Source of the DNA: Gemmatimonadota bacterium | Lineage (GTDB): Bacteria > Gemmatimonadota > Gemmatimonadetes > Longimicrobiales > Gaopeijiaceae | NCBI GenBank assembly: GCA_039589315.1 | Contig: JBDHHQ010000017.1 | Coordinates: 55,618 to 119,617, forward strand | Length of the DNA stretch: 64,000 nucleotides | Reading direction: 5' to 3' | Shown: piece after piece, positions 1 through 64,000 of the stretch | Layout of the letters: every line of letters starts with the position of its first letter | Numbering within the stretch: position 1 is the first letter of the stretch | Program-made: the position numbers and the translations under genes | The notes under the pieces: model-generated | Told to the model about the DNA's origin: nothing | The model's input: only the letters and a program-made list of their open reading frames with translations | Database searches by the model: none

Positions 1-1628
1 TGGTACGGATACCCGACGCCGAGGCCGCACCGGTTCCCCGGACGAGCCAGCCTATGGTCCGCAGAGGCGCCTCGGTCGCCGTGCTGCCGTTCGCGAGCCT
101 GAGTGCGGATCCGAACGACAGCTACTTTGCCGACGGCATCCACGAGGACGTGTTGAACCATCTGGCCGAGCTCGAGGGCCTGACGCTGATCTCGCGACAG
201 TCCGTTCTCCAATACCGGGACACGGAGCTGACCGCCCGTGAGATCGGTGAGGAGCTTCGCGTGGGGGCAATCCTCGAAGGCTCCGTCCGGCGACAAGGGG
301 ACCGGATCCGCGTCGTCACCCAGCTCATCGACGCCGTTGCCGACGTCCACCTCTGGTCGCGCTCCTACGACCGTGAGCTGGATGACGTATTCAGAGTCCA
401 GAGTGAGATCGCGAGGGAGGTGGCTCACGCGCTCGAGACGTCGCTCACCCCAGAGGAGGTGCAGCGGATCGCGTCTGGTCCGACTGGCAGCGTAACCGCC
501 TACGACTACTACGTACGCGGCCGGGAGGCACACCGGGACTATACGCACGAGCGCAACGAAGAAGCGATCCGACGGTTCCAGCAGGCCATCGAGCTCGATT
601 CGGCCTACGCCGCGGCCTGGGCAGGCCTGGGCGACGCGTACTCGATGCGCAGACTTCGGTTCGGTTTCGCGTATGAGTGGACCGACTCGGCCATCGCGGC
701 CAGCCAGAAGTCCGTCGAGCTGGACCCGAGCCTGGCAGACGGACACAAGGCGCTGGGACTGGCGTACGGGACGAAGGGCTGGTACCGAAGGGCCATCGCG
801 TCCTACCTGCGCGCCGTCGAGCTCTCGCCGAGTCACGGCGTCGCGATGAACAACATCTCGGCGGCGTACTCTGCGCTACACGTCTTCGACGAAGCGCTGA
901 GGTGGCGCCGACGCTCGTTCCAGGTGTCGCCGAACGGCCCGTACTCCCGGAGCAACGCTGCGATCGTCTATACGAATCTCGGCGAGCGAGAGCTTGCGGA
1001 ACGGTGGGTGACGGACGCCCTGGCGCTCAACCCCGGCGACCTCTACGCGGGGGATGCCCGAGCGTACGTCCACCTCCGCTGGGGGGAGCTGGACCGCGCC
1101 GTCGCGATTCGAGACTCGATACAGGAGTCGGATTCAACCAACGCCCGGAGGCGGGTGGCCGCCGCCCTCTATCACATGTACAACCGGGACTATCCGACGG
1201 CGTTGAAGCTGGTGGGCGAGGCCTTCGAGCTCGCCCCACACGGGCTCCTCCTGGCCCAGAAATGGGGCTGGACCATCGCCGGGTTCGCAAACCTCCAGCA
1301 GGGTGACACGGTCGAGGCCGACCGGCTCTTCCAGCAATCGCTCACCATCAACCAGATAGACCTGGACGGGGGGCTGGACATGCCCCGGACACCGTGGGAG
1401 AACGCGTCGATCTTCGCGGCTCTGGGGCGCACGGCCCAGGCATTGGCATGGGCCGAGGTGGCCTACCGCATGGGCCAGCGGCGGTATTGGGACGCCATCC
1501 ACGACCCGATGTTCGACTCGATCCGGGAGCACCCCGACTTCGTGGCACTCCTGGACCGGATGCGGGAGGACGTCGACCAGATGAGACTACGAGCGGCGGC
1601 CGAGGAACGGGCCGCCGGTCTCCGCTGA
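1..1628 (+). CDS. TolB-like N-terminal domain plus TPR-repeat protein; 5'-truncated by the window edge, probably the C-terminal part of a Ser/Thr kinase or adenylate cyclase-type protein
   Basis: VAVLPFASLS...YFADGIHEDVL..L..L..L.LISR.S motif followed by TPR-like helices (AYDYYVRG, AAAWAGLGDAY). The frame is open back to position 3. Confidence 0.85.
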   Translation, partial: VRIPDAEAAPVPRTSQPMVRRGASVAVLPFASLSADPNDSYFADGIHEDVLNHLAELEGLTLISRQSVLQYRDTELTAREIGEELRVGAILEGSVRRQGDRIRVVTQLIDAVADVHLWSRSYDRELDDVFRVQSEIAREVAHALETSLTPEEVQRIASGPTGSVTAYDYYVRGREAHRDYTHERNEEAIRRFQQAIELDSAYAAAWAGLGDAYSMRRLRFGFAYEWTDSAIAASQKSVELDPSLADGHKALGLAYGTKGWYRRAIASYLRAVELSPSHGVAMNNISAAYSALHVFDEALRWRRRSFQVSPNGPYSRSNAAIVYTNLGERELAERWVTDALALNPGDLYAGDARAYVHLRWGELDRAVAIRDSIQESDSTNARRRVAAALYHMYNRDYPTALKLVGEAFELAPHGLLLAQKWGWTIAGFANLQQGDTVEADRLFQQSLTINQIDLDGGLDMPRTPWENASIFAALGRTAQALAWAEVAYRMGQRRYWDAIHDPMFDSIREHPDFVALLDRMREDVDQMRLRAAAEERAAGLR

Positions 1629-1655
1629 GATGCCATCGGCCCTTGGGCGGCCTTC

Positions 1656-2099
1656 TCAGCGGCGTCGCCCTCGTCCCCACGCTCCCTCGCGCGCCAGGGC
1701 CACGAAGAACAGCAACGCCGTGGCCCATCCGCTCAGGGGATGGACTGCGAGTCGCCACAACCAACGGAGTACCCGGGCTCCCCAATCCAGGGTCGAGGAG
1801 CCCAGGCCTGCGAGAACGAACAAACGGGGAGGCGTGTCGTCGATGCAGCTCATCGCGACCCCACGTTCGAAGGGCGGGGGAGCCACAGGGATCGCGGGGT
1901 CGGGCGATGGTGGCTCGAACTCCGAAGGGCCGGGATCGTGTAACGGTAGCGGCCAGATGTCGATCGAGCACGGGTGCGAACCGAGCTGCCGCGCATCGGA
2001 GGAGCAGGCCGAGCCCGCCTCCTGCCCGTCCAGCTGCGGGAGCACGACCCCCGCGCACAGAGACCCCACGATACCCAACACCCGGATCGTGAATCGCAT
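1656..2099 (-). CDS. Hypothetical membrane protein
   Basis: Signal-like N-terminus, Pro-rich middle, hydrophobic C-terminus followed by a basic tail. Fills the gap between two genes. Confidence 0.5.
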   Translation of the reverse strand: MRFTIRVLGIVGSLCAGVVLPQLDGQEAGSACSSDARQLGSHPCSIDIWPLPLHDPGPSEFEPPSPDPAIPVAPPPFERGVAMSCIDDTPPRLFVLAGLGSSTLDWGARVLRWLWRLAVHPLSGWATALLFFVALAREGAWGRGRRR

Positions 2100-2266
2100 T
2101 CTCGCACCCTCCCTGGCTCGGAACAGTCCGAGGTTCGTCTCACCTGGCAGACGTTCTCGGGCGAGATCCTTGCACAGCGCCGGCTCCTGCCGGGGATGTC
2201 ACGGGAACCATTTGGCTCCGTCATGTCTCTCAGGGAAAGCGAAACGACCCATCTCCATGGAGACCG

Positions 2267-2656
2267 TTGATGTTCCTGAGAAAGCGCGAGCGCCCGGTGG
2301 CCCCCATCGTCCATGCCGAAGACGGGGACTTCAACACGGCGGTTTGGGAACAGCCCGGCGTGACGGTCGTCGACTTCTGGGCGCCGTGGTGCGGTCCCTG
2401 CCGAATGATGGAGCCGATCCTCGAGGAGGTGGCGATCGAGCGGGCGGAGGACGGCGTGCGGATCGTGAAGGTGAACGTCGACAGGGCGCCTCAGGTCTCG
2501 GCCCTCTACGGCATCCGGTCGATCCCGACGCTCATGTTCTTCCGCGATGGAGAAGCCCAGTTCGAGATGGTGGGCCTGGTGCCCAAGCCAGTGCTCGAGC
2601 GGGAGATCGGCGAGCTGCTGTCCTCCGCCGCGAAGCCGCCGGAGGCGGGCGACTAG
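2267..2656 (+). CDS. trxA: Thioredoxin
   Basis: VVDFWAPWCGPC active site and the IRSIPTL cis-Pro motif. Confidence 0.92.
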   Translation: MMFLRKRERPVAPIVHAEDGDFNTAVWEQPGVTVVDFWAPWCGPCRMMEPILEEVAIERAEDGVRIVKVNVDRAPQVSALYGIRSIPTLMFFRDGEAQFEMVGLVPKPVLEREIGELLSSAAKPPEAGD

Positions 2657-3021
2657 CCGAACGGCTTGGCGTGGGCCACCAGGCCAGCCAGGGCCGCGAG
2701 AAGCGGTATCAGCACCAGGCTCCGGACGGACCAGACCGCGGACCGTCCGGCCGCCAGGACCAGCGCTCCGAGGGTGGTCCAGATCGCGAGCTTCACCCAC
2801 ACCCAGCCCGGGAAGATCGCGCCGTGGTCGACGCCCAATCGGGCCAGCATCCCGAATCCGCCCAGCAAGACCAGGAAGAGGGCACCACCGTGTAGCCGGG
2901 CAAGCCGCCTTTTCCATGGGTCCTCGGCCGCCAGAGGCGTACGCGCCAGGGCCACCGACAGCACGACGACCAGGCCGAAGATCCCGAGGAAGTGGACGGC
3001 GCGGTAGAACAGGTAGGGCAT
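2653..3021 (-). CDS. Small four-TM membrane protein
   Basis: Four hydrophobic segments (HFLGIFGLVVVL, HGGALFLVLLGGFGML, WVWVKLAIW). Lies 3 bp downstream of the LLM gene. Confidence 0.75.
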   Translation of the reverse strand: MPYLFYRAVHFLGIFGLVVVLSVALARTPLAAEDPWKRRLARLHGGALFLVLLGGFGMLARLGVDHGAIFPGWVWVKLAIWTTLGALVLAAGRSAVWSVRSLVLIPLLAALAGLVAHAKPFG

Positions 3022-3024
3022 GGC

Positions 3025-4059
3025 TCAGCCTCCGGTCTCGCTTCGCACGACCGGAGCGACCTCGGTCCCCAGCAGCTCGATGGCCCGCATGACCTTGTCA
3101 TGGGGCATGGGTCCCACCGTGAGCTGAATCAGGAAGCGCTGGTGGTGGAACAGCTGGTGCTGGAAGAGGATCTTGTCGATGACCTCCTGCGGGCTACCGA
3201 CGAACAGCGCTCCCCTAGGCGCGCTCTCGGCGTCGAACTGTCGACGAGTGGCGGGAGGCCAGCCGCGTTCGCGCCCGATGCGGGTCATGGTCTCGGCGAA
3301 CGGTGGATACGCGATGTCTGCGGCCTCCTCGGCATCGTCCGCGATGAAGCCGTGTGAGTTGATACTCACCGGCAGCTCGGCCGGATCGTGCCCAGCCCGG
3401 GCCGCCGCCTCTCGATAGAGATCTACCATGGGCTTGAAGCGCTCGGGCGCGCCGCCAATGATGGCCAGGGCCATGGGCAGCCCGAGGGTCGCGGCCCGCA
3501 CGACCGACCTGGGCGTACCGCCGACCGCGATCCACACGGGGATGCGGGCTTGCAGGGGCCGAGGGTAGACGGCACGGTCGTCGATGGATGGACGGTGATG
3601 GCCGGACCAGGTGACGCGCTCCGACTCTCGTAGCTCCAGAAGCAGGTCCAGCTTCTCCGCGAACAGCTCCTCGTAGTCCGAGAGATCCTGGCCGAAGAGC
3701 GGAAAGGACTCGGTGAACGATCCCCGACCGGCCATGATCTCCGCTCGCCCGCCCGAGAGGAGGTCCAGGGTGGCGAAGTCCTGGAAGACACGCACTGGAT
3801 CGTCCGAGCTCAGCACGGAAACGGCACTGGTCAGGCGGATGTTCTGCGTCCGAGCCGCAGCGGCGGCGAGCACGACGGCCGGTGTCGACACGGCGTAGTC
3901 CGGACGGTGATGCTCGCCGACCCCGAAGACGTCGAGGCCGACCTGATCCGCGAGCTCGATCTCCTCGAGGAGGTCACGTAGACGCTCACGGGTGCCTATC
4001 TGCCGACCAGTGGCCGGGTCGAGAGGCGTCTCGGCGAAGGTGTAGATCCCAATCTCCAT
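3025..4059 (-). CDS. LLM-class (luciferase-like) flavin-dependent oxidoreductase
   Basis: [35 protein letters not shown] motifs. Start moved to the ATG at 4059. Confidence 0.92.
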
Positions 4060-4106
4060 GGCGGTCGCTACACGCGGCGGCCGCACCCCTCGCGCCTCTC
4101 GACCGG

Positions 4107-5270
4107 CTACCGGTCGCCGACGGGCTCCAGTCGGACTACCGCCGTCGGCTCTGCCTCCCGGTGGTCGATGGCGAGGTAGATGTACCCGTCCGGCCCCTGC
4201 CGGATATCCCGGATGCGGCCCAGCCCCCGAACCAGGGTCTCCTCCGCCACCACCTCCTGCCCGTCCAGCGTGAGGCGCGCGAGCTGCTGCCCGGCCAAGC
4301 CCCCTACGAACATGCTCCCACGCCAATCGGCAAAGACGGAGCCGGTGTAGATCATCAGCCCTGAAGTGGCGATGGACGGAACCCAGAAGTGGACCGGCGG
4401 CTCCATGCCCTCCCGGTGGGTTCCCTCATGGATGGCCAGACCGGTGCGGTAGTTCACGCCGTAGCCGACCACCGGCCAGCCGTAGTTCATCCCGGGCTGG
4501 ATGAGGTTGAGCTCGTCGCCGCCCTGGGGCCCATGCTCGTTGAGCCAGAGATCGCCGGTCTCCGGATGAATCGCCAACCCCTGAGCATTGCGGTGCCCGT
4601 AGCTCCAGATCTCTGGAAGGACGCCGTCCTGACCGACGAACGGGTTGTCATCGGGCACCCGGCCATCGTCGTGAAGCCGAAGGGTGACACCGTGGTGGTT
4701 GGAGAGATCCTGGGCCGGATGGGCTTCCACGTCTCCGCTCGGCGGGGCCTGTCGATCTCCGACCGTGACGAAGAGATACCCGTTGCCGTCAAAAGCCAGG
4801 CGCGAGCCGTAATGCCCGCGCCCTTCGGTCTGGGCTTCGAAGATCTCCTCCACGTCCGTGAGCTCGTCGTTCTCGAAGCGACCTCGGATCACGGCCGTCG
4901 TGCCCCGCTCCCGGTCAGCCTTCGGCTTGGAGTAGCTGAGATACAGCAGGCGGTTCAAGGCGAAGTCGGGGTGGGGCATCACGTCGAGGAGCCCGCCCTG
5001 GCCCTCGGCGACGACCTCCGGGATGCCCGCCACGGGATCGGGGACGAGCATACCACCGCGAACGATGCGGAGCCGCCCTGGCCGCTCCGTCACCAGCATG
5101 TCGCCGCCCGGCAGAAACGCGATCGACCAGGGGCGCACGAGGCCGTCAGCCACTGTGACCACGCGGTAGTCGTGATAGGCGGAACGGTAGACGTGCTCCT
5201 GGCCGGCGGCCGGGGTCGCCATGGACACGAGGAGCCCAGCGGCGGCGAATGCCGAGAGAGTCCGGGCCAT
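4107..5270 (-). CDS. PQQ-dependent sugar dehydrogenase (glucose/sorbosone dehydrogenase family), exported
   Basis: Signal peptide; [40 protein letters not shown] motifs; GGAGG upstream of the ATG at 5270. Confidence 0.92.
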
Positions 5271-5558
5271 CTTGAATCTCCTCCGAGCGGTATGAATGCG
5301 CCGGGCATGACCCGGTCGCGGGGACACGAAAGAGAAGCAGCGAGCGCCCCGCGGTCAATCGCCGCCGGACGCCCAGAGGTAGGGACACCCCAACGCCTGG
5401 GGAGCCGGCGTGGCGCCCTACGGTCTTTTCCGCCTTCTCCTGACAGACAACGCGCGCGACTCTCGCCAGACTAGGGTCGCAGGTGTGCGCGCAGGGCAGC
5501 GTGCCCGCCAGGTAACGCTGTCGCCGCACTTCCTTCGCATCGGCAGATGGAGGGCGCG

Positions 5559-6179
5559 ATGAAGACCGTGTTCGTCAGGTCGGAACGGTGCATCGGTTGC
5601 CGCCAGTGCGAGTTCGCCTGCGCGGTCGAGCACTCCCGAAGTCGGGATCCGGTCCTGGCTCTTCTCGAAGACCCACCACCCCGGCCTCGCATCCACGTCG
5701 AGGCAGGGCCCTGGTACAACGCCTCCTTCCCCAACAAATGCCGGCACTGCAATCCGGCGCCGTGCCAGCACGTCTGCCCGACGGCTGCCGTATTCAGGGA
5801 CGACACCGGCGACTTCGTGCTCATCGAGCCCGGCAAGTGCATCGCGTGCGCCATGTGCGGGATGGTCTGTCCCTTCGATGCGATCACCTACCATCCCTAC
5901 GGCAACGGGATGCCCGTTCGCGTGGTCGCGACCAAGTGTGACGGCTGCGTGCGTCGGATCCGCCAGGGCGACGTGCCAGCCTGCGTCGAGGCCTGCAAGG
6001 TCGACGCGCTGATTTTCGGAGAGTTGAACGAGCTGGTTCGGGAAGGGCGAATCGCCGAGACGCAGGCGCTGCTCACCGCGGCCTCGACCGAGCCAGTGGC
6101 CTCAACCGTTCCGCCTACCGTCGTGGGCTGGCGGGCCTGGGGGCAGCAAGCCACCGAAGTGGCAGGGGGTGCATCATGA
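5559..6179 (+). CDS. cooF: CooF-type 4Fe-4S ferredoxin-like electron-transfer subunit
   Basis: CIGCRQCEFAC, CRHC..APC..VCP, CIACAMCGMVCP and KCDGC...PACVEAC cluster motifs; ATGA overlap with cooS. Confidence 0.88.
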   Translation: MKTVFVRSERCIGCRQCEFACAVEHSRSRDPVLALLEDPPPRPRIHVEAGPWYNASFPNKCRHCNPAPCQHVCPTAAVFRDDTGDFVLIEPGKCIACAMCGMVCPFDAITYHPYGNGMPVRVVATKCDGCVRRIRQGDVPACVEACKVDALIFGELNELVREGRIAETQALLTAASTEPVASTVPPTVVGWRAWGQQATEVAGGAS

Positions 6180-8058
6180 GCGCGACCGCGACGGAGGATC
6201 TCACCCGCCTCAGCATCAACGACGATGCGCGTGCGATGCTGCTGCGCGCCCGGGCCGAGGGCATTGAGACCGTTTGGGACCGGCTCGCGGCGCAGCAGCC
6301 ACAATGTGGCTATTGCACGTTGGGCCTGAGCTGTCGGAACTGCGCCATGGGCCCCTGCCGCATCGACCCCTTCGGCGACGGTCCCCAAAAGGGCGTGTGC
6401 GGGGCAGACGCCGACGTCATCGTCGCACGAAACTTGGGACGGACCATCGCCGCCGGGGCTGCCTCGCATTCCGACCACGGCCGGGACGTTTTGGAGGTGT
6501 TCTTTCAGACGGCCCTGGGCGAGACCACGGGCTACGAGTTCCGCGACGAAGAGAAGCTGATGGCGCTGGCGGCCGAGCTCGGCGTCGACACGAACGGTCG
6601 GCCGGTGGCGGACGTGGCGCAGGGTCTCGCGGATGCCCTGATGGAGGACTTCGGCACCCGTAAGGCAGGTCTCGGCTTCCTGGCCCGGGTTCCCGAGCCG
6701 CGGGCCGACCTGTGGTCCAAGCTGGGCGTCACCCCCCGGGGCATCGATCGGGAAAACGTCGAGATGCTCCACCGCACCCACATGGGCGTGGACAACGACT
6801 ACGTGAACATCCTGCTCCATGCCCTCAGGACCGGCCTCTCGGACGGGTGGGGTGGATCCATGATCGCCACCGAGCTGTCCGACGTGATGTTCGGGACGCC
6901 CCAGCCCGTGATGTCTCAGGTCAACCTCGGCGTGCTCAAGGAGGACCACGTCAACATCGCGCTGCACGGGCACAATCCTCTGCTCTCCGACGTGGTCGTC
7001 CAGGCGTCGAACGATCCCGAGCTCGTGGCCCTGGCAAAGGAGAAGGGCGCCCTTGGGATCAACCTCGTGGGCCTGTGCTGCACGGGGAACGAGCTCCAGA
7101 TGCGCAAGGGGATCCCCATGGCGGGGAATCACCTGATCCAGGAGCTGGTCATCATGACGGGCGCCTTGGAAGCCATGGTCGTGGACTATCAGTGCATCAT
7201 GCCGGCGGTGACCGACATCGCCAACTGCTTCCATACGCAGGTGATCTCCACGGCCGACAAGGCCAAGTTCCCCGGCGCGACCCACATCTCGTTCGATCCC
7301 CATCGGGGCCTGGAGATCGCCAAGGAGATCGTGGGGCTGGGAATCGAAGCGTTCGGGAGCCGGAACCCGGATCGGGTCCGCATCCCGGGTGAGCCGGTGC
7401 CGATGATGGCGGGCTTCTCTGTGGAGGCGATCCTGAGCGCCCTGGGTGGCACTCCCGAGCCCCTCGTCCAGGCCATCAAGGACGGGTCGATACGCGGAGC
7501 GGTCGCCGTGGTCGGCTGCAACAACCCCAAGATCCCTCAGGATCACGGGCACGTGACCCTCACCCGACGGCTGATCGAGAACGACATCCTGGTGCTGGTC
7601 ACCGGCTGCTCGGCCGTGGCAAACGGCAAAGCCGGCCAAAGGCTCTGGGCCTTCCGCCGGTGCTGCACATGGGCTCGTGCGTGGACAACACGCGCATCCT
7701 GGTGCTGGCGGCGGCGCTGGCCAAGCACCTGGGCGTCGATATCAGTGACTTGCCGCTCGCCGGCGCCGCGCCGGAGTGGTACTCGGAGAAAGCGGTTGCC
7801 ATCGGTGCCTACGTCGTCGCCAGCGGCATCTACACGGTGCTGGGCGTGCAGCCGCCGATCTTCGGCAGCCAGAACGTGGTTCAACTGTTGGCGGAAGGCC
7901 TGGACGATGTCGTGGGTGCCAAGTTCGCGGTCGAGGCCGACCCCGAGCAGGCCGCGATCCTGATCCGCCGCCACATCGAGAGCAAGCGGAAGGCGCTCGG
8001 CCTGCCCCACCTGGAGCCCGAGAGCGTCCAACTCGAAGAGCCTGTGGTCGGGGTCTGA
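6176..8058 (+). CDS. cooS: Anaerobic Ni,Fe carbon monoxide dehydrogenase catalytic subunit; reading frame broken at about 7636-7639 in this sequence
   Basis: B-cluster CRNCAMGPC...VCG and HSDHGRD. C-cluster ligands HGHNP, GLCCTG, DYQC, VGCNN and TGC are in the first frame; HMGSCVD and WYSEKA follow in a second frame ending at 8058. Confidence 0.93.
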
Positions 8059-8116
8059 GGAACGGGACCGTGCGGCACGGTGCCGGAGCGCAGCCCTCGG
8101 GAAAGGGAGGCGGAGG

Positions 8117-9016
8117 GTGAACGAGGACCAGAAGGCGTACCGACGCCGAGTTCTGGACACGGCGAAGACCGTGCGGGACAGCTCGTCCCTCGAGTCGGGC
8201 CCGGAGCACGAGTTCCGCGTGGTCGTCACTGGCAAGGGCGGTGTGGGCAAGACGAGCCTGACGGCGATCCTCTCCCGCCTCCTCGCTCGGGACGGGTACA
8301 CCGTCCTGGCGCTGGATGCCGACCCTCAGATGAACCTGCCGTACGCCCTGGGTCTTCCGCCGTCGGAGGCCGGGGCCATCGTTCCGCTGAGCGAGAACGC
8401 GGACTACGTGGAAGAGAAGACAGGGGCCCGCCCCGGCTCGGGGTGGGGACTGTTCTTCCGGCTGAACCCGGACGTGCACGACGTGGTGGAGCGCTTCGGA
8501 GTGGTGGGGCCCGATCAGGTCCGCCTCCTGGTCATGGGCACGTTGACTCAGCCGGCGGCGGGGTGCCTCTGTCCCGAGAACTCGCTGCTTGCGGCGGTGG
8601 TGGGGGCCGTCGGCCTTCGCGAACGCGAAGTGATCCTCATGGACACCCAGGCGGGCGTGGAGCACTTCGGACGGGCCCTTGCAAAGGGCTTCCGTCACGC
8701 CGTAATCCTGACCGACCCCACCTTCAACGCAGTCCAGGTCGCGCTGGGCACCGCCAGGTTGGCCCGGGATCTGGGCATTCCCCACGTCCACCTGGCGGTG
8801 AACCGCGTGCGCCATCCCGCAGACCTGGACAAGGCCTGGGCCCGCATCGACGAGCAGGGCGGATTCTCGTTCGCGTCCAGCCATGCTCTCCCGTATGACG
8901 AGCTCGTGCTGGAGACCGAGCCGGCCGTGACCCCGCTTCTGAACGGTGCCCGGTCTCCGTTCCTGAGGGCGGTGGAAGGGCTGCGTGATGCGCTGGTCCG
9001 CGTGGAGGGAGTATAG
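8117..9016 (+). CDS. cooC: CO dehydrogenase nickel-insertion ATPase
   Basis: GKGGVGKT deviant Walker A, DADP, GCLCPEN CxC nickel-binding motif, DTQAGVEHFGR. Confidence 0.9.
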   Translation: MNEDQKAYRRRVLDTAKTVRDSSSLESGPEHEFRVVVTGKGGVGKTSLTAILSRLLARDGYTVLALDADPQMNLPYALGLPPSEAGAIVPLSENADYVEEKTGARPGSGWGLFFRLNPDVHDVVERFGVVGPDQVRLLVMGTLTQPAAGCLCPENSLLAAVVGAVGLREREVILMDTQAGVEHFGRALAKGFRHAVILTDPTFNAVQVALGTARLARDLGIPHVHLAVNRVRHPADLDKAWARIDEQGGFSFASSHALPYDELVLETEPAVTPLLNGARSPFLRAVEGLRDALVRVEGV

Positions 9017-9020
9017 ACCG

Positions 9021-10250
9021 ATGCGAGTCGTGATCGTCGGTGCCGGACCCGCCGGTATCTCGGTGGCTGAAAGGCTACGGGACCTCGACCATGATGCGGA
9101 CATCACGTTGCTGTCCGCGGAGCCGTTTCCGCCCTACGCGCCTCCGGCCATGGCCGACCACTTCCTGAGCGGCAGGGACGAGACGCTCTTCTGGAAGGGT
9201 CGGAGCATCGGGGACGACCTGAGGCTGGACTACCGGTCCGGGACCCGAGTGGCGAGTCTGTGGCCCGACCGGTCGCTGGTCGCCCTGGAGGATGGCGGCT
9301 CGCTGTCCTACGACCGGCTCGTCATCGCTTCCGGGAGCCGCCTGTACGCACCACTGCCGGGCTTCGACCTGCCTGGCGTCTGCAACTTCAAGTCCCTCAC
9401 TGCCGCCAGGTCCCTGGTGGAGCAGGCCCGGACCCGTGAGATCGAAAGCGCCTTGATCGTGGGCGCTGGCTTCATCGGCGTCGAGGTGGCGCTCATGCTG
9501 AGCGACCTGGGCCTGCGGGTCATCCTGTTGGAGGAGCGGGACCGGGTCATGCCCCGGATGCTGGATGCGGAAACGGCGGAGATCGTCCTGGCAGAGCTAC
9601 GGGCACGGGGAGTGGACGTGCGGCTCGATACGCGCGCGGCAGCGTTCAGGGGGAGCAAGCGGGTCACCGCGGTGGAGCTGGCCGGGGGCGAAGTGATCCT
9701 CGCCGACGTCCATGTCGCCGCCACGGGCGTGCAGCCCGTGGTGGACTACCTCGACGGCTCGGAGATCGACGTCGGCTGGGGCGTGGTCGTGGACGATCGG
9801 CTTCGCACCACCGTGCGCCACGTCTACGCCGCCGGTGACGTGGCCGAGACGCGGGACCGGATGACGGGGGAGCGGTACGTGCACGCGATCTTCCCGAACG
9901 CCGTCGCCCAGGGCAACGTCGTGGCCGAGAACCTGGCCGGATACGACTCCGTCTACGAAGGTGCCGAGAGCATGAACAGCCTCAAGCACATGGGGGTGCC
10001 GGTGATGGCGGTGGGCGCCCAGACCGGAGACGAGGAGCTGCGCGTGCGCCGGGGTGACCTCCTGAGGAAGATCTTCTTGAGCGACGGTCGCATCGTAGGA
10101 TTCCGCCTGGCAGGCGACATCCGAGGCGCGGGGACGCTGCGGTCACTCATGCTCCGGCGGACGCCCGTGGGACAGTTCGGATGGCGGCTCCTCGATCCTC
10201 GGTTCTCGGTCGGGGACCTCGTGCTGCGCGTGCCCACCGTGGCCGCCTAG
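9021..10250 (+). CDS. FAD-dependent NAD(P)H oxidoreductase, CODH-associated (FNOR / rubredoxin reductase-like)
   Basis: GAGPAG FAD motif, GAGFIGVE NAD motif, VYAAGDVAE. Starts 4 bp after the cooC stop. Confidence 0.9.
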   Translation: MRVVIVGAGPAGISVAERLRDLDHDADITLLSAEPFPPYAPPAMADHFLSGRDETLFWKGRSIGDDLRLDYRSGTRVASLWPDRSLVALEDGGSLSYDRLVIASGSRLYAPLPGFDLPGVCNFKSLTAARSLVEQARTREIESALIVGAGFIGVEVALMLSDLGLRVILLEERDRVMPRMLDAETAEIVLAELRARGVDVRLDTRAAAFRGSKRVTAVELAGGEVILADVHVAATGVQPVVDYLDGSEIDVGWGVVVDDRLRTTVRHVYAAGDVAETRDRMTGERYVHAIFPNAVAQGNVVAENLAGYDSVYEGAESMNSLKHMGVPVMAVGAQTGDEELRVRRGDLLRKIFLSDGRIVGFRLAGDIRGAGTLRSLMLRRTPVGQFGWRLLDPRFSVGDLVLRVPTVAA

Positions 10251-10912
10251 CTGTCGCCGTTCAGCACCCGCGCCGCTCGCGTGGGGTTGAAGACGGAGCA
10301 TACGCAGAAGCGGGCCAGCAGCCGCGCGGCCTCTTCGGCGGTGGCCCGCCCCGACTCGACCCGGTCGATCATCTTCCTGGCGAGCCCGTGGGAGATCATG
10401 CCATGGCCACACATGGTGCTGAGGCGTAGCGTCCGGTCATCGGGGAGCTTGTCCGTCCGACCCGAGAAGCCGAGGGAGTACTCGACGCTGTGGCGGCTCA
10501 GGGAGCAGGCTTCGCAGCACGCGGTGCCCGCTTCGGCGAGAGCGCTCAAGTTGACCGACAGCCCGAGGTCCTTGGCCACCAGCTCTCGAACGAACGCCTC
10601 CGCGGCCTCGCGCCGATCGAAGACGGCAGTGACCAGGCTCGGCTCGGACACGCCACGGATCACCGCCTCGGGATCGGGCGTCGTGTCTCTGGTCCAATGA
10701 ACCAGCGGCGTGAGCCCTCGCCCAGGCTGATGCCATCCTCCCTTCTTGCCATCACCCAGGTTCACGGGTCCGTGCTGGAGTGACAGCCGTAAGAACGTCC
10801 GCTGTAGCTCCACCGCGTCCTGGTCATTGAGTCCCCGAGCGGGCATGGCGAAGACGATGTAGTCGTCCCGGAGATCCTCCCGTTCGCCGAATCGGTGGAG
10901 CGAATGGGTCAT
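10247..10912 (-). CDS. Uncharacterised Cys/His-rich protein
   Basis: MTHSLHR start; CCEAC...H, MCGHG and CVCSVFNP motifs; ATGA overlap with the upstream Fe-S gene. Confidence 0.8.
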   Translation of the reverse strand: MTHSLHRFGEREDLRDDYIVFAMPARGLNDQDAVELQRTFLRLSLQHGPVNLGDGKKGGWHQPGRGLTPLVHWTRDTTPDPEAVIRGVSEPSLVTAVFDRREAAEAFVRELVAKDLGLSVNLSALAEAGTACCEACSLSRHSVEYSLGFSGRTDKLPDDRTLRLSTMCGHGMISHGLARKMIDRVESGRATAEEAARLLARFCVCSVFNPTRAARVLNGDS

Positions 10913-11745
10913 GGCGACGCCCCCGCGCGGGCTTCGGCCAGTGGGGCATCGAGGGCCCGGCCGAGTCCCAGGTTGGTCTTCGCCCGGACGACGGGCCGGT
11001 TCGCTTCCGCGAGGATCCGGTCCAGCTCCGTGTGGCCGGCGTCGTCACAGCGGGCGTACACACCTATGGCCATCACGGTGTCGATCCGCTCCGCGACCCG
11101 GTCCAGGGCGTCGAGGATCGCCGAGACCCGGGACGGCTCGCTCCGGAACTCCACAATGGCCGACATGACCCGCTCTCCCAACACGTCAGGATCCAGCGTG
11201 CCCGCTTCTCGATCGCTCATCAAGTGCGTGATGGGGTTGGCCTCTTCGAAGGCAAGGCCCATCTGCGCCAGGGCGCGCGTGACCTGCTCGATGTCACGGA
11301 ACCACGCGCCCACGCCCGGACGGCCCAGCTCGACAGTAAACCCCACGTCGCCGACCTCGACGCGCCCCGTCACGTCGTTCGTCTTCACTTCTTCCGTGCC
11401 GCGGCCCAGGATGCCGGTGCTCTCATGGGTGGCCTGGACGTCGGAGAAGGCGCGGCGAACCGTGCGGGGCCAGGTGAGCTCTTCGGGTACGATGGCCGAA
11501 GTGGGACAGACGTCGGGCTCGGGGTCGAAGCGAAGACGGAGCGCACCGAGCAGGCGACGGGTCGCGCGCAGGAGGGTCGGGCTCAGGTTCTCCGTGCTCA
11601 TGCCGCGGTAGCACGTAAAGCACTCCACGCACTGGTCGCGGTCGACCACGGCGCGCCGAACGCCGGGATCGATGCGGATGGCGCCCATGGGGCAGACGGC
11701 CACGCAGTTCCCGCAGGCCACGCACTTCTTCGGGTCGACTCGCAT
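10909..11745 (-). CDS. 2x[4Fe-4S] ferredoxin domain fused to an uncharacterised C-terminal domain
   Basis: CVACGNCVAVCP and CVECFTC...(about 30-aa insert)...VCP, then GRGTEEVKTNDVTGR. Start moved to the ATG at 11745. Confidence 0.85.
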   Translation of the reverse strand: MRVDPKKCVACGNCVAVCPMGAIRIDPGVRRAVVDRDQCVECFTCYRGMSTENLSPTLLRATRRLLGALRLRFDPEPDVCPTSAIVPEELTWPRTVRRAFSDVQATHESTGILGRGTEEVKTNDVTGRVEVGDVGFTVELGRPGVGAWFRDIEQVTRALAQMGLAFEEANPITHLMSDREAGTLDPDVLGERVMSAIVEFRSEPSRVSAILDALDRVAERIDTVMAIGVYARCDDAGHTELDRILAEANRPVVRAKTNLGLGRALDAPLAEARAGASP

Positions 11746-12005
11746 ACGCTCGGGGTCCGGGGCGTTGGGCGCTCGGAGGCGCCACCCAGCCGGGTAAGCC
11801 ACCACGCTCCGTAAGGAAAGGATCGGCGCCGTCGGGCGCATCTGCTGTCCGGCGTCTTCACCCGTTTCGAGTGGGGAGAAACCCGCCTCGGCGCCGGTCA
11901 CGACTCGGGACGCCGCCTCTGGGTGCGACCTTGCCAACCGCGCAGTCCCAGCCCACGCTGCTCTCCGGTTCTCGCACGCTGCCCTCCGCGACCGGAAGAA
12001 GCACG

Positions 12006-13532
12006 GTGTCGATCCAGGCGCTCGCCGCTCCCCTACGCCTGTCCTGGGCGTTCGCCCTGACCCCGGGATTGCTGGCCTGTGCGCCCCCCGCTCCCAGCGA
12101 CGCCGTCCTCTTCGACGACGCGAGCGTCATCGACGGCTCCGGCGCGGCCGCACGCACCACAGACGTCCGGATCCGGGGCGACCGCATCGTAGATGTGGGA
12201 GACCTGGAGCCCACCTCGGCCGATTCGGTGATCGAGGCGGCCGGCCTGGCGCTCGCACCCGGCTTCATCGACACCCACAGTCACCACGACAGAGGGCTCC
12301 TGGAGACACCCGGCGCGCTCGCGGCGGTCAGCCAGGGCGTCACTACGGTGGTGGTGGGGCAGGACGGCGGGTCTCCTCTGCCGCTGGGTGACTTCTTCCT
12401 GGACCTCGAGGCCAGCCCGGCGGCGGTCAACGTTGCCGCGTACGCCGGCCACAACTCGATCCGGTCCCTGGTGATGGGGGAGGACTTCAGGCGCGAGGCG
12501 ACCGCCGAGGAGGTGGCGGCCATGCGCGCGGTCCTGGCAGAGGAGCTGGAGGCGGGAGCGCTCGGGCTCTCCACCGGCCTCGAGTACGATCCCGGGATCT
12601 ACTCGTCCACCGACGAGGTCATTCGTCTGGCCCGGGACGCGGCAGCCGTCGGGGGGCGATACATCAGCCATATGCGCAGCGAGGACCGTGCGTTCTTCGA
12701 GGCGCTGGACGAGCTGATCGAGATCGGCCGTGCCACCGGCATGCCGGTCCAGGTGTCGCACATGAAGCTCGCCATGAGGAGCCTCTGGGGACGTGCCGAC
12801 GAGGCTCTGGCACGGCTGGACGCCGCCCGGGCCGAGGGCATCGACGTCACGGCCGACGTCTACCCCTACGAGTTCTGGCAGTCGACCATGACGGTCCTCT
12901 TTCCGGGGCGGTCCTACACTCGTGAGGCGGCCAGCTTCGCCCTGGCCGAGCTGGCTCCCCCCGACGGAATGCTCATCGCTCGCTTCGAGCCCGAGCCGGC
13001 GTATGTGGGCCGGACGCTGGCCGACATCGCCGAGTCCCTCGGCGAGGACCCGGTAACGGTCTACCTGGAGCTGATCGAGCGCGCCCAGGCCATGGAGGGA
13101 GACGAGAGCATCATCGCACGAAGCATGACGCCGGATGACATTGGCGCCCTGCTGGCCTGGCCTCACACCAACGTGTCCAGCGACGGCAGCCTGGCCGGCC
13201 GCCATCCCCGGGGGTTCGGCGCCTTCACGCGCGTCTTTCGAGAACACGTCCGGGGGCGCGGAGACCTGGAGCTGGAGGAGGCCGTCTACAAGATGACCGG
13301 TCTGGCCGCCGACCACATGGGGATCTCCGACCGCGGCGCCATCCGGGTGGGCGCGTTCGCCGACCTGGTGCTCTTCGACCCGATCACCGTGGGCGACCGG
13401 GCCACGCCCGAGGAGCCCACCGCCACCTCGGAAGGCGTCCTGGGCGTGTGGGTGAACGGGCAGCACGTGTATGGCCACGACGGGGTCGGGGACCGTCGGC
13501 CCGGCCGCGTGATCCGCCGGGGTGGGGGCTGA
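12006..13532 (+). CDS. N-acyl-D-amino-acid deacylase (D-aminoacylase) family amidohydrolase, probable lipoprotein
   Basis: LAPGFIDTHSH, GQDG, SHMRSE, VSHMK, ADVYPY, HPRGFG motifs; LLAC lipobox. Start (GTG at 12006) is uncertain. Confidence 0.88.
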   Translation: MSIQALAAPLRLSWAFALTPGLLACAPPAPSDAVLFDDASVIDGSGAAARTTDVRIRGDRIVDVGDLEPTSADSVIEAAGLALAPGFIDTHSHHDRGLLETPGALAAVSQGVTTVVVGQDGGSPLPLGDFFLDLEASPAAVNVAAYAGHNSIRSLVMGEDFRREATAEEVAAMRAVLAEELEAGALGLSTGLEYDPGIYSSTDEVIRLARDAAAVGGRYISHMRSEDRAFFEALDELIEIGRATGMPVQVSHMKLAMRSLWGRADEALARLDAARAEGIDVTADVYPYEFWQSTMTVLFPGRSYTREAASFALAELAPPDGMLIARFEPEPAYVGRTLADIAESLGEDPVTVYLELIERAQAMEGDESIIARSMTPDDIGALLAWPHTNVSSDGSLAGRHPRGFGAFTRVFREHVRGRGDLELEEAVYKMTGLAADHMGISDRGAIRVGAFADLVLFDPITVGDRATPEEPTATSEGVLGVWVNGQHVYGHDGVGDRRPGRVIRRGGG

Positions 13533-13636
13533 CCGGCGCGTTCGTGCGCGCCGCCCTCGACGTGGCGTGCGGCTCGGCTGGCTCCCGCGACCCGGGAGTC
13601 CTTCGGTCAAAGGGAAAACGAGAACGGGAGACCGCG

Positions 13637-14602
13637 ATGAAGCGCCGAGAGTTCGTGCGAGCCAGTCTCGCGGCGGGGGCCGCCTCGGTGATGGCTCCCA
13701 GGGATGGGGCGGCGGACGTGACCAAGCCACATGAGGTAGGGCTGACCGCCGCGAGGGGATCTCGGGCGACCGCACGGCAGGCCCCCGAGCCGTTCCATCT
13801 GGATTATGCCCCCCACTTCGGCATGTTCAGGGCCCACGCAGGGGATGACCCCATCGGCGAGCTCCAGTTCATGGCCGATCAGGGGTTCCGGTCTCTGGAG
13901 GACAACGAGATGGCGCGGCGCCCCGAGGCCCAGCAGCGGCGGATCGCCGCCGAGATGCGCCGCCTCGGGCTGCGCATGGGGGTGTTCGTCGCTCACACGA
14001 TACACTGGACCGAGGCCAACCTGGCATCGGACGACGCAGGGAAGCGGGCCGAGTTCCTGGAGGAGATCAGAGCGGCGGTGGAGGTGGCCAACCGGGTCGA
14101 GGCCACCTGGATGACCGTCGTGCCCGGTCACGCGGATCTGGCTCTCCACCCCGACTACCAGACGGCGAACGTGGTGGAGGCCCTCAAGCAGGCGTCAGCG
14201 GTGCTCGAGCCTCACGGTCTGATCATGGTCCTGGAGCCCCTGAACCCTCGGGATCATCCGGGCATGTTCCTGACGAGGATCCCCCAGGCCTACCAGATCT
14301 GTCAGGCGGTGGACAGCCCCGCGTGCAAGATTCTGGATGATCTCTACCATCAGCAGATCACCGAGGGGAACCTGATCCCCAACATGGATGCCGCCTGGGA
14401 GGAGATCGCGTACTTCCAGATCGGCGACAACCCGGGCCGGAAAGAGCCCACCACGGGCGAGATCAACTACGCCAACGTCTTCGCGCACATCCGGCAGAAG
14501 GGATTCGACGGCATCCTCGGGATGGAGCACGGAAACTCTCAGGAGGGAGCCCGTGGCGAGGTCGCCGTGATCGAGGCGTACCGGAGCGTGGATCCGGGCT
14601 GA
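13637..14602 (+). CDS. Hydroxypyruvate isomerase family TIM-barrel protein with a Tat signal
   Basis: MKRREFV Tat motif; LEPLN, DLYHQQITEGN and QIGDNPGRKEPTTGEINY motifs. Confidence 0.88.
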   Translation: MKRREFVRASLAAGAASVMAPRDGAADVTKPHEVGLTAARGSRATARQAPEPFHLDYAPHFGMFRAHAGDDPIGELQFMADQGFRSLEDNEMARRPEAQQRRIAAEMRRLGLRMGVFVAHTIHWTEANLASDDAGKRAEFLEEIRAAVEVANRVEATWMTVVPGHADLALHPDYQTANVVEALKQASAVLEPHGLIMVLEPLNPRDHPGMFLTRIPQAYQICQAVDSPACKILDDLYHQQITEGNLIPNMDAAWEEIAYFQIGDNPGRKEPTTGEINYANVFAHIRQKGFDGILGMEHGNSQEGARGEVAVIEAYRSVDPG

Positions 14603-14623
14603 TCTGCTTCCCGGAACGCTGGC

Positions 14624-14653
14624 GGGGCGTCCCGACAGGCCACGGGACGCCCC
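14624..14653. terminator. GC-rich hairpin between convergent genes, possible terminator
   Basis: GGGGCGTCCCG-N8-CGGGACGCCCC perfect 11-bp stem, 21 bp after the 14602 stop. No U-tract. Confidence 0.4.
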
Positions 14654-14759
14654 ACCGCCCTCACGCTCGCGCTCTCCGGTCGGATCCGTGATGCCCCTTC
14701 GCTCGGTGCGCTTCCGCTTCGAGCCGGCAGGCGTATCCCTCGAGCGCCGGACGCTCGAC

Positions 14760-15491
14760 TCACCCACCCGGCGGCGGAATCGCCTCCCACAGGACGTCGT
14801 CGTGGGCCATGATCATGTCGTAGATGGGGTGATCGAGAGGGACGGCCTCGAACAGTCTGGCGTTGAAGTCGTCGATGGCGTCCCACTCATCGAAGAGCGT
14901 GACCATCTTCCAGTTGAAACGGCCGCCCGTGTTGTGCTCCTCCTCCACCCAGCCCGTGAGCAGTCCGTCGGTCCGGCCCTGCTCGAGCAAGGGCTTGAAA
15001 GTCTCGTCCCACATCTGGTTCCACTCTTCGAGATCGGCGAAGTTCACCTGGAAAACGGCGTCGTAGAAGTAGCGGCCGCCGCCGCCTTCCTGGACGTTGA
15101 GCTCACCGATGTTCCAGATCTCGTCGGTGTGGGCCTGGATCAGCCGGTTCGTCCGCTCGAATCGCTCCGGGGAACGCGCCGCAAGGCGGGCGAGATACTC
15201 GTCCCAGAATGCGGAGAAGTCCGTCGTCTCGTCGCCCCGGATCGCCTGACGGATGTTGTGCTCGCCGCCGGTGTGGTGCATGTAGGCTCCGAAGCCGGTG
15301 ATGACTCCTTCGTCCACCAGCTCCTGCAGGACAGGCACCGACTCCTGGTTGAAGAGGTCGATCCACTCTGCCAGGTCTCCGTAGCCGATCTTGTAATAGG
15401 CCACGTAGACCCGACCCGCGGGGTCCTCCTGCGCGAGCGTGGGCGACGCCGCCAGAGCCAGGCCAACGAGGCCGAGAATCAATCGTTGCAT
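14760..15491 (-). CDS. Exported acidic protein with two tandem homologous domains
   Basis: Signal peptide (PTLA-Q); GGAGG RBS; the two halves share DL.EW...., H.TGG..N and AH.D..W. Confidence 0.82.
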   Translation of the reverse strand: MQRLILGLVGLALAASPTLAQEDPAGRVYVAYYKIGYGDLAEWIDLFNQESVPVLQELVDEGVITGFGAYMHHTGGEHNIRQAIRGDETTDFSAFWDEYLARLAARSPERFERTNRLIQAHTDEIWNIGELNVQEGGGGRYFYDAVFQVNFADLEEWNQMWDETFKPLLEQGRTDGLLTGWVEEEHNTGGRFNWKMVTLFDEWDAIDDFNARLFEAVPLDHPIYDMIMAHDDVLWEAIPPPGG

Positions 15492-15773
15492 GGTGCCTCC
15501 AGAGATGGATGGGGCCGGCTATCCGGCGCAGGTACGCGCACGGAAGGAGGAAGGGCAGATGACGGGCTCTTCCGGAGGAGGACGGGAGGACGCCATGCTG
15601 CCCCCTTCCATCGACGCGACGTTCAGCAGCGACGCCGGGCACGCCCCGGGTCGGCGCTCGGCCGAACGGCGGGAGGAGCCAGGCATTGGACGGTTCAACA
15701 ATGGCCACGGCCGCCGCAAGAGTTTCCTGGCGGAGACCTGGATGTGCCTCAGGTCGGCGGGAGTCTTCCGGAC

Positions 15774-18440
15774 TCAGCCGCCGCCGTCCGCTCTGGGCGG
15801 CACCTCCTCCATGGTGGACGCATACAGCGGGTTGAACAGCAGCTTGAACGTGTTGCCGGGCTGGCCCCGGGTATTGGGCCGAAATCCCAGGAGCACAGCG
15901 CGGCCCTGCCCGTGGGGCACGAGCAGGCCGGCCGGCGCGCCGGCGAGGTGCTCTTCCGCGCCGATGGCCCAGCCGTCGGCCAGGAGGTCTGACTCCGGGA
16001 AGGACGCGAACGTGCGGATCGGCCGCTTCAACGTCTGGTCTCCACCCGAGGCCGCCTCTTCGGAGGCGGCGGGCAGGACGCGCATCACGTGGGCGTGCCG
16101 CCAGAAGAGGGCGCTGGCTCGCTCCTGCATGCCCCAGGCCATGGGATCGGAGGGGTCCACCTCGACGCGCATGAGCGAGCCGGGGATGTAGAAATCCCGC
16201 GCGTCCACGCTGGCGATCCGGTTCCGCACCGGCAGCCCCAGGGCCGACGCCACGAACTCCACGGATTGGTGCGCTCCCAAGATCCAGCCGCCGTCCCGGA
16301 CCCACGCGTCGATGGCGGCTGTGCCGGACGCACCGACGCCGCCGGTGTACTGCTCGGGTAGCGCGAGGTCGGCGTGGCCCTGGCGGATGCCCTCCACCGT
16401 CTGATCGGGGAAGATCAGGATGTCGTAGTCCGCCAGGCGACCGGCCGTCAGGTCGGCATCGTGCAGGGTGTCGGCCTGGAATTCGTAGGTATCCAGCACC
16501 CAGCGCGTCCAGCCCTCGGGCATGGTGGTGACCCAGCTCTTGTACAGGCCGATCCGGGGCGCCCGGATTGCGTGGGCGGACACCTCGGGTGGGCCGTCGA
16601 CGCCATGGAAGTCCAGGCCCAGCTCGCCCGCGAGTCGGTCCAGGGCGGCTCGGTCGGCATCACGGATCAGGAAGGCACCGGCGGCCAGGTCGACCTCTCC
16701 GACCCGGACGTCCCCGGCAAGCCGCGCTACCCGAGCCCCCCCCGCCAACAGCCGGTTCACCGCCCGGTACGACTCGTTCGATGATGCCGCCAGTACGTGG
16801 CCGTAGCTGCCGCCGGTGACTTGACCAGGATCGGGACGCACCTCGTCGATCACGTCTTCGGGTAGGTCGAACGGAGCGTATACCCGAGCGACGGTCACGC
16901 CGAGCTGATCCGGGAGGTTGTATCCCGTGAAGTCGTAGGGTGTCTCCGGCGGCCCCCCGGGATAGTCGAAGCGGTCGGGGTAGCGGCGCGTCTCCATGAG
17001 GTCGATGACGAACGGCCGGTACGCCTGCGGCCCGATGACGTACGCGCCCTCGGGGAAGACCGTGTCGTTCACCCGGAACGAGCTCTCTGCGCGTCGAACC
17101 TCGACGCCGCCGTGGCGCAGGACGCGGAGGAGTCGAAGAGCCGCACCTGGATCGTGCTGGTCCGATGCGTCGATCACCCAGGCAAACGGTCCGTCCTCGG
17201 CCGCCTCGCCCCTCTCGATCTGCCGGCGGCCCAGGAAGTAGGTGTCGTACAGGAACTGGTCGCCCACACGGGAGGCGAGATCCAGCACGGCCTTGGACCC
17301 GGTCATCATGTAGTCCATGGCGTCACGGATGTGCCAGCATCCGCCCGCCCACGGGACCGGGTACTTCATGCTCGGCTCCATGGTCTTCATGGGGATGTTC
17401 CGGGTAAACATCTCGCCGATCTCGTCCTCGTCGTAGCAGTGGGGCGTGGCGTACTTGTAGAGGGCCGTCTCGGTGAAGAAGCCGTACATGTTGTGGAGCT
17501 GGGGCACGGTCACCATGAACCCGCCCCCCCACGAAACGCGGTAGCCGATCCCGGTGCTCACGCCCGGCTTCCCCTCGGCCATGAACCGTTTGAGCATGTA
17601 CTGGCCGATCGTGGAAAGCCCCGCGGGAATGACCGGGTCCACGGTGGGGCTCAGCGGATCGGCCGGTGGCGGCACCCAGATGCGGCCGGGGAAGGGGCCG
17701 GTCTGATGGTGGTTGTAGATCAACTGGGGGAACCACTCTTCGTAGAAGATCCGGGACGCGACCTGGGTCTCGGCCTGGGTGAACATGTACCAGTCGCGGT
17801 TGTTGTCGTGCCCGATGTAGTGGTGGTAGAGCCCCGGCAGGTCGGCGGTCTCGAAGGGGGTGCCGAGGTTGCTGCGGTACCACCCCGTGACGATGTCCAT
17901 GCCGTCGGGATTGATGTTCGGCATCAGGAGCACCATCACGTTCTCCCGGATGCGCCGGGCCTCCTCGTCCTCGCCGTTGGCCAGCCAGTGGGCCAGCTCG
18001 GGCGTGTGCAGCGTATGGGCGACCTCCGTCGCGTGGAGCCCGCCGTCGATCCAGACGGTGGGCAGCCCCTCGGCGACGAGCGCCCGGGCCTCTTCGTCCG
18101 TCAGGCCCCGTGCGTGCGACAGCCGCCGGTTGATCTCCCGGATCCGGTCCCGCCGCGCCAGGTTTTCGGGCGAGGAGATGAACGCCAGCAGCATGGGTCG
18201 GCCCAGCGTGGTCGTGCCGATCTGCTCGACTTCCACGCGGTCCGAGGCCTGGTCCAGGGCGCGGAAGTACTCGACCACGGCGTCGTAGTCGCCCAGGTGG
18301 TAGTCGGCGCCCAGCTCGAAGCCGAAGACCTCGTTGGGGTGGGGTACCTCTTGCGCAGACACCGGAGCCGGCGCCAGCGAGGCTATGACGGAGCCGGTTA
18401 CCGCCACGACGGCGAGTGGCGGGATGTGGAGCAGCCGCAT
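15774..18440 (-). CDS. M14 family zinc carboxypeptidase, exported
   Basis: IDGGLHATE (H-x-x-E), NPDG, HDNNRD and NHHQ motifs; C-terminal GWTRWVLD domain; AGGAGG RBS before the ATG at 18440. Confidence 0.9.
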   Translation of the reverse strand: MRLLHIPPLAVVAVTGSVIASLAPAPVSAQEVPHPNEVFGFELGADYHLGDYDAVVEYFRALDQASDRVEVEQIGTTTLGRPMLLAFISSPENLARRDRIREINRRLSHARGLTDEEARALVAEGLPTVWIDGGLHATEVAHTLHTPELAHWLANGEDEEARRIRENVMVLLMPNINPDGMDIVTGWYRSNLGTPFETADLPGLYHHYIGHDNNRDWYMFTQAETQVASRIFYEEWFPQLIYNHHQTGPFPGRIWVPPPADPLSPTVDPVIPAGLSTIGQYMLKRFMAEGKPGVSTGIGYRVSWGGGFMVTVPQLHNMYGFFTETALYKYATPHCYDEDEIGEMFTRNIPMKTMEPSMKYPVPWAGGCWHIRDAMDYMMTGSKAVLDLASRVGDQFLYDTYFLGRRQIERGEAAEDGPFAWVIDASDQHDPGAALRLLRVLRHGGVEVRRAESSFRVNDTVFPEGAYVIGPQAYRPFVIDLMETRRYPDRFDYPGGPPETPYDFTGYNLPDQLGVTVARVYAPFDLPEDVIDEVRPDPGQVTGGSYGHVLAASSNESYRAVNRLLAGGARVARLAGDVRVGEVDLAAGAFLIRDADRAALDRLAGELGLDFHGVDGPPEVSAHAIRAPRIGLYKSWVTTMPEGWTRWVLDTYEFQADTLHDADLTAGRLADYDILIFPDQTVEGIRQGHADLALPEQYTGGVGASGTAAIDAWVRDGGWILGAHQSVEFVASALGLPVRNRIASVDARDFYIPGSLMRVEVDPSDPMAWGMQERASALFWRHAHVMRVLPAASEEAASGGDQTLKRPIRTFASFPESDLLADGWAIGAEEHLAGAPAGLLVPHGQGRAVLLGFRPNTRGQPGNTFKLLFNPLYASTMEEVPPRADGGG

Positions 18441-18463
18441 GGCGGACCTCCTGGGACTCAGGT

Positions 18464-20656
18464 TCAGAGGGCGTCCTCGCTGACGAGGGGCGAAGTCGCG
18501 TTCCGGGCCCGCTCGCCAGCCCGGGTCACGACATCCGCAGCTCGCTCGATCGCCTCGACCAGCATCCCGGCCTGCTCCCGCGCGATCTCCCACTCCCCGT
18601 CTTCCATCGCCTCCCGGACGCCGGGTAACGTCTTGGCGGCGTACCCCTCGTAGTAGCCGGGTGCGTACACGAGATTGCGGTACCACGGGCGCCGCCAGAG
18701 GCCTCGCTCGTCCAGGAGCTCCCGCTCGGCCCGCATGATCAGCGCGTTGACTTCCCGCAGGGCCTGCCGGTTCGCGGCCACCCACTCGTCCCCGCCTTCG
18801 AGTGCCCGATTGAAGGCGCCGTTCGCCTCCACGCCGGCCAAACGTAGCCCTGCGTTCGCGGCCCCGATGGCCCTCAGCTCGTCTCGGAGCACACCTCCCG
18901 CGTCCATCTCGACCAGCTCGTCCACGTAGCCGGCGATGGCGTCCGCAGCGCCCGTGAAATCGAAGGGCAGGACCTCGGCGTTGGCGAGGCGCATGACCAT
19001 CCGGCCCACCATGTCCGCCTGGGCCACGCCGTAGCGGTACTCGGGGTCACCGAACCGCTGGTACCAGTGGTAAGTGTCGTAGAGCGAATGGTAGATCCCG
19101 TTGCCTTGCCCGTAGCCCAGGCTCAAGGAGGGTACCCCCAGGTGATCCAGGAAGACGGTGTAGTCCGAGCCCGAGCCCAGGGCTCCGAGTCGCACGGGTG
19201 CACCCGGGTCCTGCTCGGACCACGCATCGAAGAGGGTCGCGGCCTCCGGGTGGCCGGCGTCGCGAGACGTCTCGATGACGAATCGTTCCATCGAGTGGTT
19301 CCCGCTGGCGCTCCATCCCCCTGCTGTGTAGGACTCACGATTGATGTAGGCGATCATATTCCCCTTCAACTCATCGGCGAACTGCTCGCCCCACTCCGTC
19401 GAGCCCAACAGGAAGAAATCCTCGCCGCCCCAGCTTCCGAACACGATGCTGCGGCGAGGCTGAAAGCCCTGCTCCAGCGCCGCGGCCACGCCTCGAGCGG
19501 TTTCAAGGAGCGAGACTGCGCCGCTGGTGGGGTCCCTCGCGCCCAGCACCCAGGAGTCCCGGTGGCCGGCGGCCAGAACGAACTTGTCGGGCTCCTCGGT
19601 CCCCTCGATCCTGCCGAACACGTTCCACACCGGGCGCTGCCGATAGTCGTACTCGACGTGCATCTCGACCCGGGCAGGGCCGGGGCCGAGGTGGTAGGTG
19701 AGGGGAAGACCACCCTGCCACTCCTCCGGCACTACGTCGCCCTCCACGTGGCGCAGGATCTTGAGCGCCTCACCGTAGGAGATGGGTTGCACGGGGATCT
19801 TCTGGATCGTGGCAGCGTCCTCCAGCGCGAGGCGTTCCACTCCGGGGATGGAGGGCTCGAAAGGAGTCAGCGGGTCACCGGGATAGATGGGGACATCCAG
19901 AAAGCTCCCCCGCTGGATGCCCTCCCAAGGCCGCCAGCGTCCGTTGGGGTAGATGTCTCCCCGGACGTAGCCGTCGTCTTCCGGATCGGAGTAGATCACC
20001 ACCCCGACCGCCCCCCGCTCGGCAGCCATCCGCACCTTCATGCCCCGCATCTGCCCGGGCGTCCCACCGTATCGAACCAGCACGATCCGGTCCTCCAGCG
20101 ACACACCCATCTCGTCGAGGAGCCGGTAGTCACCGATACGACCATAGTTGGCATACACGACCTCGCCGCCGGCGTCACCCGGGGTCACGTATGCCGCCAT
20201 ACCTGGAAGTCCGTTCTCCACGTAGGTATCCGGGTCTTCCGGGATGGGCGGCTCGTCTACCTCCAGGTCGACGACCTCGGGGTGTACGAGACGAAGGCGC
20301 AAGTCGCCCGGCCAGGGGACCAGGACGTCGTACTTGACCATCTCGGTCTCGAAACCGAACCCGTCCCACAGATCGCGCAGGTAGACGGCGAGGCGGTAGT
20401 TCTCCTCGGTACCGGCGTGGTGGGGTGCGCGGGTGAGCTCGTAGTGATACGCCCGCATTCTCGCGCCGTCGGGCACCGCGGCCATCACGGCTTCCCAGGC
20501 CAACTGGCGCGCGGAGCCCGCGGCGGTGAAGCCCATGAGACCGGTAGGCTCCTGGGCGTCCCCCGCCCCGGTTACGGTCAGGAATGAGACCGACGCGAAG
20601 AGCGCCACAGGGATGAGGCGTGAAGAAGTCACCCGCGGGACGCCGGTGGTCGTCAC
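18464..20656 (-). CDS. M28 glutamate carboxypeptidase II-like peptidase (PA domain plus transferrin-receptor dimerisation domain)
   Basis: PHHAGT, YANYG, IYSDP, GHRDSW, GARDP.SG, GSGSDY, YHSLYD and RPWYRNLVYAPG motifs. The GTG start overlaps the upstream stop. Confidence 0.9.
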   Translation of the reverse strand: MTTTGVPRVTSSRLIPVALFASVSFLTVTGAGDAQEPTGLMGFTAAGSARQLAWEAVMAAVPDGARMRAYHYELTRAPHHAGTEENYRLAVYLRDLWDGFGFETEMVKYDVLVPWPGDLRLRLVHPEVVDLEVDEPPIPEDPDTYVENGLPGMAAYVTPGDAGGEVVYANYGRIGDYRLLDEMGVSLEDRIVLVRYGGTPGQMRGMKVRMAAERGAVGVVIYSDPEDDGYVRGDIYPNGRWRPWEGIQRGSFLDVPIYPGDPLTPFEPSIPGVERLALEDAATIQKIPVQPISYGEALKILRHVEGDVVPEEWQGGLPLTYHLGPGPARVEMHVEYDYRQRPVWNVFGRIEGTEEPDKFVLAAGHRDSWVLGARDPTSGAVSLLETARGVAAALEQGFQPRRSIVFGSWGGEDFFLLGSTEWGEQFADELKGNMIAYINRESYTAGGWSASGNHSMERFVIETSRDAGHPEAATLFDAWSEQDPGAPVRLGALGSGSDYTVFLDHLGVPSLSLGYGQGNGIYHSLYDTYHWYQRFGDPEYRYGVAQADMVGRMVMRLANAEVLPFDFTGAADAIAGYVDELVEMDAGGVLRDELRAIGAANAGLRLAGVEANGAFNRALEGGDEWVAANRQALREVNALIMRAERELLDERGLWRRPWYRNLVYAPGYYEGYAAKTLPGVREAMEDGEWEIAREQAGMLVEAIERAADVVTRAGERARNATSPLVSEDAL

Positions 20657-21783
20657 CGCCCCAGGATCTCCCCGAGCGCCGCGATCAGGTAGCGGACGTT
20701 GCGCTCGCTGCAGCTGTGACCCATCAGCCCGATGCGCCACGCCTTGCCCTTCAGCGGCCCGAAGCCTCCCACGATCTCGATGCCGTATTCCCTCAGCAGA
20801 CGGTTGCGAACGGAGGCGTCGTCGACACCGTCCGGGATCATGACGCAGGTGAGCATGGGCAGGCGGTTGTCGGGGTCGCCGAACAGCTCGAGACCCAGTC
20901 CGGTGAGCTGCTCCTTCAGCAGGTCGCCACACCTCTGATGCCGAGCCACCCGGGTCTGCAGACCCTCTTCTTCGATGAGTCGCAGCGCCTCTCTCAAGGC
21001 GAAGACCAAGGGCCCGGGTGCCGTGTGGTGGTACTTCCGATCCGCGAACCAGTACTGACGGATCAGCTGGAGGTCCAAATACCAGGTGTCCGGCGGAGCG
21101 CTCCGGGACTCGATCGCCCGCATCGCGCGGTCGTTCAGGGTGATGCAGGAGATGCCCGCTGGGCCGCCGATGCACTTCTGTCCACCGCTGTAGCAGATGT
21201 CGATGAGGAAGTCGTCGGTCCTGATGTCGGATCCGCCGAGAGAGCACACGGTGTCCACGAGGAAGAGCTTGTCGTGCCGACGCACGACGCGGCCGATCTC
21301 GGCGAGGGGCTGACCGATGCCCGACGACGTCTCGCCGTGAATGACTCCCACCATCTTGGCGTCGGGGTGGGCCCCGAGCGCCGCCTCGATCTGATCTGCC
21401 TCCACGACCTGACCGAAGTCCACCTCCACCCGGATCGCCGTCCCCCTGTGGCGCTCGACGATCTCGGCCATTCGCTGTCCGAAGAAGCCGTGGATCCCGA
21501 CGATCACCTCGTCGCCGGGCTCGACCACGTTGCTGATGGCCGCCTCCATTGCCGCCATCCCCGTGCCCGGCAAGCTGATCGTCATCTCGTTCCGGGTCTG
21601 GAAAAGGTGCCGCAGGAGCGACATGGTCTCGTCCATGACGACCAGGAAGTCGGGGTCGACGTATCCCAGGACCGGGCTGGCCATGGCCTGGAAGACACGG
21701 GGGTGCATGTTGCTGGGACCGGGACCCAGCAGCACGCGAGGTTGGTGGCGCAGCTGTTGGTAGGTCTGAGCGTCGGTGGTCAT
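20653..21783 (-). CDS. Class V PLP-dependent alanine-glyoxylate / serine-pyruvate aminotransferase
   Basis: LLGPGPSN, HGETSSG, VDTVCSLGG, SGGQKC (PLP lysine), YHHT, WRIGLMG. Confidence 0.92.
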   Translation of the reverse strand: MTTDAQTYQQLRHQPRVLLGPGPSNMHPRVFQAMASPVLGYVDPDFLVVMDETMSLLRHLFQTRNEMTISLPGTGMAAMEAAISNVVEPGDEVIVGIHGFFGQRMAEIVERHRGTAIRVEVDFGQVVEADQIEAALGAHPDAKMVGVIHGETSSGIGQPLAEIGRVVRRHDKLFLVDTVCSLGGSDIRTDDFLIDICYSGGQKCIGGPAGISCITLNDRAMRAIESRSAPPDTWYLDLQLIRQYWFADRKYHHTAPGPLVFALREALRLIEEEGLQTRVARHQRCGDLLKEQLTGLGLELFGDPDNRLPMLTCVMIPDGVDDASVRNRLLREYGIEIVGGFGPLKGKAWRIGLMGHSCSERNVRYLIAALGEILGR

Positions 21784-21971
21784 GGAATATCCAGGTCAGT
21801 TCGGTGATCGGGGTAGCCCCAGCGCTCGGGTCGCCGCTGCCGGCCGGAGAGGCCGATGGGTGACAGCCAGCCGCTCCCTCACTTTGCCCACCGGAGCCCC
21901 GGCCTGCAAGGCGACGCGTGGCGTGCCCCCTTCCTCGACGCGGCCTACCCCACCGACCCATGTTCCTCCGT

Positions 21972-22712
21972 ATGCATCCCGCGTTCGCTGAAACGGGACA
22001 CCGACCCTGGCCTTTGCCCAGGGGGCCCTGGGCGTGGCGCCAGTCCTGGCACGACCTGGCGTTCGTCCACTGGCCGGTCCCGGCGGAGAGGTTGGAGCCC
22101 TTGGTCCCGGCCGGACTGGACCTGGACGTGCGGAACGGCGTCGCCTGGATCGGGGTGGTCCCCTTCCACATGAAGGGCGTGACCCACCGGCCGCTTCCCG
22201 CCGTTCCGGGCCTCTCGGCGTTCCCGGAGCTGAATCTTCGTACCTATGTGCGTATGGGGGACAAGCCCGGCGTGTGGTTCTTCAGCCTCGACGCCGCGAA
22301 CCGGCTCGCCGTCTGGACGGCACGAACCCTGTTCAGCCTCCCGTACGTCTTCGCGCGGATGCGGGTCACGGCGGACGGGGATTGGATCCGGTACCGCTCC
22401 GTCCGGCTCGACGATCCCGTGGGTCTACGCTTCGAGGCCAGCTACCGACCGATCGGGCCGGTGTTCCGAGCCGAGAGGGGGTCTCTGGAGCACTGGCTCA
22501 CCGAACGCTACTGCCTGTACAGCGTGGGGTCCGGCGGACGGCTGCGCCGGGCGGAAATCCACCACCGGCCCTGGCCTCTGCAACCCGCGGAGATCGACGT
22601 GGACTCGAACGAGCTCCTCGAGCCGCACGGGTTGAGCGTGGAGGGTCCCCCGGCCCACGTCCTGTACGCACAGGAGATCGCCGTGGTCGTCTGGCCGTTG
22701 CGACCGGCCTGA
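21972..22712 (+). CDS. DUF2071 / YqjF family protein
   Basis: QSWHDLAFVHW, FPELNLRTYV, GVWFFSLDA, WLTERYCLY, HHRPWPLQ. Confidence 0.9.
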   Translation: MHPAFAETGHRPWPLPRGPWAWRQSWHDLAFVHWPVPAERLEPLVPAGLDLDVRNGVAWIGVVPFHMKGVTHRPLPAVPGLSAFPELNLRTYVRMGDKPGVWFFSLDAANRLAVWTARTLFSLPYVFARMRVTADGDWIRYRSVRLDDPVGLRFEASYRPIGPVFRAERGSLEHWLTERYCLYSVGSGGRLRRAEIHHRPWPLQPAEIDVDSNELLEPHGLSVEGPPAHVLYAQEIAVVVWPLRPA

Positions 22713-22836
22713 GGGAAACGGAAGGTTCCCGACAGACTCGAGCCGGGCACCGCGCTAGTCTTGCGAGCAATCGAAAACCAGCCGAGGGGCGCCAATGCGG
22801 CGGGAGCCACCCGCCCACGCTCGAGAGGGATGGACA

Positions 22837-24878
22837 ATGAGGACCGCACTCACCGCCGCCGGCCTCGCCGTCACGCTGATGGCAACGGCTGGTACGGAGC
22901 AATCTATGAATACAAGCGATGCCACCACCGTCGATACCGCCCAGGGCAACGTTCTGCTCGAGGAGTGGACGGGTGGGTATGGCGGAGTCCCGGCATTCGG
23001 CCGCATGGACCTCGAGGCGCTGGAACCCGCCCTGGTCGCGGCGATGTCCAGCAGTCTCGTAGAGATCGACGCGATCGCGGAGTGTCCGGATGCGCCGACC
23101 TTCGAGAATACCATCGAGGCCATGGAAAGGGCGGGCCGGGATCTGCAGCGCGTGCTCACGTACTGGGGAATCTGGAGCTCGAACCTGTCGTCGCCGGAGT
23201 TCCGGGCCATCCAGAAGAGGATGGTGCCGCAGCTGTCCGAGTTCCAGTCGAAGATCACCCAGAATCGGGACCTGTTCGACCGCATCGAGGCCGTCTACCA
23301 GAGTCCGGAGCTTTCGGCGCTCCGGCCCGACCAACGGCGGCTGGTCTGGCTGACCTATGATCGCTTCGCGCGAAACGGCGCGACCCTCGAGGGCGAGGCC
23401 AAAGAGCGCTACACGGCCATCAACCGGCGGCTCGCGGAGCTGCACACGCAATTCGCGAACAACGTGCTGGCCGACGAGGAGGGGTACGTCCTGTTCCTGA
23501 ATCAGGACCAACTTTCCGGCTTGCCGACGTCGTTCGTGCAGGCGGCGGCGGCTGCCGCCGCCGATCGAGGCCGGGCAGGGGAGTACGCGATCACGAACAC
23601 TCGCTCCTCCATGGATCCGTTCCTGACGTTCTCGGACGAGCGCGACCTCCGTAAAAGGGTCTGGAAGACCTACTACAGCCGCGGCGACAACGGAGACGAG
23701 TACGACAACAACCGGGTCCTGGCGGAGATCCTGCGGCTCCGACACGAACGGGTCGGCCTCCTTGGATACGACAACTACGCACAGTGGCGGCTCGAAGACC
23801 GGATGGCCAAATCGCCCGAGCGAGCGTTCGAGCTCCTGCACGCAGTGTGGCCGGCGGCCCTGGCCCGCGTCGAGCAAGAGGTGGCCGACATGCAGGCCGT
23901 GGCGGACGCACAGGGCGCCGGGATCGCCATCGAGCCATGGGACTACCGCTACTACGCGGAAAAAGTCCGCAAATCGAAATACGACCTGGACTCGGACGAG
24001 GTGAAGCAGTACCTGCAGCTCTCCAAGCTCATCCCTACGCCAGACCGGGTAAGCGGTCGGGTGCGTGGGCCACCACCTACCGCGGCCACGAGACGTTCGA
24101 CGGCGAGCGTACGGTCCTGGGGTCGAACAACTCCAACTTCATCAAGGGCGCCCCCGGCGAGGCCGTGCTGATCTCGTGGAGTGACGCGGAAACCCTGTTC
24201 CACGAGTTCGGGCACGCCCTCCACTACTTCTCCTCCAACGTGGCCTACCCCACGCTGAACGGAGGCGTCCGGGACTACACGGAGTTCCAGTCACAGCTCC
24301 TCGAGCGCTGGCTGTTGACCGACGAGGTCATCGACCGATACCTGGTGCACGTGGATACGGGTGAGCCGATGCCCGAACAGCTCGTGGCGAGGATCAAGAC
24401 CGCGGCGACGTTCAACCAGGGTTTCACCACCACCGAGTACCTCGCTTCGGCACTCCTGGACATGATGTACCACACCACGGACCCGGCCGGGATGGACGCC
24501 GACACGTTCGAGCGCGATGCGCTGGCGCATCTCGACATGCCTGCCGAGATCGTCATGAGGCATCGGAGTCCTCACTTCGGACACATCTTCTCCAGCGAAA
24601 GCTATGCGGCGGGTTACTACGGCTACATCTGGGCCGACGTGCTGACCGCAGACGCGGCGGAAGCGTTCGCAGAGGCGCCGGGTGGGTTCTACGACGAGGA
24701 GCTGGCGAAGAAGCTGGTCGAGCACCTGTTCGCCGTTCGCAATGCGGTGGACCCGGCCGAAGCCTACCGGGCCTTCCGGGGGCGAGACGCCGGGATCGAC
24801 GCGCTCATGCGAGATCGCGGCTTCCCGGTCCCGGTGGAGAAGCGGCGGGCGGTCGAGCCCTTCGGCGGCGCGCGCTAG
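22837..24878 (+). CDS. dcp: M3 family peptidyl-dipeptidase (Dcp-like); frame broken at about 24030 in this sequence
   Basis: PTFENTI, RMAKSPE and PWDYRYYAEK in the first frame. PYARPGKRSGAW, the FHEFGHALH zinc motif and FGHIF...YAAGYY in a second frame. Confidence 0.88.
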
Positions 24879-24887
24879 CTCGGGGTC

Positions 24888-24934
24888 GGTGCTCCGAGTG
24901 CCCGGGCCGGATGGCGCCGAGCGCTCGGGGCACC
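24888..24934. terminator. Long imperfect hairpin between convergent dcp and ridA-like genes
   Basis: GGTGCTCCGAGTGCCCGG ... CCGAGCGCTCGGGGCACC inverted repeat with three non-Watson-Crick positions. No U-tract. Confidence 0.35.
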
Positions 24935-24950
24935 ACCGTCGGAGACCCGG

Positions 24951-25349
24951 TCAGGGTCGATACGCGATCGCGTCGATTTCCACCCGCAGGCCCGGATCGG
25001 GGAGAGAGGCCACCTGTACGGTGGTCCGTGCGGGCCGGTGGTCGCCGAAGACCTGGGCGTACACGGCGTTCATGGCCCGGAAGTCGCGCATGTCCACCAG
25101 GAACACGCCGCACCGCAGCACGTGGGCCAGGTCGGTTCCCGCCGCTTCCAGGATTGCCGCCATGTTCCTGAATACCTGCCGGGTCTGCGTGTCGACGTCG
25201 GGTCCCGCGAGCTTCCCCGTTCTTGGATCGGTGGCCCCCTGGCCCGAGACGATGACGAGGCGATCGAGGATCATGCCGGGCGAGTAGGGACCGACGGGCT
25301 CCGGCAAGCCGGACGCGACGACAGGCTGGTGAGAGACGGGGTGGGTCAT
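24951..25349 (-). CDS. RidA/YjgF family enamine-imine deaminase
   Basis: PVGPYS, SGQ, MNAVY..F....PART.V, VEIDAIA motifs; ATGA overlap with the upstream gene. Confidence 0.9.
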   Translation of the reverse strand: MTHPVSHQPVVASGLPEPVGPYSPGMILDRLVIVSGQGATDPRTGKLAGPDVDTQTRQVFRNMAAILEAAGTDLAHVLRCGVFLVDMRDFRAMNAVYAQVFGDHRPARTTVQVASLPDPGLRVEIDAIAYRP

Positions 25350-28300
25350 CGGCGTGCTCCGGGTGTCCACGGCGCTCCGGCCGCGGCGAGGTCGGTTTCG
25401 AGGCTGGACAGCTCGTCCTGGATCAGGGCCGTCAGGTCGCGGTCGAGCTCGGCGAAGCGGTCCCGGGCGATCTCGAGGTTGTCGCGCTGGGTTTCCGTGG
25501 GCATCTGCCTGGTGCCCCAGTGACCGCTGATCACGAGCGCTACCCGGCCGCGTATGGACGGCTCGCTCGCTTCGTTGAGTCGCCCTCGCACGGGATCCCC
25601 CGTGAGACGCGTCTGGAGCTCGTCGAGAGACGCCTCGATCTCGTCGACGCGGCTGAAGAGCTCGGGATCGGCCCGGGGGGTCTCGACCAGCGCGGCCCTC
25701 ATGTGGCGCAGCGCTTCCCGCACTCGCTCGATCTCCTCGCCTGCGCCGGCCACGCGCCGCATGACGTCGCTGGCGGCTTGCTGAAACCCGGCGACCACGT
25801 CGAAGTCCGTTCCCGCGGGGGCGCTCGGCACGGCCTTGACCTCGAACTCCTGGGGTGCGCCCAGCGGTTGCACGCCCGCGCTCGAGAGGAGGGCCAGCTC
25901 CACCCGGTATCGGCCTGGGGGAACCAGTGGGCCACGGGGGGGCGTCATCCACGGTGGGGTGAAGCCGGGGGTCTCCAGGTCGACGGGGTCCGGGGGCGGT
26001 CTTCGTAAGTCCCAGCTGACTCGATGGAGCCCCTCCTCGGCCGGCCCTTCCAGTCGGCGTATCGCCTCGCCCTGGGTGTCCATGACCGTCAAGAACACCC
26101 GGGGCTCGCTCTCGCCTGCCTCACGGCTGAGCTGGTCCCAACCAGGGAAAGGGGCGTCTTGGCCTCGTTCCCGCAGGTCCTTCTCGGCCGTGCGACGCGC
26201 GTCTCGCTCCGTTGAGGGGACCTGGACCAGGTGGTACGTGAACGATGCCCCGAACGGGGGGTTGGACGCCGTGAAGTCGGTGCTGCCCAGCGTTGGCTTG
26301 CCGCGGGCCTGCATCGGTACGTACGGCACGTACCACCAGGCGTCTCGAACCGGAAAGAGATGCGCGTCGTCGCTCGAGACGCCCCGGGCGATGTCGCGGA
26401 GCGGGCCATAGTCATCGAGGACGTAGAATCCCCGGCCGAATGTCGCGCCCACCAGGTCGTCGTCCCGGCGGTGCAGCTTCAGGTCCCGGAACGCGATCGT
26501 GGGCACGCCGCCGCTCAGCTCGTGCCAGGCGGCCCCTCGGTCGAGGGTGACGTAGAGCCCGAACTCCGTGCCCGCGAAGAGCAGATCCGGATCCACGTGA
26601 TCCTGCTGTAGGGCCCACACGATGGTCGCGTCCGGCAGGTCACCGCCGATGGAGCGCCAGCTGCGGCCCCGGTCGCGGCTTTCGAACACGAAGGGCCTGA
26701 AGACCCCGGTCTTGTGGGCGTCGGCCACCACGAACACCGTGCCGGCGTCGTGCAGGGATGCCTCGACGTCGTTGACGAAGGAGAGCTCGGGGACGCCAGG
26801 GAGCGGAGCCGCCTGCCTCCAGCTTTCCCCACCGTCCTCGCTCACCTGGACCAGCCCGTCGTCGGTGCCCACGTACAAGACGCCCTCCGCCACGGGCGAT
26901 TCCGATAGGGCCGTGATCGTGCCGTACATGGACATGGCGCCGTTGTCGTAGAGCGCGTCCACGCTCCAGACCCGTCCCATCAGTTCGAGTTCGTAACGGT
27001 TCCGGTCCCGGGTCAGATCACCGCTCACGGGTCTCCACGAGTCGCCCTGGTCGTCGCTCCGCCAGAGTCTCTGAGAGCCGAAGTAGAGGCGGCTGGGGTC
27101 GTGGGGGCTGATGAGGATGGGCGAATCCCAGTTCCACCGCTCCGGGGGGTCGCCGGGGGCGGGCTGGGGCTGGATCTGAAGGGCCTCCTCGCTGCGCCGA
27201 TCATACCGGTACAGGTTCCCGACCTGGGTCTCGAGGTACAGCGTGTGGGGATCGTTCGGGTCGATGGCCACGCCGTATCCGTCGGCCCCCATGGGTGCGT
27301 ACCAGTCCCGGTTCCGGATCCCCTCGACATTGAGCGTGCGGGAGGGGCCAAAGAGCGTGCCCAGATCCTGGGCGCCGCCGAGCACGTTGTAGAACGGCTC
27401 GGAGTTGTCCAGGGCCAGCTTGTAGAACTGGGACACGGGCAGGTTGGGGAAGTGACGCCACGTGGCTCCCTCGTCGAACGTCTCGTAGAGACCGGCGTCC
27501 GTCCCGGCGATCAGGTGCTGCCCGTCGTCGTGATCGATCCAGAGCGCGTGGTTGTCGCTGTGCTTCTCACGGCCGGTGCCCAGGAAGTCGAAGGTGGCGC
27601 CACCGTCCCGGGTCACGTGGAAGAAGACGTCCATCTGATAGACCAGGTCGGGGTCGGTGGGCGATGCCTCGATCTCCTGGTAGTAGTGAGGGCCGGTCCC
27701 TCCCGAGATGTAGGGGTTCCGGCGCTCCCAGCTCTCGCCCTTGTCCCTGGAGCGATAGAAGCCCCGCTCCTCCTCGTCGGCCTCGATGGTCGCGTAGACC
27801 AACGACGGATCTGCCGGGGTCACCGCGAGGCCGATCTTGCCCATCTCGCCCTCGGGGAGCCCTTCCTGGATCCTCCGCCAGCTCTGTCCCGCGTCGGTGG
27901 ACTTGTAGATCCCGGACTCGGGTCCGCCGGCCAGAAGCGACCAGATGTGCCGCCGGCGTTGATAGGCGGCGGCGTAGAGAACGTCCGGGTTCGCCGGATC
28001 GAACTCGAGATCCGTCACGCCCGTGTTCTCGTCGATCTCGAGCACATGGGCCCACGTGGCTCCGGCGTCCGTGGTCTTGTAGACTCCGCGGTGTCCGTGG
28101 GAGGACCAGAGCGGGCCTTCGGCGGCAACGAACACCACGTCGCCATCCCGCGGGTCCACCAGGATCTTGCCGATGTGCTCCGACGCTTCGAGGCCCAGGC
28201 GTTCCCAGGTTGCCCCGGCGTCTCGGCTCCGGTAGACGCCGTCGCCCCACCCCACGTGGCGACCACTGACGTTCTCACCCGTGCCGACCCAGACCACCTG

Positions 28301-28642
28301 GGGATTGCCCGGATCCAGGGCCACCGCTCCGATGGAGTACGAGGGCTGATCGTCGAAGATGGGCTTCCAGGTGACGCCCGCATTGGTCGTCTTCCACAGT
28401 CCGCCGGAGCCCGCCGCCACGTACCAGGTGGCGGAGGCGTGAGGGTGGACGGCGATGTCGGCGATGCGCCCGCCCATGACCGCGGGACCGATGCCACGGA
28501 GCTTCAGGCTCGCGATAGTCTCCCGGATCACCTGGGCGTCGGCCGCCCCGGCCTCTCCAGCCTGCGCGGCCACCGGTCCACTCCCCGGCAGCGTCATTGC
28601 ACAGAGGAGAGTGACTCCAGCTCCGAGCCTGACGTTGCTCAT
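25346..28642 (-). CDS. VPS10/sortilin-like BNR-repeat glycosyl hydrolase, exported
   Basis: RGIGPAVMGGRI motif; many S/T-x-D-x-G-x-T/S-W Asp-boxes; C-terminal coiled coil; signal peptide after the ATG at 28642. Confidence 0.9.
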   Translation of the reverse strand: MSNVRLGAGVTLLCAMTLPGSGPVAAQAGEAGAADAQVIRETIASLKLRGIGPAVMGGRIADIAVHPHASATWYVAAGSGGLWKTTNAGVTWKPIFDDQPSYSIGAVALDPGNPQVVWVGTGENVSGRHVGWGDGVYRSRDAGATWERLGLEASEHIGKILVDPRDGDVVFVAAEGPLWSSHGHRGVYKTTDAGATWAHVLEIDENTGVTDLEFDPANPDVLYAAAYQRRRHIWSLLAGGPESGIYKSTDAGQSWRRIQEGLPEGEMGKIGLAVTPADPSLVYATIEADEEERGFYRSRDKGESWERRNPYISGGTGPHYYQEIEASPTDPDLVYQMDVFFHVTRDGGATFDFLGTGREKHSDNHALWIDHDDGQHLIAGTDAGLYETFDEGATWRHFPNLPVSQFYKLALDNSEPFYNVLGGAQDLGTLFGPSRTLNVEGIRNRDWYAPMGADGYGVAIDPNDPHTLYLETQVGNLYRYDRRSEEALQIQPQPAPGDPPERWNWDSPILISPHDPSRLYFGSQRLWRSDDQGDSWRPVSGDLTRDRNRYELELMGRVWSVDALYDNGAMSMYGTITALSESPVAEGVLYVGTDDGLVQVSEDGGESWRQAAPLPGVPELSFVNDVEASLHDAGTVFVVADAHKTGVFRPFVFESRDRGRSWRSIGGDLPDATIVWALQQDHVDPDLLFAGTEFGLYVTLDRGAAWHELSGGVPTIAFRDLKLHRRDDDLVGATFGRGFYVLDDYGPLRDIARGVSSDDAHLFPVRDAWWYVPYVPMQARGKPTLGSTDFTASNPPFGASFTYHLVQVPSTERDARRTAEKDLRERGQDAPFPGWDQLSREAGESEPRVFLTVMDTQGEAIRRLEGPAEEGLHRVSWDLRRPPPDPVDLETPGFTPPWMTPPRGPLVPPGRYRVELALLSSAGVQPLGAPQEFEVKAVPSAPAGTDFDVVAGFQQAASDVMRRVAGAGEEIERVREALRHMRAALVETPRADPELFSRVDEIEASLDELQTRLTGDPVRGRLNEASEPSIRGRVALVISGHWGTRQMPTETQRDNLEIARDRFAELDRDLTALIQDELSSLETDLAAAGAPWTPGARR

Positions 28643-28861
28643 CGGCGATGCCTCGCGGGAGCGTGGTTGACGAAGCCTCGCAGGGGATGTGGCACAGCGT
28701 GCACGGGTCCGTACCCTTTCTCGAGGAGGCGAGGGCGGCCAATGTAGGGGGATCGGGCCAGTGTCCACAAAACGTGGGCGAGAGTCTCGACACGGCGGGT
28801 ACTCCGTGCCCACATTTGGCCCCCGCCTCCCAATCGCCTCGCCTTCCGCTGGAGGTGCCCC

Positions 28862-29737
28862 ATGGGGCCCGACGAGGGAATCCGCCGAGCGAAGCCCGGA
28901 CATGGGGATATTGACGCGTGGGGTCTCACGCATCCCGGTCTGATTCGTCCGGTCAACGAGGATCACTACTTCCTCGGCTCACTGTCACGGGGCGTCCTGG
29001 TCGATGGCACGAGCCTCGGGGAGGACGTCGAGGCGGTGACGGAGTCAGAGCGCCTAGCCTCCTTCGTGATCGTAGCCGACGGAGTAGGGGGCAGTCGGGG
29101 CGGCGAAGAGGCCAGCCGGGCCGCCGTCAAGGCACTGCTTCGGGAAGTAGCGGTCAGCTTTCACGACACACAGCACGCGGAGGCGACGGACCCGGACGCG
29201 TTTTCCCGACTCCTGCAGGACGCGGCGCTCGCCTGCCACGAGAGCCTGGTGAAGCGGGCGGCGCGGGCGTCGGAACGGGGGCGGTACGCGACCACGCTCA
29301 CGCTGTTCCTGGGACTCTGGCCCCACGCGTACCTGCTACAGGTGGGCGACAGTCGGTGCTACGTCTTCCACGACGACGAGCTGACGCAGATCACGCGGGA
29401 CCAGACATGGGCGGAGGAGTTGGCGGATCAAGGGGTGCTGTCGCGGACAAAGGCCCATAGCACTCAATGGGCAAACGTGTTGTCGAGCGCGATCGGGGGC
29501 CAGCAGGCAGCGCCGGTGGTCACGAGAATCGTTCGGGACTGGGGAACGGTCGTGCTGCTATGCAGCGACGGCCTCACGAAGCACGTTCCCGACGAGCGGA
29601 TCCGCGAGCGCCTGGCAACCATGACGAGCGCCCGTCAGGTGTGCGAGGATCTCCTGCAGGACGCCCTCGACGATGGGGGAACAGACAATATCACCATCGT
29701 CGTCGGACGCACGCTCCTGCCGGCGGACCGCGCCTGA
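28862..29737 (+). CDS. PP2C-family Ser/Thr protein phosphatase
   Basis: THPG..R..NED, VADGVGG, VGDSRCY, LCSDGL and GGTDNIT motifs. Confidence 0.92.
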   Translation: MGPDEGIRRAKPGHGDIDAWGLTHPGLIRPVNEDHYFLGSLSRGVLVDGTSLGEDVEAVTESERLASFVIVADGVGGSRGGEEASRAAVKALLREVAVSFHDTQHAEATDPDAFSRLLQDAALACHESLVKRAARASERGRYATTLTLFLGLWPHAYLLQVGDSRCYVFHDDELTQITRDQTWAEELADQGVLSRTKAHSTQWANVLSSAIGGQQAAPVVTRIVRDWGTVVLLCSDGLTKHVPDERIRERLATMTSARQVCEDLLQDALDDGGTDNITIVVGRTLLPADRA

Positions 29738-29757
29738 GGCCGGAGCCCCTGAGACCT

Positions 29758-29839
29758 CTCGGTCGGATCGCCCGAGTGGCCTCGGTCGGATCGCTCGAAT
29801 GCCCTCAGTCGGATCGCCCGAGGTCGCTCAGTCGGATCC
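29758..29839. repeat. Tandem repeat, 23-bp period, about 3.5 copies
   Basis: CTC(G/A)GTCGGATC recurs at 29758, 29781, 29804 and 29827. Confidence 0.85.
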
Positions 29840-31024
29840 TCCCGCCGCCGCCCACGCCCGGGCCGGTGGATAGTTGTCGAAGAAGCTACCCACGGCCCGA
29901 GCCAGCGACTCCGCCGCCTCGGCCCGGAAGGAGCTGTCGGACAGGAGCGACTCGTCGGCCTGGTTGGACACGAATCCCACGGCTACCAAGACGGACGGCA
30001 TCAGAGCGTTGCCGAGAACCGCCAGCGGCGCCTGTGCCACGCCCCGGTTTGGCCCCGAGTGGGCGGTGGCCAGCTCGCTCTGCACCATTTCGGCGAGTCG
30101 GGCGGACCAATGGTCCTGGTTCGGATTCGGGAACCGGTTCATGACCGACGAAACGTCTCGGTCCGGCGAGCTGTCGTCGTCCTCGTGCTCCACGGCAGGC
30201 GCGTTTTCGATCTCCGCCACCCGGCGCGCGCGCGCCGTCTCCGCCTCCGCGAGGAAATACGACTCGAAGCCCCGCATTGTGGGTGAGTCGGGGTTCGAGA
30301 TGGCATGCAGCGAGATGAAGACGCCCGGTCGCTGGCCCTTGAGGGCCGTAGCGAAGCTGCCTCGGTCCTCCAGGGGTACGTAGACGTCGCCGTGCCGGGT
30401 CAGGTGGACCTCGTAGCCGGGGTCAGCCGACAACGCATCCGCGAGCGCGATGGCCATTGAGAGCGTCAGGTCCTTCTCGAGCGTGCCGCCCGCTCCAGCC
30501 ACTCCCGGGTCTCCGCCGCCGTGCCCCGGGTCGATCACCACCAGTCGCTTCTGTGGATCCGGCGCTTCGAACAGCCTCACCGTCCTCAGGTCGCTCTCCA
30601 CCGGCCACCCACCCAGCTCGAAGACGAGCTGCAGCGGCACGAACAGGACCTCGTCCTTCATGTAGGGCGCGTTGCTCAGCTCGATGACACCGGTGTTGGC
30701 TTGCACCGTCCTCGTCCCGGCCCGCACGCTGACCCGGCTTCCGTCCGGGCGTTGCGCCACGGCCGAGTCGCCCTCCTGCGTCAGCGACCAGCCCCACGCG
30801 TCGAGTGCTCCTACCCAGGCAGCGGGAAAGCCCCGCCTCCGTTCGACCAGCACCGTTCGGATCTTGCTGGCATCAACGGCGCCGTCGCGAGAATGAGCGA
30901 CTTGGCCGGCGGCGCCGCCGGCCGGCAGGACAACGGGCGCGAGCACGGCGCAGAGCGGTATGACAACGAGTTGCCTGACGAGCTGGTGAGCCATGGGGGA
31001 CGGCGGCCGGCTGAGCGTGAACAT
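29828..31024 (-). CDS. N-acetylmuramoyl-L-alanine amidase (Amidase_3) homologue, catalytic Glu replaced by Ala
   Basis: VIDPGHGGGDPG, EKDLTL, LTR..D.YVPL..R and FISLHA motifs; PSVLVAVGF where the family has PSVLVE.GF. Start is 31024 or 30994. Confidence 0.85.
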   Translation of the reverse strand: MFTLSRPPSPMAHQLVRQLVVIPLCAVLAPVVLPAGGAAGQVAHSRDGAVDASKIRTVLVERRRGFPAAWVGALDAWGWSLTQEGDSAVAQRPDGSRVSVRAGTRTVQANTGVIELSNAPYMKDEVLFVPLQLVFELGGWPVESDLRTVRLFEAPDPQKRLVVIDPGHGGGDPGVAGAGGTLEKDLTLSMAIALADALSADPGYEVHLTRHGDVYVPLEDRGSFATALKGQRPGVFISLHAISNPDSPTMRGFESYFLAEAETARARRVAEIENAPAVEHEDDDSSPDRDVSSVMNRFPNPNQDHWSARLAEMVQSELATAHSGPNRGVAQAPLAVLGNALMPSVLVAVGFVSNQADESLLSDSSFRAEAAESLARAVGSFFDNYPPARAWAAAGGSD

Positions 31025-31474
31025 CTTCTTCCCTCGGTAGGCGGTCGGGAAGGAGCCCTGTCTCATAGTTGTCGGCAGCCGACCATGCGGGGCAAAGGGG
31101 GAGTCCGCCTCAGGCGTATCGGTGAAACGCAAGGCGGTTTCCGCGCCGCGCGCCGCTCGGGTGAGCACCACCATCGACGTCCCATGGTCCACGATGTCTT
31201 GCAGCGAGTCCGTGATCTGGGCGACCAGGGGCTTCGGTGGGTCGTCGATGGACCGGCCAGGGGCTCCCCATTGGACCAGAGGGAAGAGCCTGTGGAGCCG
31301 TATCTACGAGCGGGTTGCCACCGCCCTCAGTGAGGCGTGGCCATGGTCTCAGGGAGGGTATGGCGTTCCCGGGCTACCGCGCGGCGCGGGCAGGGACCTG
31401 TACCGACCCAAGCGGCGGTGAACCCCGCGGAGCGATCGAACTTCTCACGGCACTGCCAGCCTGGGAGCCTGGCA

Positions 31475-33505
31475 TCAGCGCGAGTTCCCTCGCTGCCGGG
31501 CCTCGGTGAGGAGCTTCTTCGCCTGTTCCGCATACGGATGCGACGGAAAGCGGAGCAAGAACTCGTTCCAGCGCGCGATGGCCCGCCTATGGTCGCCTGC
31601 CTCGTAGTGTGCCGTGGCCAAGCCGTACAGAGCTGTGCCTTCCCCCGGATGGGCCGACAGGATTTCCTGGAACGCCTTGACGGCCGCTGCGGGACGCTCG
31701 GCTTCGAGGAGGAAGTAACCCCGGTTTAGCTGCGACGTGAGATGGCTGGGGTTCAAGGCCACGGCGCGCTCGATGCTGGCGACAGCATCGGGGAGTAGCC
31801 CCTGATGACGGTACTGCAATGCCAGGTTGAAGTGCAGGCGAGGATCCTCGCCATGCTCGCCAACGGCTGCCTCCATCTGCGCCAGGGTCCCGTCACGCTC
31901 GAAGTAGACGAAGACGGACTCCGGAGAGATCTGGGCGACCCGAGGTACGTAGTTCCGTCGGAAACCCGTGCGAGCCACGAGGCTCGGCAGAGCCGGTCCG
32001 ACCGCGGCGCGAACGAGCACGTCGAACACGAGTTGGGTTCGAAGGTCTTTGACCACAACGGCATCCGCAAGGTTCTGGGCGGTGAACTCCAGCGCGACGA
32101 GATCCGGTTCTCGCGCGAGGATGTAGTCGGGATCGTACTTCCCGTGACCGGGCACGCCGGTCCGACTGCTGATGTCGAATCTCCTGCCAGTCGGCGTAAC
32201 GATGGTCGGTTCGGGCGGATCCACGCGGGCGATGTGGGCGTCCGCGATGCCAAGCATGTCGATGGCTCGGAATCCGGAGAAGTAGGGGACTCGCCCGAGC
32301 CATGTGACCGCGATCACGGTCGACTCGGGGTATGAGTCTTTCAGCCAGCGTCCAAGATCCTCCAGAGCACCGTTGCTGGATTCCCACGTCGCCGCGTCGA
32401 ATCGGTCGCTGGCCATCGGCCACAGCTTCGCGGGCACCAGGATTGAGAGCGCCACCGCAAGGGTCAGGGGCAACTCGAGCGCGGGGCGGCCTGGCCGGTT
32501 ACGGCTCAGTCGCGTGCCCAGGCACTTGGCCCCTGCCAGGACCAGGAGTATCAGCCATGGCAGGTAGGGCACGCAAAAGCGCCAAAGCTCGTAGAAGTCA
32601 CCACCCACCGTGGCTACGTAGCCGAAAGCTGCGAATAATGTGCACAGAGGGAGTAGAACCGGGTATCGATTCCCCTTGCCGTCCCGGAACCACCAGAGGC
32701 CGATGAGCGCGAGCAGGGCCCAGGGTCCGTGGACCATGAAGAAGTCACCCACGTAGGCGAGGCCCGCGGCGAGCGTCCCGGCGCCGGGGTCGACCTTGGC
32801 GTAGTAGGTATTGGGCAAGGGTAGCCCGTAGTAGTGGAGTCGGAACGCCAAATGGGGGATGGTCAGCATGGCGAATCCCAGCACCATGAACCCCAGGACG
32901 CGCGCACGCCCTTTGACCAGGAACGCGGCCAGTACCCAGAACACGGCGAACAACGCAGCAGCCTCGGGCCGGGTCAGCGCCGCGAGGCCGGCGACGATCC
33001 CGGACAGCGGCAGCTTCGCGTCGTAACGCAGATCACGTATCGCGAGGGAGATCCCGAGTGTGAACAGCGTGGTGTAGGCAACCGTCTCGAGCCCGGACCC
33101 CGCCCAACGGGCGACGGCCGCATTCCCCGCCATCAACGCGCACGGGATGAGCGCCAGCCATCGATCGAAGCCCAGCAGACGGTGTCCGCTTAGGTACAAG
33201 ACCGGGAGCAGCGCCAATCCGAAGGCGGTCCCGAGAACCTGGGAAGCGAACGCCGTATCGGCCCCCACGGCGTGCATGGCAGAAAGCAGCAGGGTCCAGA
33301 GGAAGTTGGTGTAGCCTTCTACTCGTTCGCCGATGTTGAACACCAGGCCGTGCCCGGCGACGAAGTTCTCGGCGTATCGGTAAGAGATGAACGAGTCATC
33401 GACGATGGCCCAGTAGCTCAACGCATGTAGGACGTACGCCCCCCCGATCAGGGACAGCGCGAGCCACGGGGCGTGGTGTGGCTTCACCGGCGATGGATCG
33501 CCCAT
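31475..33505 (-). CDS. Multi-pass membrane glycosyltransferase (GT-C-like) with C-terminal TPR repeats
   Basis: DDSFISYRYAEN...GLVFN.GERVEGYTNFLW, GLET, LTRPE, PNTYYAK, GHGK motifs; about 3-4 TPRs at the C-terminus. Confidence 0.82.
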   Translation of the reverse strand: MGDPSPVKPHHAPWLALSLIGGAYVLHALSYWAIVDDSFISYRYAENFVAGHGLVFNIGERVEGYTNFLWTLLLSAMHAVGADTAFASQVLGTAFGLALLPVLYLSGHRLLGFDRWLALIPCALMAGNAAVARWAGSGLETVAYTTLFTLGISLAIRDLRYDAKLPLSGIVAGLAALTRPEAAALFAVFWVLAAFLVKGRARVLGFMVLGFAMLTIPHLAFRLHYYGLPLPNTYYAKVDPGAGTLAAGLAYVGDFFMVHGPWALLALIGLWWFRDGKGNRYPVLLPLCTLFAAFGYVATVGGDFYELWRFCVPYLPWLILLVLAGAKCLGTRLSRNRPGRPALELPLTLAVALSILVPAKLWPMASDRFDAATWESSNGALEDLGRWLKDSYPESTVIAVTWLGRVPYFSGFRAIDMLGIADAHIARVDPPEPTIVTPTGRRFDISSRTGVPGHGKYDPDYILAREPDLVALEFTAQNLADAVVVKDLRTQLVFDVLVRAAVGPALPSLVARTGFRRNYVPRVAQISPESVFVYFERDGTLAQMEAAVGEHGEDPRLHFNLALQYRHQGLLPDAVASIERAVALNPSHLTSQLNRGYFLLEAERPAAAVKAFQEILSAHPGEGTALYGLATAHYEAGDHRRAIARWNEFLLRFPSHPYAEQAKKLLTEARQRGNSR

Positions 33506-33657
33506 GTCTCTCGCGGGGGCGTGAACCGCATCATGCCTATGGATGGAGGACTCGGCTCTCCTCCGACGATCGTCATTGAGGCCGGTGGTCATCCAGTCAT
33601 AGGGAAAGGAAGAAGGGTTGCGGGGCCAAGTGATCGGGCCGGAAGCGGCCTGGGGAT

Positions 33658-34077
33658 CTAGGTGGATCCTCCGAAGATCTCCCGCGCCACGTCGGGGTCG
33701 ATGTCGAATCCCTCACGAAGCTGCTCGAGGAGCCGGAGCTCGGCGGGGTCGACTCCGTCGGCGCGGGCCAGGTCGGCGGCCATCTTCAGTGCCTCGACCC
33801 GTAGCGTGGGGGTGAGGGCACCGGCCACCGCCTGGGTCAAGCTCGAGACGCCCGCGTCCGCGATGCGCACGCCGTCGGTGGGGTAGGCGCGGCAGACCTC
33901 GTCCGTGGTGTCACGCAGGAGCTGCTCGAAGTGGTCCCGGTCCATGCCCGCGAAGGGGCCCAGGCCGGACATGGTGTCGAGAATGAAGCGATGCTCCTCG
34001 AAGGTGCCCACCCGATCGGCGCCCATCATGAGCACGGCTACGGCGGTGAAGGCGGTGGCGGGGTCGTCGATGGTCAT
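33658..34077 (-). CDS. TerB-like (tellurite resistance B fold) protein
   Basis: A.AVLMMGAD.V...EE and LARADG....E..LL..L motifs. Confidence 0.72.
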   Translation of the reverse strand: MTIDDPATAFTAVAVLMMGADRVGTFEEHRFILDTMSGLGPFAGMDRDHFEQLLRDTTDEVCRAYPTDGVRIADAGVSSLTQAVAGALTPTLRVEALKMAADLARADGVDPAELRLLEQLREGFDIDPDVAREIFGGST

Positions 34078-34164
34078 CCTGGTGCGATCTCCTTGAGTTC
34101 GTTCGCGTAACTGACGTACAAGAGTAGCATGGTGGCCCGGAACGCACACGAGGCAGCGTGCCCC

Positions 34165-35700
34165 CTACATCCTGCCGAGGGGCCTCCACCGCTGGCGCTG
34201 CAGGACGACCCCGGCACCCGCCCTACCCGCCACCGCACCTTCGCGCAGCAGGACCTGGCCACGGCGGATGGTGTTCCGCGGCCAGCCGGTCACTTCGATC
34301 CCGTCGAAGACCGAGAAGCCGGCTCCGGAGACGGCGTCGGCCGAGCGGACCGCGCGGCGCTCGTCGGGATCGAAGAGCACCAGGTCCGCGTCGGAGCCTT
34401 CAGCGACCACCCCCTTTCTCGGGTGGATGCCGAACAGTCGTGCCGCGTTGGTGGAGGTCACGGCCACGAACTCCTCGGGCCGGATCCTCCCCGGTCGAAC
34501 GCCCTCGGAGTACAGCATGGGCAGCATGACCTGGAGGTTGCTGGCGCCGGGGCGCAGGCTTCCGATGTCGAGCGTCGGATCCAGCTTCTGCTCACGGGTC
34601 CAGGGCACGTGGTCCGTGCCCACCGTGTGAATGGAGCCCCGCGCCAGACCGCGCCACAGCGCATGCTGATCCGCGGCGGTCCTCAATGGCGGCTGGCTCA
34701 CGAACAGGGGGCCTTCCGGCCCCGCGAGCCGGTCTTCCGTCAGGTGGAGGAAGAACGGGCGGGTCTCTGCGAAGATGGGTAATCCCTGCTCCTGTCCGCG
34801 CTCGAGGGCCTTCAGCGCCCGCTCGGACGACACGTGCACGAGGTAGAGTGGCGAGCCGGTGGCCTCACACATGGCCGCGGCCCGTTCGGTAGCGATCTCC
34901 TCGGCAAGCACGGGCCGGCTCGCGGCGAAGTGCTCTACGGTCGTCCGCCCCTCCGCTTTCAGCCGCTCCCGAGCCAGAGCCAGGATGGAGGCGTCTTCGC
35001 AGTGCACCATCGTCAGTACTCCGGCTTGGCCGGCGGCGGCGATGAGTCGCAGGAACTCAGGTGCCTCACGATCGAAGCCCGCGCGGCTCATGAAGACCTT
35101 GATGGACGTATGGCCCGCTGCCGCCAGCGCTTCCACCTGGGCAATGGTGTCGTCGCGCACACTCTGGACGACGGGGTGGAGCATCAGGTCCACCACGGTC
35201 TCGCGGGCCGCCTGGGCACTCATGCGGTCGACCAGGACCTGGGGGCCCTCGCCCTCCTCGGGGAACAGCATGACCCCGAACGTGGTGATGCCACCGGCCA
35301 GGGCGGCCCGAGAGGCCGATGTGAAGTCGTCGGCGAGCGGGGGACCGAGGTGGACGTGGGGGTCGATGCCTCCCGGCATCACGAGCAGCCCCTCGGCGTC
35401 GATCACCTCGGCTCCAGCCGGGTCGAGATCCGGCCCGAGCTCGGTGATGACCTGACCTTGCACCCTGACGTCGGCGTCCTGTTGGCCGTCCGCGTTCACG
35501 ATACGGCCGTTCCGCACCAGGAGGTGGGGCTCCTGCCGGGTCTTCGGCACGTCTGTGGCGGCAGACGCACCCCGCCGCGGAGCGTCCGCCGGCCAACGCT
35601 CCGTGCGGGCCCGGCCCGATACGTCGTCCGTACCGAGCCACAACGCCCCGCCGCCCAGGGCCAAGGCCCTCAGCCACTCTCGCCGGTCCAGGGGTGTCAT
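34165..35700 (-). CDS. Dihydropyrimidinase / hydantoinase-family amidohydrolase with a Tat signal
   Basis: DRREWL Tat motif; PGGIDPHVH, SIKVFM (carboxy-Lys), VHCED, VHVS, PPLR and GTDH motifs. Confidence 0.88.
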   Translation of the reverse strand: MTPLDRREWLRALALGGGALWLGTDDVSGRARTERWPADAPRRGASAATDVPKTRQEPHLLVRNGRIVNADGQQDADVRVQGQVITELGPDLDPAGAEVIDAEGLLVMPGGIDPHVHLGPPLADDFTSASRAALAGGITTFGVMLFPEEGEGPQVLVDRMSAQAARETVVDLMLHPVVQSVRDDTIAQVEALAAAGHTSIKVFMSRAGFDREAPEFLRLIAAAGQAGVLTMVHCEDASILALARERLKAEGRTTVEHFAASRPVLAEEIATERAAAMCEATGSPLYLVHVSSERALKALERGQEQGLPIFAETRPFFLHLTEDRLAGPEGPLFVSQPPLRTAADQHALWRGLARGSIHTVGTDHVPWTREQKLDPTLDIGSLRPGASNLQVMLPMLYSEGVRPGRIRPEEFVAVTSTNAARLFGIHPRKGVVAEGSDADLVLFDPDERRAVRSADAVSGAGFSVFDGIEVTGWPRNTIRRGQVLLREGAVAGRAGAGVVLQRQRWRPLGRM

Positions 35701-35981
35701 CGGTCGAGGGTCGTCTCGGGCTGATCCGGGAGGTCTCGGGTGGCCTTCTCCAAATCGCGCCCCAAGAAGCAGGTGTGGTGCAGCGTGCCGGGATCGCCGA
35801 CTCCCATTGTCGCCTCCACGATTGAGGGTGGGGAGCCGGGAGATTCCCCGATTGCCTCTGGCCAGGATAGGAGCCGTCCGCGGCGGGAGCAACCGGACGC
35901 CGCCGTAGCCCAGGTCACCCATACGCGGGGCCGGAGGGCGATCCGGGCAAGCCGGACCTTCTGGTGTGGTGCAGCACCACA

Positions 35982-36869
35982 CTAGTTGAAGCTGACGGTC
36001 CCCACCCAGGGTGGACGCCACGGCGGACCGCCGTCCACCTCGAAGTCTCGTGCCACGGGCGCGAACTGGTCCGCAAGGAACCGGTATTCCCGCACGAGGC
36101 CTCGCAGGAACACCCGGTTCCTGATCTCCGAGACGGCCAGACTATCGGAGACGGTTAACGTCGCATTCTCCTGTACCCAGGCCTGTTCGTCGCCCGTGAA
36201 AAGGTCTACGAACACGCCCAGATCCGAGGCCAATCCGTCATGAAGCGCCGCGACGTCCTCAGCGTTCCTCGGGTCCGCCGCCTTGTGCAGTCGAAGCGCC
36301 GTGATCGCCCGAACGGACCCGAGGTATACGGCGATGTCGTGACTCGCCACTGCCGGCAGGGTCCCGTCGAAAGCGGTCAGGTGGTCGCGGGCGTCCCGCT
36401 CGTCCTCCTCGGTGAGGAAGGGGTTGGAGTCGAGGGCGTGGGTGTACGCCCACACGAGTCCGTGACCGTTGGCGCACAGCGCGCGGTCACGCTCGCTCGT
36501 GAGAACGTCACAGTCCATCGCATCCCAGAGCAGGGTGGCGTGGTTCTGCTGCTGGTAGGCCGTGAGCAGCATGGCCTGACGTACCCGCAGATGGTTCACG
36601 AGCACGGTCTGGTCGGGGTTCATCGCGATGATGCGCTCGAGCTTTTCGACCGGCTCCCTCCACTCGTCGCCCTGCTGGGACCTGGGCAGGTCCAGAGGCG
36701 GCTGGTCGACCAGAGCGGCGCTGTGCTCCGCCACCGTCGCCACCATGGCCGCGTTGGTGGTCTGGACGGCGTTCTCGACGTCCTTCTTCATGGCCAGGCA
36801 CGCGGAGCTCGCGAGAACCGGCAGGCAGAGCGCCGCGGCCAGGGCCCGGGTTCGAGAGTTCGTTCTCAT
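35982..36869 (-). CDS. Hypothetical helical protein, probable lipoprotein
   Basis: MRTNSRTRALAAALCLPVLASSAC lipobox-like leader; AGGAGG RBS; 13 bp after the upstream stop. Confidence 0.75.
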   Translation of the reverse strand: MRTNSRTRALAAALCLPVLASSACLAMKKDVENAVQTTNAAMVATVAEHSAALVDQPPLDLPRSQQGDEWREPVEKLERIIAMNPDQTVLVNHLRVRQAMLLTAYQQQNHATLLWDAMDCDVLTSERDRALCANGHGLVWAYTHALDSNPFLTEEDERDARDHLTAFDGTLPAVASHDIAVYLGSVRAITALRLHKAADPRNAEDVAALHDGLASDLGVFVDLFTGDEQAWVQENATLTVSDSLAVSEIRNRVFLRGLVREYRFLADQFAPVARDFEVDGGPPWRPPWVGTVSFN

Positions 36870-36882
36870 CGTGTTCCTCCTG

Positions 36883-38841
36883 TCAGGCGGCGACCCGGGC
36901 AATGAGCTCGGAGAACAGGCGTCGGAAGTTGTCGTGCTCGGCATCGCTGGTGGCGACCTCACCCCGCGACCAGGCGATCACCAGGGCGCCGATGACCGAC
37001 GGCACCGCAGAGAGACCGATCTGGTTGCCCAATTCCTTCTCGGCCCGCACCAGTCCCGCGGTAATGAGCGCCTGGAGCTCGGAGGGGAAGTGGGCCACCG
37101 AGTGGTTCTCCAGAGCGGCCCGACCGCTCGTGCCGAGGGCGGTGATCGTCTCCTCGATCACGCGGGTGAGCATGGCGCCGGACAACAGCCGGCCACCGTC
37201 CTCGCCCACGGCACCGATCACGGCGTCGGTCGCCCAGCCAACGAGCCGCTTCTCTCCGTCGATCAGCAGGGCCGGATTCTCGGAGACAGTGGTCGTGACC
37301 ACGCGGAGCAGCTCGGAGCCCTGCGTCCGTGTCAGGCCTCTCGCCTTCACCAGCGCACCGACCTTGCCGGCGAGGGACGCGATCAGGTCCGTGTACCGGA
37401 ACTCGATGAGCTCGGGGTGCTCACCGAGCGCGGAAAGGGCACCGCCGACTGCTGCGGTGGCCAGCTCCTCCGCTGCCAGCGCTTCGGTTTCGGCGAGAGC
37501 CGTGAGCACGCCTCTCAGGAGCTCGCGGCCGAGCTCGGACCGATCGACGATCAGCTCCGGATGCTGTGCGAACGCGGTGAGGGCGTCCTTCCACAACGCC
37601 TCGAGTCCCTTCTTCGAGAAGGACTTGCGCAGGCCCTCATTGGCCACGGTGGACGTGACGGAGCCGATCAGCCCGCCCAGCCACGCCGGGTCGACCACGT
37701 CGTCCACGAGGTCCGGATTCGCGGCTATTGCTCCGATGGCAGCGTCCACGATGCCATACAGCACGTCGCCCGAGAGGAGCTTGCTGTTGGGCCGGGTGGA
37801 CAGGTCACGGGCCACGGCCGCGAGTACTTCGGTGAGCAGAGGCGACTCTCCGCGCATCAACGCCGGACCGTTGCGCTCCAGGGCGCCCAGACCTGCCCGG
37901 AGCAGGTCGCCCCAGTGATCCTCGAAGAACCCACGGAAGCTGGGACGGTTCGAGACAACGCCCACGACCTCCCGTAGGAAGTCGGCGGCAACGTCCTTGA
38001 AGTCCTGCGCCTCGTCATCGTCGAGCCGGTCCGCCGCGGCTTCGAGCAGGCTCCCCACCAGGCGGGGGTATCCCTCGCCCTGGAGCAGGCCGAGCACGAA
38101 GTCCCCCTGCTGTCCCTCCGGCATGGCCGCCCGGGCGGCGACGATGGCGTCCAGGAGGGACTCGACCCAGGCTTCGCCCGTCCGGACGAAGGCCCGGGCG
38201 TCGAGGACTCCGTCCAGCGTGGCGGCAAGCGCGACGCGCAGGAGGTCCCCCGTGCTGTCCAGCCTCTGCAGGTCCGCTTCGCCGAAGCGGGCGAGAACGG
38301 CCGCTACGATGCCCTGGGTGCTCTCGTCCCGGACGAACAGAGCGGCGTTCTCGGCTCCGAACTCTGCGACCACGTCGGCCACGGTGAGGGCGAGCCGCCA
38401 CGTATAGCTCTTTTCCCGAAAGTCCCTGCCGGCCCCGACGAAGAACGCCGCCACCCGCAGATCCGGGTCGGAGGCCCAATCCGGATGGAGCGCCGCCACG
38501 AACTCGCTGTTCAAGCTGATGACGGGGCCGTAGGCCTGCTCGGGAAGGTGGCGTTCCATGAAGTCGAAGAGGCGCGAAGCGTCGTTGTCCACGGCGTCGC
38601 GAATGTCGGCACGATCCGGGTCCAGGGGGTCCGGATCGTCGTCCTTCGTGTCCTCGAGGAGCTCTCTGAGGGCCGACCGCATCTGGGGGAGCGTCGGCGT
38701 CCGCCGGATGTCCGGCAGCGGTATGGCAAGGGGCGCCTCGGTGGCCTCTTTCTCGGCCAGAACCTGGTCGACGCGTCTCTGGATCTTGAGCAGGCCTTTG
38801 GCCGCGTTGATGATCAGGCCGGCCGCTTCGGAAGTGAGCAT
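36883..38841 (-). CDS. Hypothetical 652-aa alpha-helical repeat protein
   Basis: Long ORF with GGAG RBS; amphipathic helices with recurring (N/H)P(D/E/A)L turns; no signal peptide. Confidence 0.8.
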   Translation of the reverse strand: MLTSEAAGLIINAAKGLLKIQRRVDQVLAEKEATEAPLAIPLPDIRRTPTLPQMRSALRELLEDTKDDDPDPLDPDRADIRDAVDNDASRLFDFMERHLPEQAYGPVISLNSEFVAALHPDWASDPDLRVAAFFVGAGRDFREKSYTWRLALTVADVVAEFGAENAALFVRDESTQGIVAAVLARFGEADLQRLDSTGDLLRVALAATLDGVLDARAFVRTGEAWVESLLDAIVAARAAMPEGQQGDFVLGLLQGEGYPRLVGSLLEAAADRLDDDEAQDFKDVAADFLREVVGVVSNRPSFRGFFEDHWGDLLRAGLGALERNGPALMRGESPLLTEVLAAVARDLSTRPNSKLLSGDVLYGIVDAAIGAIAANPDLVDDVVDPAWLGGLIGSVTSTVANEGLRKSFSKKGLEALWKDALTAFAQHPELIVDRSELGRELLRGVLTALAETEALAAEELATAAVGGALSALGEHPELIEFRYTDLIASLAGKVGALVKARGLTRTQGSELLRVVTTTVSENPALLIDGEKRLVGWATDAVIGAVGEDGGRLLSGAMLTRVIEETITALGTSGRAALENHSVAHFPSELQALITAGLVRAEKELGNQIGLSAVPSVIGALVIAWSRGEVATSDAEHDNFRRLFSELIARVAA

Positions 38842-39078
38842 GGGGAGTCTCCCGTGGAGGGGGCGTCGAGGGTTGCCAACCGGCCCTGGGCCCGGCGGAT
38901 GTGTCGCGGAGCACCTATGCCGCCGAAGCCACCCCGTCTCGCGGCGGCGGTGAGCGCCGCGGGACGGCAGGGGAATACCGGTGCCGCGCTCGCATTGGCG
39001 ACGTGAAGACGTAGAAGCGGTAGCGGTGGGGGGGGAGCTTAGCTAACCACCGGGCCTCCGCGGTGTCAAGGATTCGGA

Positions 39079-40425
39079 TCAGGCGCCGGGCCACCGGCTC
39101 CTCCGATCACCGGGCCAGAAATAGGCCAGCAGAGCCAGGCCCGCGACTGCCGCCAGCACGGGCCAGAGCCCGAACCCTTGAAGGAAGAGAGGGATGGTGG
39201 CCGTCACCAGCCCGCCACCCAGCAGCGGGGAGAAGATCATCTGCTTCGCGGCGAACGCCTGGGCAGCTGGCGTGCGGGTCTGCGGATCGACCACCCGCAA
39301 CAGCATCAGACCCACCGCGGTCACTCCCGTGAGCATGCCGAAGTCCGTGATCGCCTGCTCGAACCAGTACGAGGGGATCATTCTGGGAGCCAGCACCAGG
39401 AAGGCGAAGGCCACCCACAGGATCCCGGCGATCATCAGGATCGAGAACGGCACGAGGTTCTGCAGGAACAGATCCAGCCGGAGCGAGGCGATTGCGGCCA
39501 CGACCAGCACCTCCAGGGAGAGCCCGAGGATGCGCTCGAAGGTGGCTCGGTCGAAGTAGGAGGAAGCCCCGATGCGTTCGGCCGAGAGCTGAACCAGCAT
39601 CCCACCGATCATCGCGAGAGGAAAGAGCGGGAAGCCGGCCAGCGTGGGGTGGATAGCTCGGACACCGCGCAGCATCACCCACCCGATCAGCACAGCCAGG
39701 CTGGTGATGGCCACGTGAAACGTGAACGAGTCCATCACACTGGCCGTGATGGTGCCCGTGGCGACCGATGTCCGGCGCTCCGGCGGCACGAGTCCTCGTG
39801 AAGCCGGGCTGTGGGATGATCCCGCATCGTCCGCCGTGTCCATGGACAGCTGCGTCAGCTGCCCGCGGCGCACCCCGTGCTGGACCAGGGCCATCCCACC
39901 CACGACCGCCACGACGATGCCGACGGTGGCAGACATCTGGCCGAGCGCGCCGCCGGCATCGAAGCCGAGATCCACGAAGACGGGGGTCATGGCGGCCGCG
40001 GTCCCGTGTCCCCCCGCGAAGCCCACCTCCAGAATGCAGGCGAAGAGCTCCGGCGTGCCGAACAGGGGTGCCAGCACGCCCGCGGTGATCAGGAACGCGA
40101 CGACATACTGGCCGAGAGCGGTCACGGTGCCGAAGCGGAACAAGGGCCCGCTGAGTCGGACCAGCGTCGCGGCAGGCGGTATGGTCACCCCCAGGAAGAG
40201 GGCGGCGAACACGAAGTTGATCAGGATGCCCGGCAGGGACGCCCAGATGGCCACGGTCTCGGGCGGCACCCAGTCCAGCATGTACGGACCCAGGACCAGC
40301 CCGACGAAACCGCCGATGACCGGAACGGGCAGGAACAGTCTACGGAGGATGCGCGACCGGGTCCGCAGGACCAGGCCCACCAGGAGAAGGAGGCCCAGCC
40401 CCCCCAGCGCCACCACGAAACTCAA
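39079..40425 (-). CDS. Sodium/glutamate symporter (GltS family)
   Basis: LFLPVPVIGG, GFAGGHGTAA, FPLFPLAMIGG and FGMLTGVTAVGLMLLRVVDP motifs; many TM helices; TTG start. Confidence 0.85.
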   Translation of the reverse strand: MSFVVALGGLGLLLLVGLVLRTRSRILRRLFLPVPVIGGFVGLVLGPYMLDWVPPETVAIWASLPGILINFVFAALFLGVTIPPAATLVRLSGPLFRFGTVTALGQYVVAFLITAGVLAPLFGTPELFACILEVGFAGGHGTAAAMTPVFVDLGFDAGGALGQMSATVGIVVAVVGGMALVQHGVRRGQLTQLSMDTADDAGSSHSPASRGLVPPERRTSVATGTITASVMDSFTFHVAITSLAVLIGWVMLRGVRAIHPTLAGFPLFPLAMIGGMLVQLSAERIGASSYFDRATFERILGLSLEVLVVAAIASLRLDLFLQNLVPFSILMIAGILWVAFAFLVLAPRMIPSYWFEQAITDFGMLTGVTAVGLMLLRVVDPQTRTPAAQAFAAKQMIFSPLLGGGLVTATIPLFLQGFGLWPVLAAVAGLALLAYFWPGDRRSRWPGA

Positions 40426-40648
40426 GGAGCCCGCTCGCCCGCTGAGGCCCGGACTCTCAACGGGCCGGTGATCGGTTGTTCTTCGTCAATACCCGTGCCA
40501 GGTTCGGGTCTTCCTCATGGACGGGCCTCGCCGGGCACCGGAACGACAACGGTCTCCCGGGGCACCACACTAGACGGCAACGCGTGCTCCGGGCCAGGGC
40601 GAGGCCTGACTGGCCCGCCGGCGCCGGGAAGCGCTCGAGCACCGATCC

Positions 40649-41803
40649 ATGACTCAACCGACCCCCGAATACGTCGTCATCGGCGCCGGCATCTACGGTG
40701 CGGCCACCGCTTGGGAGCTGGCCAGACGGGGACACCAGGTGACCGTGCTGGAGGCGCGGCGGGTGGCGGCAGGAGCCTCCGGTGGCCTGGGGTGGCGTGG
40801 CGTGCGGGCCAACGGTCGAGATCCGCGGGAGCTGCCGCTGATGCGGGAGGCGTACACGCGGTGGCCCGCGCTGGCAGCGGAGCTCGGCGCGGCCGTGCCA
40901 TACGAGCGGACCGGCCACCTCCTCCTGTACGAGCGCGACCGGGACCTCGCGTCGGCCGAGTCGCGGGCGTGGGCGCAGGAGGGGCTGGGGATCCCCACGC
41001 GGGTCCTCGACGGGGCGGCGGTACGGCGCATCGAGCCCGGGCTCGCCGAAGGTGTGATTGGAGCGCTGCACTGCCCCCTGGACGGCGTCGCGGACCACGG
41101 TGCCACCACGTTGGCCTACGCGAACGCGGCCCGGAAGCTCGGGGCCCAGGTCCACGAAGATGCGCCGGTCGCGGAGCTGTCGACCGAGGGGGGCCGCGTG
41201 GCGGCCGTCGTGCTGGACGACGGCTCCCGGGTCCGGGTCGGGCGAGGGCTCCTGCTGCTGGCGAACGCGGGGGCGTCGGAGCTGCTCGGTCGTAGCCTGG
41301 GCGTGCGACTGCCCGTCTGGCCGGTGTTCCCTCAGGTGTTGATCAGTAGCCCGAGCGCTCGGGCGCCGTTCGTGTCTCTGATCGGCCACGCCCACCGGCC
41401 GCTGGCTCTCAAGATGCTCCCGGACGGGTCGGTGATGGCCTCCGGGGGTTGGCGGGGCCGTTGGAACGCGGAGCTCGGCTGCGGGGCTCCCGTTCCCGAG
41501 CGCGTGACGGGCAACTGGGCCGAGGCCGTGGCGGTGTTCCCGGAGCTGGCGACGCTGAAGGTCGTGGACGCCAGGGCCGATCGCGGTGAGGCCGCGAGCG
41601 TGGACGGAATCCCCATCATCGACCGGGTGCCGGGAGTGGACAACGCCATCGTAGCGGTGGGGTGGACCGGGCACGGTTGGGCCATCGCGCCCGCCGTCGC
41701 TCCGCTGCTCGCCGCATGGGCGGCCGATGGGCAGCGACCGGAGCTCCTGCGGCCCTTCGCGCTCGGCCGCTTTGCGCTACCCGGCTCAGCGGGAGCGGAC
41801 TGA
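40649..41803 (+). CDS. FAD-dependent oxidoreductase (DAO / sarcosine oxidase beta family)
   Basis: VIGAGIYG, GASG, DG.PII and GWTGHGW motifs. Confidence 0.88.
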   Translation: MTQPTPEYVVIGAGIYGAATAWELARRGHQVTVLEARRVAAGASGGLGWRGVRANGRDPRELPLMREAYTRWPALAAELGAAVPYERTGHLLLYERDRDLASAESRAWAQEGLGIPTRVLDGAAVRRIEPGLAEGVIGALHCPLDGVADHGATTLAYANAARKLGAQVHEDAPVAELSTEGGRVAAVVLDDGSRVRVGRGLLLLANAGASELLGRSLGVRLPVWPVFPQVLISSPSARAPFVSLIGHAHRPLALKMLPDGSVMASGGWRGRWNAELGCGAPVPERVTGNWAEAVAVFPELATLKVVDARADRGEAASVDGIPIIDRVPGVDNAIVAVGWTGHGWAIAPAVAPLLAAWAADGQRPELLRPFALGRFALPGSAGAD

Positions 41804-41901
41804 GCCTACCGTCCGGTCGGGACGCACCCGATTCGTTCCGGACGCTCCCGACCCGTTCGTGGCCCGTAGACCGAGTGGGCAGGGCCAGAAGGGCGCGGGG
41901 G

Positions 41902-42576
41902 CTAGGGGGCGGACGCAGGGGCCTCGTTCACCTCGTCGGGCGGGCAGGGGGCGTTGCTGTAGCCGGAGCGGAACGCCGAGACGGTGCCCGCGTCGGGATC
42001 GAACCGGTGGCGCCACACGCACGCGGCATCGTTGGCCAGCAGGTGGATGGACACCGAAGCCGAATCCGACACCGTGGTGACGAGATGGATGTCGTCTTTT
42101 GGGGGAAGAAGCGTGTAGAACTCGCCCGCCTTCACGTTCAGCTGCTTCGCAACGCCGAGATCGGCCCGTTCGTCGCTTGCCCCGTCGTCGAAGCGTTCGT
42201 AGATCGTCTCGGCCTGCTCGCCGCGGTACACACCGATGAGCCCCCACGCCAGGTGGTCGTGAACGGGCGTCGAGGCGCCGGCCGGCACCACGAGGGAGAA
42301 CAGGCACAGGGTGCCGTCTTCGGCCCGATACAGGGCGTACTGACCGATGCCGCCTCCCATGCCGCTGCCATGATCCGGCTGGCCGTACTCCTCCGGCAAC
42401 CAGCCGTCCGCCGCCAATAGCCTCGCGAACGTAGGCCGGAGCGCGTCGACCCGCTCCGCGTCGCTGGCGATCTCCGCCATCAGTCGCCGGGTCTCCCCGA
42501 TCAGGGCGCGAATCTCCGGGGTGTCCACGATGAACCCGAAGCGGCCTTCGTCATCGGCATTGCTGAAGTCACACAC
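41902..42576 (-). CDS. Cysteine dioxygenase-like cupin (thiol dioxygenase family)
   Basis: TPVHDH.AWGLIG, DDIH.V and SVSIH motifs; GGAGG RBS before the GTG at 42576. Confidence 0.82.
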   Translation of the reverse strand: MCDFSNADDEGRFGFIVDTPEIRALIGETRRLMAEIASDAERVDALRPTFARLLAADGWLPEEYGQPDHGSGMGGGIGQYALYRAEDGTLCLFSLVVPAGASTPVHDHLAWGLIGVYRGEQAETIYERFDDGASDERADLGVAKQLNVKAGEFYTLLPPKDDIHLVTTVSDSASVSIHLLANDAACVWRHRFDPDAGTVSAFRSGYSNAPCPPDEVNEAPASAP

Positions 42577-42768
42577 TGAACGTCCTCCAAGCGACCCACC
42601 CCGGGAATGCCTCTCCGGGGTCGGATGATCGGGTAGTGGGTCCCCCACGATGCCGAGTGACCGCCACGGTCCGCAAGTCGGCCTTCTCGGGCTTTCACCC
42701 CTGCGGCCTCGAGGCCACGTTACGGGGCAAGGAGCGCGGGCGTGGTGCTTCAAGATGTAGATTGTTAG

Positions 42769-42782
42769 TTTAGTTAACTAAA
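42769..42782. promoter_or_regulatory. Perfect 14-bp AT-rich palindrome, candidate operator
   Basis: TTTAGTTAACTAAA in an AT-rich patch between the divergent cupin and padR genes. Confidence 0.55.
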
Positions 42783-42894
42783 TACGGCTAACAAAGGCGA
42801 GCGGACGGCGGGATCCCGGTGTGGCGGCCCTCGAAGCACCGCGCCGGTGTCGTCCGATCGACCGCTCGCGATCCCTCCGGAGATCGGTCGGTCC

Positions 42895-43221
42895 ATGGCG
42901 CGCAAATCCCTCGGCGACATCGAGCAGCTCGTTCTCCTGTCCATCCTGCGGCTCGGCAACGAGACGTACGGGGTGCCCATCGTAGAGGAGATCGAGAGCT
43001 GCGCGGGCAGGAGCGTGCCCCGAGCGGCGGTCTACATCGCGCTCCGGAGGTTGCGCCAGAAAGGGCTGGTTTCGTCCTGGATGTCCGAGCCCGATCCGGT
43101 ACCAGGCGGCAAGGCCAAGCGCTTCTTCAAGGTGGAGCCCGAGGGCATCGAGAAGCTCGCCGAGCAGCGGAGCGCGCTCTTGAGCATGTGGGAAGGGCTG
43201 CAGCCGACGTTGGACCGGTGA
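42895..43221 (+). CDS. PadR family transcriptional regulator
   Basis: LGDIEQLVLL, YGVPI, AVYIALRRL..KGLV and GGKAKRFF motifs. Confidence 0.9.
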   Translation: MARKSLGDIEQLVLLSILRLGNETYGVPIVEEIESCAGRSVPRAAVYIALRRLRQKGLVSSWMSEPDPVPGGKAKRFFKVEPEGIEKLAEQRSALLSMWEGLQPTLDR

Positions 43222-43276
43222 CAGCCGCATCCCGAGCCGGCCTGGGCAGAGATACGCACCGAGCGGGGAGCGAAGG

Positions 43277-45994
43277 GTGATGAGAGGCCCCCCGCCGGCG
43301 CGGTGGTTGTTGGAACGCGTCCTGCCGCCCGACGAACGGGTGGGGGTGGTCAACGAGTTGGACGAGGCCATGGATGCGGCCTTCCCGGAAGGGGGATGGC
43401 GAGCCGGCCTCTGGTACTGGGGCCAGGCGACGAGCTTCGCGCTGGGATTCGCAGTTGAGCGGTTGCGGGAACGTGCGGCGGGACCGGGATCTCCCGGGAG
43501 CCGACACGAGGAGCGTGAGGGGCGGCCTTCCGTGCGGAGGCCCAGACGACGGGAGGGGTGGATGGCGGGCTTGAGAAGAGACCTGGTCTTCGCCGTGCGG
43601 ACGTTGTTGAAGCGGCCCGCCTTCACGGCGGCCGTGGTCGCCACCCTGGCCCTGGGGATCGGGCCAAACACCGCCATCTTCAGCGTGGTCAACGGTGTGC
43701 TACTGCGTCCACTCCCCTACGCGAGCCCCGAGAGCCTGGCCCTGGTGCGGATCGATCTGAGCGGGCTGGAGCAACACCCAGGGATCGCCCAGGCCGAAGT
43801 GCTGGACTTCCGAGCACGCGCCGAGCTCTTGGAGGACGTCGGGGCGGTATCACGGGAGTTCACCGCCAGCCTCACCGCCGAGGGCCGGATGGAGGCGGTG
43901 CTGGCGGCCAACGTGACTCCCAACCTCTTCCCGATGCTGGGCGTGAGTCCGAGCCTCGGCAGGAGCTTCACCGCCGAGGAGGAGGTGCCGGATGGCCCCC
44001 GGGTCGCGCTCATCAGCCACGGGCTCTGGGAGCGACGCTTCGGGGGTGCACCGGACGTTGTCGGTCAGGACCTCGAGATGAACGGCACCCGGGTCCCCAT
44101 CGTCGGCGTCATGCCGGAAGGCTTCCAACTCCTCCTGGGTCCCGGGACCAGTCTGTCTCCGAACATCGACCTCTGGCTGCCCATGCAGCTGGACCCGGAG
44201 TTCCGCGACTTCTGGGCGTTCCGGGCCATAGCCCGCGTCGAGGACGGAGCCACCATCGCCCAGGCCGAAGCCGAGATCCAGTCCATCGGTGCCCGCCTCG
44301 TGGAGGAGTACCCGGACGAGTACGCGAACTCGGACATCAGGTTCTACCTGCATCCACTGCACAGCGATCTCGTGCAGAGTGCCCGGCCGGCCATCTTGAC
44401 GCTGCTCGGCGCGGTGACGCTGGTGCTCCTCATCGCGTGCACGAACGCCGCGGGCCTGCTGGTGGCGCGGATGAAGGCGCGGGAAAAGGAAATCGCGGTA
44501 CGCGCCGCGCTCGGGGCCGGGCGAAGCCGCATCGTTCGCGAGGTGCTGCTGGAGAGCCTGGTGTTGGCGTTCGTGGCGGGGGCCGCCGGCCTGGGACTGG
44601 GGTGGCTCGGTCTGGAGACGCTGCTGGCTTTCCAGCCGGGCAGCCTGCCCCGGGTGGACGACATCGTCCTGGACCGGCAGGTGCTGCTCTTCACCCTGGG
44701 AGCCGCCTCGCTCGCCGCGTTCCTGTTCGGGATGATCCCCGCGTGGCAGGCGTCGAAGGCGGACGTCCAGTCCGCGCTGAGAGAGGGGGGGCGCAGGGGG
44801 AGCGGAGGCGTGCGCGTCCGCACACGGAACGCGCTGGTCGTGGCCCAGGTGGCCTTCTCGGTGATGCTCCTGATCGGAGCGGGCCTGTTGATCCGCACCT
44901 TCAACGAGCTACGGCAGGTGGACCTGGGCTTCGATCCCGAGCATGTGGTCACCCTACGAGCACCACTGAACGGTGGCGAGCTGGAGCCCGAAGAGCGCTG
45001 GGGCATCTACAAGCAGCTCCTGGACGAGGTCCGGACCCTGCCCAACGTCGCGGCCGCGGGTGGCACGTCCATCATCCCCTTGAGCAACCAGGGCATGATG
45101 GCTTCCTACTCCACCGACGGCTCCCTGGACACGAACTGGAACGGCTCTTCGGCCGACTACCGGTGGGTCTTCCCGGGCTACTTCGCCACCATGGGCGTCG
45201 AGCTCGTCGCCGGCCGCACGTTCGACGCCGGCGACAACGACGAGCTCGTGGGTCGGGTGATCGTCGACGAGACGTTGGCCTGGCAGGCCTGGCCGAATGG
45301 AGACGCCATCGGCCAGCACTTCACCATCGGGATGGGCTCGGCGTTGGACACGACGCTGGTCGAGGTCGTGGGTGTGGTGTCCCACAGCCGGATCCTCGAC
45401 GTGCGCCGGGAGGTTCGGCCGCAGATCTACCTGCCCTACCGCACGGGACCCGGTGGGAACATGTGGCTGACGGTCAGGGCCGAGGGCGACGCCTCTCAGG
45501 TCGTAGCGTCCGTGCGCCGCGTCGCCGAGGCCGTGGGGACGGGCCGACCCGTCCACTCCGTGCGGTCAATGGAGTCGTATGTGGAGGAGGCCATGGCGGG
45601 CACCCGTTTCACCCTGCTCCTCATGGGCACCCTGGCGGGCATCGCGTTGCTCCTATCCGGCGTCGGCATCTACAGCGTCATCGCCTATCTGGTGCGCGAG
45701 CGGGCACACGACACCGGTGTCCGCCTGGCCCTGGGTGCGCAGCGGGTGGACATCATCCGCATGAACGTGAAGGAGGGGTTGGCCATGGCCGCGTTGGGCG
45801 TTCCGCTCGGCCTTGGCGGCGCCGTGGGTCTGAGCCGCTTCCTGGAAAGCCAGCTCTTCGGCGTGGACGCTACGGATCCTGTGACCTACGTCGGGATCCC
45901 GCTGGTCCTGGTGGCACTCGCCATCCTGGCCTCCTACATACCCGCGTCCCAGGCCAGCAAGCTGGATCCGGCGACAGCCCTCAGGGACGCCTGA
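43277..45994 (+). CDS. Duplicated orphan ABC permease (ADOP; 2x MacB-PCD/FtsX)
   Basis: DL.FA.R.L.K.P.F, LALGIG.NTAIFSVVNGVLLRPLPY, REKEIAVRAALGAGR, LVVAQVA.S and ASYIPA..A..LDP motifs; follows padR. Confidence 0.92.
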   Translation: MMRGPPPARWLLERVLPPDERVGVVNELDEAMDAAFPEGGWRAGLWYWGQATSFALGFAVERLRERAAGPGSPGSRHEEREGRPSVRRPRRREGWMAGLRRDLVFAVRTLLKRPAFTAAVVATLALGIGPNTAIFSVVNGVLLRPLPYASPESLALVRIDLSGLEQHPGIAQAEVLDFRARAELLEDVGAVSREFTASLTAEGRMEAVLAANVTPNLFPMLGVSPSLGRSFTAEEEVPDGPRVALISHGLWERRFGGAPDVVGQDLEMNGTRVPIVGVMPEGFQLLLGPGTSLSPNIDLWLPMQLDPEFRDFWAFRAIARVEDGATIAQAEAEIQSIGARLVEEYPDEYANSDIRFYLHPLHSDLVQSARPAILTLLGAVTLVLLIACTNAAGLLVARMKAREKEIAVRAALGAGRSRIVREVLLESLVLAFVAGAAGLGLGWLGLETLLAFQPGSLPRVDDIVLDRQVLLFTLGAASLAAFLFGMIPAWQASKADVQSALREGGRRGSGGVRVRTRNALVVAQVAFSVMLLIGAGLLIRTFNELRQVDLGFDPEHVVTLRAPLNGGELEPEERWGIYKQLLDEVRTLPNVAAAGGTSIIPLSNQGMMASYSTDGSLDTNWNGSSADYRWVFPGYFATMGVELVAGRTFDAGDNDELVGRVIVDETLAWQAWPNGDAIGQHFTIGMGSALDTTLVEVVGVVSHSRILDVRREVRPQIYLPYRTGPGGNMWLTVRAEGDASQVVASVRRVAEAVGTGRPVHSVRSMESYVEEAMAGTRFTLLLMGTLAGIALLLSGVGIYSVIAYLVRERAHDTGVRLALGAQRVDIIRMNVKEGLAMAALGVPLGLGGAVGLSRFLESQLFGVDATDPVTYVGIPLVLVALAILASYIPASQASKLDPATALRDA

Positions 45995-46059
45995 GGAGCG
46001 CGCGCGTTCGGTCGGCCGGCAGAGGTCGGTGGCTTCGGGGGCGGGCGGGCCCTCGAGGG

Positions 46060-48072
46060 TCACCGGAGCGACGACATGTCGTACATCGTCCCCGCGGCCA
46101 CCACCCACGCCCCCCTCCGGATAGCCGAGATGTCCCCGAGCGGGTCGGCGTCGAGCACGAGCAGGTCGGCGCGCTTGCCGGCCTCGACCGTGCCCACTTC
46201 CCCGTCCATGCCCAACACCCGGGCAGGGACGAGCGTCGCCGACCGGATCGCTTCCATGGGGCTGAGTCCCGCTTCCACGTAGAGCTCGAGCTCACGGAGC
46301 AGGCTGAAGCCGGGCACGCCCGCGTCAGTCCCGGCGACGATGGTGACACCGGCTTCGTGTAACCTCCGCACCAGGGAGAGGATCTCGGCCCTGCCGATCT
46401 GGACGGCGGAGGAGTCGCGGTCGCTGCCGGCGCTCTCGTAGTTCAGCGCCAGCGCTCCCGAGATCCGCTCGATGCCTGGCTCGAACCGGGCGATGGGTGT
46501 CTCGATCGAGCGCCCGAGCAGCTCGGACCAGACGACGGCCGGGCTGACGACCAGCCCGTGACGTCTCAGCGCTTCCACCGCGCCGGTAGGGTCGCCCGGT
46601 GGAGCACCCGCCAGGGCGTAGTGGAGGTGGGTCACGCCGCTCATCCCTGCCTCCATGGCTTCCTCCGTGGTCATGTCGGCCGGCACGTGGCCCGTCATGG
46701 TCATCCCGCGCTCATCGGCTCGCCGTTTCAGCGCACGGAGCACGTCGGCCCGGACCTGCCCGTAGACCTTGATCTGGACGAAGCCGACCTCGGCGTAGCG
46801 GTCGACCACGGCTCGTGCCTCGTCGGCCGTCGAGGCGGTAACCGCACCGAAGCCCAGCGAATCCTGGCCGTCCACCAGGCCGGCCAGGAGGAGTCTCGGC
46901 CCGATGCCCCGGCCCTCCTGGATCAGGTCCCGGAAGGCGGTCAAGAAACGCGCTTCGCCACCGACGTCACGGACGGTCGTGACGCCCGCGGCCAGGTACG
47001 CAGGTGCCCATTCGATCTGGCTCACGTGGCCGTGCATGTCCCACAAGCCGGGGATCACCGTCTTCCCGGTGGCGTCGATGCCGCGGACGCCGGCCGGCAG
47101 TTGCACCTCCGTGCTCGGGCCGGCCGCGGCGATGATTCCGTCGCGCACGACGATCGTGGCGTCCTCGATCGGGGAACCCCCGTTTCCGTCGATCAGTCGA
47201 GCGCCCAACAGGGCGAACGCACCGTCGGCCACGGACGAGACGGTTGCGGCCGTTCGCTCCAGGTCGTGCATGCGATCGCGGACCGCGGCGGTCTGAAGGT
47301 CTGGGAGCGCCTCGACCAGGTCCGACCGCACCGCTTGCAGCGGGAGGATGTGGATCCGGGAGATGAGCGCCGCGAACCGGCTCTGTTCGTCGAGCCACAC
47401 CGCCTCCCGGCCCCAGACGACACCGTCGACGGAGTAGCGCCGGAGCGCGACGACCCGCCGGCCCACCTGTACGGAGTCCACCCCACGGGGCTCGATCTCG
47501 ATCACGTCGCCGTCCCGCCCGGGAATGGCGCGAATGGCCGAGGGGCGGCCCTGTCGCTCCCAATAGGCGATCAGAACGGCCCGGCCGGACACGGGCGCGT
47601 AGGAGCGCACCGGGAAGGAATGCTCCGGACGAGGCAGATCCACCGAATCGCGGATGTTCTGTACGTAGACCGTCGAGTCGCCGTACTCCACCTCCACGTC
47701 CAGGTTGACGAAGCGGTAGGTGTTGCCGACGGCGCGGAAGTGACGGGGGGAGTAGTCGTCAGCGACCGCGAGTGAGCTCGTGACCCGGCCGCGGCTTCCA
47801 CGTTCCGTGTACTCGAGCTCCGCCGTGAGCCGAAGGCCTGCCTCCTCCGCTCGCAAGGTGAACCGCTCCTCGCCGATGGGACGCTCGATGTAGAAGACGC
47901 GGACGGTAGCGGAATCCGGCTCGAGCCCGACGGACGACGGGGCCTCGGCGCATCCGCCTCCGAGCAGAAGAAGCGGGACTGCCACGCCAGGGAGCCAAAC
48001 GCCCGCCGGCGGCGTCGGGAGAGCGAGATACCGGTACGTCCGCTCGGCGGTGGAGCGCTCGGCTGGGAGCAT
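46060..48072 (-). CDS. Amidohydrolase family protein with an extra N-terminal beta-rich domain, exported or lipoprotein
   Basis: IPGLWDMHGH, AGVTTVRD, GHVP, AGTD and GKRADLLVLDADP motifs; LLLLGGGC leader. Confidence 0.85.
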   Translation of the reverse strand: MLPAERSTAERTYRYLALPTPPAGVWLPGVAVPLLLLGGGCAEAPSSVGLEPDSATVRVFYIERPIGEERFTLRAEEAGLRLTAELEYTERGSRGRVTSSLAVADDYSPRHFRAVGNTYRFVNLDVEVEYGDSTVYVQNIRDSVDLPRPEHSFPVRSYAPVSGRAVLIAYWERQGRPSAIRAIPGRDGDVIEIEPRGVDSVQVGRRVVALRRYSVDGVVWGREAVWLDEQSRFAALISRIHILPLQAVRSDLVEALPDLQTAAVRDRMHDLERTAATVSSVADGAFALLGARLIDGNGGSPIEDATIVVRDGIIAAAGPSTEVQLPAGVRGIDATGKTVIPGLWDMHGHVSQIEWAPAYLAAGVTTVRDVGGEARFLTAFRDLIQEGRGIGPRLLLAGLVDGQDSLGFGAVTASTADEARAVVDRYAEVGFVQIKVYGQVRADVLRALKRRADERGMTMTGHVPADMTTEEAMEAGMSGVTHLHYALAGAPPGDPTGAVEALRRHGLVVSPAVVWSELLGRSIETPIARFEPGIERISGALALNYESAGSDRDSSAVQIGRAEILSLVRRLHEAGVTIVAGTDAGVPGFSLLRELELYVEAGLSPMEAIRSATLVPARVLGMDGEVGTVEAGKRADLLVLDADPLGDISAIRRGAWVVAAGTMYDMSSLR

Positions 48073-48402
48073 GGGTCAAGGGGCCGGGGTCGATGGGCCT
48101 GCTTCGTCGCGAGAGTCTACGAGAGAATCGTCGGGCCGTGCCGCGGCGAGCGCAACGCATCGCCGTGCACCGGCGTCGCCCTGACGAGCCCGGCGTTGCC
48201 CGGTGCACCTTCAGGGACCGGCTCGCCGCGGGACTCGGAGCCCGTTGCACCTCCCCGCAACCGCGGCGCCCTCGCTCGACTCCGCGCCCGTCCGGCGTCA
48301 GTGACTCGGCGCTCGCGGTGGCTCCGGGACTGCCGAGGCGCGACACTGGGTGCGAACAGGCGAACGGGGAACGTGCGACCAAGCGACCGAGAGGAGGAGA
48401 CG

Positions 48403-48738
48403 ATGCGGTGCCTCGAGATCGAGATCAACGGTCAGCGGGCTTGCGTAGCGGGCGTGGGCGCGCTGGGGGCCGTATCTGCCATGGTCACATGGGTGCGGTT
48501 CGAGCCCGAGGGCATGGAGGAGCCCGCTCCGGTCCCGTCCGGGAGCAACCTCCTCAGCATCACCGGAATCACGGAGGGCCTGGACAGCGTGCACTGGCTC
48601 GAGGTCCCCACCAGGCTGTCGGTGGGTGACGAGGTCACGATCCGGGTCGTCGACGCCGAGGACGCCGATCCATGGACGGTGACCCCGCAGCTCCCCGAGT
48701 CGCTGGCAGACGACACGTCCGAGGGCTCGGATGCTTGA
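48403..48738 (+). CDS. Small acidic hypothetical protein
   Basis: GAGGAGGAG RBS; MRCLEIEING..C.AG...W...L.VGDEVTIRVV, predicted beta-rich. Confidence 0.75.
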   Translation: MRCLEIEINGQRACVAGVGALGAVSAMVTWVRFEPEGMEEPAPVPSGSNLLSITGITEGLDSVHWLEVPTRLSVGDEVTIRVVDAEDADPWTVTPQLPESLADDTSEGSDA

Positions 48739-48857
48739 CAGCTCGGCGGTGCCGGCACCAAGTGTAGGCACCCCCAAGTGGCCGTCGTCCTCATGACGCT
48801 GGCCGCGCGCTCCCGCGCTACACCACCTCCCGACCTCACCCGGGGGAGAGCCCGTCG

Positions 48858-50885
48858 ATGAGCGACCTGCGCGAATTCTTCGAACAACTGGTCTATCACA
48901 GCGCCAGCCGTCGATTCACTCAACAGTCGCCCGTGATGCCCGACGTTTGGATCCGGTTCGGCACACAGCCGGGTCGTCAGCAAGAGCTGCTCATGGTGCC
49001 CGACTGGAACCACACCACGGCGGAGCTGGCCAGTGCCATGAAGGCGCGCATCGCCGCGGACGAGGAGTTTCAGGGCGCTGCCGTGTACCGCCACGCGAAC
49101 GGCGACACGGACACCGGTCCGGCCAGCGATGAGGAGTTGCCCGCGGCCCCGCGGCCCCCAGGGATCGCCCACAACCAGAACGTGGTGGTGGCCACGCTCT
49201 GGTTCGACCAGCTCGTACGGTCGGTTCTGCCTCTGAGCGCGTGGTGGCAGCGCTCCGTGGCGGGGGTTGTGAAGAGGAGCGACCGGGACCGCCTGGCGGA
49301 GGGACTGCGAGATCCGGAGGGGTTGGTCGGATGGATCGTCGCGGAGTGGGACGAGGACAACCGCGACGGCGCCTTCGGGCCAGACGTTCTGTGGGTCGCG
49401 CGGGTGGTGGGCGTCCTGGCCTTCCTGTCGACGGATGAGGGCGCGGCTCTGATGGACGGTCTCGAGCGGGACGACGACAAGGTCCGCGCGATCCGCCGGA
49501 TGATGAAGGAAGAGCCACAGAAGCTGGCCTGGGCCCTGGTCCGGCTTCTCGAGGACATCGACCCGGTGCGCTGGGGCGACGACGTGACGCTGTACTCGGT
49601 GAACCTGAATCGGCACACGTCCCAGGCCCTCGAGCGGTCCGGAGCGTCGGTCAAGGCCGACGCCGTCCGAAGGCTCTTCCAGTTGGGCGGGAGAGACGTA
49701 CGGTGGGCCGTCATCGATTCGGGCATCGACGCCACGCACCCGGCGTTCCGGCGCCGGGCAGAGGACGGCACGCCGATGCGGCGGCCGTTCGGGAGGCGAC
49801 GCCAGGCGGGCCGCCGACGCGGCGGGTCCAAGGAAACCTACAGGAACCAGACGCGGATCCTCGCAACCTACGACTTCGTCCACATCCGGGACCTCCTCGG
49901 GGCCGATCCGGACGATCTTGACCATCTGGCCGAGCTGTATCCCGCGGTCAAGGACGGGACGAAGAAGCGGGAGCTGGCCGAGTTCCTGCGGACGGCCGAA
50001 GAGCACGTCATCGACTGGCAGCGCCTGGAGCCCTTCCTGAGGGTCGAGCACAAGCCCGGAGCATACCGGCCGCCCCCCCATCCCCACGGCACTCACGTCG
50101 CCGGAATCATCGGAGCCGACTGGCGGGCGTCGGACGGAGATGCAGGGCTGGACACGCCGCCGCGTGGCGAGGACCTGGTGGGTGTCTCGCCGGAGATCCA
50201 GCTCTACGACCTTCGCGTCCTGGACGACAAGGGCAACGGCAACGAGTTCGCCATCATGTCCGCCATGCAGTTCGCCCGCGACCTCAACAGCCGGCGGGAC
50301 TTCGTGGCCGTCCACGGCGTCAATCTCAGCTTCTCCATCGACCACGACGTGGCCAACTATGCGTGTGGCCGCACGCCGGTCTGCGAGGAAGCCGAGCGGC
50401 TGGTCGGCAGCGGCATCGTAGCCGTGGCGGCCGCGGGCAACAGCGGACGGGCCCGCTACCTCACGCCCGCCAACACCCTCGACGAGGGCTTCCGTACCGT
50501 GAGCATCACGGACCCGGGCAATGCCCAGGCCGTCATCACCGTGGGCGCCACGCACCGGAGTGACCCCCACACCTACGGTGTGAGCTACTTCTCGAGCCGC
50601 GGCCCAACAGGCGACGGCCGACTGAAGCCGGACCTGGTGGCGCCGGGCGAGAAGATCCGGTCCGCGGTGCCCGGGGGTGGAGAGGACCGGCTCGACGGCA
50701 CCAGCATGGCCGCACCACACGTCAGCGGAGCGGCGGCGCTCATCCTCTCGCGCCACCCCGAGTTCATCGGCAAGCCGGCGAAGCTCAAGGAGATCCTGTG
50801 CAGCACGGCCACCGACCTGGGGAGGGAGCGGTACTTCCAGGGCGCGGGTCTGCTCGACATCCTGCGGGCGCTCCAGTCTATCTGA
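48858..50885 (+). CDS. S8 (subtilisin-like) serine peptidase without a signal peptide, with an unknown N-terminal region
   Basis: Triad AVIDSGID / HGTHVAGII / GTSMAAPHV; oxyanion AAGNSG; SSRGPT.DGR.KPDLVAPG. Confidence 0.93.
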   Translation: MSDLREFFEQLVYHSASRRFTQQSPVMPDVWIRFGTQPGRQQELLMVPDWNHTTAELASAMKARIAADEEFQGAAVYRHANGDTDTGPASDEELPAAPRPPGIAHNQNVVVATLWFDQLVRSVLPLSAWWQRSVAGVVKRSDRDRLAEGLRDPEGLVGWIVAEWDEDNRDGAFGPDVLWVARVVGVLAFLSTDEGAALMDGLERDDDKVRAIRRMMKEEPQKLAWALVRLLEDIDPVRWGDDVTLYSVNLNRHTSQALERSGASVKADAVRRLFQLGGRDVRWAVIDSGIDATHPAFRRRAEDGTPMRRPFGRRRQAGRRRGGSKETYRNQTRILATYDFVHIRDLLGADPDDLDHLAELYPAVKDGTKKRELAEFLRTAEEHVIDWQRLEPFLRVEHKPGAYRPPPHPHGTHVAGIIGADWRASDGDAGLDTPPRGEDLVGVSPEIQLYDLRVLDDKGNGNEFAIMSAMQFARDLNSRRDFVAVHGVNLSFSIDHDVANYACGRTPVCEEAERLVGSGIVAVAAAGNSGRARYLTPANTLDEGFRTVSITDPGNAQAVITVGATHRSDPHTYGVSYFSSRGPTGDGRLKPDLVAPGEKIRSAVPGGGEDRLDGTSMAAPHVSGAAALILSRHPEFIGKPAKLKEILCSTATDLGRERYFQGAGLLDILRALQSI

Positions 50886-50898
50886 ACCAGGGGGAACG

Positions 50899-52104
50899 AT
50901 GTCGAAGGTCTTCTCGTTGGAGGCGGTGTTCGCGAAGAAGGGCGACGCCCTGATCCTCCACTACGGCTCGTGGGAGAACCCGCGGTGGATTCTCATCGAC
51001 GGTGGGCCGGGAGGCGTCTACAACGACTACCTGCGGCCTCGGCTCGAGCAGATCCGCGAGGACTTCGAGATCGACGCCAACAAAGCGATCCCTTTCGAGA
51101 TGGTCATGGTCAGCCATATCGACGACGACCACATCAACGGGATCCTCCAGCTCTTCGACGACCAGGAAGATGCCGTCGACCGGCGGAAGCGCCGGCCCTA
51201 CCGCATCGGCACGCTCTGGCACAACAGCTTTGACGACATCCTGGGCAACGAAGAGGACGAGATCGTATCCAGGCTGGCAGCCGTGGCCGCCGGTGAGGAA
51301 GCGGGGGGCCTGGAGCTCCCCGCCGGAATGAGCCCCGAGGCCCGTGCCGTCGTGGCGAGCACACGGCAGGGTCGCAACCTCCGGCGGCAAGCGCGAAAGC
51401 TCCAGCTGGACATCAATGCGCCGTTCGAGGGTCTGGTGATGGCGCCGGCCGAGCGGAAGCTGCCGCTGAAGGAGGGGCTCGATCTCACCGTCCTGGGGCC
51501 GCTCCTGAAGAACGTGGAGGACTTCCGGAAGCGTTGGGACAAAGACCTGAAGAAGATCCTCGAGAAGGAGTCGGCGAGCACCCGCGCCGCCTCGTTTTCC
51601 GACGGATCTCCCTTCAACCTGGCGAGCATCTCCGTTCTCGCCGAGCTGGACGGCAAGACCATGCTGCTCACCGGCGACGCCCGCGGCGACTTCCTGCTCG
51701 AGGGACTCGAGGAGCTCGGCCTCTTGAGGCAGGATCGACCCATGAAGGTGGACCTGCTGAAAGTCCCGCACCACGGCAGCGACCGGAACGTGACCGTGGA
51801 CTTCTTCCGGCGCATCCCGGCCCGGCATTACGTGATCTCGGGAGACGGGGAGCACGGCAATCCCGAACGGGCAACCCTCGACATGATCGAAACTGCCCGG
51901 GCTGATGACGACTACACGATCCACTTCACCTTCACCGAGACGGCCCACGAGACGGAGGAGGACGAGGAGCGGCGACACGCCCTGGAAAGGGTGGCAGCCT
52001 GGGTGCAACAGCGGCCACGGAACTGCACCGTGGTGTTTCGGGAGGATCTGGAGGAGGTGTACTCCGTGATCGTGGATCTGTTGGATCCCCTGTACGACGA
52101 CTGA
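50899..52104 (+). CDS. MBL-fold metallo-hydrolase (ComEC/Rec2-like, Avs1a-like)
   Basis: A.KGDALIL, ILIDGG, SHIDDDHING, LLTGDA, KVPHHGS..N and HGNP motifs; 13 bp after the S8 stop. Confidence 0.9.
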   Translation: MSKVFSLEAVFAKKGDALILHYGSWENPRWILIDGGPGGVYNDYLRPRLEQIREDFEIDANKAIPFEMVMVSHIDDDHINGILQLFDDQEDAVDRRKRRPYRIGTLWHNSFDDILGNEEDEIVSRLAAVAAGEEAGGLELPAGMSPEARAVVASTRQGRNLRRQARKLQLDINAPFEGLVMAPAERKLPLKEGLDLTVLGPLLKNVEDFRKRWDKDLKKILEKESASTRAASFSDGSPFNLASISVLAELDGKTMLLTGDARGDFLLEGLEELGLLRQDRPMKVDLLKVPHHGSDRNVTVDFFRRIPARHYVISGDGEHGNPERATLDMIETARADDDYTIHFTFTETAHETEEDEERRHALERVAAWVQQRPRNCTVVFREDLEEVYSVIVDLLDPLYDD

Positions 52105-52107
52105 GGC

Positions 52108-52971
52108 CTACTTCACCTCCCGCCAGAACACGAACTTGATGCGACGGAAGGTCAGCGAGTTCAGCCCCACGAAGGCGGGGTCGTTGGCCGTGTAGCACCG
52201 GGGCATCGTGTTCGCGTCTCCCTGGACGCTGAACTCGACGGCGTGCCGGGCCACGACCTCTCGTTCGAGGGCCTGGGACAGACCGGGCTCGCTATGCCCC
52301 ACGAACTCCCAGGTAGTCCCCACTTCGGGGTCGTTGGGGTCCTCCACGACGGGGCATCCCGACTCGGGCGGATAGATCCAGCGGCGGTCCTGCCCCGGCG
52401 GCAGCCATTCGACGGTGCCGACGGCGAAGGCCTCATCGATCTGAGGCGCTCCGAGCACTCCGGCGGGAATGGTGTCGGAGCGTGAGACCTCGACCCAGAT
52501 GGCGACCGTCGAGTCGTTGAAGACATCCGGGAGGGTGAAGAACCCGAGGGACGCCTCGGTATTCAAGTTCTCCCACGGCTCGTCCACGATCTCGACCGGG
52601 GTGAACTCGAAGATCAGGGAGTCCTGCACGACCGCAACCGCGCGCGGGTCGCGCGCCCCGTCCAACACCACCACCAAGGCCGAGTCGCTGGCGGTCCCGC
52701 CCGGTCCTTCCACGTCGAACACGTACAAGGTTGTCTCCTCGGGGCGCACCACCACGGTGCCGTTGACCAGCGAGTGCCCCGGCGGCTCCACCCCACCGTG
52801 GTCCGCGTGGGTGCTGTTCAGGTGCAGCGCCACGTGCTCGCCCGGCGCGACCGTGTCGGGAACCGCGACGATCGCAGCCGTGGGCGGCTCGATGGGGTCG
52901 ACCACCTCGTCGAACTGGGAACAGGCGCCGAGACATGCGCCCACGATCAGCAATGCCCAGGGGTGCCTCAT
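52108..52971 (-). CDS. Lipoprotein with an N-terminal Ig/PKD-like domain
   Basis: LGAC lipobox; PTA.I.A.P.TV.PG....L...S..A....G...V.P.ETT.Y.....GPGGTAS....V.V pattern. Confidence 0.75.
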   Translation of the reverse strand: MRHPWALLIVGACLGACSQFDEVVDPIEPPTAAIVAVPDTVAPGEHVALHLNSTHADHGGVEPPGHSLVNGTVVVRPEETTLYVFDVEGPGGTASDSALVVVLDGARDPRAVAVVQDSLIFEFTPVEIVDEPWENLNTEASLGFFTLPDVFNDSTVAIWVEVSRSDTIPAGVLGAPQIDEAFAVGTVEWLPPGQDRRWIYPPESGCPVVEDPNDPEVGTTWEFVGHSEPGLSQALEREVVARHAVEFSVQGDANTMPRCYTANDPAFVGLNSLTFRRIKFVFWREVK

Positions 52972-52983
52972 CTGGGTGCTCCG

Positions 52984-54114
52984 TCAGAATGTGACCGCGA
53001 GGGACAGTGACGGCGTCAACCCGAAGCTGGGGAACGTCGTGTCGGTCCCTTCACGCCGTTCGGTCGACGGGTCTCGCGGTCCCAGGAACCGGTTGTGGGT
53101 GGAGACCTGGAAGTCCAGACCGAGGACCACGTGCCACTTGCCGAGCGTTCGCAGCCGGGGCCCGACCGTGATGCCGTACGCTCGCTCCACCCAGGCGTCG
53201 AAGTTGCGCAGGTTCTCCCACGCCGCGGCCAATCCGGCCGAGATGCCCCACCAATCGTAGTTGGGGTAGTACGTGACGTTGCCCGCCAAGAGGGTCTGGC
53301 TGTGCCCGTGATCCGGTTGGATGTCACTCGAGGCCGACGGTCGGCCGCCCCCCATCAGGGTGAAGTGCCACCGTCGCCGGTGACGGAGCACCAGGGCCAG
53401 CGTCGCGCCCGAGAAGGTCTTCCCTCCGGTCCTGAGCGCCATGAATCCGCCCTGGAGGCCGACCCGCAACGTGGAATCGGGCTTCGCGAGCTGAGTCGTG
53501 GGTGCCAGGCGCTCCGTGACGTAGGCGACCGCTACGGTATCTCCAGCTTCCCCCGTCTGCTCCAGCCACCACAGCATCTGGTCGACCAGTTGGCCGGCGT
53601 AGACCGTATCGCTCACGGTGATCGAATCCAGCGTGGAGATGGGAATGGGGACGAAGACGGTTTCCACACGGGCCGGAGAGGCGTCCCCCTCGCTCTCGAC
53701 TCTCACTTGCATCGAGACCGCAACGTCCTGCAGGGCGTTCACCAGACCGTAGCAGTCCTGCTGAGGCACGGAATCCGGGGGTTGTGCCACACCCCCGACG
53801 GCGAACGTGGTGGTCGGACCGATCTGCCTGTACTCACGGCCGACGATGCCCCGGAAGGCGATCTGGTCGGGTGCACGGGATTCAGGGAGCTCGACCCACC
53901 ACGCGTCGTCTGCTTGATACCTCGCTTCCACCTCGACGGAATCCGCGAAGACCGCGGTCAGGGTGGTCGCACCGGGGATGCCCGGTCCGCCGAAGAGGCG
54001 CATCAGAACCCAATCAACCGGAGTGGTCTGGTCGCAGGACTGGCCCGCGAGAGGCGCCGCTGTGACCATGGCGAGAACGCACGCAAGCGGAAGCGAACGG
54101 GACGGCTTGTGCAT
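52984..54114 (-). CDS. Exported protein with a C-terminal small outer-membrane beta-barrel
   Basis: Signal peptide (PLAG-Q); about eight alternating-pattern beta strands in the last ~165 aa; ends LSLAVTF, a BAM-type terminal Phe. Confidence 0.7.
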   Translation of the reverse strand: MHKPSRSLPLACVLAMVTAAPLAGQSCDQTTPVDWVLMRLFGGPGIPGATTLTAVFADSVEVEARYQADDAWWVELPESRAPDQIAFRGIVGREYRQIGPTTTFAVGGVAQPPDSVPQQDCYGLVNALQDVAVSMQVRVESEGDASPARVETVFVPIPISTLDSITVSDTVYAGQLVDQMLWWLEQTGEAGDTVAVAYVTERLAPTTQLAKPDSTLRVGLQGGFMALRTGGKTFSGATLALVLRHRRRWHFTLMGGGRPSASSDIQPDHGHSQTLLAGNVTYYPNYDWWGISAGLAAAWENLRNFDAWVERAYGITVGPRLRTLGKWHVVLGLDFQVSTHNRFLGPRDPSTERREGTDTTFPSFGLTPSLSLAVTF

Positions 54115-54173
54115 GGCGTACCCCGCATTGGACTGGCGAGAGGTAGCTCCGTTGGCCACGCGCGGGATCGCCC

Positions 54174-56960
54174 TCACGATTCGCCGCGGTCCGCGATGGC
54201 GAACGTCACGGCGACCCGTAGCCGCACGTCGACGGGGGTCCCGTTGAGCGTACCAGGGTTGAACCTCCACTCGCTGACTGACTCACGCGCCGCCGTGGCG
54301 AGAACGCCGAGCCCGTCCGGCGCGGTCGCCCCCAACACGGTCACCTCGCCGTTCGTGCCGATGAGGGCCTCCACGTCCACCACGCCTTCGAGGTCCCTGC
54401 CTTCGCTCGGGTAGAGGAGGTCCGGGCGATACCTGAGCGTCGGGGCCTTGAATACCCCCGGCTTGCTGGGATCCTCGAAGGTGAAGGGCCCGGGGGCCAC
54501 GATGCCACCCGTCCTCGATCCCTGGCCTGCGACCTTCAGCGCGCGGATCGAGTCCAGGATCTCCAGGTGGCCTTCTCCGAGCTCCCGCTCGATTCCGGCG
54601 ACCCGCTCATTGAACCGTCGGGCTGCCCGTTCCACCCCGTCGGGAGTATCCTCGGGAAGATCCCCTCCCTCGCTCATGGCCATCGCGGCCGCGAGGACCA
54701 GCCACGGGGAAGGACCGCCGTCGTCCCCCGCCAGTGCCGCGATGCGGTCGCCGAGGGCGGTCTGGCCGTGGAGCAGCGTGTCCCGCACCTGGTCCAGCTC
54801 GCCAGTCCCCGTGATAGATGCAGGAGCCCGGAGGATCGAGTCCTGAAGCTCGGCAAGCGTGGCGATACGGGCGTCGAGGGCTGCCTGGATCACGAGGAGC
54901 GATTCCCCCAACTGCTCGAGGGCCACGGACCGCGATGAGGCTGAGCCCGCCCCGTCGATCTGATCGTTCGCGTAGTCGAACACCTGTCCGGGCCGACCCA
55001 GGAAGTGCGCCTGCAGCAGGAGACGGGCCAGGTCCGGGGTCACGGTCAGGTCAGTCGGGAGGACGCCACCTCGTTCGCGGAGGTCTCTCTCCTGCCGCAG
55101 AAGCTGCTCGAGCTCGGCGTCGTCGACGGGCACAGCCCCTGTTATGAAAGGCCTGAAGAGCTGGTCCCGGCGCAGGTCCGTGAGCTCCAGGTCGACGGAG
55201 GTCCCACCGGCCAGGACTTGGCGCTGAAGCTCGGTCAGGGTCGGGGCGAGGCTGTCGGGTATCCGTGCGGCCGACGCTACCCCCATCTGGTAGGGGAGCA
55301 GCAGGACTCTGGCCAGGTCCGGGGTGAGCCGGACCGAAAGCGTATCCGGGTCTCCGCGGAGCCCCCGCTCGAGGTCGTCGATGCCGCCAGGGTCCAGCCC
55401 CCGGCTGCCCGGAATCACGCCGATCATGTACGGCACGTAGAGGTAGCGAATCCGCTCGGCATCGACCCGCACCACGATGGGATCCCGGCCGCGCCAGAGC
55501 TCGCGTTGGAGGACCCGGATGAGCTCGTCGATACCGGTGCCGGTGGGAGCGGGCTCTCCGCCATTGTCCGGCCCCTCGCCCGGCCGCCCGTTCTCGTCGG
55601 CGTCCATCGGCCGGGTCGCGCCTCTCGTCCCCTCGGGACCAACAAGCGTAGGGCCGCCGCCCACCTCGGTTGGGGGGGGCGTACCCCCGCCGTTCGGCTC
55701 GATGGGATCGCTCCACGCGATCTTCTCGCGCAGCAGGCCCAGGATCGCCTCCTGATTCTCCAGCGTGCCCAGATCGGCCAGGAGCTCCCGCAGGACCTCT
55801 TCGCGGGTTTCCGGGCCCGTGGCCCTCTCTCCGCCGGGTATTCCAGCTTGGGCGGCGAGGGCGTCGAGGATCTCCTGCGTACGGTCGGGGCTTTCGCTGA
55901 AGACGGCCAAGAGGATGGCCCGGCGGAGGTCGTCGTCAGGCCAAGCGGCGAGCACCGGGTCGGTGTCCTCGACCGTCCTGTCGGGAGCCGTCAACACGTG
56001 CCAGACCGTATCGGCTCCAGGCTCCCAGGTTTCCAGGAGGGAAGCGAGAAAGGTCACACGGTCCCGCGTCAGCCGCATGTCGCTCAGGAGGTCGTAGGCC
56101 AGCTGCTCCGGGAATATGCTTCGGGCGTCCCCCGACCGTGCCGGAGCGCCGCCAGCTTCGGGTGGCACGGTGTTGCACTCAGCGAAGTCGATGGTGGCGA
56201 CCCGGGCGCCAGCGCAGAGGAAGCTCCGGAGCCCGTCCCGCACCTGCGGTGCGGTGGCGACGCCGGTCAGAACGGCCGCGGTGACGCCGGCCGTGATCAG
56301 CGCGGCGGCGCCGGGGCCCATCTCCGCCAGGCTCTCGACGGTGGCCCGGCCCGCCTCCTTCGGCCAGCGCATCGGGTTGTCCTTGAACGCCGCCCACCAA
56401 CCGAACCCCCCGAGAATCAGTAGACCCGCGCGCAGCTTCCCCTTGTCCCGGATCACGTAGCCCTCCTCCGCGAGGGCCTCGACGACGCCGTCGACGATCT
56501 CGTTGGGGCTCTTCCCTTCTCTCTTCAAAGCCCCGCTCACCTCGAGCGCCTTCTCCACCTTCTGCGCGAGATCGAGGGACTGATGCTCCTCGAGGATGGG
56601 GGTCAGGGGTGTGTCATCGCCCTTGATGGGCACCAGCGGCGCATCGGGCTTGTGTCGGTGGAAGAACTCGTACTCCTTGCGCACCCAGTCGGATTGGGCG
56701 GAGCGGTGAGTCCAGTAGATCATCAGACCGTCGGCCTTCTCGAGGCCGGCGCCTAGAGACGGCTTCCATTTCCTCCCGAGCTTGATGCTCCGGTGATCGT
56801 GAAACACCTGGTGGCCGAATGCCTCCAGGAGCTTGCCGATACCGTCGATTCGATCTCGGTCCGGGGTGCTGTAAGAGATGAAGACGTTGTTGATGAACGG
56901 CTGACTCTCGCCGTAGACCTTGTACGACTCGTTTGGCGAGCCGAAGGTGGAATCATCCAT
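54174..56960 (-). CDS. TIR-domain membrane protein with a C-terminal TonB_C domain (928 aa)
   Basis: N-terminal VFISYS..D...VFHD...I..G..W...SDWVRKE; hydrophobic segments; C-terminal YP......EGVV.VE.LI.TNGEV......AA.ESV.EWRFNP...NG.PV.V...V.VTF; GGAGGAG RBS. Confidence 0.85.
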   Translation of the reverse strand: MDDSTFGSPNESYKVYGESQPFINNVFISYSTPDRDRIDGIGKLLEAFGHQVFHDHRSIKLGRKWKPSLGAGLEKADGLMIYWTHRSAQSDWVRKEYEFFHRHKPDAPLVPIKGDDTPLTPILEEHQSLDLAQKVEKALEVSGALKREGKSPNEIVDGVVEALAEEGYVIRDKGKLRAGLLILGGFGWWAAFKDNPMRWPKEAGRATVESLAEMGPGAAALITAGVTAAVLTGVATAPQVRDGLRSFLCAGARVATIDFAECNTVPPEAGGAPARSGDARSIFPEQLAYDLLSDMRLTRDRVTFLASLLETWEPGADTVWHVLTAPDRTVEDTDPVLAAWPDDDLRRAILLAVFSESPDRTQEILDALAAQAGIPGGERATGPETREEVLRELLADLGTLENQEAILGLLREKIAWSDPIEPNGGGTPPPTEVGGGPTLVGPEGTRGATRPMDADENGRPGEGPDNGGEPAPTGTGIDELIRVLQRELWRGRDPIVVRVDAERIRYLYVPYMIGVIPGSRGLDPGGIDDLERGLRGDPDTLSVRLTPDLARVLLLPYQMGVASAARIPDSLAPTLTELQRQVLAGGTSVDLELTDLRRDQLFRPFITGAVPVDDAELEQLLRQERDLRERGGVLPTDLTVTPDLARLLLQAHFLGRPGQVFDYANDQIDGAGSASSRSVALEQLGESLLVIQAALDARIATLAELQDSILRAPASITGTGELDQVRDTLLHGQTALGDRIAALAGDDGGPSPWLVLAAAMAMSEGGDLPEDTPDGVERAARRFNERVAGIERELGEGHLEILDSIRALKVAGQGSRTGGIVAPGPFTFEDPSKPGVFKAPTLRYRPDLLYPSEGRDLEGVVDVEALIGTNGEVTVLGATAPDGLGVLATAARESVSEWRFNPGTLNGTPVDVRLRVAVTFAIADRGES

Positions 56961-57515
56961 CGATTCGATCTCCTCCGGGGTTCAGTTGCCCGGCCAGCGA
57001 TGCGACCCCGGACCCTCCAGGACCAGCGTCGTGCCGTCAGCCCGACCGGGGCCGATGCCGCTGGAGAGGTCGAAGGTCGCTCGGGAATCCGTACGGAGCT
57101 TATCCAGGAACGCCATGAAGGGCTCCCTGCGGGGGCACACGAAAAGACCTCCAGGAGCCCATCAGAACGCGAGGGGGGGAGAGCGTCGGCGGGCGCTCGG
57201 AGGAAAGCGAAGCAGCGTCTGTAGGACAAGCATAGGGGGCTCGGCCCCGGGACCGCAAACACTTTTTTCCGCTCGGCCCCGCGTATCTCCGCCCGCGATC
57301 CGGCCCCAGCGGGCACCGGCCATCCCCCCCGAACCTGGCCCGATGCACCGGACGAGCGCGTGTCCGCGGAGCATCTCCCACAAGCACTACCGGTGGATCC
57401 CCGATACCCGTGCCGCCTGGCGCGCGCCGACATTTGAGGCGCAGGCACGGCTGCCCCGGGCACCTCTCCCGTCGACCCGGCCGGCAGGGACCGGCGGCCT
57501 GCGGAAGGAGGGAGC

Positions 57516-57938
57516 ATGAGCGTCGGTAGGATCGCTGTCCGCGCGGTGTCCACGGGGTATCCCGCCGAGTCGGTGCGCGCGGCGGCCAAACGGATGAAGG
57601 CCCACGGCGTGGGCGCCACGGTCGTGATCGACGATGACGTCCGCCCCATCGGGATCGTGACCGACCGGGACGTGACCCTTCGGTGCGTCGCCGAGGAGCG
57701 GGATCCGGACCTGACCCAGCTCGGCGACATCATGAGCACGCCGGTGAGCGCCGTCACCGAAGACACGCCCATCGAGACCGCTCTGTCGATGATGGCCACC
57801 GTGGAGGCACGCAGGATGATCGTGACCAGCGATGACGGACGGTTGACGGGTATCCTGACCGTGGACGACTTCCTGGAGCTGGCGGTCGAGGAGTTCGACG
57901 CCATCGGCACGCTGATCGGCAAGCAGGCGCCGGCGTAG
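57516..57938 (+). CDS. CBS-pair domain protein
   Basis: AA..M....VG..VV....PIGIVTDRD and DIMS.PV...GILTVDD motifs; GGAGGG RBS. Confidence 0.9.
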   Translation: MSVGRIAVRAVSTGYPAESVRAAAKRMKAHGVGATVVIDDDVRPIGIVTDRDVTLRCVAEERDPDLTQLGDIMSTPVSAVTEDTPIETALSMMATVEARRMIVTSDDGRLTGILTVDDFLELAVEEFDAIGTLIGKQAPA

Positions 57939-58121
57939 AGGTCAAGGACCCCCCTCGCTGGTCCTCGCCGTTCGACGCGGCCCGGTGGCGCCGCAGGGAG
58001 GTCTCGTTCCCGCGCACCAATCTTCCGTTTAGGGGAACAGCCCGGTTGCGGGGGGTCCGGTCCGGTGGAACCGGGTCGTACCGAGCCGGGGCAGGTGAGA
58101 TGTGGGGCCTGCGGGCATATG

Positions 58122-58571
58122 CTACCGCGTCCGGCCGCCGTTCCTGTCACCGCGTCGCCACGTGATCAACGGCTGATTGGGGAGCCGGACGACACCCCGC
58201 TCGTCAGGATCCAAGCGGAGGGAGAAGGTCAGCGCGGTGCCGGCGGAGCTCCGATACCTGAGCCGGTAGATGGTTGCGGAGCCCCTGTCCTCGGCCAAGG
58301 TCTCGAGGATCGGGTGAGCGGTGAAATCACCGATTCCGGAGCCTGAGTAGAACACGATCGTGTTCTCGGAGATTTCGAACGCGCGGTCGAGGTAGTGGGA
58401 GTGGTCCGTAACCCACATGCCCATCAACTGGTCGGGAGCGGCCGCTTCCAGATGGCCTTCGCAGCCGGCCGAGACCGCGGAGCCAAGCAGCAGCGCCAGC
58501 AGGACCACGCCGAGGGGACCCTCCCGGGTCGAACGCTCAGGCCGCTGTGCTCCCCCCGCTCGAAGGGCCAT
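58122..58571 (-). CDS. Hypothetical lipoprotein
   Basis: Hydrophobic leader ending SAGC, followed by a beta-rich domain (P..L.G.W.T....Y.DR.FEI). Start uncertain. Confidence 0.6.
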   Translation of the reverse strand: MALRAGGAQRPERSTREGPLGVVLLALLLGSAVSAGCEGHLEAAAPDQLMGMWVTDHSHYLDRAFEISENTIVFYSGSGIGDFTAHPILETLAEDRGSATIYRLRYRSSAGTALTFSLRLDPDERGVVRLPNQPLITWRRGDRNGGRTR

Positions 58572-58720
58572 CCGGACTGTGGCCAACGCGGAGCTTCGGC
58601 CCCCGCACCGGCCCTCGGTGGTGCACCGATGTCCCTGGATGCCGGGTGGAATCCGTCCGCCCCCTCCGGCGCCGCTTGTGGGGGGGGCGAGGAAGGCCGC
58701 AAGACCAGCGGGCGTCACCG

Positions 58721-60859
58721 TTACCCCGCCTCCTCCAGGGGTCTCGCCGGTAGCAGGTCGGCGTCGTCCTCGTGGATACGATCTCCCATCACGATCTGAA
58801 AAGCACTCACCACCCGCTTGTCGAACTGGACGCCAGACATCTGCGCGATGAGCTCGTGAGCCGTGGTGGCCGACATGCCGGCGCGATACGGCCGATCGGA
58901 GGTCATGGCGTCGAAGGTGTCGGCCACCGCCACGATCCGCGCGAGCCACGGGGTGGCCTCGCCCACGAGGCTCTCCGGATAGCCTGAACCGTCCAGGCGC
59001 TCATGATGGTACAATACGAGCGGGATCAGGTCCGCGTAGGCGCCAATGGGCTCGAGGATCCGCGCTCCCGTGACGGTGTGATCCTTCATGAGCCGGTACT
59101 CTTCGTCGGTGAGCCTTCCGCGCTTGTCCAGGATCGAGGCGGGCACGCCGATTTTGCCGATGTCGTGCAGCAATCCTCCGCGCCACAGAATCGCGAGGTC
59201 GTCGTCGGGAAGGCCGAGCTGGCGTCCGATCTCGAGCGAAAGCGAGGCGACCCGTTCCGAGTGCCCTGACGTCCAGGGAGACTTGGCATCGACAGTTCGC
59301 GCGAGCGCCGTAAGCGCGCCAGTCGTGAGCGCCTCCATCTGGCGCACCACCCGGAAATGAGAGAGGCTCAGGGTCACCTGGTCCGTGATCTGTCGGATTC
59401 GGCTGATCTCCGTGCTATCGACGGACGCGAACCCCATGCGCACGGTCACCACGCCCAGCGGATACCCGTCCATTGCCATCGGGACGACGAGCTCCGGCTC
59501 CGGATCGTCCGTCGGCCCGTATGGTGGCAGATAGCCGGGTCGGTCTTCCCGCAACGGCGGGAGAAAGAAGGCGTGCGGACGATCACGAAGTGCCCTCGCG
59601 TCCGCCTCCGACCACGTGACCCGGGTCACGTGGGGCCCGAGGCCCGGCAGCCATTCCATGGCCCAGGCCTCCTCCTCGTCGGAGCTGGCGAGCACCGAGG
59701 CGGTCGGGTGACCATCGGGATAGAGGGCCGAAACCGCGGCAAGGGCCGTCTCCACGACGCTACGCTCGTCCATGGAGGAGAGGGCCGCCCGATCCACGGC
59801 GTTCACGGCCGAGAGCGTCTCGAACTGCCGCTTCAGCTGCTCCGCCATGGCGTTGAACGAATCACCGAGCTCCGCGAACTCGTCCTTGGTCCGTACCTCC
59901 ACGCGGGAATCGAAGTCACGGGCGGCGATCCGCTTGGTGGCCTGGCTCAGGCTGACGATGGGCTCCATGCTCCTGCGGATCTGAGTGGTGCTGAGTAGCA
60001 GCACGACGCCGAGGGAGAGGAAGGCGACGAGCGGAAAGGTGAACCTGAAGCCGGCCGCGTGAGCGAGGACGTTGTCTTCGCTCTCACTAACGACGACCGC
60101 CCAGTTGGAGCTGCGCGACACGAAGCGCAGAAAGAGGGGTCGGAAGCTCCCAAAGTACTTCTCGCCGTCGGAGGAATACTGGAAGGGGACACCCCGCCCG
60201 GGGCTCGCGCCGACGGGGAGCTCGTCCCGGAAGTCAGCCAGGGACACGCCCGGACAGAAGACCGGCCTCAGGACCGAGTCGAGTACGCACAGGCGGGCGC
60301 GGGAGCGGAGCGAAGCGTAGGTCTCGGCGGTCGTCCAGAGCGGCTGGGGATCGATTTCGGCCCAGATCACCGAGCCATTGGGGAGCGCCTGAGCCAGAGA
60401 AAGGGGCGCGACTCCGTCGAGTCCCGCGTCGCCCGAGTGGAGCAGCTGTTCCGAGGGCGCCAAGCGCTTCAGCTGCTCTCGCAGGCCAGGGTCGAGCCGG
60501 GGAGGCTCACCAAACAGGATGATGGGTGGTCCCTCCTCGGGAACGAGGGCAGCGGCCGCGAGGCCCTTGCCGCGCCCATGTGTCAGGCCGCCCCTGACAC
60601 CCTCGTTCCCCCGGCTCAAATCGGCCACGGTAGAGAGCACCTCTACCTGTTCTCTCGCCACCGTGAGCCGCTCGAGAATGGCCTCTGCAGCGGCCTCGGA
60701 TGCGACCTCCAGGCTCCTCTCGTTCTCCGTTGTCAACTGCCGGGTGACTTGGAGGTACGAGAGGACCGCCAACGCCACGGTAGGCGCCAACGCGCTGATC
60801 ATGAAGAGCGCGAGGAGTCGCCGGGCGACTCGGCTCTTGAAGTTCTGTAGATCGAGCAT
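58721..60859 (-). CDS. Membrane-bound HD-GYP cyclic-dinucleotide phosphodiesterase (sensor domain, HAMP, GAF-like, HD-GYP)
   Basis: Two TM helices; HAMP (DEFAELGDSFNAM); GHSERV, LLHDIGKIG, HHERLDGSGYP and ADTFDAMTSDRPYR motifs. Confidence 0.92.
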   Translation of the reverse strand: MLDLQNFKSRVARRLLALFMISALAPTVALAVLSYLQVTRQLTTENERSLEVASEAAAEAILERLTVAREQVEVLSTVADLSRGNEGVRGGLTHGRGKGLAAAALVPEEGPPIILFGEPPRLDPGLREQLKRLAPSEQLLHSGDAGLDGVAPLSLAQALPNGSVIWAEIDPQPLWTTAETYASLRSRARLCVLDSVLRPVFCPGVSLADFRDELPVGASPGRGVPFQYSSDGEKYFGSFRPLFLRFVSRSSNWAVVVSESEDNVLAHAAGFRFTFPLVAFLSLGVVLLLSTTQIRRSMEPIVSLSQATKRIAARDFDSRVEVRTKDEFAELGDSFNAMAEQLKRQFETLSAVNAVDRAALSSMDERSVVETALAAVSALYPDGHPTASVLASSDEEEAWAMEWLPGLGPHVTRVTWSEADARALRDRPHAFFLPPLREDRPGYLPPYGPTDDPEPELVVPMAMDGYPLGVVTVRMGFASVDSTEISRIRQITDQVTLSLSHFRVVRQMEALTTGALTALARTVDAKSPWTSGHSERVASLSLEIGRQLGLPDDDLAILWRGGLLHDIGKIGVPASILDKRGRLTDEEYRLMKDHTVTGARILEPIGAYADLIPLVLYHHERLDGSGYPESLVGEATPWLARIVAVADTFDAMTSDRPYRAGMSATTAHELIAQMSGVQFDKRVVSAFQIVMGDRIHEDDADLLPARPLEEAG

Positions 60860-61040
60860 GGTCCGCTCGGGGCCTCCGCTACGCGAATCCGCAATTCACC
60901 CCAATAGGATCGGCAACAAGAGGGGTGGATCGGTAATCCCTCGGTCCTGGACCGCCGATACCTAGAAGCAGTGATGGAACGCAGGATCAAGGGACGTGGA
61001 GCCACCGAGGGCCTTCGCTCGGCAACCCAACCAGTGGTCG

Positions 61041-63467
61041 ATGACCGTAACAGCGGCAGGGATCAGCAGGTTCCTCGTGGGGACCTCGATTCGACAGCGT
61101 CAAGCCATGGCTGCGTCCGGCCTCGTCGCTGGTATCACGGTTCTCATGCTGCTGTACCTACCCTCCCTCGTTGAACGGCAGGCTCACGACGCGTTGCGGC
61201 ACCACGCACGAAGCATCGCGGACATGATCGCGTACGGCCTCGAGGATCCGCTCTATCTGGGGGACCGGCGCGGCGCTGGGGACGTCTTGGAGGGTTTCAT
61301 CCAAAACCCCGACGTCAGGTACGCGGTGGTGGTACGCGAAGAGACCGTCTTCGCTGGCCACAACCTCGCACTGGCGCAGGAGGTCGACTACCGCAGTGTC
61401 GACTCCGAGGGGGTCGACTCATCCCACGGCACGACCCTTCGGGTGGCGGTGCCAGTGCTGTCCAACGGCAGGGAGATCGGCACCGTCTACCTCGGATACT
61501 CATTGGCAGCGGTCGGCGAGGCCGTGCAGGACGCACGGTCTCGCGTGCTGGCGGTGGGCTTCATCGTGCTTCTCGTCGGCGTGTTGATCGCGTACCTGGT
61601 GAGCCGTTTGATCACCACCCACCTCGAGCTCGTGGCCGGCGCGGCCAGGGCAATCAGCAGTGGCGACCGGTCGGCGCGCGTCGACATCTCGAGCACGGAC
61701 GAGGTGGGGGAGCTGGCATCGGCTCTCAACACGATGCTGGACGCGATGGAGAGCCACGCGAGGCTCCTGGAGCACGAGATCACAAAACGAGGAGCGGCCG
61801 AGGCGGCGTCGCTGGCGAAGTCCGACTTCGTGGCCAACATGAGCCACGAAATCCGGACGCACATGACCGGCGTGTTGGGTATGGCGTCCCTGCTGAAGAA
61901 CACCGAGCTGAACCAGAGCCAGGCACGCCACATCGATCGGATTCTCCGGTCGGGCGAGTCGCTCGTTCAGATCATCAATGACATCCTCGACTTCTCCAAG
62001 ATCGAGGCCGGCAAGATCGCGATCGACGAGCAGCCCTTCGATCTCCGCGAAACGATCGAGGACGTTGTCGAACTGATGGCGCCACGGGCCCAAGAGGGGG
62101 GGCTGGAGCTCACGCTGCGCTTTCAGCCCTCCGCACCACGGTTCGTCGTCGGCGATCCCGGCCGGATCCGTCAGGTACTCACGAACCTGCTGAGCAACGC
62201 GATCAGGTTCACGGAAGAGGGATACATCCTGGCCGAGGTCCGAGCATCCGAGCTCTCCGATCGAGAGGCCACGTACACGTTCGCCGTGACCGATACTGGG
62301 ATCGGGATCTCGCCGGTCGAGCAGACGCACATATTCCAGAAGTTCACGCAGGGAGACGCCTCCAAGATACGTCGCTTCGGTGGGACCGGGCTGGGACTGG
62401 CCATCTCCAGTCAGCTCGTTGCACTCATGGGAGGTAAGCTGAGCGTACAGAGCACAGAGGGTGAGGGAGCCACCTTTTCGTTCGAGCTGCGCCTTCCTCG
62501 AGACGCCATGACCCCCCACCTCCAGCTCACGGAGGGGCTGCTGGAGGGCGTACGCGTCCTAGCCGTCGACGACGTCGAGGTCAACCGAATCGTTCTCAAG
62601 GAGCTGTTGGACGCCTGGAGCATGCGTCCCACATTGGTTCCCAGCGTGAAGAAGGCCCTCGCAGCCGCGGAACGCGCGGCCCGGGAGGGCGACCCCTTCC
62701 AGGTCGTGATTCTGGATCATCACATCCTGGACACGGACGCCGAGTCGCTCGCAAGGGAGTTGAGGGTGACTCGAGCTTCGAGAGACGCGGCAGTGGTGCT
62801 GCTGACCTCCCAGGGATTCCATCGCGACGACGGTGGACCAGAGCAGGCCGGGTTTTCGGCCTGCTTGGAAAAACCCGTGAGCGCCTCAGCTCTGAGGAGC
62901 ACACTCGTGGCCGTGATTCGCACCGAGGATACCGCTTCGGCGGCAGGGCGGGATGTCATCGCCGGCGCCATCGCGGGACAGGAGTCCGGAGGCGTGCACT
63001 CCAGGGTTCGGAAGCTGCTCCTGTTGGTCGAAGACAATCCGGCCAACCAGGAGGTGGCCTCCGCAATGATCGATCTCCTGGACTACCGGTGCGAGATCGC
63101 GTCCAACGGCCGAGAGGGCGTGGAGATGGTCGATTTCAGTCGTCATGCCATCGTCCTGATGGATTGTGAGATGCCCGAGATGGACGGCTTTCAGGCGACT
63201 GCCGAGATCAGGAAGCGCCAGCCGCCCGGGCGCCGCATCCCCATCATCGCCCTCACGGCCAAGGCGCGGCCCAGCGATCGGCAGCGCTGCCTCGAAGCCG
63301 GCATGGATGACTATCTGAGCAAGCCGATCTCGTTCGACCGCCTCCGGGACCTCCTGGAGAGGTGGAGCCAGCCTGGAGCCAGGGCTGATGCCTTCGAACG
63401 GGCCCTCGTCGGCTCTCCCGCCTCCCTGGCCCCGGGCTTGACGGGTTCCTCCGACGGCGGGTCCTAG
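61041..63467 (+). CDS. Hybrid sensor histidine kinase (two TM, HAMP, HisKA, HATPase, two receiver domains)
   Basis: KSDFVANMSHEIRT, NLLSNA, DTGIG and GGTGLGL motifs; REC motifs VDD...ILD and VEDN...LMDCEMPEMDG...KP. Confidence 0.92.
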   Translation: MTVTAAGISRFLVGTSIRQRQAMAASGLVAGITVLMLLYLPSLVERQAHDALRHHARSIADMIAYGLEDPLYLGDRRGAGDVLEGFIQNPDVRYAVVVREETVFAGHNLALAQEVDYRSVDSEGVDSSHGTTLRVAVPVLSNGREIGTVYLGYSLAAVGEAVQDARSRVLAVGFIVLLVGVLIAYLVSRLITTHLELVAGAARAISSGDRSARVDISSTDEVGELASALNTMLDAMESHARLLEHEITKRGAAEAASLAKSDFVANMSHEIRTHMTGVLGMASLLKNTELNQSQARHIDRILRSGESLVQIINDILDFSKIEAGKIAIDEQPFDLRETIEDVVELMAPRAQEGGLELTLRFQPSAPRFVVGDPGRIRQVLTNLLSNAIRFTEEGYILAEVRASELSDREATYTFAVTDTGIGISPVEQTHIFQKFTQGDASKIRRFGGTGLGLAISSQLVALMGGKLSVQSTEGEGATFSFELRLPRDAMTPHLQLTEGLLEGVRVLAVDDVEVNRIVLKELLDAWSMRPTLVPSVKKALAAAERAAREGDPFQVVILDHHILDTDAESLARELRVTRASRDAAVVLLTSQGFHRDDGGPEQAGFSACLEKPVSASALRSTLVAVIRTEDTASAAGRDVIAGAIAGQESGGVHSRVRKLLLLVEDNPANQEVASAMIDLLDYRCEIASNGREGVEMVDFSRHAIVLMDCEMPEMDGFQATAEIRKRQPPGRRIPIIALTAKARPSDRQRCLEAGMDDYLSKPISFDRLRDLLERWSQPGARADAFERALVGSPASLAPGLTGSSDGGS

Positions 63468-63524
63468 AAGCTCTTTCCGTGGAGCGCAAGGGGGCGAGTC
63501 AAATCGGCCTTTGCGTTCCTTCTT

Positions 63525-64000
63525 TTGAGCGTGGGCGGGGCCCAGTGGCTAGCCCTGCCGGCGGAGGCGCTCGGCACTGCTTCGCTCGTCGCTTTGGCGA
63601 GCCCGCTTGGGCTGGTTCTAGCGCTTTCCGTCATCCTGGTCTGGCGTGCTCTGAAGCCCCTCGATGACCTGAGCCTCCTGGTGCAGCAGGCCGCCGCCCC
63701 TGAGCAAACCGCCAGCGCTGATAGCAGATCGACCACCCCACGTGGGCAGCCCTGAGGGCTCGTTCGGTCTCTTCGCGGACCGCCCGACGATGACCAGGAG
63801 TCAGTCGGGGCTCTGCGACCACATGCTGGATGGGATTCTCAGGGGCCTCCCCCATCATCGGCTTCAACGAGCTAGCCCTGGAGCGCGAGGGCCTGAACGA
63901 AGAAACACGCTCCGACATACAGACCAGTATCGAGATCGCCCGGCGCGCTTCGCTGCTGACCAGGCAACTGCTGGCCTTCAGCCGACGACAGGGAGTGAAG
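63525..64000 (+). pseudogene. Fragments of a degraded sensor histidine kinase; runs off the window
   Basis: A TM/HAMP-like piece (LALSVILVWRALKPLDDLS) ends at a stop at 63755. From 63854 a HisKA C-terminal piece reads IIGFNELAL...ARRASLLTRQLLAFSRRQ, with no H-box and an in-frame stop upstream at 63791. Confidence 0.5.

Follow-up and report, generated by a model that had tools for sequence, protein, structure and literature searches.

A polymorphic TIR–TonB_C fusion operon in a Gemmatimonadota bacterium suggests an undescribed envelope-spanning alarm

Three co-oriented genes in the 64,000-nucleotide stretch of DNA analysed here (the window) encode a protein that joins a TIR domain to a TonB C-terminal domain (TonB_C), a small outer-membrane barrel and a predicted lipoprotein. 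The very different version of the first gene at the same spot in a close relative, the congener G012, suggests an undescribed, fast-changing envelope-spanning alarm. No description of a TIR–TonB fusion was found in the literature, and the system is new by its anatomy, since no described system was found; its family is rare, and the function proposed for it is inferred. The minus-strand trio and its intergenic gaps of 59 bp (genes 1 and 2) and 12 bp (genes 2 and 3), described in an earlier note on this DNA, were reproduced from the open reading frames:

54174..56960, minus strand: gene 1, TIR, membrane segment, acidic helical stalk and TonB_C, 928 aa (ORF and Pfam)
52984..54114, minus strand: gene 2, signal peptide, N-domain, linker, 8-stranded barrel and terminal Phe, 376 aa from ATG (AlphaFold2 and fold search)
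52108..52971, minus strand: gene 3, predicted lipoprotein (Cys17), 287 aa, no known family (ORF and homologue comparison)

Two neighbouring genes converge on the operon:

48858..50885, plus strand: subtilase (S8) (Pfam Peptidase_S8, E 1.5e-43; PADLOC subtilase, E 3e-45)
50899..52104, plus strand: MBL-fold hydrolase resembling defence-system MBLs (PADLOC LmuA, E 2.5e-50)

The subtilase is at 89% in G012; the MBL-fold protein also matches NCBIfam Avs1a (E 2.4e-46, under that model's cut-off), and its stop codon lies 3 bp from gene 3. The window is no defence island, as, beyond the S8 and MBL genes, the 33 further ORFs seen in a Pfam scan are metabolic, regulatory, transport-related or unassigned. 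Against the defence-system models of Pfam, NCBIfam and PADLOC, nothing in genes 1–3 matched beyond the TIR domain, and genes 2 and 3 gave no match in any of these collections.

Gene 1 (P0002) belongs to a family of four proteins in which both TIR_2 and TonB_C exceed the Pfam cut-off, together with its counterpart in G012 (P0006) and two further relatives (P0038 and P0039). Its parts are as follows:

56553..56885, minus strand: TIR domain, aa 26-136 (TIR_2, E 7.9e-17; W92/E96 invariant in 4/4)
56385..56429, minus strand: short hydrophobic segment 1, aa 178-192, probably interfacial or re-entrant (hydropathy and K/R flanks, 4/4)
56256..56312, minus strand: likely single transmembrane helix, aa 217-235, rich in small residues, A-x-x-x-G, no His (hydropathy, family alignment)
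54981..55493, minus strand: about four 47-residue stalk repeats, near aa 490-660, common to P0039 and absent from the G012 allele
54195..54482, minus strand: TonB C-terminal domain and preceding conserved motif, aa 827-922 (Pfam; family alignment)

The N-terminal TIR domain scores 62.3 bits against a TIR_2 cut-off of 28 and, as had been claimed, keeps the glutamate of the WVxxE motif (here W92-V-R-K-E96), which we take to be the catalytic residue and which is kept in 4/4 members. The nearest solved sequence is AbTIR (PDB 7uwg, E 1.1e-4), whose W-x-x-x-E falls in the same alignment column. A TIR fold with a conserved glutamate on helix C, as in enzymatic TIR domains, is thus present, and by domain and glutamate the protein appears to hold an intact, putative NADase. 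The C-terminal TonB_C proposed earlier is likewise significant (PF03544, aa 855-921, E 8.2e-10, 39.4 bits against a cut-off of 24.6) and its region is 37-51% identical among the four members; TIGR01352 reaches 18.6 bits, under its cut-off of 27.1. An AlphaFold2 model of full gene 1, from a 2-row alignment, had a mean pLDDT of 37.6 and was uninformative beyond the TIR and TonB_C folds.

Between these domains, membrane-helix hydropathy is reached only by aa 217-235 (1.79 in a 19-residue window); aa 178-192 form a short segment (1.57 in a 15-residue window). Both segments are conserved in 4/4 members and separated by a loop of 24-25 residues, with 4-6 K/R before segment 1, 3-5 between the segments and 1-2 after segment 2. 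This charge bias, a proxy, favours one N-in helix with TIR inside and TonB_C outside, and leans towards the earlier expectation that the two lie on opposite sides of the membrane; if segment 1 were a true second helix, TonB_C would sit in the cytoplasm. Of the three hydrophobic segments listed in the earlier note, the one at aa 755-767 was rejected, as it has no hydropathy peak in either window and no counterpart was seen in two of the four members; near aa 755, P0002 and P0039 have a mildly hydrophobic helix in common. No histidine occurs in the transmembrane helix of any of the four members, and a motor-driven TonB role for gene 1 was rejected; the genome's own TonB, encoded in an exbB-exbD-exbD-tonB operon, does have one. 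The stalk is acidic (net charge -45) and repetitive, as had been noted, and is mostly Leu-rich, with Pro/Gly-rich sequence only at aa 420-480; the Cys pair said to follow the hydrophobic segments is present (Cys249/262) and is not conserved, a pair after the helix occurring in only 2/4 members. Stalk length varies by allele from 128 to 586 aa across the family; the P0002 and P0039 stalks are homologous (score 228 against a shuffle maximum of 70), and that of P0006 is not.

In gene 2 a signal peptide was predicted (by hydropathy only), and the small Phe-terminated barrel was borne out by an AlphaFold2 model, which has eight strands at aa 216-375 (most 10-residue blocks above pLDDT 85, loops 52-67) and, folded apart from them, a beta domain at about aa 23-131:

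52987..53469, minus strand: gene 2 barrel, aa 216-376, 81-84% identical among three lineages
53695..54042, minus strand: gene 2 N-domain, aa 25-140, with two invariant Cys, no known family, allele-variable (homologue alignment)

The best structural matches are the OprF, NspA, CarO and OmpW barrels (Z 12.5-13.8; for OprF, 4rlc, Z 13.8, rmsd 3.0, 126 aligned). Profile searches with the N-domain matched no known family, and the domain also heads two TPR-plus-barrel proteins (P0013 and P0036); the barrel family as a whole bears many different N-domains. The gene 2 linker contains D-T/S-V-x-V-like strands, which resemble a TonB box in a pattern that is common. In two barrel relatives the N-domain is carboxypeptidase-regulatory-like (E 1.7e-4 and 2.9e-5, below the cut-off); domains of this type are tied to contact with TonB in Bacteroides in the available part of PMC12204202. 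A complex prediction of TonB_C (aa 826-924) with gene 2 aa 25-213 scored 0.23, 0.48 and 0.20 against a mark of 0.32, from 4- and 5-row alignments and with no control folds, and speaks neither for nor against a contact. A hydrophobic leader and L-G-A-C17, presumably a lipobox, mark gene 3, which is 85-87% identical among three homologues. Its prediction as a lipoprotein stands, and the Ig/PKD label given to it was not confirmed: gene 3 and its homologues matched no Pfam family at E up to 5 (3/3) and no PDB sequence, and gene 3 is weakly similar to unannotated beta modules of the barrel relatives P0035 (probability 31%) and P0033 (E 7e-5).

The earlier note missed that, judging from the comparison with G012, gene 1 and the barrel N-domain were exchanged together as one cassette:

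53660..57076, minus strand: swapped cassette, gene 1 and the 5' part of gene 2, relative to G012 (blastn, junction alignments, dS)
56982..57116, minus strand: 44-codon ORF, in frame with gene 1, one TGA upstream; left swap junction (junction alignment)

Collinearity with G012 in blastn is lost at 53658 and regained at 57033. The cassette shows 23-50% amino-acid identity and dS of 1.13-2.23, and the five flanking genes 86-98% and 0.29-0.50, values drawn from a single pair of alleles at the DNA level and with dS inflated where the alignment is poor. Gene 1 is the most divergent of 55 in-place syntenic orthologues (33% against a median of 87.7%) and the only one below 60%. In G012, gene 1 starts with the first 13 codons of the 44-codon ORF, and gene 2 begins on the stop codon of gene 1; 192 bp (56885-57076) have no counterpart there. 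IS ends, terminal repeats and a consensus promoter were sought around the cassette and none was found. The N-domains form classes, P0001 and P0009 being 64% identical to each other and 32-36% to G012. The joint exchange of gene 1 and the N-domain supports a functional link between them and a role in conflict. The outer loops of the barrel are conserved (42-45 of 56 residues identical), and barrel, loops and lipoprotein are equidistant among lineages at 75-87%; the diversity thus lies inside the envelope, which argues against a phage-receptor role for the barrel, and its surface loops were rejected as a diversifying sensor.

An assembly chimera or gene-calling artefact might be suspected, since the source is a metagenome-assembled genome with 5% contamination and the first single-sequence search gave no full-length relative. 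However, the earlier worry on this point is answered by the same gene architecture at the same locus in G012 and by the TIR–TonB_C architecture of P0038 and P0039, by cassette GC3 values (0.81-0.84) like those of the flanks, and by a copy from a contig of different length (P0004) identical at 925/928 residues; we regard the artefact as refuted, its probability being virtually nil.

The three-gene set was seen in two genomes only, which are syntenic congeners. The co-occurrence anticipated in the earlier note therefore holds weakly: barrel and lipoprotein stand beside the fusion at 2/2 loci with DNA, whereas 2/2 other genomes with the barrel family (loci at contig ends, completeness 89 and 97%) have no fusion. 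In one of the latter, G278, the gene upstream of the barrel encodes a membrane protein with no Pfam match, and both genomes (G278 and G223) have lipoprotein-like genes of other families downstream of it. The N-domain profile matched 2/314 family genomes, and the barrel profile 4/251 family, 4/401 order and 2/401 class genomes (overlapping samples); the TIR-membrane profile matched 14/401 phylum genomes, and in 13 of these the match covered just the TIR part. Plasmids gave three TIR-only matches, the best being a stand-alone TIR gene. Alignment pattern scans returned 147 and 470 stretches in metagenome contigs (lipoprotein and barrel) and 58 in viral contigs (TIR-membrane), none confirmed; the barrel scan of genome contigs gave 34, with one confirmed G012-type locus and no new loci. 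An ESM Atlas cluster with DUF8082, TIR and TonB_C (84 members, commonest in Acidobacteriota; TIR_2 92%, TonB_C 99%; score 0.81) is a lead only, differing from gene 1 in its length of 482 aa and its extra DUF8082, for which no literature description was found.

Our best explanation, whose chances we put somewhat short of even, is a non-energised, periplasm-spanning tripwire, in which a disturbance would cluster the TIR domains and trigger NAD+ cleavage; coupling, trigger and immune role are what we infer. As the charge bias suggests, the gene 1 protein would cross the inner membrane once, its TIR domain lying in the cytoplasm and its acidic helical stalk and TonB_C in the periplasm. TonB_C would grip the periplasmic N-part of the gene 2 barrel by beta-strand addition, a contact proposed because of the TonB family and because the two parts were exchanged together; the available part of PMC12204202 treats both the binding of the motor through SHLS and the beta-strand addition of TonB. 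Gene 1 would serve as a tether, not a motor arm, because its helix lacks the motor-binding histidine of TonB/TolA and the 8-stranded barrel has no plug to pull, and barrel and lipoprotein would form the conserved outer anchor. The stalk or tether might be bound or displaced by a phage ejection conduit, by predator or competitor proteins or through loss of outer-membrane attachment; the membrane helices would then cluster, the TIR domains assemble and NAD+ be cleaved, leading to cell arrest or a signal. Entire alleles of the periplasmic parts appear to be swapped between lineages, a pattern to be expected of genes in conflict. A Toll-like device, with a polymorphic receptor whose TonB_C clamp on a dedicated barrel senses periplasmic intrusion before foreign nucleic acid enters the cytoplasm and fires the TIR NADase, matched lock-and-key periplasmic alleles setting the specificity, is possible and rather doubtful. 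The earlier note had proposed such a coupling, by which an outer-membrane event may activate TIR; the significant domains, the absence of a chimera and the lean in topology favour it, whereas the conservation of barrel and lipoprotein argues against either being a diversifying phage-adsorption sensor.

Other readings of the same evidence differ in what they make of the exchange. In an unlikely one, the barrel-lipoprotein operon is a non-immune envelope platform with interchangeable inner-membrane partners, TIR provides an output for envelope stress or as an adaptor, and the alleles vary because modules are shuffled, with no arms race. The many N-domains of the barrel family and the G278 and G223 neighbours of other families agree with this, as does the joining of TonB_C to many other domains, e.g., to M56 peptidases, uncharacterised according to the available part of PMC10350073, and in a 1006-aa frame of the source genome; yet the catalytic-position glutamate is kept in 4/4 members, and a housekeeping envelope gene would seldom be replaced whole and in place, with its synonymous sites saturated.

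It is quite unlikely that the locus serves self/non-self recognition, likened to fungal incompatibility or TraA-type kin discrimination, in which TonB_C/stalk and barrel N-domain would be lock and key and TIR would be triggered by a non-cognate partner that enters through gene transfer or through exchange of outer membrane. Both parts are swapped jointly and in classes, the remainder of the outer parts is equidistant, and polymorphic kin-recognition receptors and het loci are known (available parts of PMC3820747 and PMC10890737); however, only two alleles have DNA, and plain physical linkage also yields joint exchange. Finally, gene 1 may act alone, as a mobile TIR defence gene anchored in the membrane, perhaps by a two-helix hairpin that leaves both termini in the cytoplasm; recombination would have placed it ahead of an unrelated barrel operon, taking part of gene 2 with it. 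This we consider improbable: the conserved pair of hydrophobic segments, the single-gene TIR-TM defence systems of E. coli (in the available part of PMC11350192) and a left junction that appears illegitimate beside a homologous right one are in line with it, but a hairpin would place the loop of 3-5 K/R outside, and homologous recombination within gene 2 implies a donor in which gene 1 already stood next to this barrel gene, on its upstream side, so that the pairing predates the swap.

Compared with known systems, gene 1 resembles TonB and TolA (ExbBD-TonB, TolQRA-Pal) in its membrane helix, periplasm-spanning region and C-terminal TonB_C, and TolA in its helical stalk (available part of PMC12204202). 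In contrast to them, it has a cytoplasmic TIR ahead of the helix, a stalk of allele-variable length and, in 4/4 members with TonB_C, no SHLS histidine; the operon has no motor genes, and the adjacent barrel is not a plugged 22-stranded transporter with a TonB box. In FecA-FecR-FecI signalling, an outer-membrane protein with a periplasmic N-domain acts with a single-pass inner-membrane protein with cytoplasmic output. Genes 1 and 2 would form a similar pair; unlike FecIRA, they have no 22-stranded transporter, FecR domain or ECF sigma factor (Pfam found no FecIRA-type domains in genes 1-3 or scanned neighbours), and the output is an enzyme domain. The M56 peptidase-TonB proteins of Bacteroides (BT0813, BT3898), proposed for signal transduction in the available part of PMC10350073, also join TonB_C through the membrane to a possible signalling domain, to which gene 1 adds a TIR with a catalytic-position glutamate, a dedicated barrel and lipoprotein and a polymorphic locus. 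The Toll-like receptors of animals cross the membrane once, with TIR in the cytoplasm and a variable part with repeats outside (available part of PMC7075850); gene 1 differs by its N-terminal TIR (opposite orientation), lack of LRRs and homology in TIR only, which makes this an analogy. The word TonB is absent from the main text of PMC7075850, PMC11350192, bioRxiv 10.64898/2025.12.03.692087, PMC8195603 and PMC7159879. With defence TIR NADases (AbTIR; ThsB; TIR-SAVED/STING, Pycsar, SPARTA; E. coli TIR-TM) gene 1 shares the TIR_2 fold and W-x-x-x-E, with weak TIR-only matches to ThsB, SAVED-TIR and TIR-APAZ models, whereas the operon has no nucleotide sensor, cyclase, Argonaute or ThsA-type partner of the Thoeris, CBASS, Pycsar or SPARTA kind, and its putative sensor is periplasmic.

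To our knowledge, described bacterial TIR systems are triggered by cytoplasmic cues. If the tripwire explanation is true, NAD+-based bacterial immunity could start from an envelope event, and TonB_C would gain a signalling-clamp role, which bears on a standing question about the many TonB fusions that are uncharacterised. Because one locus offers two natural alleles, the tripwire idea can be tested directly, cognate versus non-cognate.

The three co-oriented genes of the earlier note were recovered as open reading frames separated by gaps of 59 and 12 bp:

54174-56960, minus strand, gene 1, ORF of 928 aa
52984-54114, minus strand, gene 2, ORF of 376 aa
52108-52971, minus strand, gene 3, ORF of 287 aa

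Both domains proposed for the ends of gene 1 exceed their Pfam cut-offs, namely TIR_2 (aa 26-136, E 7.9e-17) and TonB_C (aa 855-921, E 8.2e-10). The stalk between them is acidic and repetitive as proposed (about four repeats, 47 residues each), but it is Pro/Gly-rich only at aa 420-480, the rest being Leu-rich. The small beta-barrel of gene 2 was borne out by an AlphaFold2 model, with eight strands at aa 216-375 that follow a beta domain at about aa 23-131 (pLDDT near 90; the N-domain) and a low-confidence linker; the top structural matches of the barrel are those of OprF, NspA, CarO and OmpW (Z 12.5-13.8), and Foldseek is concordant. Genes 2 and 3 have no match in Pfam, NCBIfam or PADLOC. The Ig/PKD label of gene 3 was not confirmed; its Cys17 lies in a lipobox-like setting.

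The TIR–TonB_C fusion is genuine, and its members make up a small family. Searched as a single sequence, gene 1 yielded only a near-identical protein (P0004, 925 of 928 residues), and 9 of 150 other genomes of the taxonomic family were matched, with TIR and TonB_C in one frame in one of them, G012, the only congener among these 150. A profile built from the gene 1 proteins of the window's genome (G000) and G012 gave five matches in 8000 candidates, including P0038 (672 aa) and P0039 (843 aa), in both of which TIR plus TonB_C were annotated and then confirmed. All four members retain W-V-R-x-E and have two hydrophobic segments, the first of them short, separated by a loop of 24-25 residues, as well as a motif preceding TonB_C; the stretch between segment 2 and this motif varies from 128 to 586 aa. 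The TIR domain of gene 1 can be aligned to AbTIR, the nearest solved sequence, across the W..E motif, whose Glu we take to be catalytic. An artefact is hardly credible as an explanation of the operon. As a lead only, the ESM Atlas contains a distinct DUF8082/TIR/TonB_C cluster of 84 members, mostly from Acidobacteriota (score 0.81). P0038 carries three hydrophobic segments ahead of its TIR domain (aa 1-215), which may be an upstream membrane gene joined by an assembly frameshift or a real extension. Four further TIR_2 genes of G000 (contigs C23, C53, C192 and C225) are not fused to TonB_C; a 1006-aa frame of this genome (G000:C22:6515-9532, minus strand), with an internal TonB_C behind a hydrophobic segment and then a long helical and beta region, is another non-canonical TonB_C fusion.

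In gene 1, hydropathy typical of a membrane helix over 19 residues is reached only at aa 217-235. In all four members the 15-residue stretch ahead of segment 1 contains 4-6 Lys/Arg residues, the loop contains 3-5, and the first 15 residues beyond segment 2 contain 1-2. Since positive charges favor the inner side of the membrane, this bias, a proxy for topology, fits an interfacial segment 1 and a single N-in helix, with the TIR domain predicted inside and the stalk and TonB_C outside; a two-helix hairpin is still a permissible alternative. Near aa 755, P0002 (gene 1 of the window) and P0039 also have a mildly hydrophobic helix in common. The predicted single helix lacks His in all four members, whereas it is present in the helix of the canonical TonB of G000, encoded downstream of exbB-exbD-exbD. 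The SHLS motif is the motor contact of TonB and TolA, according to PMC12204202. Because the helix is without His and the neighboring eight-stranded barrel is unplugged, TonB_C of gene 1 is probably best read as a tether.

The G012 contig is collinear with the window on both sides of a divergent segment (42760-53658 and 57033-57941, DNA identity 84-87%), and five flanking genes have 86-98% identity and dS of 0.29-0.50. Between them, amino acid identity falls to 50% in the TIR domain, 32% in the membrane part, 38% in TonB_C, 39% in the N-domain of gene 2, and 23% in the stalk, barely exceeding shuffled scores. Here dS is 1.13-2.23, a measure unreliable where the alignment is poor, although TIR and TonB_C align well, and fourfold-site identity is 0.36-0.42 versus 0.64-0.78 in the flanks; in the gene 2 linker the values are intermediate (62%, dS 1.17), and in the barrel identity reaches 84% (dS 0.63). 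Selection on a protein does not increase dS, so the segment was acquired from a distant allele by one of the two lineages. The control was a set of 124 genes called on 221 kb of the G012 genome (about 5.8 Mb), of which 58 have syntenic flanks and 55 are in place in G000. The median identity of these 55 is 87.7%; gene 1 ranks last, at 33% (over 40% of its length), and the second-lowest value is 69.5%. The right junction is graded and lies within the gene 2 linker, at about 53660. At the left one the change is sharp: codons 1-13 of G012 gene 1 correspond to the start of a short frame in the window, followed by 192 bp missing from G012 that carry a TGA and the new gene 1 start in the same frame.

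56982-57116, minus strand, 44-codon ORF in the frame of gene 1, with one TGA and 7 codons between

This ORF is more likely a recombination stub than a readthrough-extended N-terminus of the TIR protein. One apparently homologous and one abrupt junction resemble homology-facilitated illegitimate recombination; IS ends and terminal repeats were not found at the swapped cassette.

The neighborhood of the operon is mostly metabolic, with one convergent exception, and includes several further features:

48858-52104, plus strand, subtilase and MBL-fold hydrolase (LmuA/Avs1a-like) pair, 3 bp between its stop and that of gene 3
48295-48738, plus strand, small ORF with no family match, located in a 530-bp stretch (48159-48688) that is absent from the collinear G012 locus
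35985-38841, minus strand, pair of neighboring ORFs (about 326 and 652 aa) lacking Pfam matches
6176-8055, plus strand, Prismane/CO-dehydrogenase family gene, apparently split between two frames (profile positions 2-401 in one, 419-513 in the other), which suggests a frameshift or assembly error

The subtilase/MBL pair, kept in G012 at 89%, looks like a candidate two-gene defense or conflict module.

The barrel family, found in 4 of 251 genomes of the taxonomic family, comprises 29 representatives whose N-domains differ, a weak resemblance to carboxypeptidase-regulatory domains being seen in two. By eye, several of these N-domains have what we take to be an OmpA-C-like motif, with no Pfam match. 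In G278 and G223, two other genomes with the barrel, the gene directly 3' of it is lipoprotein-like but belongs to another family; no TIR–TonB_C fusion was seen in either, both barrel loci being near contig ends, and the MBL query from the window found no MBL gene. In G278 the gene upstream of the barrel encodes a membrane protein without a Pfam match. The G278 locus (L020:1-3566, contig C134) has closely spaced genes for a membrane protein, a barrel of the same family and a TolB-like propeller lipoprotein; the three-part layout is that of the window's operon, but the inner and outer partners differ. Linkers of the family (P0001, the gene 2 protein, aa 150-200; P0011, aa 135-190) have repeated D/E-T/S-V-x-V strands just ahead of the barrel, presumably resembling TonB boxes.

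In the literature searched, mostly open-access, we found no description of a TIR–TonB fusion, and 'TonB' does not occur in the main text of PMC7075850, PMC11350192, bioRxiv 10.64898/2025.12.03.692087, PMC8195603 or PMC7159879, of which the last four could list the architecture in supplementary tables. TonB_C fusions carrying extra domains are noted as uncharacterized in PMC10350073. Unlike TonB, gene 1 has neither the SHLS His nor a plugged partner, and unlike Thoeris, CBASS, Pycsar and SPARTA, the operon has no partner gene of those systems. The operon also differs from FecIRA-type signaling, none of whose domains it contains. The anatomy of the operon appears to be without a described counterpart in this literature; the family is rare, and its function is putative.

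The three genes stand in the same order at both loci with DNA, in the related genomes G000 and G012, and in G012 the gene 2 start overlaps the gene 1 stop. The N-domain of gene 2, found in 2 of 314 genomes of the taxonomic family, is a mobile module of barrel proteins, because it also heads P0013 and P0036, where TPR repeats and then another kind of outer-membrane barrel follow it. A modular envelope platform with a non-immune role is a less favored, though not negligible, reading of the operon. The barrels of G000, G012 and a third protein, P0009 (71% overall), are equidistant (131-136 of 161 identical), and the N-domain of P0009 falls in the G000 class (72 of 112), versus 38 and 34 of 105 against the G012 N-domain. 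P0039 shares stalk repeats with gene 1 of G000 and has the closest TonB_C (51%). The parts that vary are thus the N-domain, the stalk and TonB_C, each with a predicted periplasmic location, whereas the outer loops of the barrel (42-45 identical residues of 56) and the lipoprotein (85-87% among three homologs) are conserved like ordinary genes. This pattern supports a link between genes 1 and 2 and a role in conflict, and it weakens the case for the barrel surface as a phage sensor under arms-race selection. A self/non-self lock-and-key and a stand-alone TIR gene are both unlikely readings of the operon.

Our tentative preference, held at somewhat less than even confidence, is for the operon as a whole to be a tripwire, a reading built on the observed domains, the conserved Glu, the barrel fold, the missing His and the joint allele exchange. 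Gene 1 would be a single-pass inner-membrane protein whose TonB_C grips a periplasmic part of the barrel by beta-strand addition, a mode of binding known for the family (PMC12204202). Binding or displacement of the stalk or tether would cluster the TIR domains, and the clustered domains would cleave NAD+ and arrest the cell, so that the purpose of the tripwire may be immune.
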